Shown here: positions 1-63,721 of the stretch, one piece after another
How positions within the stretch are numbered: the first letter of the stretch is position 1
How the letters are laid out: every line of letters starts with the position of its first letter
NCBI GenBank assembly: GCA_051453625.1
Contig: JBOZIK010000001.1
Span: forward strand, 37,706,064 to 37,769,784
From: Welwitschia mirabilis
Taxonomy: Eukaryota
Length of the DNA stretch: 63,721 nt
Direction of reading: 5' to 3'
Program-made: the position numbers and the translations under genes
The notes under the pieces: generated by a model
Told to the model about the DNA's origin: nothing
The model's database searches: none
What the model saw: only the letters and a program-made list of their open reading frames with translations

Positions 1-1399
1 AGTTGTAAACACAAAGAAAGAATAAAGTGAGAAGAAAAGAGTAATAATAAACATAATAAATATGCAATGGAATGCAAAACTAGTCACTTGTCTTTCATTC
101 TTAATGTCATTCAACTACATCTTATTACTAGAAATTTCAATGAAAAATGAAAAACCAAATAAATATTTATTAACAAGTCTCAAAGTGAAGCACAAAGTCA
201 GATTGAGGCTTGAATCTTCAAGAATTACACTCTTTAATAATCATTAATCTTAGCTTATTAAGATTGAAGGAATCTAATGGAAATCTTAGTATGTTCTATA
301 CAATTGTCACTTGAAAATTGCTAAGAAAGATACATTGATTAGAAGATAACACATTTATTTGTTTATGATTATTGATACAATATATAAATGATGCATAAGT
401 GTCAACATCTAATTAAATATTAGTTATATTTTTCAAATTTTGGTTTTTCGATAGATAAATAACTTTCACTAGGATTTCACTGAGGGTGAAGTTGATGATT
501 TCTAAATTGCAACTTTAACTTCCAAAGTTTTCTTAGGTTAATCTTAGACTTCTCTCATCAAATTTTGGGTTGTTCTATTATCTTTTTCTTGAGTTTTAGA
601 TCTTTGATAAAACTTCACTCTGTCCTTGTTCATCAGAGTTTCTTTCTTCCACTTTTGCTTAGAATTCTCTCATGTTTTATTGGGAAAAACCTTACACATT
701 TCCTAAAAATGGTAAATGGTAGAAATTAAAATGAAGTGAACTTTAGTGAAGTTTTACTAAAAATTAATTATATAAAAAAAGCATCATTCCTATAGTGAAA
801 ATCATCATAACTTATCCTAAAGATCCATTATTCGATTCCCATTAAAATTTTGAATCTACACCTAAAAAACACATAAAAAATACATATGAATTATAATTTT
901 TTATCATCTAGCAATAGATCTTATTCTACAAGTTTTTAATAGGTCACTTCCATGTTTTTTGATCAAGCATTCATACAATCAAATCCAATTTCTTATTTTT
1001 CTTACTATCTAGAAGCCTCAACATTTGTGAAATTTGCTTCTTATTAAACAACCTAAATCCATTATTTAAGGGAATTGATGTAATTGTTCATTGCATGCTT
1101 TGCTAATTTACATATTGTCAAGGTGCCATTTAGTACGCATGGTATCCCTTCTTTATATAGGTTTTTAGACAGTTAGTGTAGTTTCTTAATAATTCTTGCA
1201 ACTCATTTAGTTAACAAAACAAAATAACTAATCACTTTTCCTTCTTTAATTTAATATTTAATTAAGTAATAATGATCTTAATTAAATTTTGATGTAAAGT
1301 TAGCCCCATTGAGCTCCTTAGCCCTTCTTTTTGCCTTGAGAATCAAACATGAACTCCAACTAAATACATTGGTGCTTCTTTTGGCTACATAACCAGACA

Positions 1400-1665
1400 T
1401 GAGCTTCCTTTTAGAACTTTAACTACCTATTCAATCTCTAAGGTCAAATATTAGCTTTCTTCTAGAACCTTGATGCCTTGTATGGTCTCAAATATAAGTA
1501 TTGTCTCCTTTTTAGAACCTTCACACTCTATTCACTCTCCAATGCTAAGTATTCAATCTTTTTTTCGAACCTTGATGCCCTGTGCAACCTCCAAGGTTAA
1601 TTATAGTTCCCTTCTAGAACCTTAACAATATACATAACCTTAAAGGTTAATTGCTAGCTCCCATT
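1400..1665. repeat. Degenerate ~51-bp tandem minisatellite, about 5 units
   Basis: The motif (t/c)tagaac(c/t)tt recurs near 1412, 1463, 1513, 1565 (as tcgaacctt) and 1615, with related spacer sequence. Confidence 0.55.
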
Positions 1666-3515
1666 CAAAATGTAGATGCTCAAATATAATTGCTCAAAAT
1701 TATTATCACCTTGTTTTCATGACTCTAATTTAGTTAATGCTAAAATTTTTTTTGATCTACTTTAAGATGCCCTTCATAGTGTTGGACTTAACCTGCCTAG
1801 CTTATTATCATCACTAGTTTGTGTACTTCCTTTGATATTTTTGATACACAATCATCATCCCTCTCATAAGTGATATTGTCATAATTGATCTATTATATTA
1901 AGAGATTAAAAATGCATTTGCTACATATGTTCAATGCATTTAAATCCATACATGTATAGAATGATATCTAATACAAAGCACAAATAGCAAAGGGAAATTT
2001 TGCATTAAACTTGAATTCCTTTTGGGTCCATTCTGTTAGCTATTTTTGAGCAAGTAATGGATTTGCTACACTATATTTACAAATAATTTTTCTCTATTCA
2101 CTCGTCAAAAGATTTCTCATTCATTGTTTTGCAAAGTGCAATAAAATAATGTAGAAATCTTCTTTTGCAAAGAATTGTAAAACAATATCAAAATCTTCTG
2201 CAATGCACTAAATAAAGCTGAAAGTAATATTCTGCAATACACTAAATAAAGCTGACAGTAAAATTTGGAAGATAAAGTAAAATCTTTGATTTTTGCCAAG
2301 GAACTTTATGTTAAAAAAGAAAAGGAAAAAAAAAAAGAGAAACAGGAGCATATAAAGTGGGAAAAGAGGAAAAAATAGTGACAAAATTTTGAGAAAAAAC
2401 ACATGGGAGAAAAGAAAAAACAATAGCGAACTTTTGAGTGAAAAAATGGGCAGAAAGATGGGAAACTAGTAGTAAAAGTTTGAGTAAAAAGATGCGGAAA
2501 AAGGAAAACAATAGAAAAGTTTTAAGTTGAAAACCATTCCTTTTTCATAACTGATGAAATATGTTTCCACCAAAAACACCGCGGATAATTGGATCTACTG
2601 TAAAAACTCTCTTGAATATTAGGTATTAAGTTCTTATAGCTATAGAAGTTATTTAAGAAAATGAAAAGAGAGAGCCACTAGTGAAGGCTTGATTTGAAAA
2701 ATCAAATATATATTTTAATGGCAGAAGCTAAGAGCACATAAAACGGGTAAAGATGAGTCAGCTTCCGCAGGGAACGGCGTGAAGGAAGCTTCAAGTGGCC
2801 GCATTGGCAAAAACCCACCCAAGCTCAAACACTCAAGGTATGCCAACACTCAGAAACTCTAGAAAACCCATGACAGACGGTATGACAATGGGAGAGTGAA
2901 CAAATCTCCAAAGCAAATAAGAAAGAAAAATATTGGCTTGTGGTTGTCAATGCATTTGCATTTGCGTCTGCCCTTTTCGTTGGGCAGCGATACCGTCGTT
3001 TTCAAACGAAAAATTTCATCGTCCGTTGTTGTTGTTGACCGCTTTTCTTCTACCCTCCTCCTTTTTCTTCTACTGCCCTTCACGTCATTTCAAACAACTT
3101 TCCGCAAGTTTCTCTTGCCCATTCGTTCGGTCCTTCAAAATAATCACAACCAAAACCCATGATTACGCTACACAAGGCCAGTTTGCTGTGATAATCCCCA
3201 AATTTCACCCTAGGTTAGGTGAAATCAGCACGCCGACACCTCTCCGGATGAAATTTGGGGAGCTTAGCAGTCGTTTTGGCACAATCGTCCATCCCGTCGC
3301 ATCCCGTGGCTGTATTTTTCGAATTCTTGGGGATATCTGGATCGTTCTTTGAAGTTGCAAAGACGTTGTATGTTTAAGCTGTAGGATATTATTTTCAAGT
3401 GCTTTCTGTGGATCTCGAAATGGTTGAAGGTCGATCAGTTAGTTGTATGTTTTGAAGGAAGTAGGGTAGTTTTCTAGTTCTGTTGTCCGAATTGCGTTCT
3501 TTTTTCTGGTTTGAA

Positions 3516-6067
3516 ATGGGTAATTCTTTGGGGTGCTCTGCTTCCGGAGAGAGACTTGTGTCTGCGGCGAGAGATGGAGACTTGGTTGAAGCGCGGATGT
3601 TGCTTGATTTCAATCCCTGTTTGGCAAGGTATTCTACTTTTGGCGGTCTCAATTCGCCTCTGCATTTCGCAGCCGCGAAAGGCCATAATGAGGTGAGCCT
3701 TTTGTTTAGGGTATGGATATTTTCATTATTCATTCGAGTATTTCTGCTACTTACATTTTTTCTCTTTCGGAGTTTTCCTTTGCAGATTGTAGCTTTGCTA
3801 TTGGAGCATGGGGCAGAAGTGAATTCCAGGAATTATTGTGGCCAGGTATGATATTGTATGCCTTTTCTCAGTGGCTTTGATTTCGTTCAAGTTCATGTTA
3901 ATTGCATTCAGTGATTATGTAAGGGCTGTACCATGTTTAGGTGGGATGGTAGTTAAATCATTTAAGTAAATCGCCCTGAAACATTGGCATCCAACATCGT
4001 TGCCATTTTGAATCTAAGGTCTCTCTTCTAAGGCTAACTCTGCTGGTTATTTCGGTACCGCTAAGCTTCTGGATCATATGCAGAAATGAAAGTCCCTGAT
4101 GATCACCTCCAATTAAAGCACACGATTCGTTCAGCATGTTGCTTATTTGTTTAGGACAAACGTTAAAGTTTCGTGTCTTTGTTTCTCTTCATTGGTTCTT
4201 CTCGATGGCATCAATAGATTTTGGTACCTTCGAATTATCCCATCCCAATTGGAAATCGGAGACAGTGTTTTAGTATCTTTCACATTTCATGTTCCCTTGG
4301 AAACAAAACAAAGGTAAAATGGTTTTGTTTTATTCTTCTGAGAACATGCTGATCCAATTCGAGATGTAAAGCACCTTGATTGAAATAGCTCTTTCCATCA
4401 TGGCCCAAGGTTCTAGAGAGTTGTCGTGATGTTTCTTTGCTTTCTACTGTGGACATTTCACGAGTTACGACTGATATGTAGCTAACATGGTGTTTTAACT
4501 TTTAATGCTTTGGCAGACAGCTCTGATGCAAGCTTGCAGATATGGTCATTGGGAAGTGGTGCAAACACTTCTCCTGTATAAAGCAAATGTAATTCAATCC
4601 CTGAATCATAACTTAAGAATACAATCCTACTTATTGGTTTCATTTCATATTTATGTGAAACTGCATCTTGGTTTTCAGGTGACTAGAGCAGATTATCTCA
4701 GTGCAAGGACGGCATTACATTTTGCAGCTGTGAATGGCCATACAAGGTGTATCAGGCTTGTTGTTGCAGATTTTGTTCCAAGTGTACCATACCATTTAGG
4801 CATGACATCTTCTGCCAGAAAGAGGGCTGACGTTTCTCCTGTGAAACACCGATTTGATCTGAAGTACTCATCATATAAATTTTTTATGTTGTAATAAATG
4901 GGGAGCTATTGCCCGTTAACTTTTGTGTTCTATTAGATAGGGTGATATTGCCTGTTAACATGAGTTTCCTCTCTACAGTGCACTTTCCAAGTTTGTAAAT
5001 CGAGCTGCAGATGGAGGAATCACTGCGCTTCACATGGCTGCTTTGTATGGGCATTTTGACTGTGTGCAGCTGCTGCTTGACTTAAATGCAGATGTATCAT
5101 GCGCTACGTTTCATTATGGGACATCCATGGACCTTATAGGTGGGTATATTGTCATATCTCAACGGGCGCCTAGTGTTATTTATGTTATTTCTTTTCACAG
5201 CTTGAATACATAGTATTCATCCCTCCAACTTATATTTTTCATCTTTCTATGTATCTGTGTCTTTGATAGGAGCAGGAAGTACTCCTTTACATTACGCTGC
5301 ATGTGGAGGAAATATGCAGTGTTGCCAGGTGAGTAAAGACAAGTAGCTTTTGATATTTTATTAATTTTGTATGACTGCCTTGCTAGTAGGTGTTTCCTTG
5401 GCAGTTGTTACTGTATGGCTCATAACAGCTGACATTTGCACAAAAGTGATCCGTTACTACAGTGACTCTTCTTAGCTAAAAATTTCAGCAATTGACTTTG
5501 ACTAGAAACGTCATCACAGAACGGCTTTTGTACCTTGGCTTGGGTTTAGACAGTAGATGCTCCAAGCTCATTTAGGTGTAGTTAACATATGGTGCATGGA
5601 TTCTTTGGACTCATGAAGAACTTTAAAACCTTATTAGCTATTTTGATAGCTGTCATTAGCTGTCATTTCAGGTTACATTCTTCTAGATTAACAGAAACTT
5701 GATAAAACTTTTGCTCCTGCAGATCCTTTTGGCTCGTGGTGCTAGTAGAACTGCCTTGAATTGCAATGGGTATATATATATATATCTCAACTGGGTTCAG
5801 AACTTTAGATATGCAAATATCAAAACACACCCTATTTCTCAGTATTGACAAAACATAACTGATTTAGTTAATAATCAACTTATAGTACTTTAATATGCAT
5901 CTTTTCTCAATTTCACCTTGCAGGTGGATACCTGTTGAAGTGGCAAGGATATGGGGCCGGCATTGGCTTGAACCAATACTGGCACCTAATGCAGAGTTAC
6001 AATTACCGTCTTTTCCTCCATCGAACTTTTTATCACTTCCTCTTATGAGCATACTTAATATTGCCAG
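3516..6067 (+). CDS. XBAT33: XBAT33 exons 1-8 (ankyrin-repeat half)
   Basis: Eight spliced exons from MGNSLGCS to ...[13 protein letters not shown]; donor at 6068. Confidence 0.92.
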
Positions 6068-9000
6068 GTACTTTTTATAATGATGTAGATAGATAGAAAA
6101 TGTTTGGTCAAAACTAGATGTTTCTATATCAGTATATATAGACATATATACATGTACATACATATTTACGTAATAATAAAAAAATTGTCTTTATATTGTG
6201 AAATATACATATGTAGATTCATGGCTGTGCACATAAATATGTATACCTTAATAAAAACGTTATGCTTGAAAAACAACCATATCAAGTTCTTTTGGATTTG
6301 CTATGCCAGAATTGTTAATACCAAGCATGCTACAGCTGAGCAACAGAAAAAAAGGGAAAATAAACTTTATATTGTAGTATATACACATTGTGGTGCATGA
6401 ATGAATGGATATTTGTTACATGCACATGCAAGAATGCAAATTCTTCAATCCAAACACATTTCATAAAAAGCCCAAAAGCCCAAAAGAATACTCCAATTGG
6501 GAAACAAACACTGAAACAATGTGAATATAAGGTTGATTTTGAGTCCAAGCGAGTGGACACAAAACAATTGGCATTAATACACCTGACATATGACATCAAA
6601 ACATGTGTGTGCTAGAAGTGCAAAGCCTTGCTTGGGAAGCAAATACATTGGCGAGGGGAATTCCAAGTACAAATCTGCTCTCAAGTATAAAAGTTTGTCT
6701 CTGTGGCTACAATATGCATCAAATACATTTAAAATTTATGTGTTCTATAATAAACTAGGACACATGTCCCATCACTTGATCCTGAAAAAGGCTAGATAAT
6801 ACAGCTTCTTCCAAGAGACCTTGATGCTAAGCAAGAAAGTATGCTTGAGGGAGGAATGGTTGTATGTGTGTGTGGGGGGGTGTTTGTGTGGGTGTTTATA
6901 TGTATGGAAATAATACCTTATTCCAAGTGCGATGCGAAATTGAGTTGTACAAAAGGGGAGCCACCTTCAAATGAAGACTCATGGGGCTACATACTAAGCT
7001 CCCTCAGCCCAAGTAAAGAAATATTTCCACTCTAAATAAAATACGGAAATCTTTCACTTTTCCCTTGTGCTTGGGTTGCTAGGATACATTGAAAAGAGAT
7101 TATTTTGTGCACTAAATATTCCTTCTCAATTTTTTTTAACCAATGCATTTATATTAGATCATTACTCATTATTGGTATCTCTTATGTGCATATTATTGTC
7201 AGATTCTTTAGAATTGTTGGAAGTATGGGCAAGTTACAAGTTGTGAGTTGGGGTGGATGAACTTGCCTAGACAAGTTTGTGACTTGTAGACTCATGAAAC
7301 TCATCAGACTGCCATAGATGGTGAGTTTGGCGACTCTAGTGAGTACTTTATTTACATCAACTCTATAGGGAAGATTCATTTGCAGTCGTCTCCGAGGCAT
7401 TAGAAGGCCACATGGAGAAGTTTCTCCAAAGAAACATCAAAAGAATGATGCTAATTCCATTTCAGTGGTCATCTTATTATAGTTATAACTTCCTCATAGG
7501 AATGCTTTTAACCAGTTGCAAGGTGCCTTGAAACTCTTGTTTCTGGGAAAGCAAAAAAGCACTAGAAGACCTTTTCTATTGGAAGCCAAGCTTTCACTAA
7601 AAGCCATTTTGTCAGCATTTCCTCTATACTCTATTGATATAGATATAATATCATTTAGGTTTGCTAGTTTGGAATGCAAAACAATTATGTTCTAGATATT
7701 GATATAAATCTAATAACATTTACACCTGCTAGTTTAGAATGCAAAACTGTTAAGTTATATATAGTGATACAGTTCTAATATCATACAATTGTTTGTTTCG
7801 AGTATTTTTGTTAAAGCAGTAGGTGCTTTAAAGTATTGACAGTTGAAGTCTTGAAGAGAATAATTACCAGAACTCATAAATATTTGGTTATTTCACATAT
7901 TGATTACGTTTTTGGAGTGTATAACACTTACATTTTATCTAGAAATGCTTCTTGTCCTGTTTGAATACGTTAAAATGCTTAAAACTAATGAAAGGACATG
8001 ATATTCCAAACTCTTTGGGCCTTCTTGAGTTTGCAGTGAGTTTTCTGAGTTTGGATGGTGTATCTGCATCGAGACTGCCTCCCCTGAGTTCGGTGGGGAG
8101 TCCACCTTTAACAGTTATGGTATTTATACATACATGAACACAGAACCAGAGCCTAGTTTCATTAAAGCATTCAGGCTTGTGAATCAAACATATACTTTTC
8201 AATCCAGCCCCCCAAGTACCAACAGTGTATTGGAATACTGACAAAAAACAAGTGCTGAGAAATCAAAGAAATTTGCCTGCATGGGTTTTTGGTTGGTATG
8301 CTGCGAGGAATTCTCACCGAAATATGCATTCTTGTGTTGCCTGTTTGCTGCTTGTGTTGCATTATTTTTCTAACAGGATTTCAATGAGCAATAATTTACC
8401 ATTTTGAAAATGCCTTTTGATTGCTAAGATGTTGGCATATTTTGATACTATTCTATAACATATTATACAAAATATCTTACAAGGCACCTCATGGAATATT
8501 ATCTTAACGCCTTATAGAGTATTATTTTAGGTACTTCAGAGTTCAAAAGTCTTTGTTGGAGCCAAACACATAGTATGATGCTTTATTTATTAATAAGGCA
8601 CCTGGTGTGCACAAAAACTTTATGGGCTTGTTGACAGGGGAGTGAGAGCTCCCTTAACACCACGAGCACCATTCTTAGAACTTTTTGAATTTTGCTGATG
8701 GGAAGAACAATTTTCATGTAAACTAGTGAATGCTTATGGCAATAATCTGGTTCAAGAGGAGCCGGCATCCCTACACAGACCCAGGTTGTTGTTGACAAGG
8801 AAGCACGAGCTCCCTTCACACCATGAGCATCATCCTTACAACTTTTTGAATTTTTTTGAACAGAAAACCACTTTCTTGTAAACTGTCCAAAATTCAAGGC
8901 GATAATCTGGCTTAAGGGGAACTGACATCAAGACACAAACACAAGAGCCCCTTCTGTTTTCTCTGTGGTTCATTAGATACAAGCATTTGGCTGTGGGAGA

Positions 9001-12000
9001 GCTTGTCAAGACCATCTTGAGACAGATGTGGCCATTGACACAGGAAAAGCATATTACAAAGATTACATGTAAACAGCCATATATTGCTTTGAAGCTGGAT
9101 ATTTCTAAGGCATATGATAAAATGAACTGAAGCCCCATGACTAAGATTCTTTAAAGTTATGGCTTCCTTGACGATTGCGTTAAGAAAATCCAAACTCGTT
9201 TTATGTCAAGCAACTTTAGCATTCTTACTAATGGATTTAAGACTTTTAGTTTCAATGCGGGAAATGGTCTCAGATAGGGAGACCTAATCTCTCTGTATCT
9301 GTTTATTATGGCCATGTAAGGTTTTTGCGTGTGAGCTTAGGAAGTTAAAAGATCAAGGGCTTATTAGAGGGGTATCATTACGACTTATTGTTGTCAGGAT
9401 TTAACTCATACTCAGTTCATTGGTCACGCGTTAGTGTTTAGTGAGGGGTAACATGATTCTATTGTGAATAGCAAGGAACTTCTCTATGACTATTCTCAAG
9501 CTTTAGGATTGATGATCAACCTAAACAAGAGCAGAATGTATTGCTTTAGTTTTTGTGAGGAGGTGCAGAATTTCAGTCATATTCTTGGCTGTGATATTGA
9601 CTCTTTTCCTGCCAAGTATTTAGGTGTAAATCTTTTCATCAAAAGAATGAATAAAAACCAATGGAATGAGGTTATAGACAAGATTCATCAGAGACTTCCA
9701 AGTTGGAAGGCTAAACTGTTATTTCAAGCTGGAAGATTCCAGCTCATCAGTTTTTGCTTGCGATTAGTACTCATCTATTTGATGTCAAGCCTAAATCAGT
9801 TATTGCAGCTATCGTGAAGATTGAGAGAACTTTTTTCGGGTCTATTGGTAATACTATGACTCTGCGTTCTATCACCTTACAAGATATTTGTACTAGTAAA
9901 GGGGAAGGAGGTTTGGGATATAAAGATATTTTGTCCATGAATATTGCTTTAATTGGTAAAATACTTTTGCATCTTCACACAGATTAAACCTTGTTGGATT
10001 CATATTATGAAATGTAAATAGCTTTATGGCAATTTCTATGTTGCACAAGTTCTGAGAATTATAGATTCCCCACATATTTGGAAAGGCTTTGAGAAAATCA
10101 AAGATTGCTTTTGTGGCCATTTAGGTTGGGATGCTTGTAACCTAAATTGGAATAATCAGGATATCCATAACACTCAAAAAAGTTGCATGCCAATTAGAAA
10201 TAATGGTCAGAAAGATTAGTAAAGTTAGCTTGTGGAATAATCATATTTTTACACCCAAGCAGCAGTCATTTTCTTTTGAGCTTCTTTATAACAAACTGCC
10301 TACCAAAGCTTATTTACGTGACAGGGTTATTATTGCTGATGTGACTTGTAAGTGTTGTTCTTAAGAGGAGAGTCAGGACTCAGGAGCATATTTTCCTTCA
10401 TTGTGAGAAGACAAATCCATTTACACAGTGAATTCAAGATCTAAGAGCAGGTGTACTGTTAGGAAATGGCAGAGGAATCATGGCAATATGAAGAGGAAAG
10501 TCCAGATTGCACTGCCTCTGATTTTGTTCTGTCATATTTGGAAAGCGAGAAATAAGTAGAGCTTCCAGAATAAAGAGTTCTCTATGACCTTTGTGTGGAT
10601 GCAGACTCTTAGAGATTGGAAAGTGTTAGAAAAATGCAGCAGAGCAAAAGCAAAATGCAAATATCAACACACCAGATTTACGTGGAAAACCCTAATGNNN
10701 NNNNNNNNNNNNNNNNNNNNNNNNNNNNNNNNNNNNNNNNNNNNNNNNNNNNNNNNNNNNNNNNNNNNNNNNNNNNNNNNNNNNNNNNNNNNNNNNNTAT
10801 AAAATATATAAAGTCACACTATAAAGGAATAAATAATATCAAGAGATTTGGCTTCACTTCCAACAGAAAGAACAGTGAAGCTCTGAAGTAGTTTTAAGTT
10901 TTCAAGATGACTTTTCTAGAGCTGTATTCTCCAAGGAATGAAACCTTGACTTTTTTTTGGCTTCACCTCCAGATCTGGATTTGAGTGGCATTTTGAAGCA
11001 TGCTGCTTTTTTCAAGATAATGTTGGACATGCAGAGCTATCTTCCTTCCTTTGCCGAAGCACTAAACTGCTTGGGTAAGTGGCGTGCCTTTTTAGGTCTC
11101 CATACATTCATTGAAAGCTTTAGGGTTACTTGCAGAGGGGCAACTTGTCTTAGTAAACAAAAAATACTCTGTCTCTGATTGTTTGGATCTGCCGCCGAAG
11201 GAGATAATCATGTTGATATTTCTAGTGTGCTGAGGAGAAATGAATGACCCCTTTCTCGTCTTCATCAGCCTCGGGATAGGTTGATGCTCTTTCATAATTT
11301 TATCTTCCATTTAATGCATAGGGAGACTAACTTGATGGGTATTTCTGTGGAAATGATAGCTTTCTTTAGGGTTCAGAGAATTTTAATTTTGTTGGTTATG
11401 TTCTGGAGGAAATTCGTTCGTCTGTGCAATGTTATCACTGGTGAGATGAGACATATCCAGCATGTAGGCCTTCTATTTGTAATGTTTAAGTGTTCAGAAG
11501 GAATTAAACCAGATCTCAAGCGATGGTTTGAGCTGGATTCTGCAACCCAGAAATTGTTGTGGGTTGCGGACATCCTATTAGCTCTGAAGAAGGACAAAGC
11601 AACTCAGAGGGCTTCTAATTCTGACAAAGATCAGGGTTTAAAGAATGATTCACAACCTATCTTGAATGCAGAATCTAAAGGGGGGCTACATCCGGCTGTT
11701 ACAAGCATCATGTTGACTGCAGAAGGATAGGGTTCTTGATGCTTGGGATGGTCTTTCCTGCGTTGAAGATTTCAAGCATAAGGTAGAAGACCTTTCTGTC
11801 TTGGAGAATGTTTGGTTATTCTCAACATCAGGCTAAAGAGCTCGATCCTAGTTTGTTGATGGTGTAATTTTTGATACTTCATCTCCTTTGAAACAAAAGA
11901 TGGCTGAGTCTAGTTATTTGACGCCACGTCTTCAGCCCCAAGGAGAGCTAGGCAGAAGATTGGTTGTTCTAGACCTATGGTGAGTGAGGAGAAAAGGTTG

Positions 12001-15000
12001 AAGGAGCTTAGGGATTCTAATAAGGCAAAGCAAAAGTCTAGAGCTTTAACTTTGTCCTGATGTCATCACAGTGTTTTTGGGCTTGTTTTAGCTTGCTTTT
12101 CTTCATCAGTAGCGGGGTTTATCTAGTCTATTGTTAATCCTCGCTAGATGTGGTTTGTATAAGCAATCTTGTTGTTGTAGATGGGCTTATAACTTGATGT
12201 AGTGGTCTTGTGACTGTTTTTTCCCCACCCCCAATTAGCCCCCAACCCTCCAAAGAAAAAAAAGAAGAGAAGGAGAAGAAGACGAAGATGTTAATTTAAA
12301 TGCAGAAAATCATATATCTAGAGTGACAATTTTCAGACGGGTTTACATTTTGCATTATTTAAAACTGATTTAAAGTNNNNNNNNNNGAAATGCAATAACA
12401 AATGATCAATGAGTTTTACGCCAGCATCTCTTTCATAGACCAAAATGCATAGTGCTAAAAGTAACATCATCATTACCTGAAAACTTCAACCATCGATGTG
12501 ATGATTGTGAAAACAAGTGGCTCGAAATCAAACAGTCGACCAATCTTTTTAATTCTTGATTTTAAGATAGCAAAGCTAATGCTTGGGAGGTTACCATGAC
12601 AACAAAATTGACATAGACACAAATATAGGTATTTATTTTTAAATATACATATAACATACATGACAAATCACTTTGTAATACTAAATGATGATCTTATTAA
12701 GCTACTGATGTCAAGTGCTTTTCCTAGGCATAGAAAGGCAACAACATGTAGTTTCTAGTATGAGCTATCCTGAACTTGTCTTAGAGGGCCGTTGGAAATT
12801 AGGTAAGTGGTACAGAGTAACCAAGGCACAAGGTAGAGCTATGTGGGAATAGGCCGAGTGAAGACCTCACAAAAAGACAACAAACAAAGAAAAACAAAAA
12901 ATGTGAAAGATAAAGGGAAAAAAAGAGGGAGAGCGGACAAGAGAAAGGTGGTGTCCTCTAGAATATTCCAAGGGATCCAAAGAAAGGGGTTGTAGTAGAT
13001 CTCTAGGGTCAGGAGTATAGGTTCCAACACTGGATCTCTTTCCAAAGCTATAGGAGATTGGCTTCTCTACTAAGGGAGGAAGGTAGATAGAAAGTTAGTC
13101 TTTTGTAGTTGTTGCCTCAAGCTTCTTGACTGTCTTGCAAGGAAGGATGGGTACCTAGCATAGGCTTCTCCTCATACTTAACTCTAACGTGTCTTTAGAG
13201 TAATGTTCTAGAGTCCAAGGAAAGATAAAAGCATGATTGATCGTAAAAGATCAGTGCAAAGTACAAAGACTAGTAACCCCTTTCTCTATACAAGGGAGAC
13301 GAGTATAAATAGACTTACGTCCTCCAACAAATGTGGAGGAGCTGGAAGAGAAGGAGATGACAAAGGAAAATCACTCCTCAGATGGAAAGGGATTAGGAGT
13401 AGAGCTCGTNNNNNNNNNNNNNNNNNNNNNNNNNNNNNNNNNNNNNNNNNNNNNNNNNNNNNNNNNNNNNNNNNNNNNNNNNNNNNNNNNNNNNNNNNNN
13501 NNNNNNNNNNNNNNNNNNNNNNNNNNNNNNNNNNNNNNNNNNNNNNNNNNNNNNNNNNNNNNNNNNNNNNNNNNNNNNNNNNNNNNNNNNNNNNNNNNNN
13601 NNNNNNNNNNNNNNNNNNNNNNNNNNNNNNNNNNNNNNNNNNNNNNNNNNNNNNNNNNNNNNNNNNNNNNNNNNNNNNNNNNNNNNNNNNNNNNNNNNNN
13701 NNNNNNNNNNNNNNNNNNNNNNNNNNNNNNNNNNNNNNNNNNNNNNNNNNNNNNNNNNNNNNNNNNNNNNNNNNNNNNNNNNNNNNNNNNNNNNNNNNNN
13801 NNNNNNNNNNNNNNNNNNNNNNNNNNNNNNNNNNNNNNNNNNNNNNNNNNNNNNNNNNNNNNNNNNNNNNNNNNNNNNNNNNNNNNNNNNNNNNNNNNNN
13901 NNNNNNNNNNNNNNNNNNNNNNNNNNNNNNNNNNNNNNNNNNNNNNNNNNNNNNNNNNNNNNNNNNNNNNNNNNNNNNNNNNNNNNNNNNNNNNNNNNNN
14001 NNNNNNNNNNNNNNNNNNNNNNNNNNNNNNNNNNNNNNNNNNNNNNNNNNNNNNNNNCATTATGTCATCCAACAACCGTCGAGGAACTGGAAGAGGAAGA
14101 GGAGATGACAAAGGAAAACCTCTTCTCAGATAGAAAGGGATTGGTAGTGGAGCTCGTGAAAGAGAGCAATCTAAAGAAGTCTAGTAGAGCATAGCAGGTA
14201 TTAATAGAGAGAGGGAGCTTTTTTTTTTCTTTCAAAGAAGGCCTTGATGACTAGAACAATCTAGACAATCTCCATCACAAGTGTTAGTAGCTAGCTGCAA
14301 CTGCTTGGGAACACAATGGAAGGGTTCCAACCCAAGGTGGGAATCATCAGACATCTACTAGGAAAGGAGGAACAGAAGCATAAGCAAGGACAAGGAAGAA
14401 TGTGGAGAGATGACCCATTTGATGCAAGAAGAAAGGGAAAGCTTGCACCCCTTCTTTGAGGGTAGAGAAATTGGGAATGATGCATAGAGGAAGAGAAAAT
14501 AGGAAGGGAGCAATGAAGGTGGAGTGCTAGTAATAGCAGTAGGAGGTGGCCTTTCCTGTCAATTAAAGGTGATATTGATTATAATAAGTATACACTTGGA
14601 GGCAGGAAGTAGGAGATATAGAGTGCTTGGGTAGTGCTTGATGGTATCAGAGGGGATCCTTCTACCAAAATAGTAGTCACCCTATTGGGTACCAGGCTGG
14701 TCTTCAACTTGTGGTGTAACAACACAGGTAGATTAGTAGAGGAAATAGAGACATTCGAAAGGGAAAAGAGGTTCCCTTTTGGGTCAAGGATAAACTACTT
14801 ATGTTTTGGGCAGGGGAGACAAGCAGAGGAAGGTTGTTGATGATGTTCTTAGTTGAGAAGAGGCATCAATGGACTAGTAAACACTTTAATAGGCCTTGTA
14901 GTGATTGAAAGAGTTTATGTTGCTAAGAGGAAGCTCCAAAAGGGCCTCTAGAAATGGAGACTGATCTCTTCCACGTCTTGGACATGGAAGGAGGCTAAAG

Positions 15001-18000
15001 GGGTCTTGTCTTCTTTACCTTGAATGTGGGAAATGGGTAGGAGGTCTTCCTGAATCAAATCAAGGTAGATGATGGAAGAGAGATGAAGAGGAGCCAAGGG
15101 AGGGGGTTGATAATGCTCTTCTAATAGAAGAGAGAGACCTCTACTCCGGAGATGAAGGGGAGGGAATGGAGGAAAGGAAGATTGGGATACTGAGGCCTAA
15201 AGATGTGACACCAGTGAGGGATTTGTTTGCAGAAGAGATGCTTGGATGATCGCTAAAGACTAAAAGCAACCTCTTGGACTAGAGGGGTCTCCCTCTTCCA
15301 TGCCCTAAGCATGGAAAGGAGTGTGAAGGATCAAGGATCCACACCCTGGGTGTGGAAGATCTAGGAGAAGGAGCTTGGGGAGAAGGAGAGGGTGAGGAAG
15401 AAGACGAAGAGGGAGGAGGAGGAAGCAAATGGACGGAGGGGATCCTCTTCGAAACAGAGAAGGGATCTTTAGCCTTGAAAAGGGTCTTTGTTTCAAGAAA
15501 GGAGGAATAAGAGGGGTCTTGGAACCTCTGAGGTGATGATTTTCCAGTGGATGACTCTAAAGTCGAGATTTAGCTAGAAGGCAAACTTGTTTGATGGTAG
15601 AACGAGGTGTGGAGGGTTGTGGGGGAGAGAGAGAAAACAAGAAAATAAAAATATGTGAATAGGAATGCAGTTATTACATCACAAAAATACCCAACAAAAT
15701 TTGTGAATAGGGAAGAGGAAAACGAGAAATATGTGATAAGGAATGCAGTTATGACAACCATCTTATTAAGGGTATCACGAAGATTTTTTTACATCATAAG
15801 AATACCTGACAAAATATCCTACTTTGTTCATATCTTTTTTTTATAACATACTATTTGGTTGGAGTGTAATTTCTGAGACTGATTTTTGGAGGAGTCCTAC
15901 TGGGAGGTTCAGAATAAGGATCATTTCAATCATAGCAACGAAGCATGTTGACTTCACTAGTACATCAAATGAGGTATTTGATGATCTTCACTCATTGTTT
16001 GGTTTGGCCATTTTCTTGGAGAAAGATTTGTTTGGGTTAAACATGGATGAAGGTGATGATATCATGGTTCATATTTGAAAATTTAAATCTCTCTTGACTC
16101 GATTAGAAGGTATCAACCAACCTGCCTTTGCAGCTGAATGCAAAAGCCATTCTCTCTAATACTATGCCACCCTCTTGTAAAAAATATTGTCCTTGCTCTA
16201 AAAAAATTTGTTTTTCAATATCCAATAATGCACAATAAGCAATGTTCAGGGTAGGAATTTAGTTGATATAGTGGATAGCATTATTGACGCAGTCTTCCAG
16301 CTCTCAGGCAAGGAGCTAAGAATAGCTATTATGCATATGTTTTCCAGAAATATAACATACAGATTATCCAACTGTATAAACAGTCCTCTCGTCTCATCCA
16401 AGTGGGATTGTGGAGATGAATCTTCCATCCAGAGTTTGAAATCTAGAGTTTGAAAACCCTGTTCTCCTGTATAATACTAGTTCATATCCACTAGCTGATC
16501 AAAATGCTGCTTTAGTTTCTCCCACAGATCACGGGTCATCCTTTCCTTTGCATATGACTGGAAAATGATATTGCTGAGACAAAAATAACTCAAGCATAAT
16601 GCCTTCTTGTCCATTTTGTCGCAGACTGCATCGGACATGACTCAAGGCGTAACTGTTGCTTTGTCTCCTAAACACTAATCATAGCCCTTCTGTAATAAAA
16701 TTCTTTCCATTAAGAATCTTCTAGACAACCTAGTTGTTAGAGGCTATCAGGAGATGTAAGGTCTGTGGAGTTCTTATTAAATCTCAAGCAGGAAAAGTAC
16801 AAGGCACCTAAGCATGCAGAGAACACCTGCATGAAAATGAGTCTCTCTATCACAGAAACCCTAAAAAAAGGGTTTAAATAAACTTTCAGTAGCCCAAAAC
16901 CCTCAAAGCACATGAGGGTTTTAAAATTCCATTACTTTTGTAATATTAAATGGAGCGGGCTAAACAGTCTAATATCTCATATTAAATGAGGTGTACAGCT
17001 GAAATGCACACAAGTTTCAAATTCAATGCCATGTGTCATCACCTCAATGCATGTAGTACATAACATGGGAGGCAGTTTAGCTTCTTCGATATTAAATAGA
17101 AGGCCCACCTCAACGTGGTTTTAAAATGTGACAACTAACAACATGGTACATAACATAAATATGACAAGAGGGTAAAAAAAGGTTATAACGCCAATTTGTC
17201 TCCACACATCACACTTGAGTCACTCTCAATGCCGTATTGTGTTTCTTGTTTACAAAAACAGAGAATAGAGATACAAGTTACCAAAATTGCATTGGTATAC
17301 AACACAGTGGACACATGATGATAACTGCACAAGAGAGAATTATAATTCTAAATTGTCAAGTCACTTCATTGTCAATTAAAAATGAAATATGATCACCTGT
17401 TTGTTGGTTTCAGAGAACCTGATTTGTAGCAGGAAGGTGTTGTGGGCAAAACCGAAGCAAAAAAATTAAACATTAAAAACAGGTCACAAATTTCATTGAT
17501 GCACTTCAGATAAATAGTTGGTACAATCTAATAATAGAGGATATGATCAACCCCTTGAAAGCTGGATCAGATCCCTGAATTGTAAAGTTTGAACTGTCAC
17601 AACTCAAACTATAAATGAAAAATAAAATCTAACTAATGGTACATGGGCATATGTATTGTACCTTATTTTAATAGCATATAATAACAATACACTTCAACAA
17701 AGCCCTTTCCCCTAGTTTTTCCCCTGTTTAATGTAAAGTCTCCAACATGTGAAAGATTGATGTTACTAAAGAAATTGAAACACTGGGCAAAGTTGACTGA
17801 CCTCAAGTGTAGACTAATTATCACAAATATGAACTAACCATTACAAAGTGCACTAACCACAACAAATAGGGACTACCATAATCTGGGACAAAGCCAGGGA
17901 CAAGCTTTTGAAATGTGTGGAACTAACCAAAAACAATGGGACTAACCCAAACATTTAGAAGTTTGGAATGGCATCTTGGGATGTATTGGCTTACCCTTTT

Positions 18001-21000
18001 TCAATTGCTACAGCTATGACTAAAGTTTCAATTCGCCATCTAATAGATCCTTTGCATGTTGAAAACAATGAAGTGCTACATGTCTTTTTTTGTAACACTA
18101 GTAGCTTTTTGCATGTTCCTTATTGTTGTTTCCATGTTTCTTTTGAAATTTCTGTCTTTCAGCAGTCAAGGCACCTCTTTGAACTCATATTGATGCATCC
18201 TTTTGTGTTCTTCAATAAGTGTGGAGATGGTAGTTTCAAATGTACATGAAATTGCTTCAAATTAAAAACAATGTGATCACATTTAGATGGAAGTCTGCTT
18301 GAGAAGATTGCTTCCACATCATCATCATCAATTTTGAGTTTGCTGCAGCAAGTGGAGTTAAGAGGGATCTAAAATTATTGATGTTTTGATCCAAGTCTTT
18401 TGATTATTCCCTTCTTAATCTATACAATTAATGCTTGAGATTTTGTTTAGTCTCATGACTTCTTGAACCAAAGAGTACATAATTCATCCCATACCTCATT
18501 TGAAGACTTAATTAAATTAAGATTCAAATAATTGTCTTCAAGCTCAAGGCAAATGAGAGAAAGTTCTTGTTGATCTTTTTCATGCCACTCCATTAGTTTT
18601 GGCAACTCTGCGGGCTTTTGAAGTTTTCTGCTTATAATTTGCCAAATTCCCTTTTTGATTAATTTGCAATTGCATCTTGGCTTACTGGGTGTGGAAATTT
18701 GAACCATTAAATTTCTCAATGTTCTCACCTATAAACTCTTTTAAAAAATTTCCACCAAAATTGATAGATTCTTTTTATGATGTAGAAAACACTAAAGTGC
18801 CAATCACTATCCTCAACCCCAAAAATGTATTATTAATAATTAATGCATTTACGCAATTTCAACGTAAATTTGAGACAAGTGATTTTTGGGATTACATACA
18901 AAGGGAAATGAGGAAGTGTTGGGATTCAAAAGGAAAATAACGAGGTGAATGTAATAAATTTGTTTCTTGAGAAGAATTTTAAGAAAAGAAGGAATTGGAT
19001 TGATAAATATAATAGATATAGGGTCAACAACAAAACAGACAATAGGTGTGAATGCAAACCTCCAATTTGAACTGGAAGCAGGAGCTTATGTTTGTGCCAC
19101 AAACAATCTGTGTGCGCAACAAGAATGCATCCTTCTAATTTCAGATGTTGTCCTTAAGCAACTTTGTAATGAAAAAATTCCTGTTGATGTGTAGAAATCC
19201 ATAGGGATAAGCCAGGTACGGTTGTGAACCATGGAAAGCAAGAAGCGTTGGAGGAGAGTTCTCAATTGTTGATGTGTCTACTGTCCTAGGAATCCTCTAT
19301 TGGTAGAGTTTGTTGCATTTAAGATTGATTCTTTGACACTGATCTGCCAATTTGAAATGACAACGATAACACCGAGAGGGTTGCTTGTCGATCTTGGTTG
19401 TTGAAAAAAAGCCTTCGTTGCTGATGCCATCAGAAGGGCTGCAAAATTTCTTGGACAGGTGATGATGCAAATTCAACAGGCGGGCGTGGGAGAGGAGGCA
19501 AGTTTTGAGAAGAATGTGACTTGTAGCAAGGATGAGGGTCATCATTTAGGGACTTCCATTCTTCCTTCATTTCTACGTTCCATTTCTTCATGTTAGGAGA
19601 AGTTATAACTTCTGCAAATGTTTTAGAGTCACCACAATTAGTAGGCAAAACATAATTCAAAGATGGAGAATACTTATCTGGTTGCCTTGTCACCCTGGCG
19701 GACCTTCTCACCCAATGTTGTTGATTCACCTGTTCGTAATCTTCAGCCTTTTGCTCATCATGTTCGGCTTCAACTTGTTCATCTTCATTTTCAGCTAGGT
19801 CTTCTAGCTGCCTTCTTGCTGCTCATTTTCATCATCATCATCATCAGCAAATGTTCTAACAGGCTCTTGTTGAGGGATGCTAGAATCAGACATTTCACCA
19901 TCTTGGTTCTAAACATGCTATGGATAAAGCAGAGAATCTTCTCTGAAAGTGACACCTCTGGATCTAACTACCTATTTACAAGCGGGGTCCCAAAGCTTGT
20001 AACCAAAATCATCATTACCATACCAAACAAAGATGCATCTGCATGCCCTGTCATCCAGTTTGGACCTATGTGACTTTTGAACATGGACATAGGCCTCACA
20101 GCCAAAAAACCACAGCTGTGAGTAGGAGATACTGTTTCCTTTTGACAACACTTCAAGAATCTGTCCATCTAGTGCCAAATGACATGACCTGTCAATCAGC
20201 TGTGTAGTAGTGCTAATTGCTTTAGCCCAAAATGATTGTGGAAGACCTGCACTGCAAGCATGCTTCTTGCACGGTCTGACATAGTCCTGTTAAACCACTC
20301 AGCCACTCCATTTTGTTGTGGCATTTCAAGGGTAGCATACTTATGTATGATTTGCTTTTAAGCATAGAAATCAACAAAACCAGACGAGGTGTATTCGCCT
20401 CCATTATCAGATAGAAATTTCTTAACTTTCAACCCTGTTTGTGGCTCAACATGGGCAACAAACCTCTTAAAAACGTCAGTCCTTGATAGGAAGACCCAAA
20501 TTTTTGTGACTAAAATCATCGACAAAGGTAACAAAGTAATGCAAATGACCAACAATAGATGGAGTTTCAAAAGGACCAACAACATCAGAGTAAACAAGTT
20601 TTAACTTACTGTTACTTCTATGATGTTCATTCCTTTTAAAACTTACTTTATGTGACTTTCCAACTTCACAATCTTTATAGAGATCAAAGCTAGAAACAGG
20701 CAAAGGAATGAGGATCAAACCAAGTTGACCAATGTGTCCTAGCTGCCTATGCCACAGGTTTGAATCTGCTGTAACAGCAGCAACCTCTTTTTGCTTCCTA
20801 ATAGCAACAACATGGAAGGTGTACATAGAACCTTCCTTGGTTCTTTTTACAACAGTCATAGCACCTTTGTTGATTTTCTAGATACTTCAGAAAAAGAGAG
20901 CTTGCAACCCAGCTCATTAAATTGTTCTGCAAATAGCAGATTTTTGGTTATTTCTGGAACATGTCTAACATTTCTGATAGTGATGTGTCACCCATCTTGT

Positions 21001-24000
21001 TGCCTCAACACAACACTACCCATTCCTTGAATTTGGAATTCCCTACTATCTGCAACTCGAACTGCACCTAAGGAACATTCTTAATAAGAGCTGAAACAGT
21101 CCCTGTTTGAGCAGATATGAAAGGAAGCACCATTGTCTAATACCCAGACATCTTTGTATTCTTGAGTCACATTTGCAAAGGGATCTAAACAAATAAAAGT
21201 CAAACCTGCATCTCCATCCACCTGGTTAGAGCTTGAAGGTTCATCATTTTTCTTTGTAGCAGCATTTGCTTCCATCGATCCTTTGAAGGCATAACAGTCC
21301 TTCTTTGCATGCCCCTTTTTCTTACAGAACCAACATTCCATGTTTTTGCCTCAGGAAACTCTTCTGCTCTTGCTTCTCCTTCTGTTGTGGTCCCTCGGTT
21401 GTTCCTGCCTTTGCCTTCCACTGCTAAAGCCTCTTTAGAAGTCTGCGATTCAATTGTTCTTCCCTCTTAATCTTGGAGGGTAGATCCAACCCGCTCAAAT
21501 GTCATTGTAGAAATATTCACTGATGTAGTTATTGAGGTTACCATAGTAGACCACAAAACTTGAAGGGAATCCGGGAGAGCATATGACTTTATGAATTTTG
21601 GAATTGTGATCTTATACTCTTCTAACTTGTCTAGGTTGCCTATCATCTCATCTAGATGTTCTTGAAGGGAAATCTTTGTCTTTTTCTTAGCCCTAAAAAC
21701 ATTTTGGTATATATGAAAAGTATTTAGGTTGGGAGCTTTGTCAAACCTGTTTTTCAAAACCTGCTACCGATCATATGGGTTCATATCTATTTTGATGGAC
21801 ATCAGGACACTGTTGCCTAGCGGTAGATGAATGTGTGATAGAGCTTTGGCCTTAAGCTTCATCCAGTCTTCATCCTTCATGGATGAGGGTTTAGACGGAC
21901 CAAGTGTTTCTAGGCAATCCTTCTGAGTGAAGATAACCCTCATCAAAATGCTCCAGTTTCATCACACGAGTTTGTTTGTCATATTGATCATTTCCATTTT
22001 GACTTGCCCTATGAATGAAAAATTAGCTGTCTCGAACTGCATGAATAGACCTAGGAAAATTTCCACTTGCTCCGCTTCGCTCCGCTCGAACTTGCATTGC
22101 TACGCTTGCTTCGCTTGCCATGTTCACAAGCTTTACGCATACAAACCGAGCAAACCTCCCAAGTCTCCAACCAAGGTTCTGATACTAGTTGTCGTAAAAA
22201 CAAATGTAGTAAAAGAAAAATAGCAAGCAAAAAAGGACAACACATAGAAATTTTACATGGAAATCCTTATGGAAGAAAACCAGGGGAAAGCAGTGCAAAG
22301 CTCTTATTAGTGCTTTGGAGCAAAATAAAAATGATGATGATCATAGGTTATAGCCACATGTCTGTTTTATAAGCACCCTTTTAGGGTTTGAACACTGAGT
22401 CCCCTTTTTTCACCCTTTTAGGGTTTTATCACACTACAAAGTAGTTGTATAAAAGTAACATGACTTCATAAGTCATACAAAAGGGAATATAAAATTAACA
22501 TAAAAAGGATTTGTCTTCATAACAACACCATCTATCTAAAGAGTTCACTCTCTTCTTCTTTTCATTATAGTTAGATGGATCGAAGCGGATCGTGGAGCGT
22601 TTTTCTGATTAGGAGATTCTGGATCGCTGGATCACTCTGGATCGTTTTACGGATCGTCCCAAATCACATACCGACTTTTGTAAAATCGCAGGTTAAAATC
22701 CTAAAGCTGGATTGAAACATTTGTTTCAGTAAAATCGCAAGTTGAAAAACTGGTTTCTGTAACTGCAACACTCATTTTTTTGGATTCGAAGGTTGTTTTG
22801 ACGAAAATTGTAGATTGATTTTAATAAAAGCTTGGTTTATAAATAGAGAAAATTGGTTTTTCAACCTACAGAATCCATTTTCTTTCGTGGAGTGCGATCT
22901 GGCTCTGATTTGAAGCGTCTTTCATTGGAACGCGATCTGGAATCGCGCAGATCGTGATTCCGATCCACTCCATCTAACCATGCTTTTCATAATTAAGGAA
23001 AAACCATCCTAATTTCGAAGCCCTTGAACCCTTCTTTGTTCACTGCCTCTTTTGGCTTACTTGATGCTTTCCTGGAGGCTTCCAGTGCATGTTATGGCCA
23101 TTGCACAAGTACTAGCTTAAAGTGTATGTCTAAACATTGTTCTAGTGGGAGGATAGTGGTTGACCCTATTGGGGACCTTGTTGAGTTCATGTACAATTGA
23201 TGGGTGGTTATCTTCCCTAAAGATGTCAGAAGAGGTCTAAGTTGATATCAAATCTTTGGGATGCATCAAAGTCAAGTGACCTTGCCTGTGACACTATACT
23301 GTGGGTGAGTTCGTGCCTAGTGCCTAGGGGGGTGCCGAGTTCTAGTAGATGGACGTTCACGACATGAGTGGGGACCTTGTTGAGCAATCTTCCTTCTTTT
23401 CTTCATGCTTTAAAGTGCACTTCTATTATCATTTCCTTTGTTAGCTGATCCTACACCCATGTCTCCATTCCAAAGGCTTATGTCATTTTGTCTTACCGAA
23501 AAAAGAATTATGACATCTTCCTTATTGCTATAGCTTTGCTAAGCTTGTTTAGTGGCCTCTCTTCCCTCCCTTCTTGATATCTCAGCCTCTTTGCCCTAAA
23601 ACAATAGGTGGAAATTTTCTCATTCTCTCTTGTTCCCAAGCTTCTGAACCTGAGAGTCACCCTCTCTTCATGTTTTCCTAATAGTCCACTCCTCCCATAC
23701 CCATGCTTCCTTGTTCTCATCACCTCATAAACTTCTGCTCTGACCTTAGGGCTTCGTTTCCTACCTTAGTCATAAGGCCCCCATTGCTCCACTCCCTAGG
23801 CAATTGGAAGTTGCCACTTTAGTCAAAACAATCTCCACCTTCGTGATGGCCTTAGACACTCAATTCTTTAGCTTCTGTGTCTTTCACAACTCCCTCTAGG
23901 TTAGATTGACAACACACTTCATTAGTTTCATATGGATTGATTCCATATTGCTAGTGTGGCTCCCTCCATTATTGATTTTGTCTTCGTGCATTCCCTTTTC

Positions 24001-27000
24001 AACTATTGCACTGTATGGTGGGTTCCACTAGGTGATCCTCCCTATTTTGGAAGGGAATGACTTACATCCTCTCTCTATCACCTCTCCTAGTGGTTGCTTG
24101 TTAATGATAAGGCACAAAAAAGGGCTGTTTATGCCAATGTTGTGAGCAAGATAGAGGGTTATTGCTCTTTTGGAGTTTTGATTGCTACTATTGGATCAAG
24201 ACTCAAACTTGCCACTCAAGTTGGCGAGGGGTGACAAGTTGACACTTGGCTCAACTCAAGAAATGACTTGGCACAAACTTGAGAGTCAAAAAGAGTTACT
24301 AAGCAGTCTTAGTTTTAAGTATTTCAAGTATCGTTATAAGTATTTTAATGAGATTTTTGGACTTTTTACATTACATTCGGCCATTCAAATGTAAATTATA
24401 AAATTTATTGACATGCTTTACAACATTACATTTTAAATGAGAATCATAGATAACAATTTTATAAAATACATTGTTCTAAAAAATTTTAACATAAAAACAT
24501 TTAAACAAATAAACAACTATTGATAACGGTAAAAAAAGCGATGACAACAATACACACTGAGGTAAAAACCGTCGAAAACTGTAAAATTAAGCATTAAATT
24601 GGAGAACATGTTCTTTTGTTAGAAACTGGTTTATTTTGAAGGAAAGAGAGTGGATATGCTTCAAAAACAACTAGCTTGTGCCAATTAAAAAAGAGGAAAA
24701 CAAGAAAATGAATTTGAGTCTGTTGAAGTGGGCAAAAGCGTTATTTATGCCCTCAAACTTTAATGGGACCAACAAAAATCGAAATATAACAAAAAGAATT
24801 TTTTTTTTAAATTTCATTTTTGAGAACCATTGACCCATGTTGATTCTGTGGGACTCATGAATTGGTTAGCTTTGAAGAAACTTGTGAGTTTTCATATAAA
24901 ACTTGTACATAGAGAGCTCATCATTAAATACCTGCTGAGTTAAACAACTTGCAACACAGGGAGTACTCACAGATTTGTGGAGAGTCATGCTACAACGATT
25001 GCTATTATCTTGATAAAGCTTCTTTAGTTTTTGAGTTTTAGAATCCTTAAAGGCAAGCAAGAGAGGTTTTATGAAGGATCCTGGGAGAGGTAACCCCTCT
25101 CATCCTATGGAAAGAGTAGAAGAGGCTTTCCTTCACAGGAAGAGGCTGCCTTGTAGCATAACCTTCTTTCTCTCTTTTCTCTGGGAGGTGAGTCTTCTTC
25201 AGTTTCAGGGAGAAGACCAGCCTTTGGGAGCCTTTCTTCCCTTCTTTCCATGAGATCTGTTCTAAGGCCCCTTGAGAGACCTTGGAAAAAGCTTGAGGAG
25301 ACATCCCTCTAGGGTTGTCCTTTACCTTTCCTTTCCATGTTCCTTTTTGTTTATCTTTTGAAGATATGATAGGGGGGTTTGCTCTGGGCACCTGTTGAAC
25401 GGACATTGCTTTAGTCCCTGGCTTCTCTATGCTAGGAGGTCCTTTTAGGTACCTACATTCCAGTCAAGCCCTCTAGAACAAGTTTGGTTTGTTCACCCCG
25501 AAAAGCAAGAGATGTTGCCTTGCAACACCTAGGAAAAAGATGGTACATCCCTAGATGCCTTTCTCAATCCTACCCTGGAAACTTTTCAGAATAGTGAAGA
25601 AGCAATTTTCTGGTACAATTTGATATCTCATTCTCTTTCACGAGGGAAGACTTATCCAAATGCTGTCCGCCTATCTAGGAATGATGTTGAATTGCTTTTA
25701 TACTAGTAGAAGTTTATACTGTTCTAAATTTGTGTACAACCCTTAAATATGTTTGCTTGTAATATTTGAACAGATTCCTTTTTTATTTTTTATAGTTAAT
25801 GCGTCTTTGCATAAAAATTCTTTTTACATAAAAATTCTTTTCTTTTAGGATGCCTTTGACATTGATGTAATAAAACCTTACAATTGGTGGTAATTTCTTA
25901 CAATAGGGAATGTGGATTGCAAGCAATGGAATCAGAAAGTGAAGATGGTGAATTTTGTGCAGTTTGTTTGGAACACAAGTGTGCTGTAGCTGCAGAAGGT
26001 ATCACTTGACTTCATGTGTCACATATTGCCCTTTTTCACATGGTGGTGCCACATTATGTTATATGAACACTCAATTGTTGATGATCTGTTTCATATACCT
26101 TTTTGCAGCTCTTTTTTTTTGCATGGTTAATTTTTTCACACTTATTAATGCATCTGTAAAATTCATTTTGTCTATTTCTATTACCCGATTTGCATTCCTT
26201 GTGTACAGAGAACCTTGTATTAATCTCCACAAAAGCATATTTATTATAGCAGGGAAATGGATTTAGTTTACATATATTTTGTTTTTGGGGTTTTCTAAGA
26301 ACTTGTAAGGCGAAGCAGAAACTTCACATTTGTTAATTTGCTTGTAATTACTGCATTCTCAACACTGACATCGAAATTTGGACTGGCATATGCAATATAA
26401 TTAGCAAAGTGAAGAAGATTATTAAGGACAAGAAGTAGACAGAACCTGCTTGATGACTTTTGATGCGTTATGATTGAAACTTCTCCCACAAAAATGTCTT
26501 GGCTAAAGAACTTTTTTATTTCTGTAAATTTGAATGTGATTGTCTGAAAATGTATATTGGTAGTTTGAAAATTTTATGGGTTTAGGATTTCGATTTCTTC
26601 TCTGCACATTTGAATTGTACAACGGTAAGTCTTCCCAGCACTGAGAATTATTGTGCTAACATTATCTACTCTGGCTTTTTGATACAGGCTGTGGTCATGA
26701 GCTTTGTACAAAATGTGCCTTGTATCTTTGTTCTACAAACAATGTTGCTTCGTCTACAACAGGGCCTCCAGGTTCTATATCATGCCCCCTTTGTCGACAA
26801 GGCATTATATCCTTTGTGAAATTACCGAGATCTTCTTCAAAGAATGTTCGGCTGAATGTTCCACTTGGACTGTGCACTCCTTGTGGAACAACTGTTCGTG
26901 ACAGGGATTCCCCCTATACTTCAGACCACAATTCTGATTTCAGAAGTAAAGTCTCTCCTGCTCCTTTGGAATCTATTTGCAGCGTCTCTTGCAGCCCGTT

Positions 27001-27277
27001 TTCATCAGTTAGTCTTCCACTATGTGCCTGTAATAACCAGCCTATTACATCAGTTGAAGCACAACAGGAAGAAGGTGGTTCCCATCAACACGTACAAGAT
27101 CTCATGACTGTAGATTCAATTACTTCATTAGAGAATGGTCTTGACTCTTCTCTCGAGGAGGCAGTTAGCCCCAGTGCACAAAAAGCAAGCTGCTCAAAGA
27201 TATTATTTTGGAGCAGGAAGAACAGCAGTCGAGAAAAATCAGAAGAGCAGCCCTGTAGTACTGAAATTAGTGTGTGA
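3516..27277 (+). CDS. XBAT33: Ankyrin-repeat + C3HC4 RING E3 ubiquitin ligase, XB3/XBAT33 type; 10 exons, 528 aa
   Basis: Exons read by hand, all with GT-AG borders and consistent phase: 3516-3692, 3786-3845, 4517-4588, 4679-4863, 4979-5139, 5270-5328, 5723-5769, 5924-6067, 25907-25998, 26688-27277 (1587 nt). The N-terminus [22 protein letters not shown] matches XBAT33 as I recall it. Ankyrin motifs [56 protein letters not shown]. Confidence 0.93.
8580..10900 (+). mobile_element. Decayed L1-type LINE ORF2 (RT + zf-RVT), intronic
   Basis: Motifs interrupted by stops and frameshifts: NKAPG (~8592), [14 protein letters not shown] (~9085), [12 protein letters not shown] (~9265), KYLGV, WKAKLL..AGR..LI, KGEGGLG, LPTKAYL..CKCC..EHIF, IWKARNK (~10540). 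Confidence 0.85.
10624..10865 (-). mobile_element. Copia-type LTR with 5-bp TSD (solo LTR, or a full element hidden in the 100-N gap)
   Basis: Starts TGTTAG at 10624 and ends CCAACA at 10865. GAAAG flanks both sides (10619-10623, 10866-10870). Both ends resemble the LTR at 22190-22527. Confidence 0.8.
10900..11730 (+). mobile_element. Possible LINE ORF1 relic
   Basis: Weak: WLH(L)PDL-like segment near 10960 and a degenerate zinc-knuckle-like stretch near 11425-11465. Confidence 0.3.
12830..15560 (-). mobile_element. Highly decayed retroelement, probably LINE (related relic at ~23050-23400)
   Basis: Strong purine skew on +. The segment gtagtcaccctattggg (~14673) resembles gttgaccctattgggg (~23158); on the minus strand both read ..PNRV, like the end of a zinc knuckle. 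A diverged ~90-bp repeat flanks the 13410-14057 gap. Confidence 0.3.
15880..16180 (+). mobile_element. Copia gag (UBN2-like) fragment
   Basis: [46 protein letters not shown]. Confidence 0.6.
16240..16730 (-). mobile_element. Copia gag fragment
   Basis: [49 protein letters not shown]. Confidence 0.7.
16735..17143 (-). mobile_element. Probable LTR, adjacent to the gag fragment
   Basis: Inverted termini TGTTAG (16735) and CTAACA(ACA) (17135-17143). No TSD found. Confidence 0.45.
18240..18730 (-). mobile_element. Copia gag fragment
   Basis: [53 protein letters not shown]. Confidence 0.7.
22175..22187 (-). promoter_or_regulatory. Primer-binding site (tRNA-iMet type)
   Basis: Minus strand TAGTATCAGAACC versus canonical TGGTATCAGAGC, 2 nt inside the LTR end. 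Confidence 0.75.
22190..22527 (-). repeat. 5' LTR of the Copia element (~338 bp)
   Basis: TG at 22190 next to the PBS and CAACA ending at 22527; similar ends to the LTR at 10624-10865. Confidence 0.75.
22566..22982. mobile_element. hAT-type MITE, 417 bp
   Basis: 14-bp TIRs TATAGTTAGATGGA / TCCATCTAACCATG (12/14 match). Perfect 8-bp TSD CTTTTCAT (22558-22565, 22983-22990). Subterminal GATC-core repeats at both ends. Confidence 0.9.
24135..25001. mobile_element. Possible old non-autonomous DNA transposon (hAT-like)
   Basis: Imperfect TIRs CAATGTTGTGAGCA / TGCTACAACGATTG, with actc/gagt subterminal repeats. No convincing TSD. Confidence 0.3.
25907..25998 (+). CDS. XBAT33: XBAT33 exon 9 (first half of RING)
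   Basis: caatag|G GAA TGT..: (R)[30 protein letters not shown](G)|gtatc. Phase matches exons 8 and 10. Not shown in frame in the ORF track. Confidence 0.92.
26688..27277 (+). CDS. XBAT33: XBAT33 exon 10 (rest of RING and C-terminus)
   Basis: atacag|GC TGT GGT CAT..: [29 protein letters not shown]. Confidence 0.93.
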
Positions 27278-27591
27278 CTTGTTTCATGGCCCTTGTATCC
27301 CTCACATGGTTTGATGCCACGATTCATATTGTATTCTATGATGTGTTTGTTGAATCTGCATTCAATATTTTTTTGCAAGTTAAATATTTCGGGGGTTCTT
27401 ATAAAGTAGGAGCCATGTTTCCCAGGTTTCAAAGTTGATACCCTTATTGCATGCTTTTGCATTTGTTGCGTATATCAATGAGCAATGGTTGATTCAATTG
27501 ATTATCATCATGAATAATGTATGCAATGCTGTTGCTTGTTTGCTGGTATTAAGTGCTGAAGTTATGTCATATTTAAAAAACATCTTTTTTT

Positions 27592-27769
27592 AGAATTTTT
27601 ATTTTGAGGATAATGGCTGGTAGTTTGATGTGTGTCATACAAACGCCCAATGGCACTTGGGCCTATGCAATCTTTCAAACTACATGCCCCTGCCAATAGG
27701 GTGGTTTGAATTTGGAACCTTGGGTTTAGTATGTCCAAGACTCGACCATTGTGGCGATCGATCTTGAAC
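27592..27769 (-). mobile_element. tRNA-derived SINE, ~180 bp
   Basis: Minus strand has an A-box-like TCGCCACAATGG and a B-box-like AATTCAAACC at tRNA spacing, then an A-rich tail. Flanking direct repeat TAAAAAA(C/A)ATCTTTTTT at 27574-27590 and 27770-27786. Confidence 0.6.
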
Positions 27770-28888
27770 TAAAAAAAATCTTTTTTAATATTATTTTATT
27801 GTCGTCTTCTTCTTCTTTTTTTTTTTTTTTTAAGCCAACTAGACTTTGACTCATTGATGCGACTTTTGGTTTTGAAGTTGTTGAGTTTTTAATTTTGTGG
27901 ACTTTTTAAACACTTGGTGGGTAGACCCATGCTTATAAGTTATGAGCTGTAATGTTTTGGGCTCGACTCTTATAATGTGTAGGTTGGCTTGTACTTTACC
28001 CATGTATTAGGCACACTAGATGTAGCTTCAATGTCTTGGGTACAAAGTATATTGACATTCAAGAATATAAGGCCTCAAATATATGTTAAAATCAGTTTTT
28101 TCCTAATTTGTCATATTTTTATGTATTTAGATTCTAGTTGTTGAGCTTAGGCTTCAATGATGAAAGTTGGTGTTAAACAATTTAATATGTAGTTTATGCA
28201 AAACCTCATTTTCTTGGTTATAGTGAGTTAAAGTGTCATAAAGTTGTAAATTTGATTTTATTAAGGTGGTTATGCAAGCATGATATTGCAAAGTACAATA
28301 GGAAGGTTGTAATATTCTTTTACATGTGATTACAGAGAGGATTTGGTTTTACATAGTATTATGAAGAGGCTTCAGTATTCTTGGTTCTACATGGTACAAT
28401 GGAGAGGCCTCTGGTGTACAATGCTGACGAGAGTGACCCATATATTACCTTATAAGACTTGTNNNNNNNNNNTCCTGGGACAGTGTCACAGACTTTTTTA
28501 ACAAATTATTTTTATATAATAAATAAAAAAATAATTTAAAAATAAAGACCTAATTTTTGAAATAGTGTACCTAATTTATGGGGCTGAGATTCACCTCTAA
28601 AACGACGCCTTGACAAATGCATGCAGTGAAAATGTAACCAACAACATTCAGAACTGGCTCTAAAGAATTCACTCTGAAAAACTGCATTGGAATTAGTAGT
28701 GTACTAAGCNNNNNNNNNNNNNNNNNTAATTGTGATAACCAGGTTTGAAATGCTACTAATTAACATTTTACTTTTGCAATTCTATTATTTTCGAAACACT
28801 TTTACCTTCATTGAAATATTGAGACGAGGGGCAAAAAACTATGGGCTATGAAGTGTCTTTTTTAAAACTTTTTCTCACTCGCCTGGAA

Positions 28889-28952
28889 GCTTCGTCTTGG
28901 GCCGTCTGGAGCTGTCTGGAGCTTCGTCTTGGGCCGTCTGGAGCTGTCTGGA
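28889..28952. repeat. Perfect 32-bp tandem duplication
   Basis: gcttcgtcttgggccgtctggagctgtctgga at 28889-28920 and 28921-28952. Confidence 0.95.
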
Positions 28953-30990
28953 TTACTGTCTACTTTTTGAAACTCAATCTTTCTTGCAAGATCTTTGTTT
29001 GTTGCGAGTCTCATTCTTATGCCTTTATTTCAAAGGCGTTGTAGATTTATGTAGTTGATTCACAATAGATGATTCTTTATTTAACGTCCTTTTCACTAAA
29101 TGATAATTGGATGATTTCAAAACATCATGAAAGCATGAGCCAATCAGAGGATTGAGCAATTAAAACCAAGACCAAGAACTCTGATTTTCTTGGCAATTCT
29201 GTCATTAAAGTCATGCTCGACTTTCTGTGTGTGAGCTGTCGCTTTGGCCACGTCGGCGATCGTTAGAAGGATTAGCGCCGTGAGAGAAAATGCCCAGAAG
29301 ACGTGCTCTGCTATTGCTGGAATTTTGTGGAATGATAAAGTGGTTACGTGTCAGTGTTGAGATGAGCAATGTTTGGCTCGCCATGGCCATGCACACCCTG
29401 AAACAATCGATCCTAATGCGTCTTAACCAACCATTTCTCCCACTACTTCCCTCCCAATTTGTTATTATTCTGTTGAGCCGCCATCATTTGCCCAATTTGC
29501 CTAACACCGTTATATCCAAATGAAATTAAAGAAAAAGAAGTGCGTATGAAGGAAAGAAATGAAAGCAGAAGACGAATATCACGCTGTGCATGACAGAAAC
29601 AAAGCTTTTACAAGTCACCGAAAATGAGACGAATGTACCTTTTGGTGGTTGAGAGCGTTCAAGTGAAAGAGCTTTGAAGTAAATTTAAAAATCTTATTCG
29701 AGAAAATCAGAGTAATTGCTCAAGATATTTATAGATTATGTTGTTATTTAACAGCTTATTATTATATAAAAGAAATTTATATTATAGGTATTATTTTAAA
29801 ATGGTTGAGATATTGCTATTGCTTTTTAAATGATTTGTATTTAATAAAATTCTAAAGAGGATATTTAGTTTTATGGCAAACAAAATGTAGTAAAAACATA
29901 AAACGACATGACCATATTATATTCTCTACTTAATGTGAGCAAACATATATATGATAATCATCTACAGCAATTTATAATTTGACGTGCTACAAGTGTTCAC
30001 CATGGTTGAAAACATTGAAATGGTTGGAGCTGTNNNNNNNNNNNNNNNNNNNNNNNNNNNNNNNNNNNNNNNNNNNNNNNNNNNNNNNNNNNNNNNNNNN
30101 NNNNNNNNNNNNNNNNNNNNNNNNNNNNNNNNNNNNNNNNNNNNNNNNNNNNNNNNNNNNNNNNNNNNNNNNNNNNNNNNNNNNNNNNNNNNNNNNNNNN
30201 NNNNNNNNNNNNNNNNNNNNNNNNNNNNNNNNNNNNNNNNNNNNNNNNNNNNNNNNNNNNNNNNNNNNNNNNNNNNNNNNNNNNNNNNNNNNNNNNNNNN
30301 NNNNNNNNNNNNNNNNNNNNNNNNNNNNNNNNNNNNNNNNNNNNNNNNNNNNNNNNNNNNNNNNNNNNNNNNNNNNNNNNNNNNNNNNNNNNNNNNNNNN
30401 NNNNNNNNNNNNNNNNNNNNNNNNNNNNNNNNNNNNNNNNNNNNNNNNNNNNNNNNNNNNNNNNNNNNNNNNNNNNNNNNNNNNNNNNNNNNNNNNNNNN
30501 NNNNNNNNNNNNNNNNNNNNNNNNNNNNNNNNNNNNNNNNNNNNNNNNNNNNNNNNNNNNNNNNNNNNNNNNNNNNNNNNNNNNNNNNNNNNNNNNNNNN
30601 NNNNNNNNNNNNNNNNNNNNNNNNNNNNNNNNNNNNNNNNNNNNNNNNNNNNNNNNNNNNNNNNNNNNNNNNNNNNNNNNNNNNNNNNNNNNNNNNNNNN
30701 NNNNNNNNNNNNNNNNNNNNNNNNNNNNNNNNNNNNNNNNNNNNNNNNNNNNNNNNNNNNNNNNNNNNNNNNNNNNNNNNNNNNNNNNNNNNNNNNNNNN
30801 NNNNNNNNNNNNNNNNNNNNNNNNNNNNNNNNNNNNNNNNNNNNNNNNNNNNNNNNNNNNNNNNNNNNNNNNNNNNNNNNNNNNNNNNNNNNNNNNNNNN
30901 NNNNNNNNNNNNNNNNNNNNNNNNNNNNNNNNNNNNNNNNNNNNNNNNNNNNNNNNNNNNNNNNNNNNNNNNNNNNNNNNNNNNNNNNNN

Positions 30991-33190
30991 AGATTTAAAA
31001 AATTATTAAGTTTAAATTAGGTTTTTTAAGTTAGGTTTAAATTAGTTTATTTTTAAATTTATTAAGTTTAAATAGTTTATTATTTTGACATTAAGTTTTT
31101 TAACAATAAAGTGTTTTTCAATTAAGTTTATTATTGAGTCAATTGTGATAAAGGAGTTTACATTAAGTTTTTTCAAATTAAGTTTAAAAAATTTTAAAAA
31201 TTACATTTTACTTAAATTAAGTTTAAAAAATTTAAGGTTTTAAGTTTTTTTAAATTGAGTTTAAAAAAATTTAAAAATTTAAGTTTTACTTAAATCAAGT
31301 TTTAAAAATTTAGGTTTTTAATGTTAACTTTTCATATATTATGTTAGAGAAAATTAAGATTATTCTACAATTAAACCTAAATGCTTTTATATTAGATTTT
31401 TTGAAATTAAGTTCTTTTTTAAAATTTAATTTTTCATTACTTTATTTGTTTTTCAAATCATGCTTTTAAAAATTAAGTTCTTCTTAAAGTAAGTTTTTCA
31501 GAAAATTAAGCTTTTTTAACTTTAAAATATTTTTATAAAAATGAGCTTTTTAAATTGTGTCTTTTCTTCTTTCATATAGGTTTTTAACTTAAGTTTTTAA
31601 ATTTTAGTTCACCTTTCAGTTACCTTCATTTTCTAAATGAAGTTTCTATATTCATTTTCATTTATCTAGAATGGATTCTAAGATTAAACACCAACAAGAT
31701 CTAAGTGTTTTAAAGTTAAGTTTTCTTAATTTAAGATTTTTTTAAATTATGTTTTTTTGAAAACGATTTTTCTAAATTAAGGTTTTGTAAATTTACTTTT
31801 ATAAATTAAGTTTTTTGAAATTATAATTTTTTAAATTAAGTGTTCTTAAATTACGTTTTCTTTAAATTATGTTTATTTAAATTAATTTTTTAAAATTAAG
31901 TTTTTTAAAATTAAGTTAAGATTAATGTTAAATTAAGTTTTTTAAATTAAGTTTTTAAATTTAAGCTCTTTAGAATTAAGTTATTGTAAATTAAGTTTTT
32001 TTAATATTTACTAAGATTTAAAAAATTATTAAGTTTAAATTAGGTTTTTTAAGTTAGGTTTAAATTAGTTTATTTTTAAATTTATTAAGTNNNNNNNNNN
32101 NNNNNNNNNNNNNNNNNNNNNNNNNNNNNNNNNNNNNNNNNNNNNNNNNNNNNNNNNNNNNNNNNNNNNNNNNNNNNNNNNNNNNNNNNNNNNNNNNNNN
32201 NNNNNNNNNNNNNNNNNNNNNNNNNNNNNNNNNNNNNNNNNNNNNNNNNNNNNNNNNNNNNNNNNNNNNNNNNNNNNNNNNNNNNNNNNNNNNNNNNNNN
32301 NNNNNNNNNNNNNNNNNNNNNNNNNNNNNNNNNNNNNNNNNNNNNNNNNNNNNNNNNNNNNNNNNNNNNNNNNNNNNNNNNNNNNNNNNNNNNNNNNNNN
32401 NNNNNNNNNNNNNNNNNNNNNNNNNNNNNNNNNNNNNNNNNNNNNNNNNNNNNNNNNNNNNNNNNNNNNNNNNNNNNNNNNNNNNNNNNNNNNNNNNNNN
32501 NNNNNNNNNNNNNNNNNNNNNNNNNNNNNNNNNNNNNNNNNNNNNNNNNNNNNNNNNNNNNNNNNNTTAACAAGTTTATTATTTTGACATTAAGTTTTTT
32601 CACAATAAAGTTTTTTTTTCAATTAAGTTTATTATTGAGTCAATTGTGATAAAGGAGTTTACATTAAGTTTAAAAAATTTAAAAAATTACATTTTACTTA
32701 AATTAAGTTAAAAAAATTTAGGGTTTTAAGTTTTTTTAAATTGAGTTTAAAAAATTTAAAAATTTAAGTTTTACTTTTAAGTTTTAAAAATTTAGGTTTT
32801 TACCATTAACTTTTCATATCTTATGTTAGAGAAAATTAAGATTATTCTATAATTAAACTTAAATGCTTTTATTTTAGATTTTTAAAAATTAAGTTCTTTT
32901 TTAAAATTTAATTTTTCATTACTTTATTTGTTTTTTAAATCATGCTTTTAAAAATTAAGTTCTTCTTAAAGTAAGTTTTTTAGAAAATTAAGCTTTTTTA
33001 ACTTTAAAATATTTTTATAAAATGAGCTTTTTAAATTGTGTCTCTTCTTCTTTCACATAGGTTTTTTAACTTAAGTTTTTAAAAGGTTTTTAAAATTTAG
33101 TTTAGCCTTTCAATTACCTTCATTTTCTAAATGAAGTTTCTACATTCATTTTCATTTATCTAGAATAGATTCTAAGATTAAACACCAACA
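30991..33190. repeat. T-rich aaattaagtttt array with ~1-kb higher-order duplication that includes the RepHel start
   Basis: 30991.. recurs at 32014.., and 31075-31700 recurs at 32573-33190. Each copy carries (atg/ata)gattctaagattaaacaccaacaa (31671 and 33165). Confidence 0.85.
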
Positions 33191-36100
33191 AACTCTAAAT
33201 CGTGAAAGGCAAAGAAGATATCGTGAGAGGCACAGACTTTGTAGGGAAGTTGAAAACTTAGCAAACTTTTTAATCATATGTAATGATATCAATGACGACA
33301 ATAATTCAGAAGGTATGAGTTATTTTTGTTTATAGCTTTACTGCTTTATCAAGACTAGGTTTGTAACATATTTCATTTCTTTTATATGTTCATAAATAAC
33401 ATGAACAATGTAGCTCTTCAACATAATACTTGAATATCTGTTTTTATAGTACAACAATTGATTGACCATACAATATAAGAACTAAATCAACAAATTCAAG
33501 ACATGCCCCTAGAAATAACCCCCTTAGTAGTAGTAAGTGAATAGACAAAAACAATGGTATGACATCTACGAGTCACGTGTCTAATACATAGAGTTCTTTA
33601 TCATCAACAAGAAGACAAGAATATGTAAGGCAACAGAAAGAGATTATGGAAGATGATGGTTATCGTAATCAATTATAACACTTACAGAGAGAAAGACAAA
33701 AAAAACAATCAAATGCAATAGTATTAAACATTAATGCCCTCTCCTCTATAAGAAATCTTGAGCAAACATTACAACAGCCTCTATATACTACCTTTCATAA
33801 ATTTAGTGATGATATATCTAAAGGAATTGAGACATTTTGGAGAGAGATACGAGTATTTACACAACCAAGATCATGCACAATTTGTAATGAGATGCATCAA
33901 TCTATAGAGTTGGTACAAGGCAAACATGACCCCACCCGTAGACGGTGTCAATATGAGAAAAGAGAAGGGATCACAGTTAATGATGAAGAAATTAGACGCT
34001 TCGCTGCTTAGAACGACATCGATCCAGGACCTCAGCCATTTGTTTGATCCTATCTTACACAGGTTAAAGAGATGCTTATTTTAAGGATAAATCCATTGCT
34101 TCAAGTTACACAAGCAATTGGTGGTCAACTAGTATATCGAGGGAACACAATAAGCTTTCCACAAGATGTATCACATATTACAAGGGTCTTGCCTTTTAGA
34201 ATTGCATAACTACCAATCCTTAATCTAAAGAGAAGGAATCAAATTGTCATGGAATATAATTTTATTGTAAGCAAGAGATGAGTTTATCATGCTTTATGCT
34301 TTAAGAAGGAGAATGATCCTTTCTACCAAGATGTTGAGATAGACATGCATGCCTTAGATGACATCAATGATGATGAATATGTTAATGTCTTTCATATGCT
34401 TCCAGACATTACTCTTAATGAAGAGGAAGGGAATATCAAAATACATTTTCATGATCCGATTCTAGAAACAGATGGCTCCAATATCATTCAACACACGTCC
34501 TCGGTTGCCACATGATGTTCTTGACTCGAAAGAAAACTTGATGCTATAAAGAACTGGCTGTAAAACTCGTATAACGATTCCTCAATAAGTTCTCAATGAC
34601 CATTACTATAAGAGTCGCCAATCAATGAGTTTAACACTAGAGGTATGGTATTAATGTCATTTCCATCATTATTTCCTACAGGCAAGTTGTGATATTCTTG
34701 CATGAAGAGCTAAAGATGTCAAACAACATGAGTTTGCAAAGCATCTTTTAAGATACAAAGATGGAAGATTTGGTCATCATCCTTGATTTTGGTAAGTACT
34801 TCTTCATTTGTTTATTTCATTAATGAATTTAATGGGACAATTTATAAACCCTAAAAAAATTGTTTTCTATTTTAGGTATTATATATTCAACATGATTATG
34901 AGACACAGAGCACTTAGATCTACAATAGTGTTTTTCAAAAAGAGCATAGTCGATGCCCCCATTACAATAGAGGAATTATGTGAACAAATGAATAATTATC
35001 CATTAAGTGAAATAATAAACAACTTGATGAGATATAGAAGCTCTCTAAGAGGTACATCGCCTTATTGGAAAAAAAAGTAAATGCAAGTTATTAGATATTG
35101 TTACCCAGCTTGGAACTCCTACAATATTCTTTACTTTAAGCGCTGTAGATTTATATTGGCTTGATCTACATGATATCATGCCTGGTGAACAATTACATCA
35201 TCCATTTGAAGCAAGACAATGGTGATTGCAAAACATCATTAAGAACCTACACATTGTCTTAGAGTACATATATAACTATCACAAAAAATTTAGAGAGATA
35301 ATTCTAATAAAGGAGTTTAATGTTGTAGACTACTAGACACGATTTGAATGGCAAAATAGAGGTTCTCCACATGTACATGGGTTTCTGTGGATAAAAGGAT
35401 CTCCTAACATGGAACTACTTAACTAGAGTGATGATACAACACTAGAAAATGCCAAGAGATTTTTCGTTTCCATTGTGCATGCATGGAATGATATATTTGA
35501 ATAGTATGGCAAAGTAAATGCTGTAAGTAAAAGTTATATCTTCTTTATTACATGCTTAGTTAATTACTATGTTTTAGTCATTATAGTAATCTTTGTTTTT
35601 ATATGCACCAAGAAGAAACATGGATATTGATCCATGTCAATTATAGAAATAGGACCTCAAACATATACAACTAGATCAGGATTATACAACCTTATTAAAT
35701 AGTATTTAAAGACATACAGTTTGTAAACCAGGAACATGTTCGAGGAGCCGAAATGGTTGACAGATGTGCAGGTATCCATAAACTACCACTTTTTTATAAT
35801 TGTAAATATATTCAAACTACAATATTCCATGGCAGCTATAACCTCATGATTCTAGGTTATATATAGATGAAAACAATGAGAAGAAGTATGAGTCGAAGAG
35901 AAATGCTGATAGGTTAACTGTTCATAACAGAATGATTTTACAAACATGGCGAGTGCATATAGACTTCCAACCTATGCTTGATAAATATGTTGTTATACGG
36001 AACATGGCAAAGTATGCCTCAAAGTTAGAGAAGAAATCAAAGTCATATTTTAACACGTTAATGAAGAAAGAGATTCCAATAAGCCTGCCACTTTAGCTTA

Positions 36101-38253
36101 TAAAAATCTAATGATAGATACTATAGCAGGTCATGATATTGAAGCTATAAAAACATGCCACATGATACAAGGAATTCCCTTGGTTAAAAGTAGTAGGGTA
36201 TTTGTACTGCTTAATGTATGTAAGTAGGTATATAAAAAAGTGAAATAAAGCCATGTTGTAGATGAAGAACAAGTGTATACCACATTGGTCGATAAATATT
36301 CAAAAAAGCCACTTCATATGGAAGGCATGTCATTATTTAATTGCGCAAAATATTATGTATTCAATCTAAGGAAAATAGGAGAGGATGCTTGACATCCGAG
36401 AAAGGAATATGCAATTTTCAGAGCTATTTCTAATAGAGATGATGACAAATGGATGGCTTATTGTTGGGCTTAACTAATTCTTCATTATCGATTTAGAGTT
36501 ATCAAACGTGATTTGGGAAGGACAAATAAAGAAATAGAGGCGAAATGGATGTTTGTTGCACATATGTATGAGTAGTGTAATCCATCATATGATTAGGAAT
36601 TAAAACGTGCAATCATCGAGGAGGACCAACATGAAGCCATGGAACCATGACATGTGAATCATTATGAAAATGATTATCAAGTATTAACAAGACATCTACT
36701 AAATAAAGGCCTTCTTCAAAGAAGTGAAAATGACATGCTTGACTTGAGTGATCTTGATAGACATTGTAATTGGTCTGCAAACTATAAAGAAGAAGACTAT
36801 GTAAAATATGTTGTTTCCTTCATGTAAAGTAATAGGACATCAGGTAATTTATTGGTGCAAGATGAAATAAATAAAATAAATGGTGTATCGGGCCTTGGTT
36901 TAAAACAAAGGAAATGCTTTATCATACTCATATCTCATCTGATACTGCAAGAATTCAAGCAAGAAGACATTTAATCTCTACGCATGATAATCCAAGGAAC
37001 GACAGGAACAAGAAAATCTTTTCTTATTCATGCTATAAGAAGTGAATTTAAGAAGATTTATCTAGATAAATAGGTATTATTATGGTGCTTGCACCAACTG
37101 GATTCATTGTGTACAACATCAAGGAAACAATAGTACATTTAGCATTAGGTCTTAAGGTTGGTAACTACGAGTCTGCTTCATCGAGCTAGTTGCTACATCT
37201 TCAAGAACAGCTAAAAATATTAAATGCATCATTTTTTATGACATGAGTTTTATAGGGGACAAAATGTTACTTAATATTGATAAAAGGCTTAAAAAGATAT
37301 TTCCAGCTCATCACCATATGAGCTTTAATGAAAGGTATAACACATTAATAGGTGATCTTACTCAGTTACCTCCAGTGAAGGACTATCCACCATATAATGG
37401 TAGTAAGAAGATGAAGGCATTATAGAGATTATTTGATATAGTTATTGTATTAGATGCAGTCTACAAACAAAAGGGTGATGATCCAAATTAGCAAAGTTTT
37501 AGATATGTATTAATGAATGTAAGAGATGGTAAAGCTTTAAATGATGACTATGAATTTCTAATGATGAGGTCTAAACTTCTTTCCACATCCAAGGGAATAG
37601 ATGATTTCCAAGATTTAATTCATCTATTTGCCATGAATGATATGGTTTCCTCTCATAACTGAAAGTGCTTGCTTCAAATGCAATCATCCATTACATGATG
37701 TTTAGCAGACAAGACACGAGATTTAGTTTAAATACGATGATGCTAACGGTGGATTGGAAACAGAGCTTTTTCTTTGTCAAGGAACTAGAGTCATGTTAAC
37801 TATGAACATATGGCCTGAATTTGGATTAGTAAATGGATCTATGGGTGTTGTTAAATCAATAGTTCATTAGATAAGGAAAAATCCACCTAATCTTTCAACC
37901 TATGTTATGGTTAACTTTGATACCTACAATGGAGTTCCTTTCGATGAATCAAGTCCAAAAATAGTTCATATCATCTCGCTCTCTAGAGATCGATCAAAAC
38001 AACTACTTCTCAAACTTGCTTGGGCATTAACAATTCATAAATCTCAGGGAATAATCCTAAGTAAAGCATGGATAGACATTTGTCCCAAGGAAATATCAGG
38101 ATTAACTTTTGTGGCTCTATCTCGAGTGAAGTTAATAAAATCATTGAAAATATTACATCCCTTCTCTAAACAGAGATATAGAAAATTATCCAAGGGTTCT
38201 AACTTGGAGAAGTAATTAAAGAAGAGTAATGTTTAACAAGCTTGGAAGTCTAA
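33165..38253 (+). pseudogene. RepHel transposase (HUH Rep + Pif1-like helicase), intron-containing, many stops and frameshifts
   Basis: NDIDPGPQP..LTQVKEMLI..GGQLVYRGNTISFPQD; FPSLFPTG; GRFGHHP; LRGTSPYW; PTIFFTLSAVDLYW; DY*TRFEWQNRGSPHVHGFLW (35328-35390); WR..IDFQP..AKYASK. Helicase: GTTGTRKS, LAPTG, DMSFIG, GDLTQLPPV, GLVNGSMG, AWALTIHKSQG, FVALSRV. Ends LEV*. Confidence 0.92.
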
Positions 38254-38865
38254 AATACATTGTCTTTCTAATAATTTGCTAATTCATTTATGGTGTACAT
38301 TTGTATCAAATGATATAAAATGAATTATTATTAATTTTTTATAATTAAACTTTACTAATTTATCTATGCTACATGTCTGTATTATTATTTATTACCTTCA
38401 TTGTAATACTTAAATGCCTATATTGTTCTCTATTAGCTTTATTGTAATAAAGTGTTAGTTGATCTTTCTATAAACTTTATGAGCACTTCCTTTCCTATAT
38501 TATTATCTTTTTCACTTCATGATTTTTACATTTAAATATAGAAAAGAGATATCATTAGATACTTAAATCATTACTAATTATTTCTAATATTAAGATTATA
38601 TGTTTAAATCACATGTGTGGTAATAATGATTATAAATACAAATGAAAGCATGTGCATAAAGGCCTTTCTAATTAAAGCAATTATGACTCGTGAAATTGAT
38701 TCCATAAAAGACGCAATAATCAGGGGCAGATGACCACTAGCTTAAATATATATTCCATATACATTNNNNNNNNNNNNNNNNNNNNNNNNNNNNNNNNNNN
38801 NNNNNNNNNNNNNNNNNNNNNNNNNNNNNNNNNNNNNNNNNNNNNNNNNNNNNNNNNNNNNNNNN

Positions 38866-39569
38866 ATGATCCAAATCAGCAAAGGTTTAGAAATGTATTA
38901 ACGAATGTAAAATATGGTAAAGCTTTAGATGATGATTATGAATTTCTAATGATGAGGTCTGAACTTCCTTCCACATCCAATAGAATGAATGGTTTTGAAG
39001 ATTCAGTTCATCTATTCACCATGAATGGTATGGTTTACTCTCATAATAGAAAGTGCTTACTTCAAATGCAATTACTCATTGCATGATGTGTAGTAGACAA
39101 GATACAAGATTCAATTAGATATGATGATGTTGATGGTGAATTGGAAACAGAGCTTCTTCTTTATCAAGGAGCTTAGTTTATCAGCCAAGAAAGAATCCAC
39201 TTGATCTTCCAACCTATGTCATGGTTGACTTTAAAACCTACACTAAGGTTCCTTTCAATGAATCAAGTTCAAAAATAGTTCCTATAATCCCGTTTTCTAG
39301 AGATTGATTAAAACAACTACCTCTCAAACTCACTTAGACATTATCAATTCATAAATCTTAGGGGATAACCCTTAGTAATACATGTATAGGCATTAGTCCT
39401 AAGGAAATGCCAGGATTGACTTTTGTGACCCTTCTTTTGAGTGAAGTCAATAGAATCATTGAAGATCTTACATCCCTTCTCTAAACAGAGATATAGAAAA
39501 TTATCCAAGGGTTCTAACTTGGAAAAGCAGATTCAAGAAGAGCAATGTTTAGCAAGCTTAGAAGTCTGA
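38866..39569 (+). pseudogene. Second, diverged copy of the helicase C-terminal part
   Basis: Aligns with 37478-38253 at roughly 85-90% by eye and lacks the VMLTMN..GLVNGSMG segment (deletion near 39173). Its downstream region 39570-40105 matches 38254-38765. Confidence 0.9.
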
Positions 39570-40079
39570 AACACATAGTCTTTGTAATAATTTTCTAGTT
39601 CATTTGTTATGTATATTTGTATCAAATAATATAAAATGAATTATTATTTATTTCTTACAATTAAATATTACTAATTTATTTATTCTAGATGCTTGTATTG
39701 TTATTTGTTACCTTTGTTGTAATACTTAAATGCATTTATTGTTCTTTATTAGCTTCATTATAAAAAAATGATAATTGACCTCTTTATAAACTATATGAAC
39801 ACTTTCTTTCCTACGTTATTATCTTTTTCATTTCATGCATTTTGACATTTAAATATAGAAAAGAGATATCATTAGATACTTAACTCATTACCAATTATTT
39901 CCGACATTGAGATTATTTGTTTAAATCACAAGATTAGTAATAATGATTACAAATAAAAATGAAGGCATGTCTATAAAGGTCTTTCTAATTAAAGTAATTA
40001 TGACTCATGAAATTGATTCTATAAAAGACTTAATAATTATTGCACTTATAACTAATAATAATCAATCGTAGATGATCAC

Positions 40080-40443
40080 TAGCGTAGTTATATATTTCAT
40101 ATAGATGGAATATTTGGTCGAGAGATGTCAATTTCTACTACCTTTCAAGGGTACAAGAATTAACCTAACTGCATTTCTGAGAATGAGGCATTGCCTTTTG
40201 ATGAATGGTCAACCTTGACCATACGATCAAAGTCAACGTTAATAGAAGTCAAAGTCAACTTTGAGTGTGGTTAAAGTCAACACCAATGTGTAGGTAAAAC
40301 ATGGTTAGGTTAATGCTTGTGCCCTCATCCAATAGGCAGTAGAAATGCAGTTACGTTAATGCTTGTTCCCCTATCCGAAAGGCAGTAGAAATTGATATCT
40401 ATTGGTCAAATATTCGATGTATATGAAATATATATCTAAGCTA
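40080..40443. repeat. Foldback A: ~95-bp imperfect inverted arms around a ~165-bp spacer
   Basis: tagcgtagttatatatttcatatagatggaatatttgg..aactgcatttct pairs with agaaatgcagtt..aatattcgatgtatatgaaatatatatctaagcta. Confidence 0.9.
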
Positions 40444-40444
40444 T

Positions 40445-41728
40445 TATGCTCAACGCAGATGGTATTAGGTAACACAAGTAGGCTAGACATTATTGTACAA
40501 GAGTTTTATGTTCAATGTAGATGGTATTAGGTGGTTCGTGTTGCCCATATATTACCACACAAAAGTTGTATATTAGTGTAGATGACCTTAGGTGACACAA
40601 GTAACCCATACATTACCATAGAAGGGTTGTATGTTTAGTACAGATAGTGTTACCTATGGATGGTATTAGGTGACACAAGTGGCTCATGCATTACATAAAG
40701 ACTTGTATGCTTAGTGTAGATGGTATTAGGTGACCCAAGTGGCTTATGCATTACATGGAAGACTTTTATGCTCAGTGTAAGTGGTATTAGGTAATACCCG
40801 TGGCCCACACATTATCATACCCAACTTGTATTAGCTAATATAAGTGGCCCATACATTGTCATACAAGACTTATATGCTCAGTGCAGATGGCATTACCCAT
40901 GGATGGGTGAAATAAGTGGTTGATATATTTCCATACAAAAGTGCACATGGTGTTACCTGTAGATGTTATTAAGTGATACACATCTCTCATGCATTACCAT
41001 ACAAGGCTTCAAAAGCTAATATGGTGTTACCCACTAGTATTAGGTGATACAAGTGACCCATACATTACAAGGCAAGAATGCAAATAAGATTACCCATAGA
41101 TGATATTAGACGACACAACTGACCCATGCATTACCATAAACGAATGTAGATGATAGTAGGCGCAAATGGTGTTAGGTGACACAAGTGGCCCATATATTAC
41201 TATACCATAGAAGACTTGGGTACTTACTGCACATGTATTATGTGACACAACTACATATGACACAAGTGGTCCATACCATATATGATACGTATGCTTGGTG
41301 CAAATGGCGTAAGGTAACACATGTGACATAAGTGGGCCATATGACATATGTACAAATGACATTAAGTGCCAAGTGGTCCATACATTACCATACAAGACTT
41401 GCATGCTTAGTGCAAATGGTACTAGGTTATATTAAAGTGGCTCATACAACAAAAGTGCAAATGACATTAGGTGATACGCGAGTGCTGCATATGACATAAA
41501 TGCAAATGGTATTAGGTGATACAACACACGATGCAAGTGCAAATGCTATTAGGTAACACAAGTGGCCCATACATTACCATACAAGACTTGTATGTGGCCC
41601 ATATGACACGAATGCAAATGGTATTCGACCACATATGTGACACACACGACCCAAATGTATATGGTATTAGGTGTTACAAATGGCCCATACATAACCATAC
41701 AAGACTCGTATGCTTAATGCAAATGGTA
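40445..41728. repeat. ~60-bp satellite array, degenerate
   Basis: Approximate consensus gtagatggtattaggtgacacaagtggcccatacattaccatacaagacttgtatgcttagt. Separated partial monomers lie at 28431-28462 and 44621-44670. Confidence 0.92.
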
Positions 41729-41774
41729 CTAGCTTAGATATACAATACATATATATATATTTAAAAGTTGGCCA

Positions 41775-41884
41775 AGATTTATCAATTTTTTTCACCTTTC
41801 GGACGAGGCTACGAGCATTAAGGCAAATATATTTGCCTTAATACTTGTAGCCTCGTCTGAAAGGCGAAAAAATTTGATAAATCT
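41775..41884. repeat. Foldback B: loop-less 110-bp palindrome
   Basis: Two 55-bp arms centred on 41829/41830; 50/55 identical to the reverse complement, no indels. Confidence 0.95.
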
Positions 41885-42629
41885 ATCTAAACTAGTGGTC
41901 ACCAGCCACTGATTAATAATAGTTATAAGTTCAATATTAAACTATAATACAAAAGATAGGTAAACAACATCAACAAAAATATTCATTTCAATGCTTCAAA
42001 AACATAAAGTTTAACAATTTTTACACACTACAAGTTTGTATCCAATCCAAAAATATTAGATCTTTAACAAATTCAAAGGCATCAAAAGTAAGCTCTTAAA
42101 ACTTCTTAACAAGTAAATTTTCTATTTTCCACATAAGGCATATCCATGTGCATAAATATTATTAAAAACAAAACCTTTAATTTTTATTTTCTAAACTACT
42201 TTTTTACACACACATTTTGAAACATTCTTCTAAACCTTCTCCATCCTAAAATGGCCTTAATGCTTACTTTATAATCAAACTCTTTAATCTAACCTTTNNN
42301 NNNNNNNNNNNNNNNNNNNNNNNNNNNNNNNNNNNNNNNNNNNNNNNNNNNNNNNNNNNNNNNNNNNNNNNNNNNNNNNNNNNNNNNNNNNNNNNNNNNN
42401 NNNNNNNNNNNNNNNNNNNNNNNNNNNNNNNNNNNNNNNNNNNNNNNNNNNNNNNNNNNNNNNNNNNNNNNNNNNNNNNNNNNNNNNNNNNNNNNNNNNN
42501 NNNNNNNNNNNNNNNNNNNNNNNNNNNNNNNNNNNNNNNNNNNNNNNNNNNNNNNNNNNNNNNNNNNNNNNNNNNNNNNNNNNNNNNNNNNNNNNNNNNN
42601 NNNNNNNNNNNNNNNNNNNNNNNACCTTC

Positions 42630-43145
42630 TCCATCCTAAAATGGCCTTAATGCTTACTCTATAATCAAACTCTTTAATCTAACCTTTTTTAAGATTATCT
42701 CATACTTATTACAACCAATATTTCATTTTATATGTGAAAATCACATTGTTAATTTAGTTTTAAAGAAAAACTTATGAAACTATTTGTTAGTTAGTTTAAT
42801 TAATTTATAGTTGTTAACTTGCAGGTATCAACTTAGGCTAAAAGAGTTCTTCTAAATGTTACAAACATTATCAAACATGTGGAGTTTCAAGGTAGTGTCT
42901 CTTGCACAATGTCTTGGATCTAAAGAGAAAAATATCAATGACATAACTTTGTCAAATTATAGATGTTATAGACGATGGGACCTCCTCTTCTTTATGCAAA
43001 AACTACCTTGGCTTCCAACTTAGCCCCTACCTTTGCAAATCAATTTAATAGTTGTTTTCAAGAGAAACTTTTATTTACCTTAGCCAAAAAATGTTTTATG
43101 GTACTTGGTGTGCAATAGCCCTTGAAAATTATTAACACCCTTACA
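42630..43145 (-). pseudogene. Possible decayed OTU-family cysteine protease fragment
   Basis: KGVNN/frameshift/RAIAHQV (43142-43102) resembles the OTU motif GDxNCxFRA(I/L)AxQ. Weaker GGPI..SYVIDIF and H(Y)KAI-like segments follow. Confidence 0.35.
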
Positions 43146-44227
43146 ACATATTTTTATTTACAACTCTTAGATTTTGACTTTCTAATACCTTTGCTTTTAG
43201 GATGGTCTTTAAGTTATTAACACTACTCTTTATTAGAAACACTACAACTTTCTAGATATACAATAAGTAGAGGGAGTGTTGAACTTCAAATGATATTACC
43301 TTTTAAATAAATGATTTAACTACATCACAGCCTTTTAAAAGTATGTTAAACATTAACAATTTAAACCCAGAACCACTTCTTATATGACTAATTCAACTAT
43401 CATCCTAGACATATAATAATTTATTCATCATTATTTATGTTTTTTTTAGCTGCTGTGGTGTCTTTGATTCGTTCAGAGCCATGATTAAAGGCTATGAAGA
43501 GTCAAAAGTGTAGGAGTGTTTGTGGACAGTAGATAGCCCATAGTGCTCTCTTTTGACAAATAAATGAATATGTATTATCATTTTCAAAGATCCTCTCATA
43601 ATAATTCATTTGACACTATTTATTTGTAGTTTGTTATTACTGGATGCTTCCATATCAGTATTAAGTTAACTTCTTTATGTTTTGCTTAATGTTAATTTTC
43701 TCTTCTGCCAGATGCAATATAATAAAAACTTCTACAGAACTCCAGCTTCATGGAGTAACCTGTTATTTATTGCCCTCTTTTAACCGTATCTGAACGTATT
43801 CCACCCATATACTATAGATTCTCCACTGGCGGAGATCATATTATTGCTTCCAATGAATTCACAGCTTATTTTAAGCAAATTACAAATACTTAAAAATCTG
43901 AGTGGCATTTTGCCGAGTCCAATCATTTATCTCTGCCCTTTTCTTGGAAAATAAGGAGTGCTTCTCTCATCTCATCCATCTAACTCAAATGCAAATGAGA
44001 TCAACAATAAGAGGTGGACAATCTCAAAATATTGCTAAAATGTGTTATATCACTTTACCCATACAATGTGTCATTAGCGAGAGATGCAGATTAAGTTAGA
44101 GAAGGTCCAAAATTTCTGTGAGTTGAATAAAGAAGGCAGATGGTGATTGGATGAGAAGCGGAAGCCACACTGATGAAGATGGAAGTGTGGAAATTTGAAA
44201 TGCAGGCATGAATGGCCAGGAATACCA

Positions 44228-44402
44228 AACGCTCCTGCTGAAACCCCGAAACACTCTTGTAGATGCCGAAACGCTCCTGAAAATGCCGAAAACATTCCTG
44301 AAAATGCCGAAATGCTCCTGAAAACGCTGGGAACGGTCCTGAAACGCTCCTCTGAAACGCCCCTCTGAAAACACCCCTCTGAAATGCTCCTCCTGAAGCG
44401 CT
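44228..44402. repeat. Cluster of short gaaacgctcct / gaaa(a)tgcc repeats
   Basis: More than ten imperfect 9-13-bp units near the 5' end of the non-autonomous element. Confidence 0.8.
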
Positions 44403-46736
44403 CACACCCAATTAAAAAAATAGGAGCATAACTAGTACAATGAAACTAGTACAAAAAAATAGGAGCATAACTAGTGCTTTCTTTAGCAGGAAATGCTACA
44501 TCTCTAGCAGGAAACGTGGAGTCTCTGGCAGGAAACACGGTGTTTGCAGTATTCAATTTTAGAATTTGGAGTAACGCCATCCCGGATAATTCAGTGACTA
44601 GGGATGGCCTCTTAGCCAAATTAAGTGACACAAGTGACTCATACATTACTATACAAGACATGTATGCCTAGGTTATCGGGCCTACAAGTAGTGCTATTAA
44701 ATTTGGTAGCATGCTCGCTATTCCTTGGACCTTCGACTCTAATTAGTTCTAATACTTGGACTTTATAACTGCTCATATAATCTATATGCTATAAAAAATC
44801 CCTTAAAAATTATTTTGATGAATTTACAGATTCAATGGCTACAATAAACTCAAGTTAGAGCCACTAGGTCAGTAAGATATCAAACAAGAAAATTTATCAT
44901 GTATAGAAGGGACTTGGCCAATAGAAAATCAAAATCATTCATGCATGAAAGTAATTGTGAAATCAAACATTTAACAGAAGAAAACATAACCATTCATAGA
45001 CCTGACATAAATTATTAAATTCATGTAATCTCAAAAACAAGAAACACATATTGAAACTAAATATGAAACTTTGGCATATTGTAGTGTAATAATAACTTCT
45101 TTGGGTTGAAGAGTCTCATGAAGCCTCATTTAATTTAAGAACAATTTACTATAAAACTTGGATTTATCTTTAAATGCATCCTCGATTATTTGCACTATTA
45201 ACTTTAAGTTAATACCATCTTATTTAAATTATTATTTGATTACTTTTAAACTCGTTTTCACCTTTTTCACCACCATCCTTATAAATCATTATTTATTACT
45301 TTTTTGCCCTTTTTCATTGTGTATTTTGTTTTTGTAAATCAAAACATAATTTCTTAACATAAGAATTTCTTATTTCTGTTATTATAATTACTACTTATTC
45401 TTAAATTAAAGAATTATTAATGTATGTTTTGACTCTTCAAATAAATTTTGTTTTTTTAATTGAAAGACTTTTTCAAGAATTAAACTCACAACCTTAAAGA
45501 CACGAGAGCACTACTCTATTGTTAGGACGTCTCTTTAGAGATAAATAAAACTTTTTTTCAATAATATAGATTTTAAAATAAGACCTATAATTTTATGTCC
45601 TCTCAACAATTCCTATAATTTTATGTCCTCTCAACAATTCCTTATAAATTTTACCTTCTCCAACATAGACATAAGTCCATTATTTTTTGTTCATTATCTT
45701 CTTTGACTTGATTTTCCAGATCCTGAGTTATAATCAATGGCTACAAAGACCAAGGCAAAAAATTTAAGTTCATTTCCTTCTTTTACTTAACATGGAAGCC
45801 AAGGATTCTAGAATTCCAAAGTAGAATTGTCTAGGCATGACAATGCCAAATAAACTGCTCAGCCAAGATCTTGCAAGCTTGTCTTTATCACTAAACATGA
45901 TAACTCCTTCTTTCTGCTTCAAGACTATAAACTAAGCACATCACTATGATCTTGAAAATGACAAGGAAGCTATTAACCCCTCGAAAGAGATGGAATATCA
46001 AGTAGCTTTCATTCTTAAAGAAATGATTTTAAGTGCTATACCTTCAAAAATGAGAAAGAAGCAACTAAGCACTTAGAAGACAGGGCAATGTGAAGTAGCT
46101 TTCATTTCTAATAGATAATTTGTTTCACAAAACGTTCATGGCCCCACAGATTTCAAAAGGTTTCAAATTGTGAAGAATACTCCTTATATTTGCAATAATG
46201 GTTTTGTGTTACTTCATTGACTACTAGAAATATATATCCTATTTACTTCTGTCCTCATTAATGTGAACGAAGTAAATCACGTCCATTTCCAAAGTCAACA
46301 CCAACATACAACTGCTATTTGGATTTTTTTGAAAAGACAATCAATATTAAGAATATTTGTGATCAAGATATGTAAAATCTACTTAAAACTAACAATTCTA
46401 TTATTACTAATATATTAACCATCATAAATTCTAATTTCACATAAGTAACCTAATAGAATAATGATATCATAAACAACGAAATAAGAAGCATATGTATGGT
46501 AAGAATTTGTGTTAACTCATCTATAATACTAGTAATGCCCTTCTCCACTTTTACTTTCCACGTTTCACACTCCTATCATGTCTACAAATGAAGGAAGCTA
46601 CTGAACTATACCAAACTGTACATAGAAAGACCAAACTTCAACCCTAAATCAACATCCCCCACTACCCTTTTAACGACAGACGTTAAAATTCCAGGAAATC
46701 TTAACATCCCCGTTTAGCCCCTCTTAACGGCAAACG

Positions 46737-49135
46737 TTAAAATTCAAAGAGATCTCTTTCTAAAATACTCTCGCCTGCACGCGAGAAAACAGGGTGGCGG
46801 GCAACTTGGCCTTTCATCAGAAGCTGCTTTTTCTGCTCCAATTGCACAGAAGCGCACACGGGGAAGTCCCCGGGAGGCGAGTAAACCATCTGCTGCGGTT
46901 CCGGCCCGTCAAGAGTGATAAAAGCCATAGCCATTCCGATAGACATATGGTAATCCAAATGACAGTGCATAAACCAAACGCCGGGATTGTCAGCCACGAA
47001 TCTGATCACTGTCCATCCNNNNNNNNNNNNNNNNNNNNNNNNNNNNNNNNNNNNNNNNNNNNNNNNNNNNNNNNNNNNNNNNNNNNNNNNNNNNNNNNNN
47101 NNNNNNNNNNNNNNNNNNTCCAATGGCACAGAAGCGCACACGGGGAAGTCCCCGGGAGGCGAGTAAACCATCTGCTGCGGCTCCGGCCCGTCAAGAGTGA
47201 TAAAAGCCATAGCCATTCCGATAGACATATGGTAGTCCAAATGACAGTGCATAAACCAAACGCCGGGATTGTCAGCCACGAACCTGATCACTGCCCATCC
47301 CCGCAGGGGCAGATTGAACGTATTCCGCTTCGGCGGGTCGACTAAATTGAAGGTTTTCGGATGATTCACAGGATCGTAGTTGCCGAATCCCCTGCCCACG
47401 ACGTAGAAATCGTGACCGTGCAGATGGAAATTGTGGCTCTCGCCGCCGAAGATGCCGCTCGCCTGCAGAACCAACTGCACAGTGGAATTGAACTCGAGAA
47501 CCCGCACTTTGGTCGCCATTTCGGTGTACGTTACAGGCACGTCGGGGTCCGTGTAATTAAAGATAATCGTGGGCGCGTCTGGGAAATCGTTCGTATAGAC
47601 GCCGTGAATGCCGAAGTAGTAGGCTTCCAGGATCGGAATCTGCGGCAAAACCGTCGAAATATTGTTGATAGCTGAGTAGACTTTTTGGCCGTCGATGCCC
47701 CCGCACTTGATTCCGGGGTCGCAGGGAACGATTCCGGGCATTTCGACGTAGAAGAGATTGGTATTCACAGGATCCTGCGGCACCACGGAGGGATGTTCGG
47801 GTGAGTTCAGACTGCGCAGGGAGCTGAAAAAGGCTTCTCCTTTGTCTGTGTCATGGGCCGCTGGTAGCTCCGGAAAATGCGCCACGGAGGTTAATTCGGA
47901 GGCGTCGGAAGCGCAGGAGTATTCGAAAAGCGCTGTGGCCGTTGTGTTGTCATAGATTTCGTCATCCCGGCTCCAGTAGGCATGCGTGGCCATGTAGTAG
48001 GAGTTTCCGCATCTCTGGTTTGCTTCCAGCAGAGCATCAACTGTTTGGCCCGGATCGATGACGATGTAGTCTGTTTCGAAGGGTTTTGTATAGAGTGCGT
48101 CGACTGCAACTACCGTGAGTCTGTGGTTTGCTATGCCCAGGAAGTTCATCTGGTTGATTCCTGCGTTTATGATTCGCAGAAGAATGCGCTCGCCTTTGCT
48201 CAGCTGTATGCGCGTCATGTTCTCGGAGGAGCACGGCGCGGCGTCGCCGGGCTGTCCGTTGATGGTCAGCGCGTTGGAGAGTTTTGTGGGATCGCCGGTC
48301 AGCATCATCTCGTCCACTACCCTTACTGGGTCGTCGTTCCACCATTCTCCTGTAAAAAACACCGCCGAAAAACGATGAGGGTCCTTTCAGTGTTCTCTGC
48401 AAACGGCCTGTAATGAGTCCGTTTCTGTATCAATTAAGTTTTTGCAGGGGAAGAGTTGTCTTACCGAGAATAATGATTTCTTCGCGCGCAGGATGCGCAT
48501 ATGGAAAGCCTTGGGATTTCTTGGGTAGAATGACGATGGCGCCGTGGACGGTGGCTCGGAGCCAGGACCAATGGGCGTGCCAGAAGAGGGTTCCGCGCTG
48601 ATCTTGGATTTTAAATCTGTAAGTGAAGTTTTGGCCCGGCTGGATCGGACACTGAGTGATGTATGCCGGTCCGTCCGACCAGGGATTGCGCATCTGCTTC
48701 AGTCCGTGCCTGCAACACAAATAACCTCAAAGAATCAGACAACGCTCGCTTCCTCGTTTTTATTGAAGGAAACCAAATATCCGAAGATACCAGTGAATGG
48801 TGGCGTTGTATTTGGCATTGTTGAGAACGTTGACGATGACAAAATCTCCCTCGCGGACTCGGAGGGTCGGGCCGGGGAACTTTCCATTCACTGTAACGGC
48901 GTCCTGGGTTGTGCAGAGTCTCGAGACATTTGTTTGGGCGAGCTGCAAAACCGGCGCAGCGGTATAAGAACGATCAATGTCATGGTAATCAAATGAACAA
49001 AACGAGAACTAGACCAAGAGAAGGAGCACTTACGACCCAGTCGAATCTGCGGACGGCGGCAAAAACGGGCGATATGGAGAAGAGACAAAGCTGCAGCAGG
49101 GAAGCTGCGAGCAGCACTGGCTTCCGCAGACCCAT
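46737..49135 (-). CDS. LAC: Laccase (plant multicopper oxidase), 4 exons; ~609 aa if the gap-flanking duplication is collapsed
   Basis: Exons 49135-49034 (signal peptide [26 protein letters not shown]), 48942-48791, 48709-48465 and 48349-46737, GT-AG and in phase. Copper motifs [38 protein letters not shown]. About 180 bp of the 3' end appear twice around the N gap 47019-47118. Confidence 0.93.
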
Positions 49136-49310
49136 GAAATGCCCAGAGAAGTCCCTCTAATCGATTGAAACTGCTTTCCGAAGTTCACTTGAAGCAAAGC
49201 AATGCAAACAAGGACACCGGATTCTTCCTCAGCAGGCCCGACACTCGTTGCAGTGGGTCTGCTCTCTTGCCTGAGGCAACACAAATGGCATACCTCAATT
49301 AATCCCAGCA

Positions 49311-49318
49311 CTATATAA
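49311..49318 (-). promoter_or_regulatory. Candidate TATA box of the laccase
   Basis: TTATATAG on the minus strand, ~180 bp upstream of the ATG, in otherwise GC-richer sequence. Confidence 0.4.
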
Positions 49319-50091
49319 CGGGATACAGTCCGGAAACATCCTATCAAGTCAGTCAGAGCAAAATCTTTCGCTGTTCCTGCCAACAGGGATGTTTTCTACC
49401 CCAAAACCGTCAAAATTTCAGTGTGTTCGAGTGTTTTGGGCGCCGAATTTGCCGGACGGAGTAACTTTCCTGCCAAATTGAAGGGCATGCACTGTGCGTA
49501 GCGAACGCTGAAGCATGTAACGGCACCTACTTCCTGCTGAAGATCCCTCTCACCTGCTCAGCTGTTCTGCGCCAGACGTATGCTCTTCCAAGTCAAGACG
49601 TGTATTTTCAGTCTACTATTCTAAATTAGACTTTATCACATGTTCTTCTCGAGGTCTAGAAATGTGCTTCTCAAAACATTATATTAAATTAGACTTCAGT
49701 TTCATTTGGAGTTTCAGTTTATTTGATGTTGTAACGGATCTGCAATGCCATCAAAAAAATAAAGTTTAATAAGATATTATTTTGTTGAATAGACGTGTTT
49801 TACGTGACCTAAGAGCTCACGCATCTATGCACCGACAACTTTGACATGTACATGGTCATGACATGGTGGCGGTGTTTCTTGGTGGTTGTTATATTCCAAG
49901 CACACGGAATGGTCACGTGAGCCTTCCCACCTTCCACAAAATTTCCATCCAATAATGTTTTTTTTAATACTAGAGAGAATGAAGGGCATTCTTTAGGGTT
50001 ATATCCTTACGTATAAAATATCCTTGTTAACGTTGATAACTTGGTAAATGCGAATTAATTATGATGCATGTGTGGTTTAGCAAATTAAATA

Positions 50092-52176
50092 CACTAACCC
50101 CTCCACTAACTAGTATTTTTGTTGGACACGGATTTCTATTGTTTGAAAGAGGATATCACTTAAGGTAGGAAGTCAATTAGAGATGATTGGAGAGGAACTG
50201 CACCTTCAAATTTGGGTGTTATCAACAAAATCACTTTGAAAGGGAAACACTTCGTAGATTTTTCATGCTTTTTTTCTATTTTGATTTTTCATTCACAGAG
50301 GATTTTTGCGATGAAAAAGAAGAGATTCACTCTTATGAATGAGCAAATAAAAATTCTTTGTGAATATAGTATACTCAAAAACAATTATAGGATTGCACCA
50401 ACAAGAATTCAAGTTGTACAACAAAGCACAATCTTAGATATTCTTAAAAAAGGATAATTTTATAAGTATGAATTCGAGAAATTTAAGGCTCAAAAGATAA
50501 AGAAATGTCTTGTCCCCTTAGTTAGATATAAGCAAAAGTTAAAAACTTTGTTGCCCTGTTAAATACTCCATCAAATAAAAAAGCTATTTTCCCTAATGAA
50601 TGAATCAATGCATTTCAATTCAAGCATAGTTTCAAGAAGATTAAAACACACGGTGGAAGTGGCTTTATAGATGTTGAAGCATTGAAGAATCCATTCTATC
50701 ATTGCAAAAAGCTTCATATATCTTATGCAAAGTATTTTCATATGGATGAAATTGGATTGTTTTATTCCATGGATCTTGATCATCCCCTTGCTAGTCATTA
50801 GATTGAAGATCACCAAGAAAAAAAAACAAAAAGAAGAAGAAGGAGANNNNNNNNNNNNNNNNNNNNNNNNNNNNNNNNNNNNNNNNNNNNNNNNNNNNGT
50901 TTAACAATTGCTCTTGTTGCAAATGGCAAGGGTTCAAAAAAGCTAAAGTGCCTTTTCATTACACATTATAAAATGCTCTAATGCTTTAAGGAAAAAAAAT
51001 TACAAAAGAATGGGGATTTTATTATGCATATAACAAAAAAGCTTGAATGATTGAATTGATTTTTTAGGATTGGATTCCAAGGCTTGATCTAAAAATGTGA
51101 TTATAAGATCAATACATTCTTCTATTACATCATAATGCATCATTGCATAGTTTGGGAGAATAGTGCTCATTCATGTAGAGATTTTTGTTTGACCTCCAAG
51201 TAGAACTTGTAAAATTCAAGTAAGGGATGAATGAATTATTGCTTTATTTGAGCATCATTACAAAAGAATGCAACTTCAATTTGCTTTAGATAAGTATGAA
51301 GTAGGGAATGAAGGATGAAGTAGGGGAGGAAACAATTTACAAAGTTAATCAGTTACAATACATGCAATGATCTAAAATTGGTTGAAATGCTGTCTCAATA
51401 ATAATAATTAAACATTGTTGGAGGCATATAAAGATTTTGCAAGAAAATAAGAATTATTACTATATTTGCATGTTCCTTTGGAAGACACTAAAGAAAGGTC
51501 AATCCAAATTTCAACCAAAGAAAATAGTATCAAAGATGAGTTAGTCTCTTTATTAAGTGATGAAATGTCTATTGAGGATTTAAATCCTCCAAGCAAGATG
51601 ATGTTCATCAATAATTTATAAATGAAGATTTATTAAAATGGCCATAGGAGAAGAAGAGCATGAAGATGAAGATCTTGAGGTAGATAATAAGCTTCATATA
51701 AATCTTTCAATAAAGAAAAAAACTTGCTTAAATTTGCAATGTCACCAAAATTGTTTATGATATAGTGAATGTTAATTGCCTAGCATTGAAATCTCTTAGT
51801 TAGACAGAAACAAAGCTAAGAGAGCTTCATAAAGAAGAATTGGAAAAGCAAGTTCAAAAGAAGATTGAATGTTATTTTGTTAAAAATTGATACTATCTAG
51901 CTTGTAATTATCCCACTGAAATCTATTTTTCAGAAATAATGCATTTTTCCTTCTTTAGCTTAAAAGTTATTTAAATTCTTTTTTTAAAAAAAAGATCATT
52001 TCATTTTTACATGCAAATCTTCCTTTGTTAATTTATATTCTTGAACTTTTGTATCACTTACTATTTGGTAGAGGTTATAACTTAAATTATAGAGGAAAAA
52101 AGTTAGAAGAATGAAATTTTATCACTTATAAGAGGATCTAGCTTAAGGAGAGGATCATTTAAGAGAGAGTTTACTA
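50092..52176 (+). mobile_element. pogo/Tigger (Lemi1-like) Tc1-mariner DNA transposon, decayed, ~2.1 kb
   Basis: CENP-B-like HTH KKRFTL..QSTILDILKK; DE.GLFY-like; LTIALVANGKGSKKL; YNKKA*M; C-terminal QKKIECYF. Degenerate TIRs TA|CACTAACCCCTC and GAGAGTTTACTA|TA. Confidence 0.75.
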
Positions 52177-52724
52177 TAGTAAAAGGTTACTTAAGGTAAG
52201 TATTTAAATAAAGTTATTTAACTTGAAGAACAATTTGTATACAAAACATTAAGATGCTATTAATAAATGATGAAAACTACGTAATGAAAGTGATATACAA
52301 AGAGTATTAATTGGAATTTAAAAAATCACATGTTGTATAGATATAGGGTTTAGAATTCATGGAAGCTTCTTATAGAATGTGAATGGTGTTAATAGTCTCT
52401 ACAATCATGACTTACGTTTCTTCCAAAATTTTTTACTATGCCTACATATTCACTACATTCCTACATGTTGCTTTAAGTTACAACATTGGGTTTCAAAAAA
52501 CAACGTATCATTATGACTTAAAGGCTGAAGTTGCTAACACTAATACAAGGGTGGAATACCAATGACATGGTAAGATCAATTAGGGAGACTATATTCAATT
52601 AAAAAAATATATAGTGTTGTAGTGCATAATTTTGTAATCCTTTATGTCTTACTCAATCCTGTTAGTTAAAAATAAATATATTGCAAATACAACACACTAG
52701 TATAGATGCGAGTGACCCAAACAT

Positions 52725-53914
52725 TGTAAACCCATTGAAGGCACATGAAAGAAGAAAGAGAATTGATTTCAGAAGAAGTATTATATTATTTTAGCATCTA
52801 AAGAATAATGTAAGAAACAGTGCAATGAAATTCACAAATGCAAATGCAAATGCAATGTATTTTAGATGAACACTTATCCGATTATCAAATCAACTTGTCA
52901 GGAAGATTGGCCTTGTATAACCTAAATCAGCAAAGGAAACTGTCACTTACCAAGATTAACTTAAGCTATTAAGTAAGTCGAATAGAATGTAATACAAGTT
53001 AATTAAAAAATGAACCTAAACTAATATCGTCAACCTTAACAAAGGTTGTCCTTAAGGTTGTCTTTAAGACCTATATTGTAAGTGAAATTGTCACTAAATC
53101 AAGAATTATATAAACCATAAGGGGCATGTAAAGTATTAAATAAATGAAAGAGAAACCAATTTTATTTTAATCAAACCAACATCCTGGTTACAAAGCAGCT
53201 GTACCTCAATGGAGGATGCACATCCTAACACCAAGAAGATGTCTCTCTGTAATGAAAAAGGATGGAACTCTCACCCTTCGATCTCCTATCACAAGAATTT
53301 CCAGTGCATTGAAGATAATAGAAGGATCAAGGGAGAGGTTTATTTATACAAAAAGAAAAGCATAACCATCACTCAATAGTTATGCTGGAAATGTGCTTAA
53401 TCCTAAGAAAGAAACGAATGAAAGTTAGTAAGCCATTTTAGTGTGATCCTAACTATCATGGGGATGACACTGGGGATGATGCCCCATAATAATAGATGAG
53501 TCATTAGATTTTGGCTCCATAGTTAGCCCCGTAGTTGACTCCAAATATGTTGTCATCCTGCATGTAATGGGGACGACATTGGGAATGACACCTCTTTAGA
53601 AAAGAGGACTCATTGGATCTTAGCTCTAGTCCACATCAACATCCCAAATAGCTGCTAAAGTGCTATCATCTTGCCTATTATGGGGATGACAATGGGAATG
53701 ACAATCTTCCTTATTTTTTCTAGCTTAAGAGAAATTAGCCTTTTGCATCATCGATCTTCCTCCAAAGAACTAAGTATCAGAATATATCTGAAATTCCTTT
53801 AAATATTTCAAGAAGTATGTGTTTCCATGATCATTCCATTGAATTTCCATAATCATCAGCATTGCATCTAAACCTATATAAATGTCCTGCAAAATAACTT
53901 ATAATACCTCATCA
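52725..53914 (-). mobile_element. Probable solo LTR, ~1.19 kb
   Basis: TGTAAA..CCTCATCA termini. Flanks AACAT / AATAC differ by two transitions. TATAAATA on the minus strand near 53341-53348. Three ~110-bp internal repeats (atgggga(t/c)gaca at ~53458, 53568, 53680). Confidence 0.5.
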
Positions 53915-55694
53915 AATACACACAATTTGGCAGTGCATAAAGTTAGGAAACAACAACTACTCTTTGTTAGTTTTTATTTATAACTTTAACTATAAAGAAA
54001 CATTTCAATCACTTGTGTTAATAATCTCTGTCTTATTTTTATGTAATATTTCTCTAGTACTAATCCATTTGAAAACAATTTCTATACAGGTGTAAGCATG
54101 ATTAACACTATTCTTAGTAGGTGTTCTACAAATTAAAGTTGCTAAAGTTATAATGATCTCTTAATATTTTTAAATGTTTAATGTGATAGGGTAGTTAAAA
54201 ATTGACTTATTAAACTTCTGAAATGTAATGTAATCAAATGCATATATAATGCAATTTTTCATGGTTCTATAAGTTGACCCTTTTTGTTTTCAGATTCATC
54301 GAGAACTTTAGGTTTTGATTTTTAGATTTTTCTTTTTTTATCATCTAGTAATATCTTAAATTATTGTTATTTTTAATTTTGTTAATTAGATAACATCTTA
54401 TATCATATTTTGTAACCTATATTATAATTTAGCTAGCATATTAGAAAATTTTTTCAACAACTTCTTCTTTCATCACTAACAATTTTGTAGAGTTGTTTTT
54501 ATTGTGAATTTTACCTTTCACATATTAAAAATATTTAGGCAAGATTATGCTTTTAATTCATACCATCTGATAATTTTATTCTAATTTTCTCTTAGCATTT
54601 ATTTGGTTGTAACTATGTTTTAGATTTGAATTTAGTTAAAAAATTAAAGGTTGAGCTAGTCGTTTTAGATTATTTAATAAGCATGAGAGTACTTCAAGGT
54701 AATCATAAGTACTAAGTCTAATATGTTAGAATGAACATCCACTTACCTTATTATTTATTAATTATTTTCTATTATAATTCTAATATTTTAAGATGCTTAA
54801 GAGTATAAATGAAAATAAAAATATGATTAAGATGATGTTTTTATGGCTTGAAAACTACAGATGGGTCACTATACTCAATTACAATACTAGGATATTCAAT
54901 GCTTTAAAAAATGGATTACCCTTTCCCTATAAGTTAATCACCTAANNNNNNNNNNAGTGTTTACAATGTTGTTCTTATGCAACACTAAACTAAGTTTATG
55001 AAGTTACAAAGGAAAAGAAATGAATGAATTAGATAACAAAAATCATTTATTAAAAAATACATACTATGCGAATGAGGTAGTTTTTGTAATTTGATTATCT
55101 AACACTATGTTTGCATAATGTAAAGTATCATCTAAATAAATAATAGCTAGGGCTAAATTAACTTTAATAACAATTCAAATGAATGATGCATATAACTATT
55201 AAGAACATGAATTTGACTAGACAATAAAAAGCAATAGATACAAGGTAATTAAAACAAGCCTATTTTCCTTTATTCCAAGTATAGCCTCCAACCACACATC
55301 CAACGGGACTTTGTAGTAGTCCTCTATCTTACAATACGATTTTATGACAATCCTTAGTGTCCAAGAGAAATAAACTTTACAATAGTCNNNNNNNNNNNNN
55401 NNNNNNNNNNNNNNNNNNNNNNNNNNNNNNNNNNNNNNNNNNNNNNNNNNNNNNNNNNNNNNNNNNNNNNNNNNNNNNNNNNNNNNNNNNNNNNNNNNNN
55501 NNNNNNNNNNTAATAAGAGATTCAATCCTTATATGTGTATGTGCATCTACTTATCAAGTACAATCATGTTATGGTTATATAGAGGATGAATTATAGCCAT
55601 TATAAATCATGATTCTAAGGTACGTGACTTTGAAACCTCAAAAACAGTTAGTTATTCTTCCAAAATAACTTCCTAATGGAGCAAGAATTTACAT

Positions 55695-56012
55695 TAAAAA
55701 TAATACATTTTATGTCTAGTTATAAGTATCGACATGGAAATCAATATTTAGTTTATGATTATAATTGCAATTAAGCTTAATAGCTATGTGTTAGATTATA
55801 TTAGCAACTAGGATATTATAAGAAAATATATTAAAAATACATTTATTATTAGAAATTTAATGTTTATTATGTTATATATTTCTTTGTAGAAATTCATATA
55901 GTAGACTTGGAGGATGATGACAAGTGTCACAATAGCTATTAATAGAGAAAAATATGGCAAGAAGGAAGGAAAATGACTCCATTACATGCAAGAGCCATAT
56001 GGAAAATGGAGG
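55695..56012. repeat. Dispersed repeat; further copies at ~57770-57937 and ~62930-63105
   Basis: tattattagaaatttaatgttta..ttgtagaaattcatata..gactccattacatgcaa..tggagg is shared with 57770-57937. taaaaataatacattttatg and the attattagaaatttaatg segment recur at 62930-63105. Confidence 0.75.
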
Positions 56013-58895
56013 NNNNNNNNNNNNNNNNNNNNNNNNNNNNNNNNNNNNNNNNNNNNNNNNNNNNNNNNNNNNNNNNNNNNCTACTTAAATAAAGGAGGAT
56101 TTATTATTCACTCTTATACAAGTGTCTCCATTTTACTACCTAAGAAATAGTGTAAATATAACCTATAACTACCATTATAGGGATCTTGTGACACATTTAC
56201 ATAACATATAGGAATGGTAGCAAGCCCTAGAATTAATCTTGGAATAATCTTCTTTATTTCAGCTATGGCCTACAAAGGAAACACTATTTGTAATTAGTTT
56301 ATTTGTCATANNNNNNNNNNNNNNNNNNNNNNNNNNNNNNNNNNNNNNNNNNNNNNNNNNNNNNNNNNNNNNNNNNNNNNNNNNNNNNNNNNNNNNNNNN
56401 NNNNNNNNNNTTTCTTTACTAGTTTTGAACCTACTTTCTGATGTTGCTTACCACTCTGTGCTTTTTGAACCCTCTACGTTGGCATTCTGTCACCCCTAGC
56501 ATGGAGCACTGCACCTAATTTATCATACCAATATTACCATCCCATCTCAAGTTGCAGGTTTAAACAACTCACAAAATGCAATGCTAGTATCAGTTACAGG
56601 TTTAAGCATTTATTAGAGACATTAATTAATAAGTTCATAGTAGAATAATGCAAGTAGCAGTAGTAACTAAAAAATTAAATTATTGTTAATGCATACTTAT
56701 TAATTTTCTTTTTATTTGGAATTGGATAATACATAGTACTTCATAGGCCACTAGGTAATAGGGGAAATTATAAACTAGAAGTAACAATAGTGAAACTACA
56801 CTATTTGGAATTGGAATTAATCCCTCTTCTTTAGTATAGTTACTTTTACCTTTTAATTTAATAATTATATTTGTTTAAAATTTGATGCCTCTAAAATGTT
56901 AGAATGATGTCGAAGACATTACCTTAAAAACAAAAGTAATTCAAAACGTAAATGTCATGTTGACTATAGACTTATGTGGAGTATGCCTTTTCATACTATT
57001 CTAAGTGTCCATCTTCACATCTTTATCATTTTAAAGTACATGTTTTTATTAAGAGTAAGGCCCTCAAAATAAAACTACAATAGGATCACTAAAAAATTAA
57101 AAAAAAAATCTAGCATTAATTAAAAATGCTATGTTGTGAGTACAATGCTATATATGAAAAAACATAGAAAATTAATACATTTATGTTTTTCTTACTTTAT
57201 ACTAAAATCTCAAAATGTTTAAGTTATTTATTACTTGTGAATGTCATAATGAAAAGTATATGAACACATTAGAACATACAAAGTTGGAAGAAATGAATGT
57301 ATTATTTGATTGCAACTTTAAATTTCTTTTAATATGTTAAGCTTTTTATTATTAGAAATTTGGAAATACCATTATTTGAATCCTTAATCTTTTTTCATGG
57401 ACATATGCAATCAAAAAATCATGTTATACATTATGACTTGAAATTTTAAAAGATAGTTTACCAATGTGATACAACAAGTATTTAGAAAACGGTGCAAATT
57501 ATATTATAATCAGGTAAGATATGACAAACTGAATTCTAGGTACTATTTTAAGAATTCGATTATTTTCTAGAGACTAGAAAAACTTGGATTTGGAAAAAAT
57601 TGATGGATTAAATATTTACATTATAAATAATATATTTTATGCATAATTACAAGTTATGAACATAAGAATCCATACTTACTTTATAAAAATAATTGTAATT
57701 ATGTTTCATAGTTTTATGTTAGATAAAATTAGCATTTAGAGTATCAAAGTAAATTATGTTATAAATAAATATATTATTAGAAATTTAATGTTTAGTATGT
57801 TTATATTGCTTTGTAGAAATTCATATAATAGACTTAAAATGATGAGAAGTATCACCATAGCTATTAATAGAGAACGATATGACAAGAAGGAAGGAGAATG
57901 ACTCCATTACATGCAAATGCCACATGGAAAGTGGAGGAAAATCTAGAAATCAAGGCAAAACCTATTTTAACTACTATAAATTCATGTATAATGTGTGATA
58001 TTGTACTCCATAAATATAAGAAGAGCTATTATTCATTCTTGTACTAGTATATGAATACAAACTAAAGATACCGTTTGGGAATCTTTTGGTACACTTCGTA
58101 TAACATCCAAGAATGATTGCAAGCCTTGGGATCAACTTTGGAGTACTCTTCTTCATTTTAGTTGTGTCATACAAAGAAAATACTATTCAAAATTAGATTA
58201 TTTTTCATAATATAAGCATTTTATTTTTGAAAAGAATTATGTTTGTGTTATGATTTCATTACAGTATTTATTTCATATTGCAAAACTAAGAGCTTACCTT
58301 TTAGAATGTTATGTTATGTTGTTTGCAAATTGAGGAGATTTTGAGCTATTATATTACTCGAAAAAGTAATGTTATATTCTCTTTTACTCCTAGGTAGGTA
58401 TTAGGATACAATAGTGCTTAGAAATAGTTTCAATCCAGAATTATTTTGCTATTGTTCTTACATTACAAAATCCTCTAGTCTTATATTTTATGTGCATAAC
58501 TAGTTAGGCAAATTAATAACGTACTTTTTTATTCTAAGAAATGATCTTGAAAGGTCTTATAGAAGTATTAGTTTCTACAAAAGGATTTTTAGTGATCTAA
58601 ATAAAAAATTTAAATAAAGTGAATACTTCATAGTAAAATAGGTCCTTTAAGATCTTCTATTAAATAAAATATATGTATGATGAATTTGTGAGATTAGGGT
58701 TACAATAATACACAATATTCCATGCTTTTATCTATTTTTGCTACACAGTTATACATAAATAATCTTAATACCATATCTCATCATTTCATGATATAAGGAG
58801 GACAAGTCTTTAAGTTATCTAGACCTTATTGGAGTCTGTATAGGATAGTTTAAAGTTTTTATAGTTGTTGTTTGATATTTAATTATAAAAACAAA

Positions 58896-59880
58896 ATGTC
58901 ATGTAGTCGAACTCTTAATGAAATAGATTTTGAAAATTTTTGTGCTGAGATAATTCCATCTTTATTTGAAAAAATATTAGATAAAGTCTTACCAAAATTA
59001 AGAAATAATTTTGAATTAAAATGAGTAAATGTACCAAATGTTTTGGGAACAACAAATGATATGACATTCTTGATTGAATATTTGTATTGAGAAGATAATC
59101 AAGGTTTATGTTCTTTATCTGATGAACAATTAAGTGAACATTTTATAGACCAAATAGATACTTATCTAAAAATAGAAGAAAAGCAAGAAAAATAAGAAGA
59201 TGTTATATCTACATTCTAGATAACCTTAATGATGATGAAGGAGATGAGGTTTTCACAATAAAAGAATCTAATGATTGTCAACTAGAAATTTATATCACTA
59301 GAAAATATCAAAACTAGAGTAAAATTTGACTAGAAATGAAAAATGATAAAGTAGAATGTGAAAAATATCTATATGAATTAAGCATATTTAAAAAGGAATG
59401 TAACAACCAAAATGAAATATGTTTATCATCTAAATTAGAGGAGGTTGAATAACTAGTTAAAAGGAAAGGAAAGATGAAATAAACGATAATTCCTTATAGG
59501 ATATAAAAGAGAACTTTATAAATACTCCTATGAATCCCATCCCAATAAAGAATATACTTCATAACGTTGAAAATAATGAGTAAGAAATAATGGAAAAAGA
59601 TTTATACAAGTGCCAAACATTAGGAAATAAGAAAAATTAAAATAATGATATTGAGAAATACTTTTAAACACTCAAATATTTTGTAGAATGATTTATGCAT
59701 TACAATGAAGAAAATTTTTTTATAGATATAATCCTAAAATGATAAAATCATTAATAAATGAAATCATAAATATATTAGAAGGTACAAATATAAAATTAAA
59801 ATATATAATTGAAGTAAGTCTTTTTAATGACATACATAGAATTAAAATGAAAGTTTTACTTCAAAAGGAAGAAAAACCAT
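58896..59880 (+). pseudogene. Unidentified decayed ORF, E/K/N/I-rich
   Basis: AAAATG start, MSCSRTLNEIDFENFCAEIIPSLFEKILDKVLPKL.., continuing through scattered stops and frameshifts. No recognisable motif. Confidence 0.3.
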
Positions 59881-61411
59881 AGAAAAGAAATAAGATATGC
59901 TTATCTTAAACAAAGTGAAATATTAACTAGTAATAAAACATTAAAAAATAAAATATAGTTAGAAACATAAAAATTCATCTTAGTTTGGGTTTTAAGGCAT
60001 ATGTAAGTATAGAGTCCTCAAACAAAATAAGTTAACCACATTAATAGCCATATCATGACTTAATACTGAGTATTTTAAAATTAAGGTTTACCTTTTATAT
60101 TTCATGGGTTGTTAAGATATGTTACTTTCTTTTACTTAATTTATTTGTTAATTTATAAGTTGATATACTACATAAGTTTTGGGCTATTTTGGTAGTTTCA
60201 GTTTATAATAGCTTAAGTGTAGTCTATACTATCTTAGCTCTTACAATAATATAATTTGGAAAATATCGAGGATTATATTCTATTTAATTTAAGATCTAAT
60301 ATGAAAGAAAATCATTAGTCAAACATGTAAGTATTTAAATTATGATTAAAACAACATAGTTTACCTTTATTGTCAACCAACTATTTAACTAATAGGGAAC
60401 ATGAAATGATGGGTTATGAGAAATTATTTTTATATCAGCTAAACATTTTGGTCTAACTCTAAGATTTATGCACCATGTGTCACTAGCTTTCATATTTCAC
60501 CATAAAGCCTAAACCCAAAATCAAATAAGTACATTGTCTTACTATAAATACACCATGGCAAATATTCTTAAGAGAGGCCTTTGGCAATGTAATATGGTAG
60601 TTGTGGAAACTCTATTAAATGAGATGGCCATGATCTAGTCTAAGATTAGACTTGCAAGTCCTTAATATTTTGATAATTATTTTACTCCCCTCAATGTACC
60701 TTTGAGTGTTTTTAGACACTACTAATGAACAAATGAAATAGGGACTACAAAGAGACAATCATGCTCTAGGTGTCATCTGAGGTATGATTAGTTACCAATG
60801 TGTTTATCAGTTATATCAAGTCCATGTTAAGCCTCCACTATTAAAAAAAGGAAAAAAAAGGAAAAAATAAGAAGGAAAGAAAGAAAAAATAAAGAAAATA
60901 AAGTGCAGAAACATACTCCAATAATCCTCTCATATTCATTCCCTCATCCATGGTGCATGTGTTATTGAGTTAGAGGCTAAATTTTTACAGTTTCTCATAA
61001 TTTAGAATTTTTTTGTGGTACAAATTAGTTATCATGGGTAGCTGATACTGAGAAACAAGTTAAAACCTAATCTTTGATCATTAAATTTTATTCAGAGCAT
61101 TATTGAGAAATATATAATATTTTCAAAAGGATTAGTGAATTGATGATTACATCTCTTGATATTTAACCTATTTCATTCTTATTTGTTAAATTATTAAATA
61201 AGTTAGTTTTCTTGAAATGAATTACTAGTTGGTATTTACATAATGAGTAAAGTAATTATTATCTCATATTATAAAAAAAGGTAATGCCATTTATAATTGT
61301 CTTTATTGAAAATCTATAAATGTCTTTATCTTTATGAATTTTTAATATTTTATCAAACATGTCCCTTTAGCTATTAATGTAACTCATATGAAATAGAAAT
61401 TAAAGAAAAAT

Positions 61412-61424
61412 GAGTGAGAGTGAA

Positions 61425-61456
<32 letters not shown>

Positions 61457-61530
61457 GGAAGGGGGGTGAGGGGGGAGGGGTGGTGGAGAGGAGGGGGGGT
61501 GGGGGGGGAGAGGGGGGAGGNNNNNNNNNN

Positions 61531-61571
<41 letters not shown>
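61412..61571. repeat. (GA)n microsatellite, G-rich tract, 10-N gap, poly-C
   Basis: Directly visible low-complexity sequence. Confidence 0.9.
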
Positions 61572-61573
<2 letters not shown>

Positions 61574-63721
61574 AGGAGAGAGCATAACATTAAAATATAT
61601 ACGTAAACAATATAAATAAATAAGAAAATAAATAGACCAACTGAATCCATGCTAGAATTAGTTCTTAAATAGTAGATACTAAAAGAAAGTAAAGTTTAAT
61701 TACATGAAAATGAATGAGTCTTAGAATACAAACATACTTATTAAGAAATCCATCTTTATGAGATGCCAGGAATGTATTGTTAAGTTAGGCATTAATTAAA
61801 GAATTCTAAACCGATCAACTATTCAATATATATTTGAAACTTTAAATCAATTATTACAATAATTTAGCTTTTTTTCAAAGCCCTTGGTAGCTATGGTCAT
61901 CTTACAATTATGAGAACAACTTAATCTTTGCAGTGAAACCAGGTGTTACATTAAATTTCTATATTATCAAATAATTGTAATCTTAGGAACTTTTCAGGGA
62001 AAAAATACTTCAATTACAATTAAAAATATATATTACATAAAATTCTACCATACTTAAATTATTTTGGATTTTCAAATGAGCATTAACTAAATTGATCTAG
62101 CTTAGCCAATTCTTATACACCTTTAAGTTTTCATTAATTAAATAGAATCAAGTAAGCAATTCACAACTGAAGTTGTGAATCAGTTCTTACATCCTATTTA
62201 ATCTCTTTTGTAAATAAATCAAGCCATGAGCTTTGGTCAAGTTAACTAACTATCCAACTAATAACCAAGGCTATCACTTAATTTTTAAGTTAAATTTAAC
62301 CTTATCCTTAGGCTTAATCTATTTACTTCTTCATGCTGCAACACTCATTAAATTTTGTGATATAACCATTGACCAATTATTCCATTCCAATTTCCTATAG
62401 TAATAAATAATAAAAATAATGATTATAAAGGAGTATTTAGAAATAAAAGCTTGTAAAGATTAGAATTTCATTACAAAATTTGCCTTCGTATTATGTATTG
62501 AATATGATGTAATATATTTTATGTGAAGTCATGCTCATTAGAAGGTACATAATAGGATGTAATGTTAACTATTATAGATTACTGAAATACAACCACCTTA
62601 GATTTATTTTAATGATTATTTTTATAATGAGCTTCTTATTATTAGAATTATAGTGGGAACCATTTAAGTTTTTATCCATTCATGATAGATATATGCAATA
62701 ATAAAATCATGTTATTCCATGATACACATTACGGACTTGGAAATTTTGAAAAGTATCTTATCATTATAATGAGACAGGTATCTAGCCAATGATGTAAATT
62801 GAATTCTATTTAGGTTAAATACAATCTAATGAAATTCTAGGTAATGTTTTAGAAATTTGATTATTTACTAGGAACTAGAAAATCTTAGGTTTACGGGAAC
62901 TGATGGACCAAAAATTTNNNNNNNNNNATTAAAAATAATACATTTTATGGATAGTTATAAGTTATAGACAAGTAAATTAATATTTATTCAATAAAAATAA
63001 TTGCAGTTATGTTTGGTAATAATGTATTAGATTATATTAACAATTAGACTATCACAAGAAAATGTATTATAAATAAATTTATTATTAGAAATTTAATGTT
63101 TATTTCTGACACCTTCTCTTTTCTTACCTTAATTAAGCATTATTTTTTTTCTCATTTTCTTGTTTCTTCATTCCTTCTTTAATATTATCATCTAATAGAT
63201 ACAACAAAACCTAGGATTAAATGTTACTTATTATTTTATTAGCATTTTTATATTATAAGAAAAAATCATATTAATATTATATACTTACATATAATTATTT
63301 TCTTGATTATTTTGTTGTACAAAAAATAGTGATGTTATAAGTTTGTGTTCTCCATTTCTTTCTAACTTTCATCACATAGAAAGATATCTTATAAATAGTT
63401 GAAGGGATGTAAACTTGTTATAAAACATACATGGATAAGTTTAAGGATGATACTTAACTAGTATAATAGGAGATTGTACTCCTATTAAGTATTCAAACTT
63501 GATATTCAGCCACCCTCTGGACATGAGTTGATTCTACTTTAGGTTCTAAACTATACAAAAATAGTCAGGCTTAACTTCATAGGCTTACACTTCACCTTGG
63601 TATACCTCCAATGTAGGTGACAAGTGGTATGTGAGGTAGATGCATGCTTAAAAATAATATCCACTTCCTTAAAACATCTCTGGATGATGCAACATAATCC
63701 ATTGATGCAAAGGGCTTGAGA

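Follow-up and report, generated by a model that had tools for sequence, protein, structure and literature searches.

Organization of the locus

The window, a 63,721-nucleotide stretch of Welwitschia mirabilis DNA whose coordinates are used throughout, contains an array of ~60-bp satellite units interrupted by two insertions. The array, defined by TRF, alignment and a satellite-probe search, occupies 40445–41728, between the 3' ends of both inserts, and all 16 probe matches lie within 40445–41732 or 44620–44671. Remnants of the satellite are found at the outer borders: the left remnant (28432–28462) ends in AAGACTTGT and is identical to the unit at 41560–41590 at 27 of 31 positions, and the right remnant (44621–44671) is 78–87% identical to array units. 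Neither 300 shuffles nor 300 random window pieces produced a score as high as that of the 31 nt upstream of 28463 against the satellite. The inserts lie tail-to-tail, the large one (e1) on the forward strand and the other (e2) on the reverse strand, and an earlier sequence-only reading that described two tail-to-tail insertions in a single ~60-bp satellite was correct on both counts.

There are 17 runs of N in the window, five of them inside the large insertion (28463–40444). A 10-N gap (28463–28472) sits exactly at its 5' junction, which is therefore unobserved, and a second (38766–38865) falls exactly between two sequences, copies A and B, described below. The 326-N gap within e2 (42298–42623) is flanked by 64-bp direct copies (42234–42297 and 42624–42687) that are 98% identical; these probably represent contig ends that overlap, and the true length of e2 may be ~0.4 kb below the assembled one.

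Coding and non-coding copies

Copy A (28473–38765, forward strand) is a full-length, decayed HLE2 element that has lost its 5' terminus to the gap. AT-rich repeats and gaps make up the ~5.5 kb upstream of the coding region, where a Pfam search of five ORFs returned no families. The coding region is a RepHel pseudogene (34018–38212, forward strand) with a DUF6570 domain (34018–34686), a Rep domain extending to ~36063 and a PIF1 helicase extending to 38212. Residues 1–1295 of the Cryptomeria protein P0005 align by tblastn in eight colinear pieces, in frames 1, 2, 3, 1, 3, 2, 1 and 2, over 4.2 kb uninterrupted by a gap. Six translated pieces contain 26 in-frame stops, there are at least seven frame changes, and the gene is long dead; the term 'autonomous', previously applied to this element, does not fit it.

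The domain content is that of an HLE2 protein, as had been proposed. DUF6570 (PF20209), upstream of Rep, scores 60 bits (E 4.4e-16; cut-off 24.3), Helitron_like_N (PF14214) is found at E 1.1e-13 and Pif1_2B at E 6.3e-5; Rep and PIF1 helicase are fused, in a gene that is decayed. Rep motif 2 reads RGSPHVH (35358–35378), and FEWQNRGSPHVHG is the sole match in the six-frame translation of the window; it agrees with the HLE2 pattern ExQxRGSPHxH, with S between G and P. According to the available text of PMC4067079, S at this position is diagnostic of Helentrons and L of Helitrons, and DUF6570 is treated as an HLE2 marker, used by HELIANO, in that of PMC11417382. The pseudogene has no endonuclease domain; only 505 nt separate the helicase end (38212) from the 3' block (38717), which leaves no room for one, and Exo_endo_phos is absent among the 120 relatives listed. 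The C-terminal AP endonuclease of Helentrons sensu stricto is thus lacking.

Copy B (38866–40444, forward strand) is a 5'-truncated tandem copy that begins inside the helicase, covers residues 1054–1307 of Cryptomeria P0005 by tblastn, and continues to the 3' terminus. Positions 37478–38720 of A and 38866–40037 of B share 85% identity across 1.17 kb, in head-to-tail order. Taken as one element in the sequence-only reading (28462–40444), the large insertion is, judging from this alignment and the separate CACTAG block of the first copy, two tandem copies. Either bypass of the first 3' end or a duplication of the 3' part in tandem would best account for the arrangement, the A/B junction itself lying in the gap.

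The second insert, e2 (41729–44620, reverse strand), is a non-coding element of 2,892 bp as assembled that starts TT(T)GGC and ends ...AAGCTAG. Its longest ORF matches no family in a Pfam search, and TRF finds internal tandem repeats with periods of 13–41 bp near its 5' end (44227–44403, reverse strand). Homology of e2 to copies A and B is limited to the 3' ~230 nt. Since the termini are only ~70–75% identical, e2 and A/B are subfamilies rather than a proven autonomous/non-autonomous pair.

The 3' ends: a conserved block and a long palindrome

All copies share a subterminal block of the pattern TAATCA-N-CACTAG followed directly by a palindrome, which begins at the CTAG of the block. Pattern search and alignment place the block at 38717–38740 in copy A (forward strand; TAATCA...GACCACTAG), 40059–40082 in copy B (forward strand; TAATCA...GATCACTAG) and 41892–41915 in e2 (reverse strand; TAATCA...GACCACTAG); these are three matches in the window where 0.14 are expected. 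The inserts share ~65 nt ending GA(C/T)CACTAG at 75% identity, together with their last ~100 nt, and coding and non-coding copies of what is a rolling-circle (Helitron-like) family thus have 3' terminal sequence in common; the shared block and the foldback beyond it had both been recognized previously.

The palindrome of e2 (41729–41895, reverse strand) is 167 nt long and runs from the subterminal CTAG to a terminal CTAG, with 55-nt inner arms that are 91% complementary. It folds at -51.3 kcal/mol (z -12.8), and none of 200 shuffles folds as well. That of copy B (40079–40444, forward strand) is 366 nt long, from the subterminal CTAG to a terminal CTAT; it contains a 46-bp tandem duplication (40304–40392, TRF), its outer 60-nt arms are complementary at 50 of 60 positions, and its fold (-81.9 kcal/mol, z -10.5) is matched by none of 100 shuffles. 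For copy A only the start of the left arm is present (38737–38765, forward strand), cut by the gap at 38766–38865, and 38738–38764 is 92.6% complementary to 40417–40443 of copy B. The terminal 14-mer has six matches against 0.87 expected, five of which are hairpin feet.

A related metagenome contig, L001, has the same organization, with the block at 6086–6112 and a CTAG...CTAG palindrome at 6108–6257 (hairpin z -13.4), and the block/palindrome junction is identical in all four copies, including this one from another source. The distance from block to end is ~165 nt in e2, ~365 nt in copy B and ~150 nt in L001. Homology of the three complete 3' ends stops past AAGCTA(G/T)T, and all three flanks differ. 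The 3' end of the family is a conserved ~25–65-nt block ending (G/C)(A/C)(C/T)CACTAG plus a 150–366-nt palindrome closing on the last bases. The z-scores are in keeping with an HLE2 stem-loop, of a length far exceeding those described. The outer stems of e2 and L001 differ by one clear compensatory change (A:T to T:A). Selection on hairpin structure is only suggested, because self-complementarity (83–92%) is in modest excess of the identity of arms between elements (69–83% of aligned positions).

The previously noted CTAG-3' end is present in two of the three complete ends, copy B having CTAT. The palindrome opens with the subterminal CTAG and closes with the terminal one, so the latter is not a CTRR of the HLE1 style lying ~11 nt past a short hairpin.

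The 5' end and inverted repeats

Only e2 has a visible 5' terminus, that of copy A falling in the gap and that of L001 off the contig. In a tentative 5' terminal hairpin of e2 (44563–44620, reverse strand), the candidate 5' inverted repeat is enclosed by an 8-bp stem (GCCATCCC/GGGATGGC), with a further, outer stem starting from the first bases; for this single end the fold is -13.0 kcal/mol (z -2.7), and one of 200 shuffles is as good. Asymmetric inverted repeats, which the sequence-only reading had also proposed, do not stand out: 272 of 1000 shuffles score at least as high as the best candidate pair in e2 (AGTCACTGAATTA / AGCCACTG-ATTA), and 85 of 500 as high as the L001 candidate. The 5' similarity reported between the large insert and e2 (tcctgggac... 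and tccgggatgg...) exists in the sequence at chance level, the best local score between the two 5' regions being reached by 759 of 1000 shuffles.

Insertion sites

Excision of the inserts restores the satellite phase at both sites (GACTTGT + ATGCTC for the large insert, GGTA + TTAAG for e2), and a TSD is absent at both. The reported rebuilding of the satellite thus stands for the phase, although at the large insert the 5' junction itself is the 10-N gap. All three copies are located in the satellite array of ~1.37 kb, with no target-site duplication evident.

A T flanks each insert on both sides, and each rebuilt satellite site has a single T; T directly follows all three complete 3' ends. The A^T target of the sequence-only reading applies to one of the two sites, the other being G^T in the same parse. 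Because a T borders the inserts at either end, T^A is an equally good parse for both sites, in which case the element end is CTA(G/T)T.

Relatives and phylogenetic position

The RepHel of L001 shares 73% identity with Cryptomeria P0005 and ~40–50% with that of the window. Eleven related metagenome loci were scanned for downstream hairpins, and L001 alone has this architecture. In a tree of DUF6570-type relatives only, the window joins L001 and three Cryptomeria proteins in one group (SH-aLRT 95). This group nests in a clade of 19 rows (SH-aLRT 100) made up of Cryptomeria proteins, Gb_ gene models and metagenome loci, separate from the fungal and animal rows. Placement relative to HLE1 rests on the two diagnostic features, RGSPH and DUF6570, rather than on the tree. 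By these comparisons the window element appears to be an HLE2 member in the Cryptomeria/Gb_-model clade, structurally distinct by its long 3' hairpin. The region most likely holds three old, inactive copies of one HLE2-clade Helitron-like family of the Helitron2 type (RepHel with DUF6570, no AP endonuclease).

Comparison with described Helitron-like elements

The closest likeness is to Helitron2 and canonical HLE2 elements (Bao & Jurka 2013, PMC3627910; Li et al. 2024, PMC11417382), which in the available text have an RGSPH and DUF6570 RepHel without endonuclease, a 3' hairpin directly past conserved subterminal sequence, a 5' hairpin (here tentative, in e2 only), a 5' end beginning with T, no TSD and non-coding relatives that share their termini. 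[quoted passage not shown] The 3'-ATIR of Helitron2 lies ~20–30 bp from the 3' end (PMC3627910), whereas the window family has a 150–366-nt hairpin closing on its last base. For the HLE2 T-T target the sites are equivocal, T standing on both sides of both inserts but only once at each reconstructed site.

Helentrons and HINE/DINE-1 elements, as described in the available text of PMC4067079, share the conserved subterminal sequence with a 3' palindrome and the association with repetitive DNA, and non-coding HINE/DINE-1 derivatives have internal tandem repeats comparable to those of e2. Helentrons differ in their C-terminal AP endonuclease, TT insertion, demonstrable subTIRs of 12–15 bp and, in mites, palindromes of just 5–10 bp. 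Canonical Helitrons (HLE1) resemble the family as rolling-circle RepHel elements with a CTAG 3' end, no TSD and T after the 3' end. They have RGLPH rather than RGSPH, lack DUF6570, start 5'-TC where e2 has TT, and carry a 16–20-nt hairpin ~11 nt before CTRR (in the available text of PMC4067079) instead of a palindrome closing on the terminus; a CTRR end occurs here in two of three ends and A^T at one of two sites, in one parse.

The sequence-only reading suggested a possibly undescribed plant lineage; a 2024 paper reports HLE2 elements from land plants (available text of PMC11417382). HelenSM92 of Sphagnum magellanicum is one such element, and by its description in that text differs in having short terminal inverted repeats, TT/TT insertion sites and a captured GIY-YIG domain.

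Alternative explanations

The combination that the sequence-only reading did not recognize, an HLE2 protein without endonuclease together with 5'-TT, CTAG-3', A^T and no TSD, has already been published for proto-Helentron-Pi from Phytophthora infestans (Thomas et al. 2014, PMC4067079; PMC11417382; available text of both). Our family could accordingly be a hybrid lineage, a land-plant counterpart of proto-Helentron in which an HLE2 protein is combined with HLE1-like termini and targeting (CTRR end, A^T): the protein agrees, e2 can be read as 5'-TTTGG...CTAG-3' flanked by A and T, 5'-TT is seen at the one 5' end available, CTAG at two of three 3' ends with T after all three, and neither of two sites has a TSD. 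We consider this reading unlikely. The A^T target is not established, since the other site parses as G^T and T^A fits both equally well; the terminal CTAG mirrors a subterminal CTAG at the palindrome foot, unlike the HLE1 layout; and only one 5' end is usable, with no empty sites. Moreover, proto-Helentron, re-described as HelenPi572, has a 5' stem-loop located 3.6 kb upstream of its left repeat (available text of PMC11417382), whereas the large stem-loop here is 3'-terminal and follows the sense-strand ORF. The SET and TIR domains of proto-Helentron are also absent here, and its host is an oomycete.

The gaps at the 5' junction and between A and B, and the nearly identical flanks of the e2 gap, typical of unmerged contig ends, raise the question of whether unlinked contigs were scaffolded into the 12-kb insertion, in which case neither the junction at 28462 nor the A/B tandem would be biological. 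This is improbable, as the satellite resumes right of 40444 exactly in the phase that it has on the left side of the gap (a ~1-in-60 chance, by our reckoning, for unlinked sequences), the RepHel pieces are colinear, and A and B differ by 15% and so are not one sequence assembled twice. It is more improbable still, indeed barely credible, that the palindromes lie outside the element, as foldback or MITE-like sequences inserted independently beside the Helitron ends. Their length is unusual for HLE2, where a 3'-ATIR ~20–30 bp from the 3' end in Helitron2 (PMC3627910) and, in mite Helentron-type elements, subTIRs ~38–60 bp from it (PMC4067079; available text of both) are described, but the block/palindrome junction is constant in four of four copies, palindromes of different copies are homologous to each other, and the flank begins right after the palindrome in all three complete copies.

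A proposed model for 3' end recognition

Modelled on knowledge of Helraiser and the Helitron2 proposal, transposition of this family would start with RepHel nicking the 5' end of the element and unwinding it 5' to 3'. The long palindrome would snap back on the displaced single strand, putting the terminal CTAG opposite the subterminal CTAG, beside the conserved block, and CTAG/CTAG pairing would mark the cut site for the second tyrosine; the strand would then be circularised and integrated beside a T. What is unusual about these decayed copies is the very long hairpin, closing precisely at the element's 3' terminus.

Two insertions in a satellite array

A satellite with units of ~60 bp occupies 40445-41728 of the window, a stretch of draft plant scaffold that is itself interrupted by 17 N runs, and the array is broken twice by foreign DNA, at 28463-40444 and at 41729-44620. 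All 16 of the 16 satellite-probe matches (TRF and probe search) lie in 40445-41732 or 44620-44671, and the 31 nt preceding 28463 also resemble the satellite (27/31, a score reached by 0/300 shuffles and 0/300 random pieces of the window). Excision of each insertion rebuilds the satellite phase, as GACTTGT + ATGCTC at the larger, rightwards-oriented insertion (e1) and as GGTA + TTAAG at the smaller, non-coding insertion on the - strand (e2), so the coordinates and the two tail-to-tail insertions in a single satellite recognized in the sequence-only reading both hold. A 10-N assembly gap (28463-28472) sits at the 5' junction of e1, and for this reason neither that junction nor the 5' terminus of e1 is seen.

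Each insertion lies close to one outer edge of the ~1.37-kb array, at a distance of only 31 nt (28432-28462) and 51 nt (44621-44671), and both have the 5' end facing out. By our own arithmetic two random insertions would fall so near the array edges roughly 2 times in 1000, and one way to account for this is that the middle of the array expanded afterwards. We also considered that the satellite and both insertions form the interior of a larger element, and rejected this since neither outer flank resembles the other or any remaining part of the window. Within e2, 64-bp direct copies that are 98% identical (42234-42297 and 42624-42687) stand on both sides of a 326-N gap; they are probably unmerged contig ends, and e2 is therefore likely ~0.4 kb shorter than assembled. 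Part of e2 is present in 13 of the 18 sequencing runs listed, with a best share of 0.33.

The neighborhood includes exons of an XB3/XBAT31-type E3 ligase at 3465-4891 and 26660-27274 (+), which code for ankyrin repeats and a RING_XB3-XBAT31 domain (E 2.3e-13) and extend over about 24 kb with huge introns; a copia-type gag_pre-integrase fragment (20479-20877, -) lies between them, and the transposon cluster begins some 1.2 kb past the last exon. Immediately left of the satellite remnant, 28200-28431 appears by eye to contain a different ~30-bp repeat with tacatggtacaatggagaggc-like units, and TRF, run on 27000-46500, reported no array there. Further right, the block at 47895-49395 is open over long frames (120-172 aa) in either strand and, judged by eye on its translations, looks rich in GC, in AT-rich surroundings.

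The large insertion contains two copies

The 12-kb block was initially taken for a single insertion, and is instead a full-length copy A (28473-38765) followed head-to-tail by a 5'-truncated copy B (38866-40444), because 37478-38720 and 38866-40037 are 85% identical and each has its own 3' block. That of copy A (38717-38740) ends GACCACTAG and leads into the first 29 bases of a hairpin and then a 100-N gap (38766-38865), in which the junction of the two copies is hidden. The visible start of copy B is inside the helicase (residues 1054-1307 of P0005, a Cryptomeria japonica relative), and it is to copy B that the 3' end abutting the satellite at 40444 belongs.

The tandem pair may reflect bypass of the first 3' end, tandem duplication of the 3' portion, or a second insertion. 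The left arm of the copy A hairpin (38738-38764) is complementary to the terminal right arm of copy B (40417-40443) at 25/27 positions, and the left arm of copy B pairs with its own right arm at about 23/27 by our count; this would fit copy B having arisen inside the hairpin of copy A, at a difference too small to interpret.

A decayed Helitron2-type RepHel gene

Copy A carries a pseudogene for RepHel, a fused Rep and PIF1 helicase protein, at 34018-38212 (+), colinear with P0005 residues 1-1295 in eight pieces in alternating frames; 26 stop codons fall within the six pieces that were translated. When the stops are written as X, these pieces score for DUF6570 (60 bits, E 4.4e-16), Helitron_like_N (E 1.1e-13) and the Pif1 2B domain (E 6.3e-5). 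Rep motif 2 is FEWQNRGSPHVHG, the single match in the six-frame translation of the window. The S between G and P is described as diagnostic of the Helentron type, Helitrons having L (Thomas et al. 2014, PMC4067079), and DUF6570 is described as a marker of HLE2, the Helentron/Helitron2 clade (Li et al. 2024, PMC11417382). An AP endonuclease domain is absent from all 120 relatives listed, and there is no space for one here between the end of the helicase (38212) and the start of the 3' block (38717). Given the S of the Rep motif, DUF6570 and the lack of room for an endonuclease, the predicted protein is HLE2, of the Helitron2 type, an assignment made by diagnostic features rather than by a tree with labelled HLE1 (canonical Helitron) members. 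The HLE2 protein proposed from the sequence is thus borne out; the description of the element as autonomous is true only historically, because its RepHel gene is long dead.

The named relatives among the 120 rows listed come solely from Cryptomeria japonica (12 rows) and from EukProt Gb_ gene models (6 rows), labelled "uncharacterized"; the next-best matches among these rows are fungal and animal proteins with no more than 37% identity. A quick LG+G4 tree of 36 rows places the window sequence in a clade of 19 (SH-aLRT 100) with the plant rows and seven metagenome loci, where it groups with three Cryptomeria proteins and L001 (SH-aLRT 95). Judged by these relatives and by the XB3/XBAT31-type gene of about 24 kb upstream, the element probably resides in a gymnosperm. 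L001, a metagenome contig, carries the closest of 80 loci obtained by scanning metagenome contigs with the plant-protein alignment; its RepHel is decayed, with a protein that shares 73% identity with P0005 and 40-50% with that of the window.

[quoted passage not shown] The pattern TAATCA-N(6-18)-CACTAG has three matches in the window, against 0.14 expected, at copy A, copy B and e2, and in each the palindrome begins at the CTAG of the block. The copy B palindrome (40079-40444, +) is 366 nt long with a predicted folding energy of -81.9 kcal/mol (z -10.5), and that of e2 (41729-41895, -) is 167 nt long at -51.3 kcal/mol (z -12.8). Both close on the final bases of the element, ...TATATCTAAGCTAT in copy B and ...TATATCTAAGCTAG in e2, and the terminal 14-mer is matched six times in the window (0.87 expected), five of them at the feet of these hairpins. 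The shared block pointed out in the sequence-only reading is present at all three copies, and the long foldback at copy B and e2, with its start visible in copy A. In the right half of the copy B palindrome a 46-bp unit is repeated in tandem (40304-40392; 1.9 copies, 86%; TRF), which accounts in part for this hairpin being twice as long as the others.

L001 has the same layout, with the block at 6086-6112, about 300 nt 3' of the coding region, and a 150-nt palindrome running from CTAG (6109) to CTAG (6257) with 63-nt arms that are 89% complementary (z -13.4). It is alone in this among the 11 related loci scanned downstream of the ORF, and a pattern scan of the metagenome contigs gave 0 matches to the conserved 3' terminal pattern. 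The three complete 3' ends (copy B, e2 and L001) align through AAGCTA(G/T)T and then pass into three unrelated flanks. The outer stems of e2 and L001 differ by one compensating A:T to T:A pair change, and arm self-complementarity is 83-92%, compared with a between-element arm identity of 69-83% of aligned positions; this excess fits maintenance of a predicted structure, but is not strong proof of it. A formal compensatory count between the e1 and e2 hairpins was set aside, with 31 of 51 mapped positions inconsistent through indels.

The element had been described as ending in CTAG-3'. A terminal CTAG is present in e2 and in L001, but one window end, that of copy B, reads CTAT, and the resemblance to the HLE1 layout fails: the terminal CTAG mirrors the subterminal CTAG and is not an HLE1-style CTRR a few bases past a short hairpin.

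5' ends and target sites

The 5' end is visible in e2 only, where it begins TT(T)GGCTAAGAGGCC and has a predicted hairpin with an 8-bp stem (GCCATCCC/GGGATGGC; z -2.7, with 1/200 shuffles folding as well), which would fit the 5' hairpin described for Helitron2 (Bao & Jurka 2013, PMC3627910). Two other 5' features put forward earlier fare less well. A 17-base similarity between the 5' sequences of e1 and e2 is present, but its score is matched by 759/1000 shuffles, and the best candidate for an asymmetric TIR in e2 is reached by 272/1000; the best asymmetric inverted repeat in L001 is likewise no better than chance (85/500 shuffles). At L001 6258-6300, TT... comes right after the 3' CTAG, followed by TAAGAGGCC and a CCCTA..CAC-like run in common with the e2 5' end. 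This flank could be the 5' end of a head-to-tail neighboring copy, a lead only, as the likeness to e2 is not significant (74/1000 shuffles reach its score) and the TAAGAGGCC motif is present in only 2 of the 80 loci.

Both insertions have a T on each side, and the rebuilt satellite site has one T. Accordingly e2 can be parsed equally well as TTTGG...CTAG at A^T or TTGG...CTAGT at T^A, and the large insertion equally well as ...CTAT at G^T or ...CTATT at T^A. The A^T target originally suggested is not favored over T^A, which parses equally well at both sites; the reported lack of a TSD agrees with what is seen at these two sites.

Comparison with published elements

Canonical HLE2 elements are described as having short terminal inverted repeats, a stem-loop after the right repeat, and T-T insertion (PMC11417382), Helitron2 as having a 3' repeat ~20-30 bp from the end plus a 5' hairpin (PMC3627910), and mite Helentrons as having subTIRs 38-60 bp from the 3' end (PMC4067079). 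The combination of features not recognized in the sequence-only reading is already in print as proto-Helentron-Pi, for which PMC4067079 describes an HLE2 protein without an endonuclease, 5'-TT and 3'-CTAG ends, A^T insertion and no TSD. PMC11417382 later gives this element a stem-loop at its 5' end, a long way upstream of the left repeat, and reports that 404 other genomes yielded no proto-Helentron. The same source reports HLE2 in 6 of 8 sampled land-plant classes and 13 of 74 species, taking Sphagnum as its detailed case, and our search of the available literature found no paper tying Helentrons to gymnosperms in this sense. Compared by published descriptions, the window family is a new structural variant and a member of the known HLE2 clade, and elements like it may already be among the reported land-plant HLE2. 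The picture of Helitron classification is unchanged, with the hybrid idea either published (proto-Helentron) or unsupported here, and the window family adds structure to a thin record of land-plant HLE2 elements.

A possible role for the terminal hairpin

The anatomy of these elements is conserved in two distant family members and has a sharp 3' boundary, and from it we infer every enzymatic step of the following scheme. RepHel would nick the 5' end and unwind the strand, and the long palindrome of the displaced strand would snap back, so that the terminal CTAG pairs with the subterminal CTAG beside the conserved block; a second cut would fall at the foot of the hairpin, and the strand would be circularized and inserted beside a T, without a TSD. 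It is possible, and we put it forward only tentatively and as rather doubtful, that there is a seed-plant HLE2 sub-lineage in which the conserved block and a palindrome of 150-366 nt, bounded at each end by the self-complementary CTAG, supplant the usual short 3' stem-loop and short inverted repeats. Its transposase would cut where the folded hairpin closes, and the resulting 5'-TT...CTAG-3' ends would resemble those of proto-Helentron in oomycetes.

The proposals for HLE2 end recognition described in PMC4067079, PMC11417382 and PMC3627910 are all sequence-based. A strongly conserved block abutting a palindrome that closes on the presumptive cut site is a concrete and testable substrate, and two elements with a protein identity of only about 45% retain this layout. 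If the proposal is true, Helitron-like CTAG ends would arise within HLE2 by hairpin geometry and not by ancestry in common with HLE1, and these elements would provide a defined DNA substrate with which recognition of the 3' end by HLE2 transposases could be tested.
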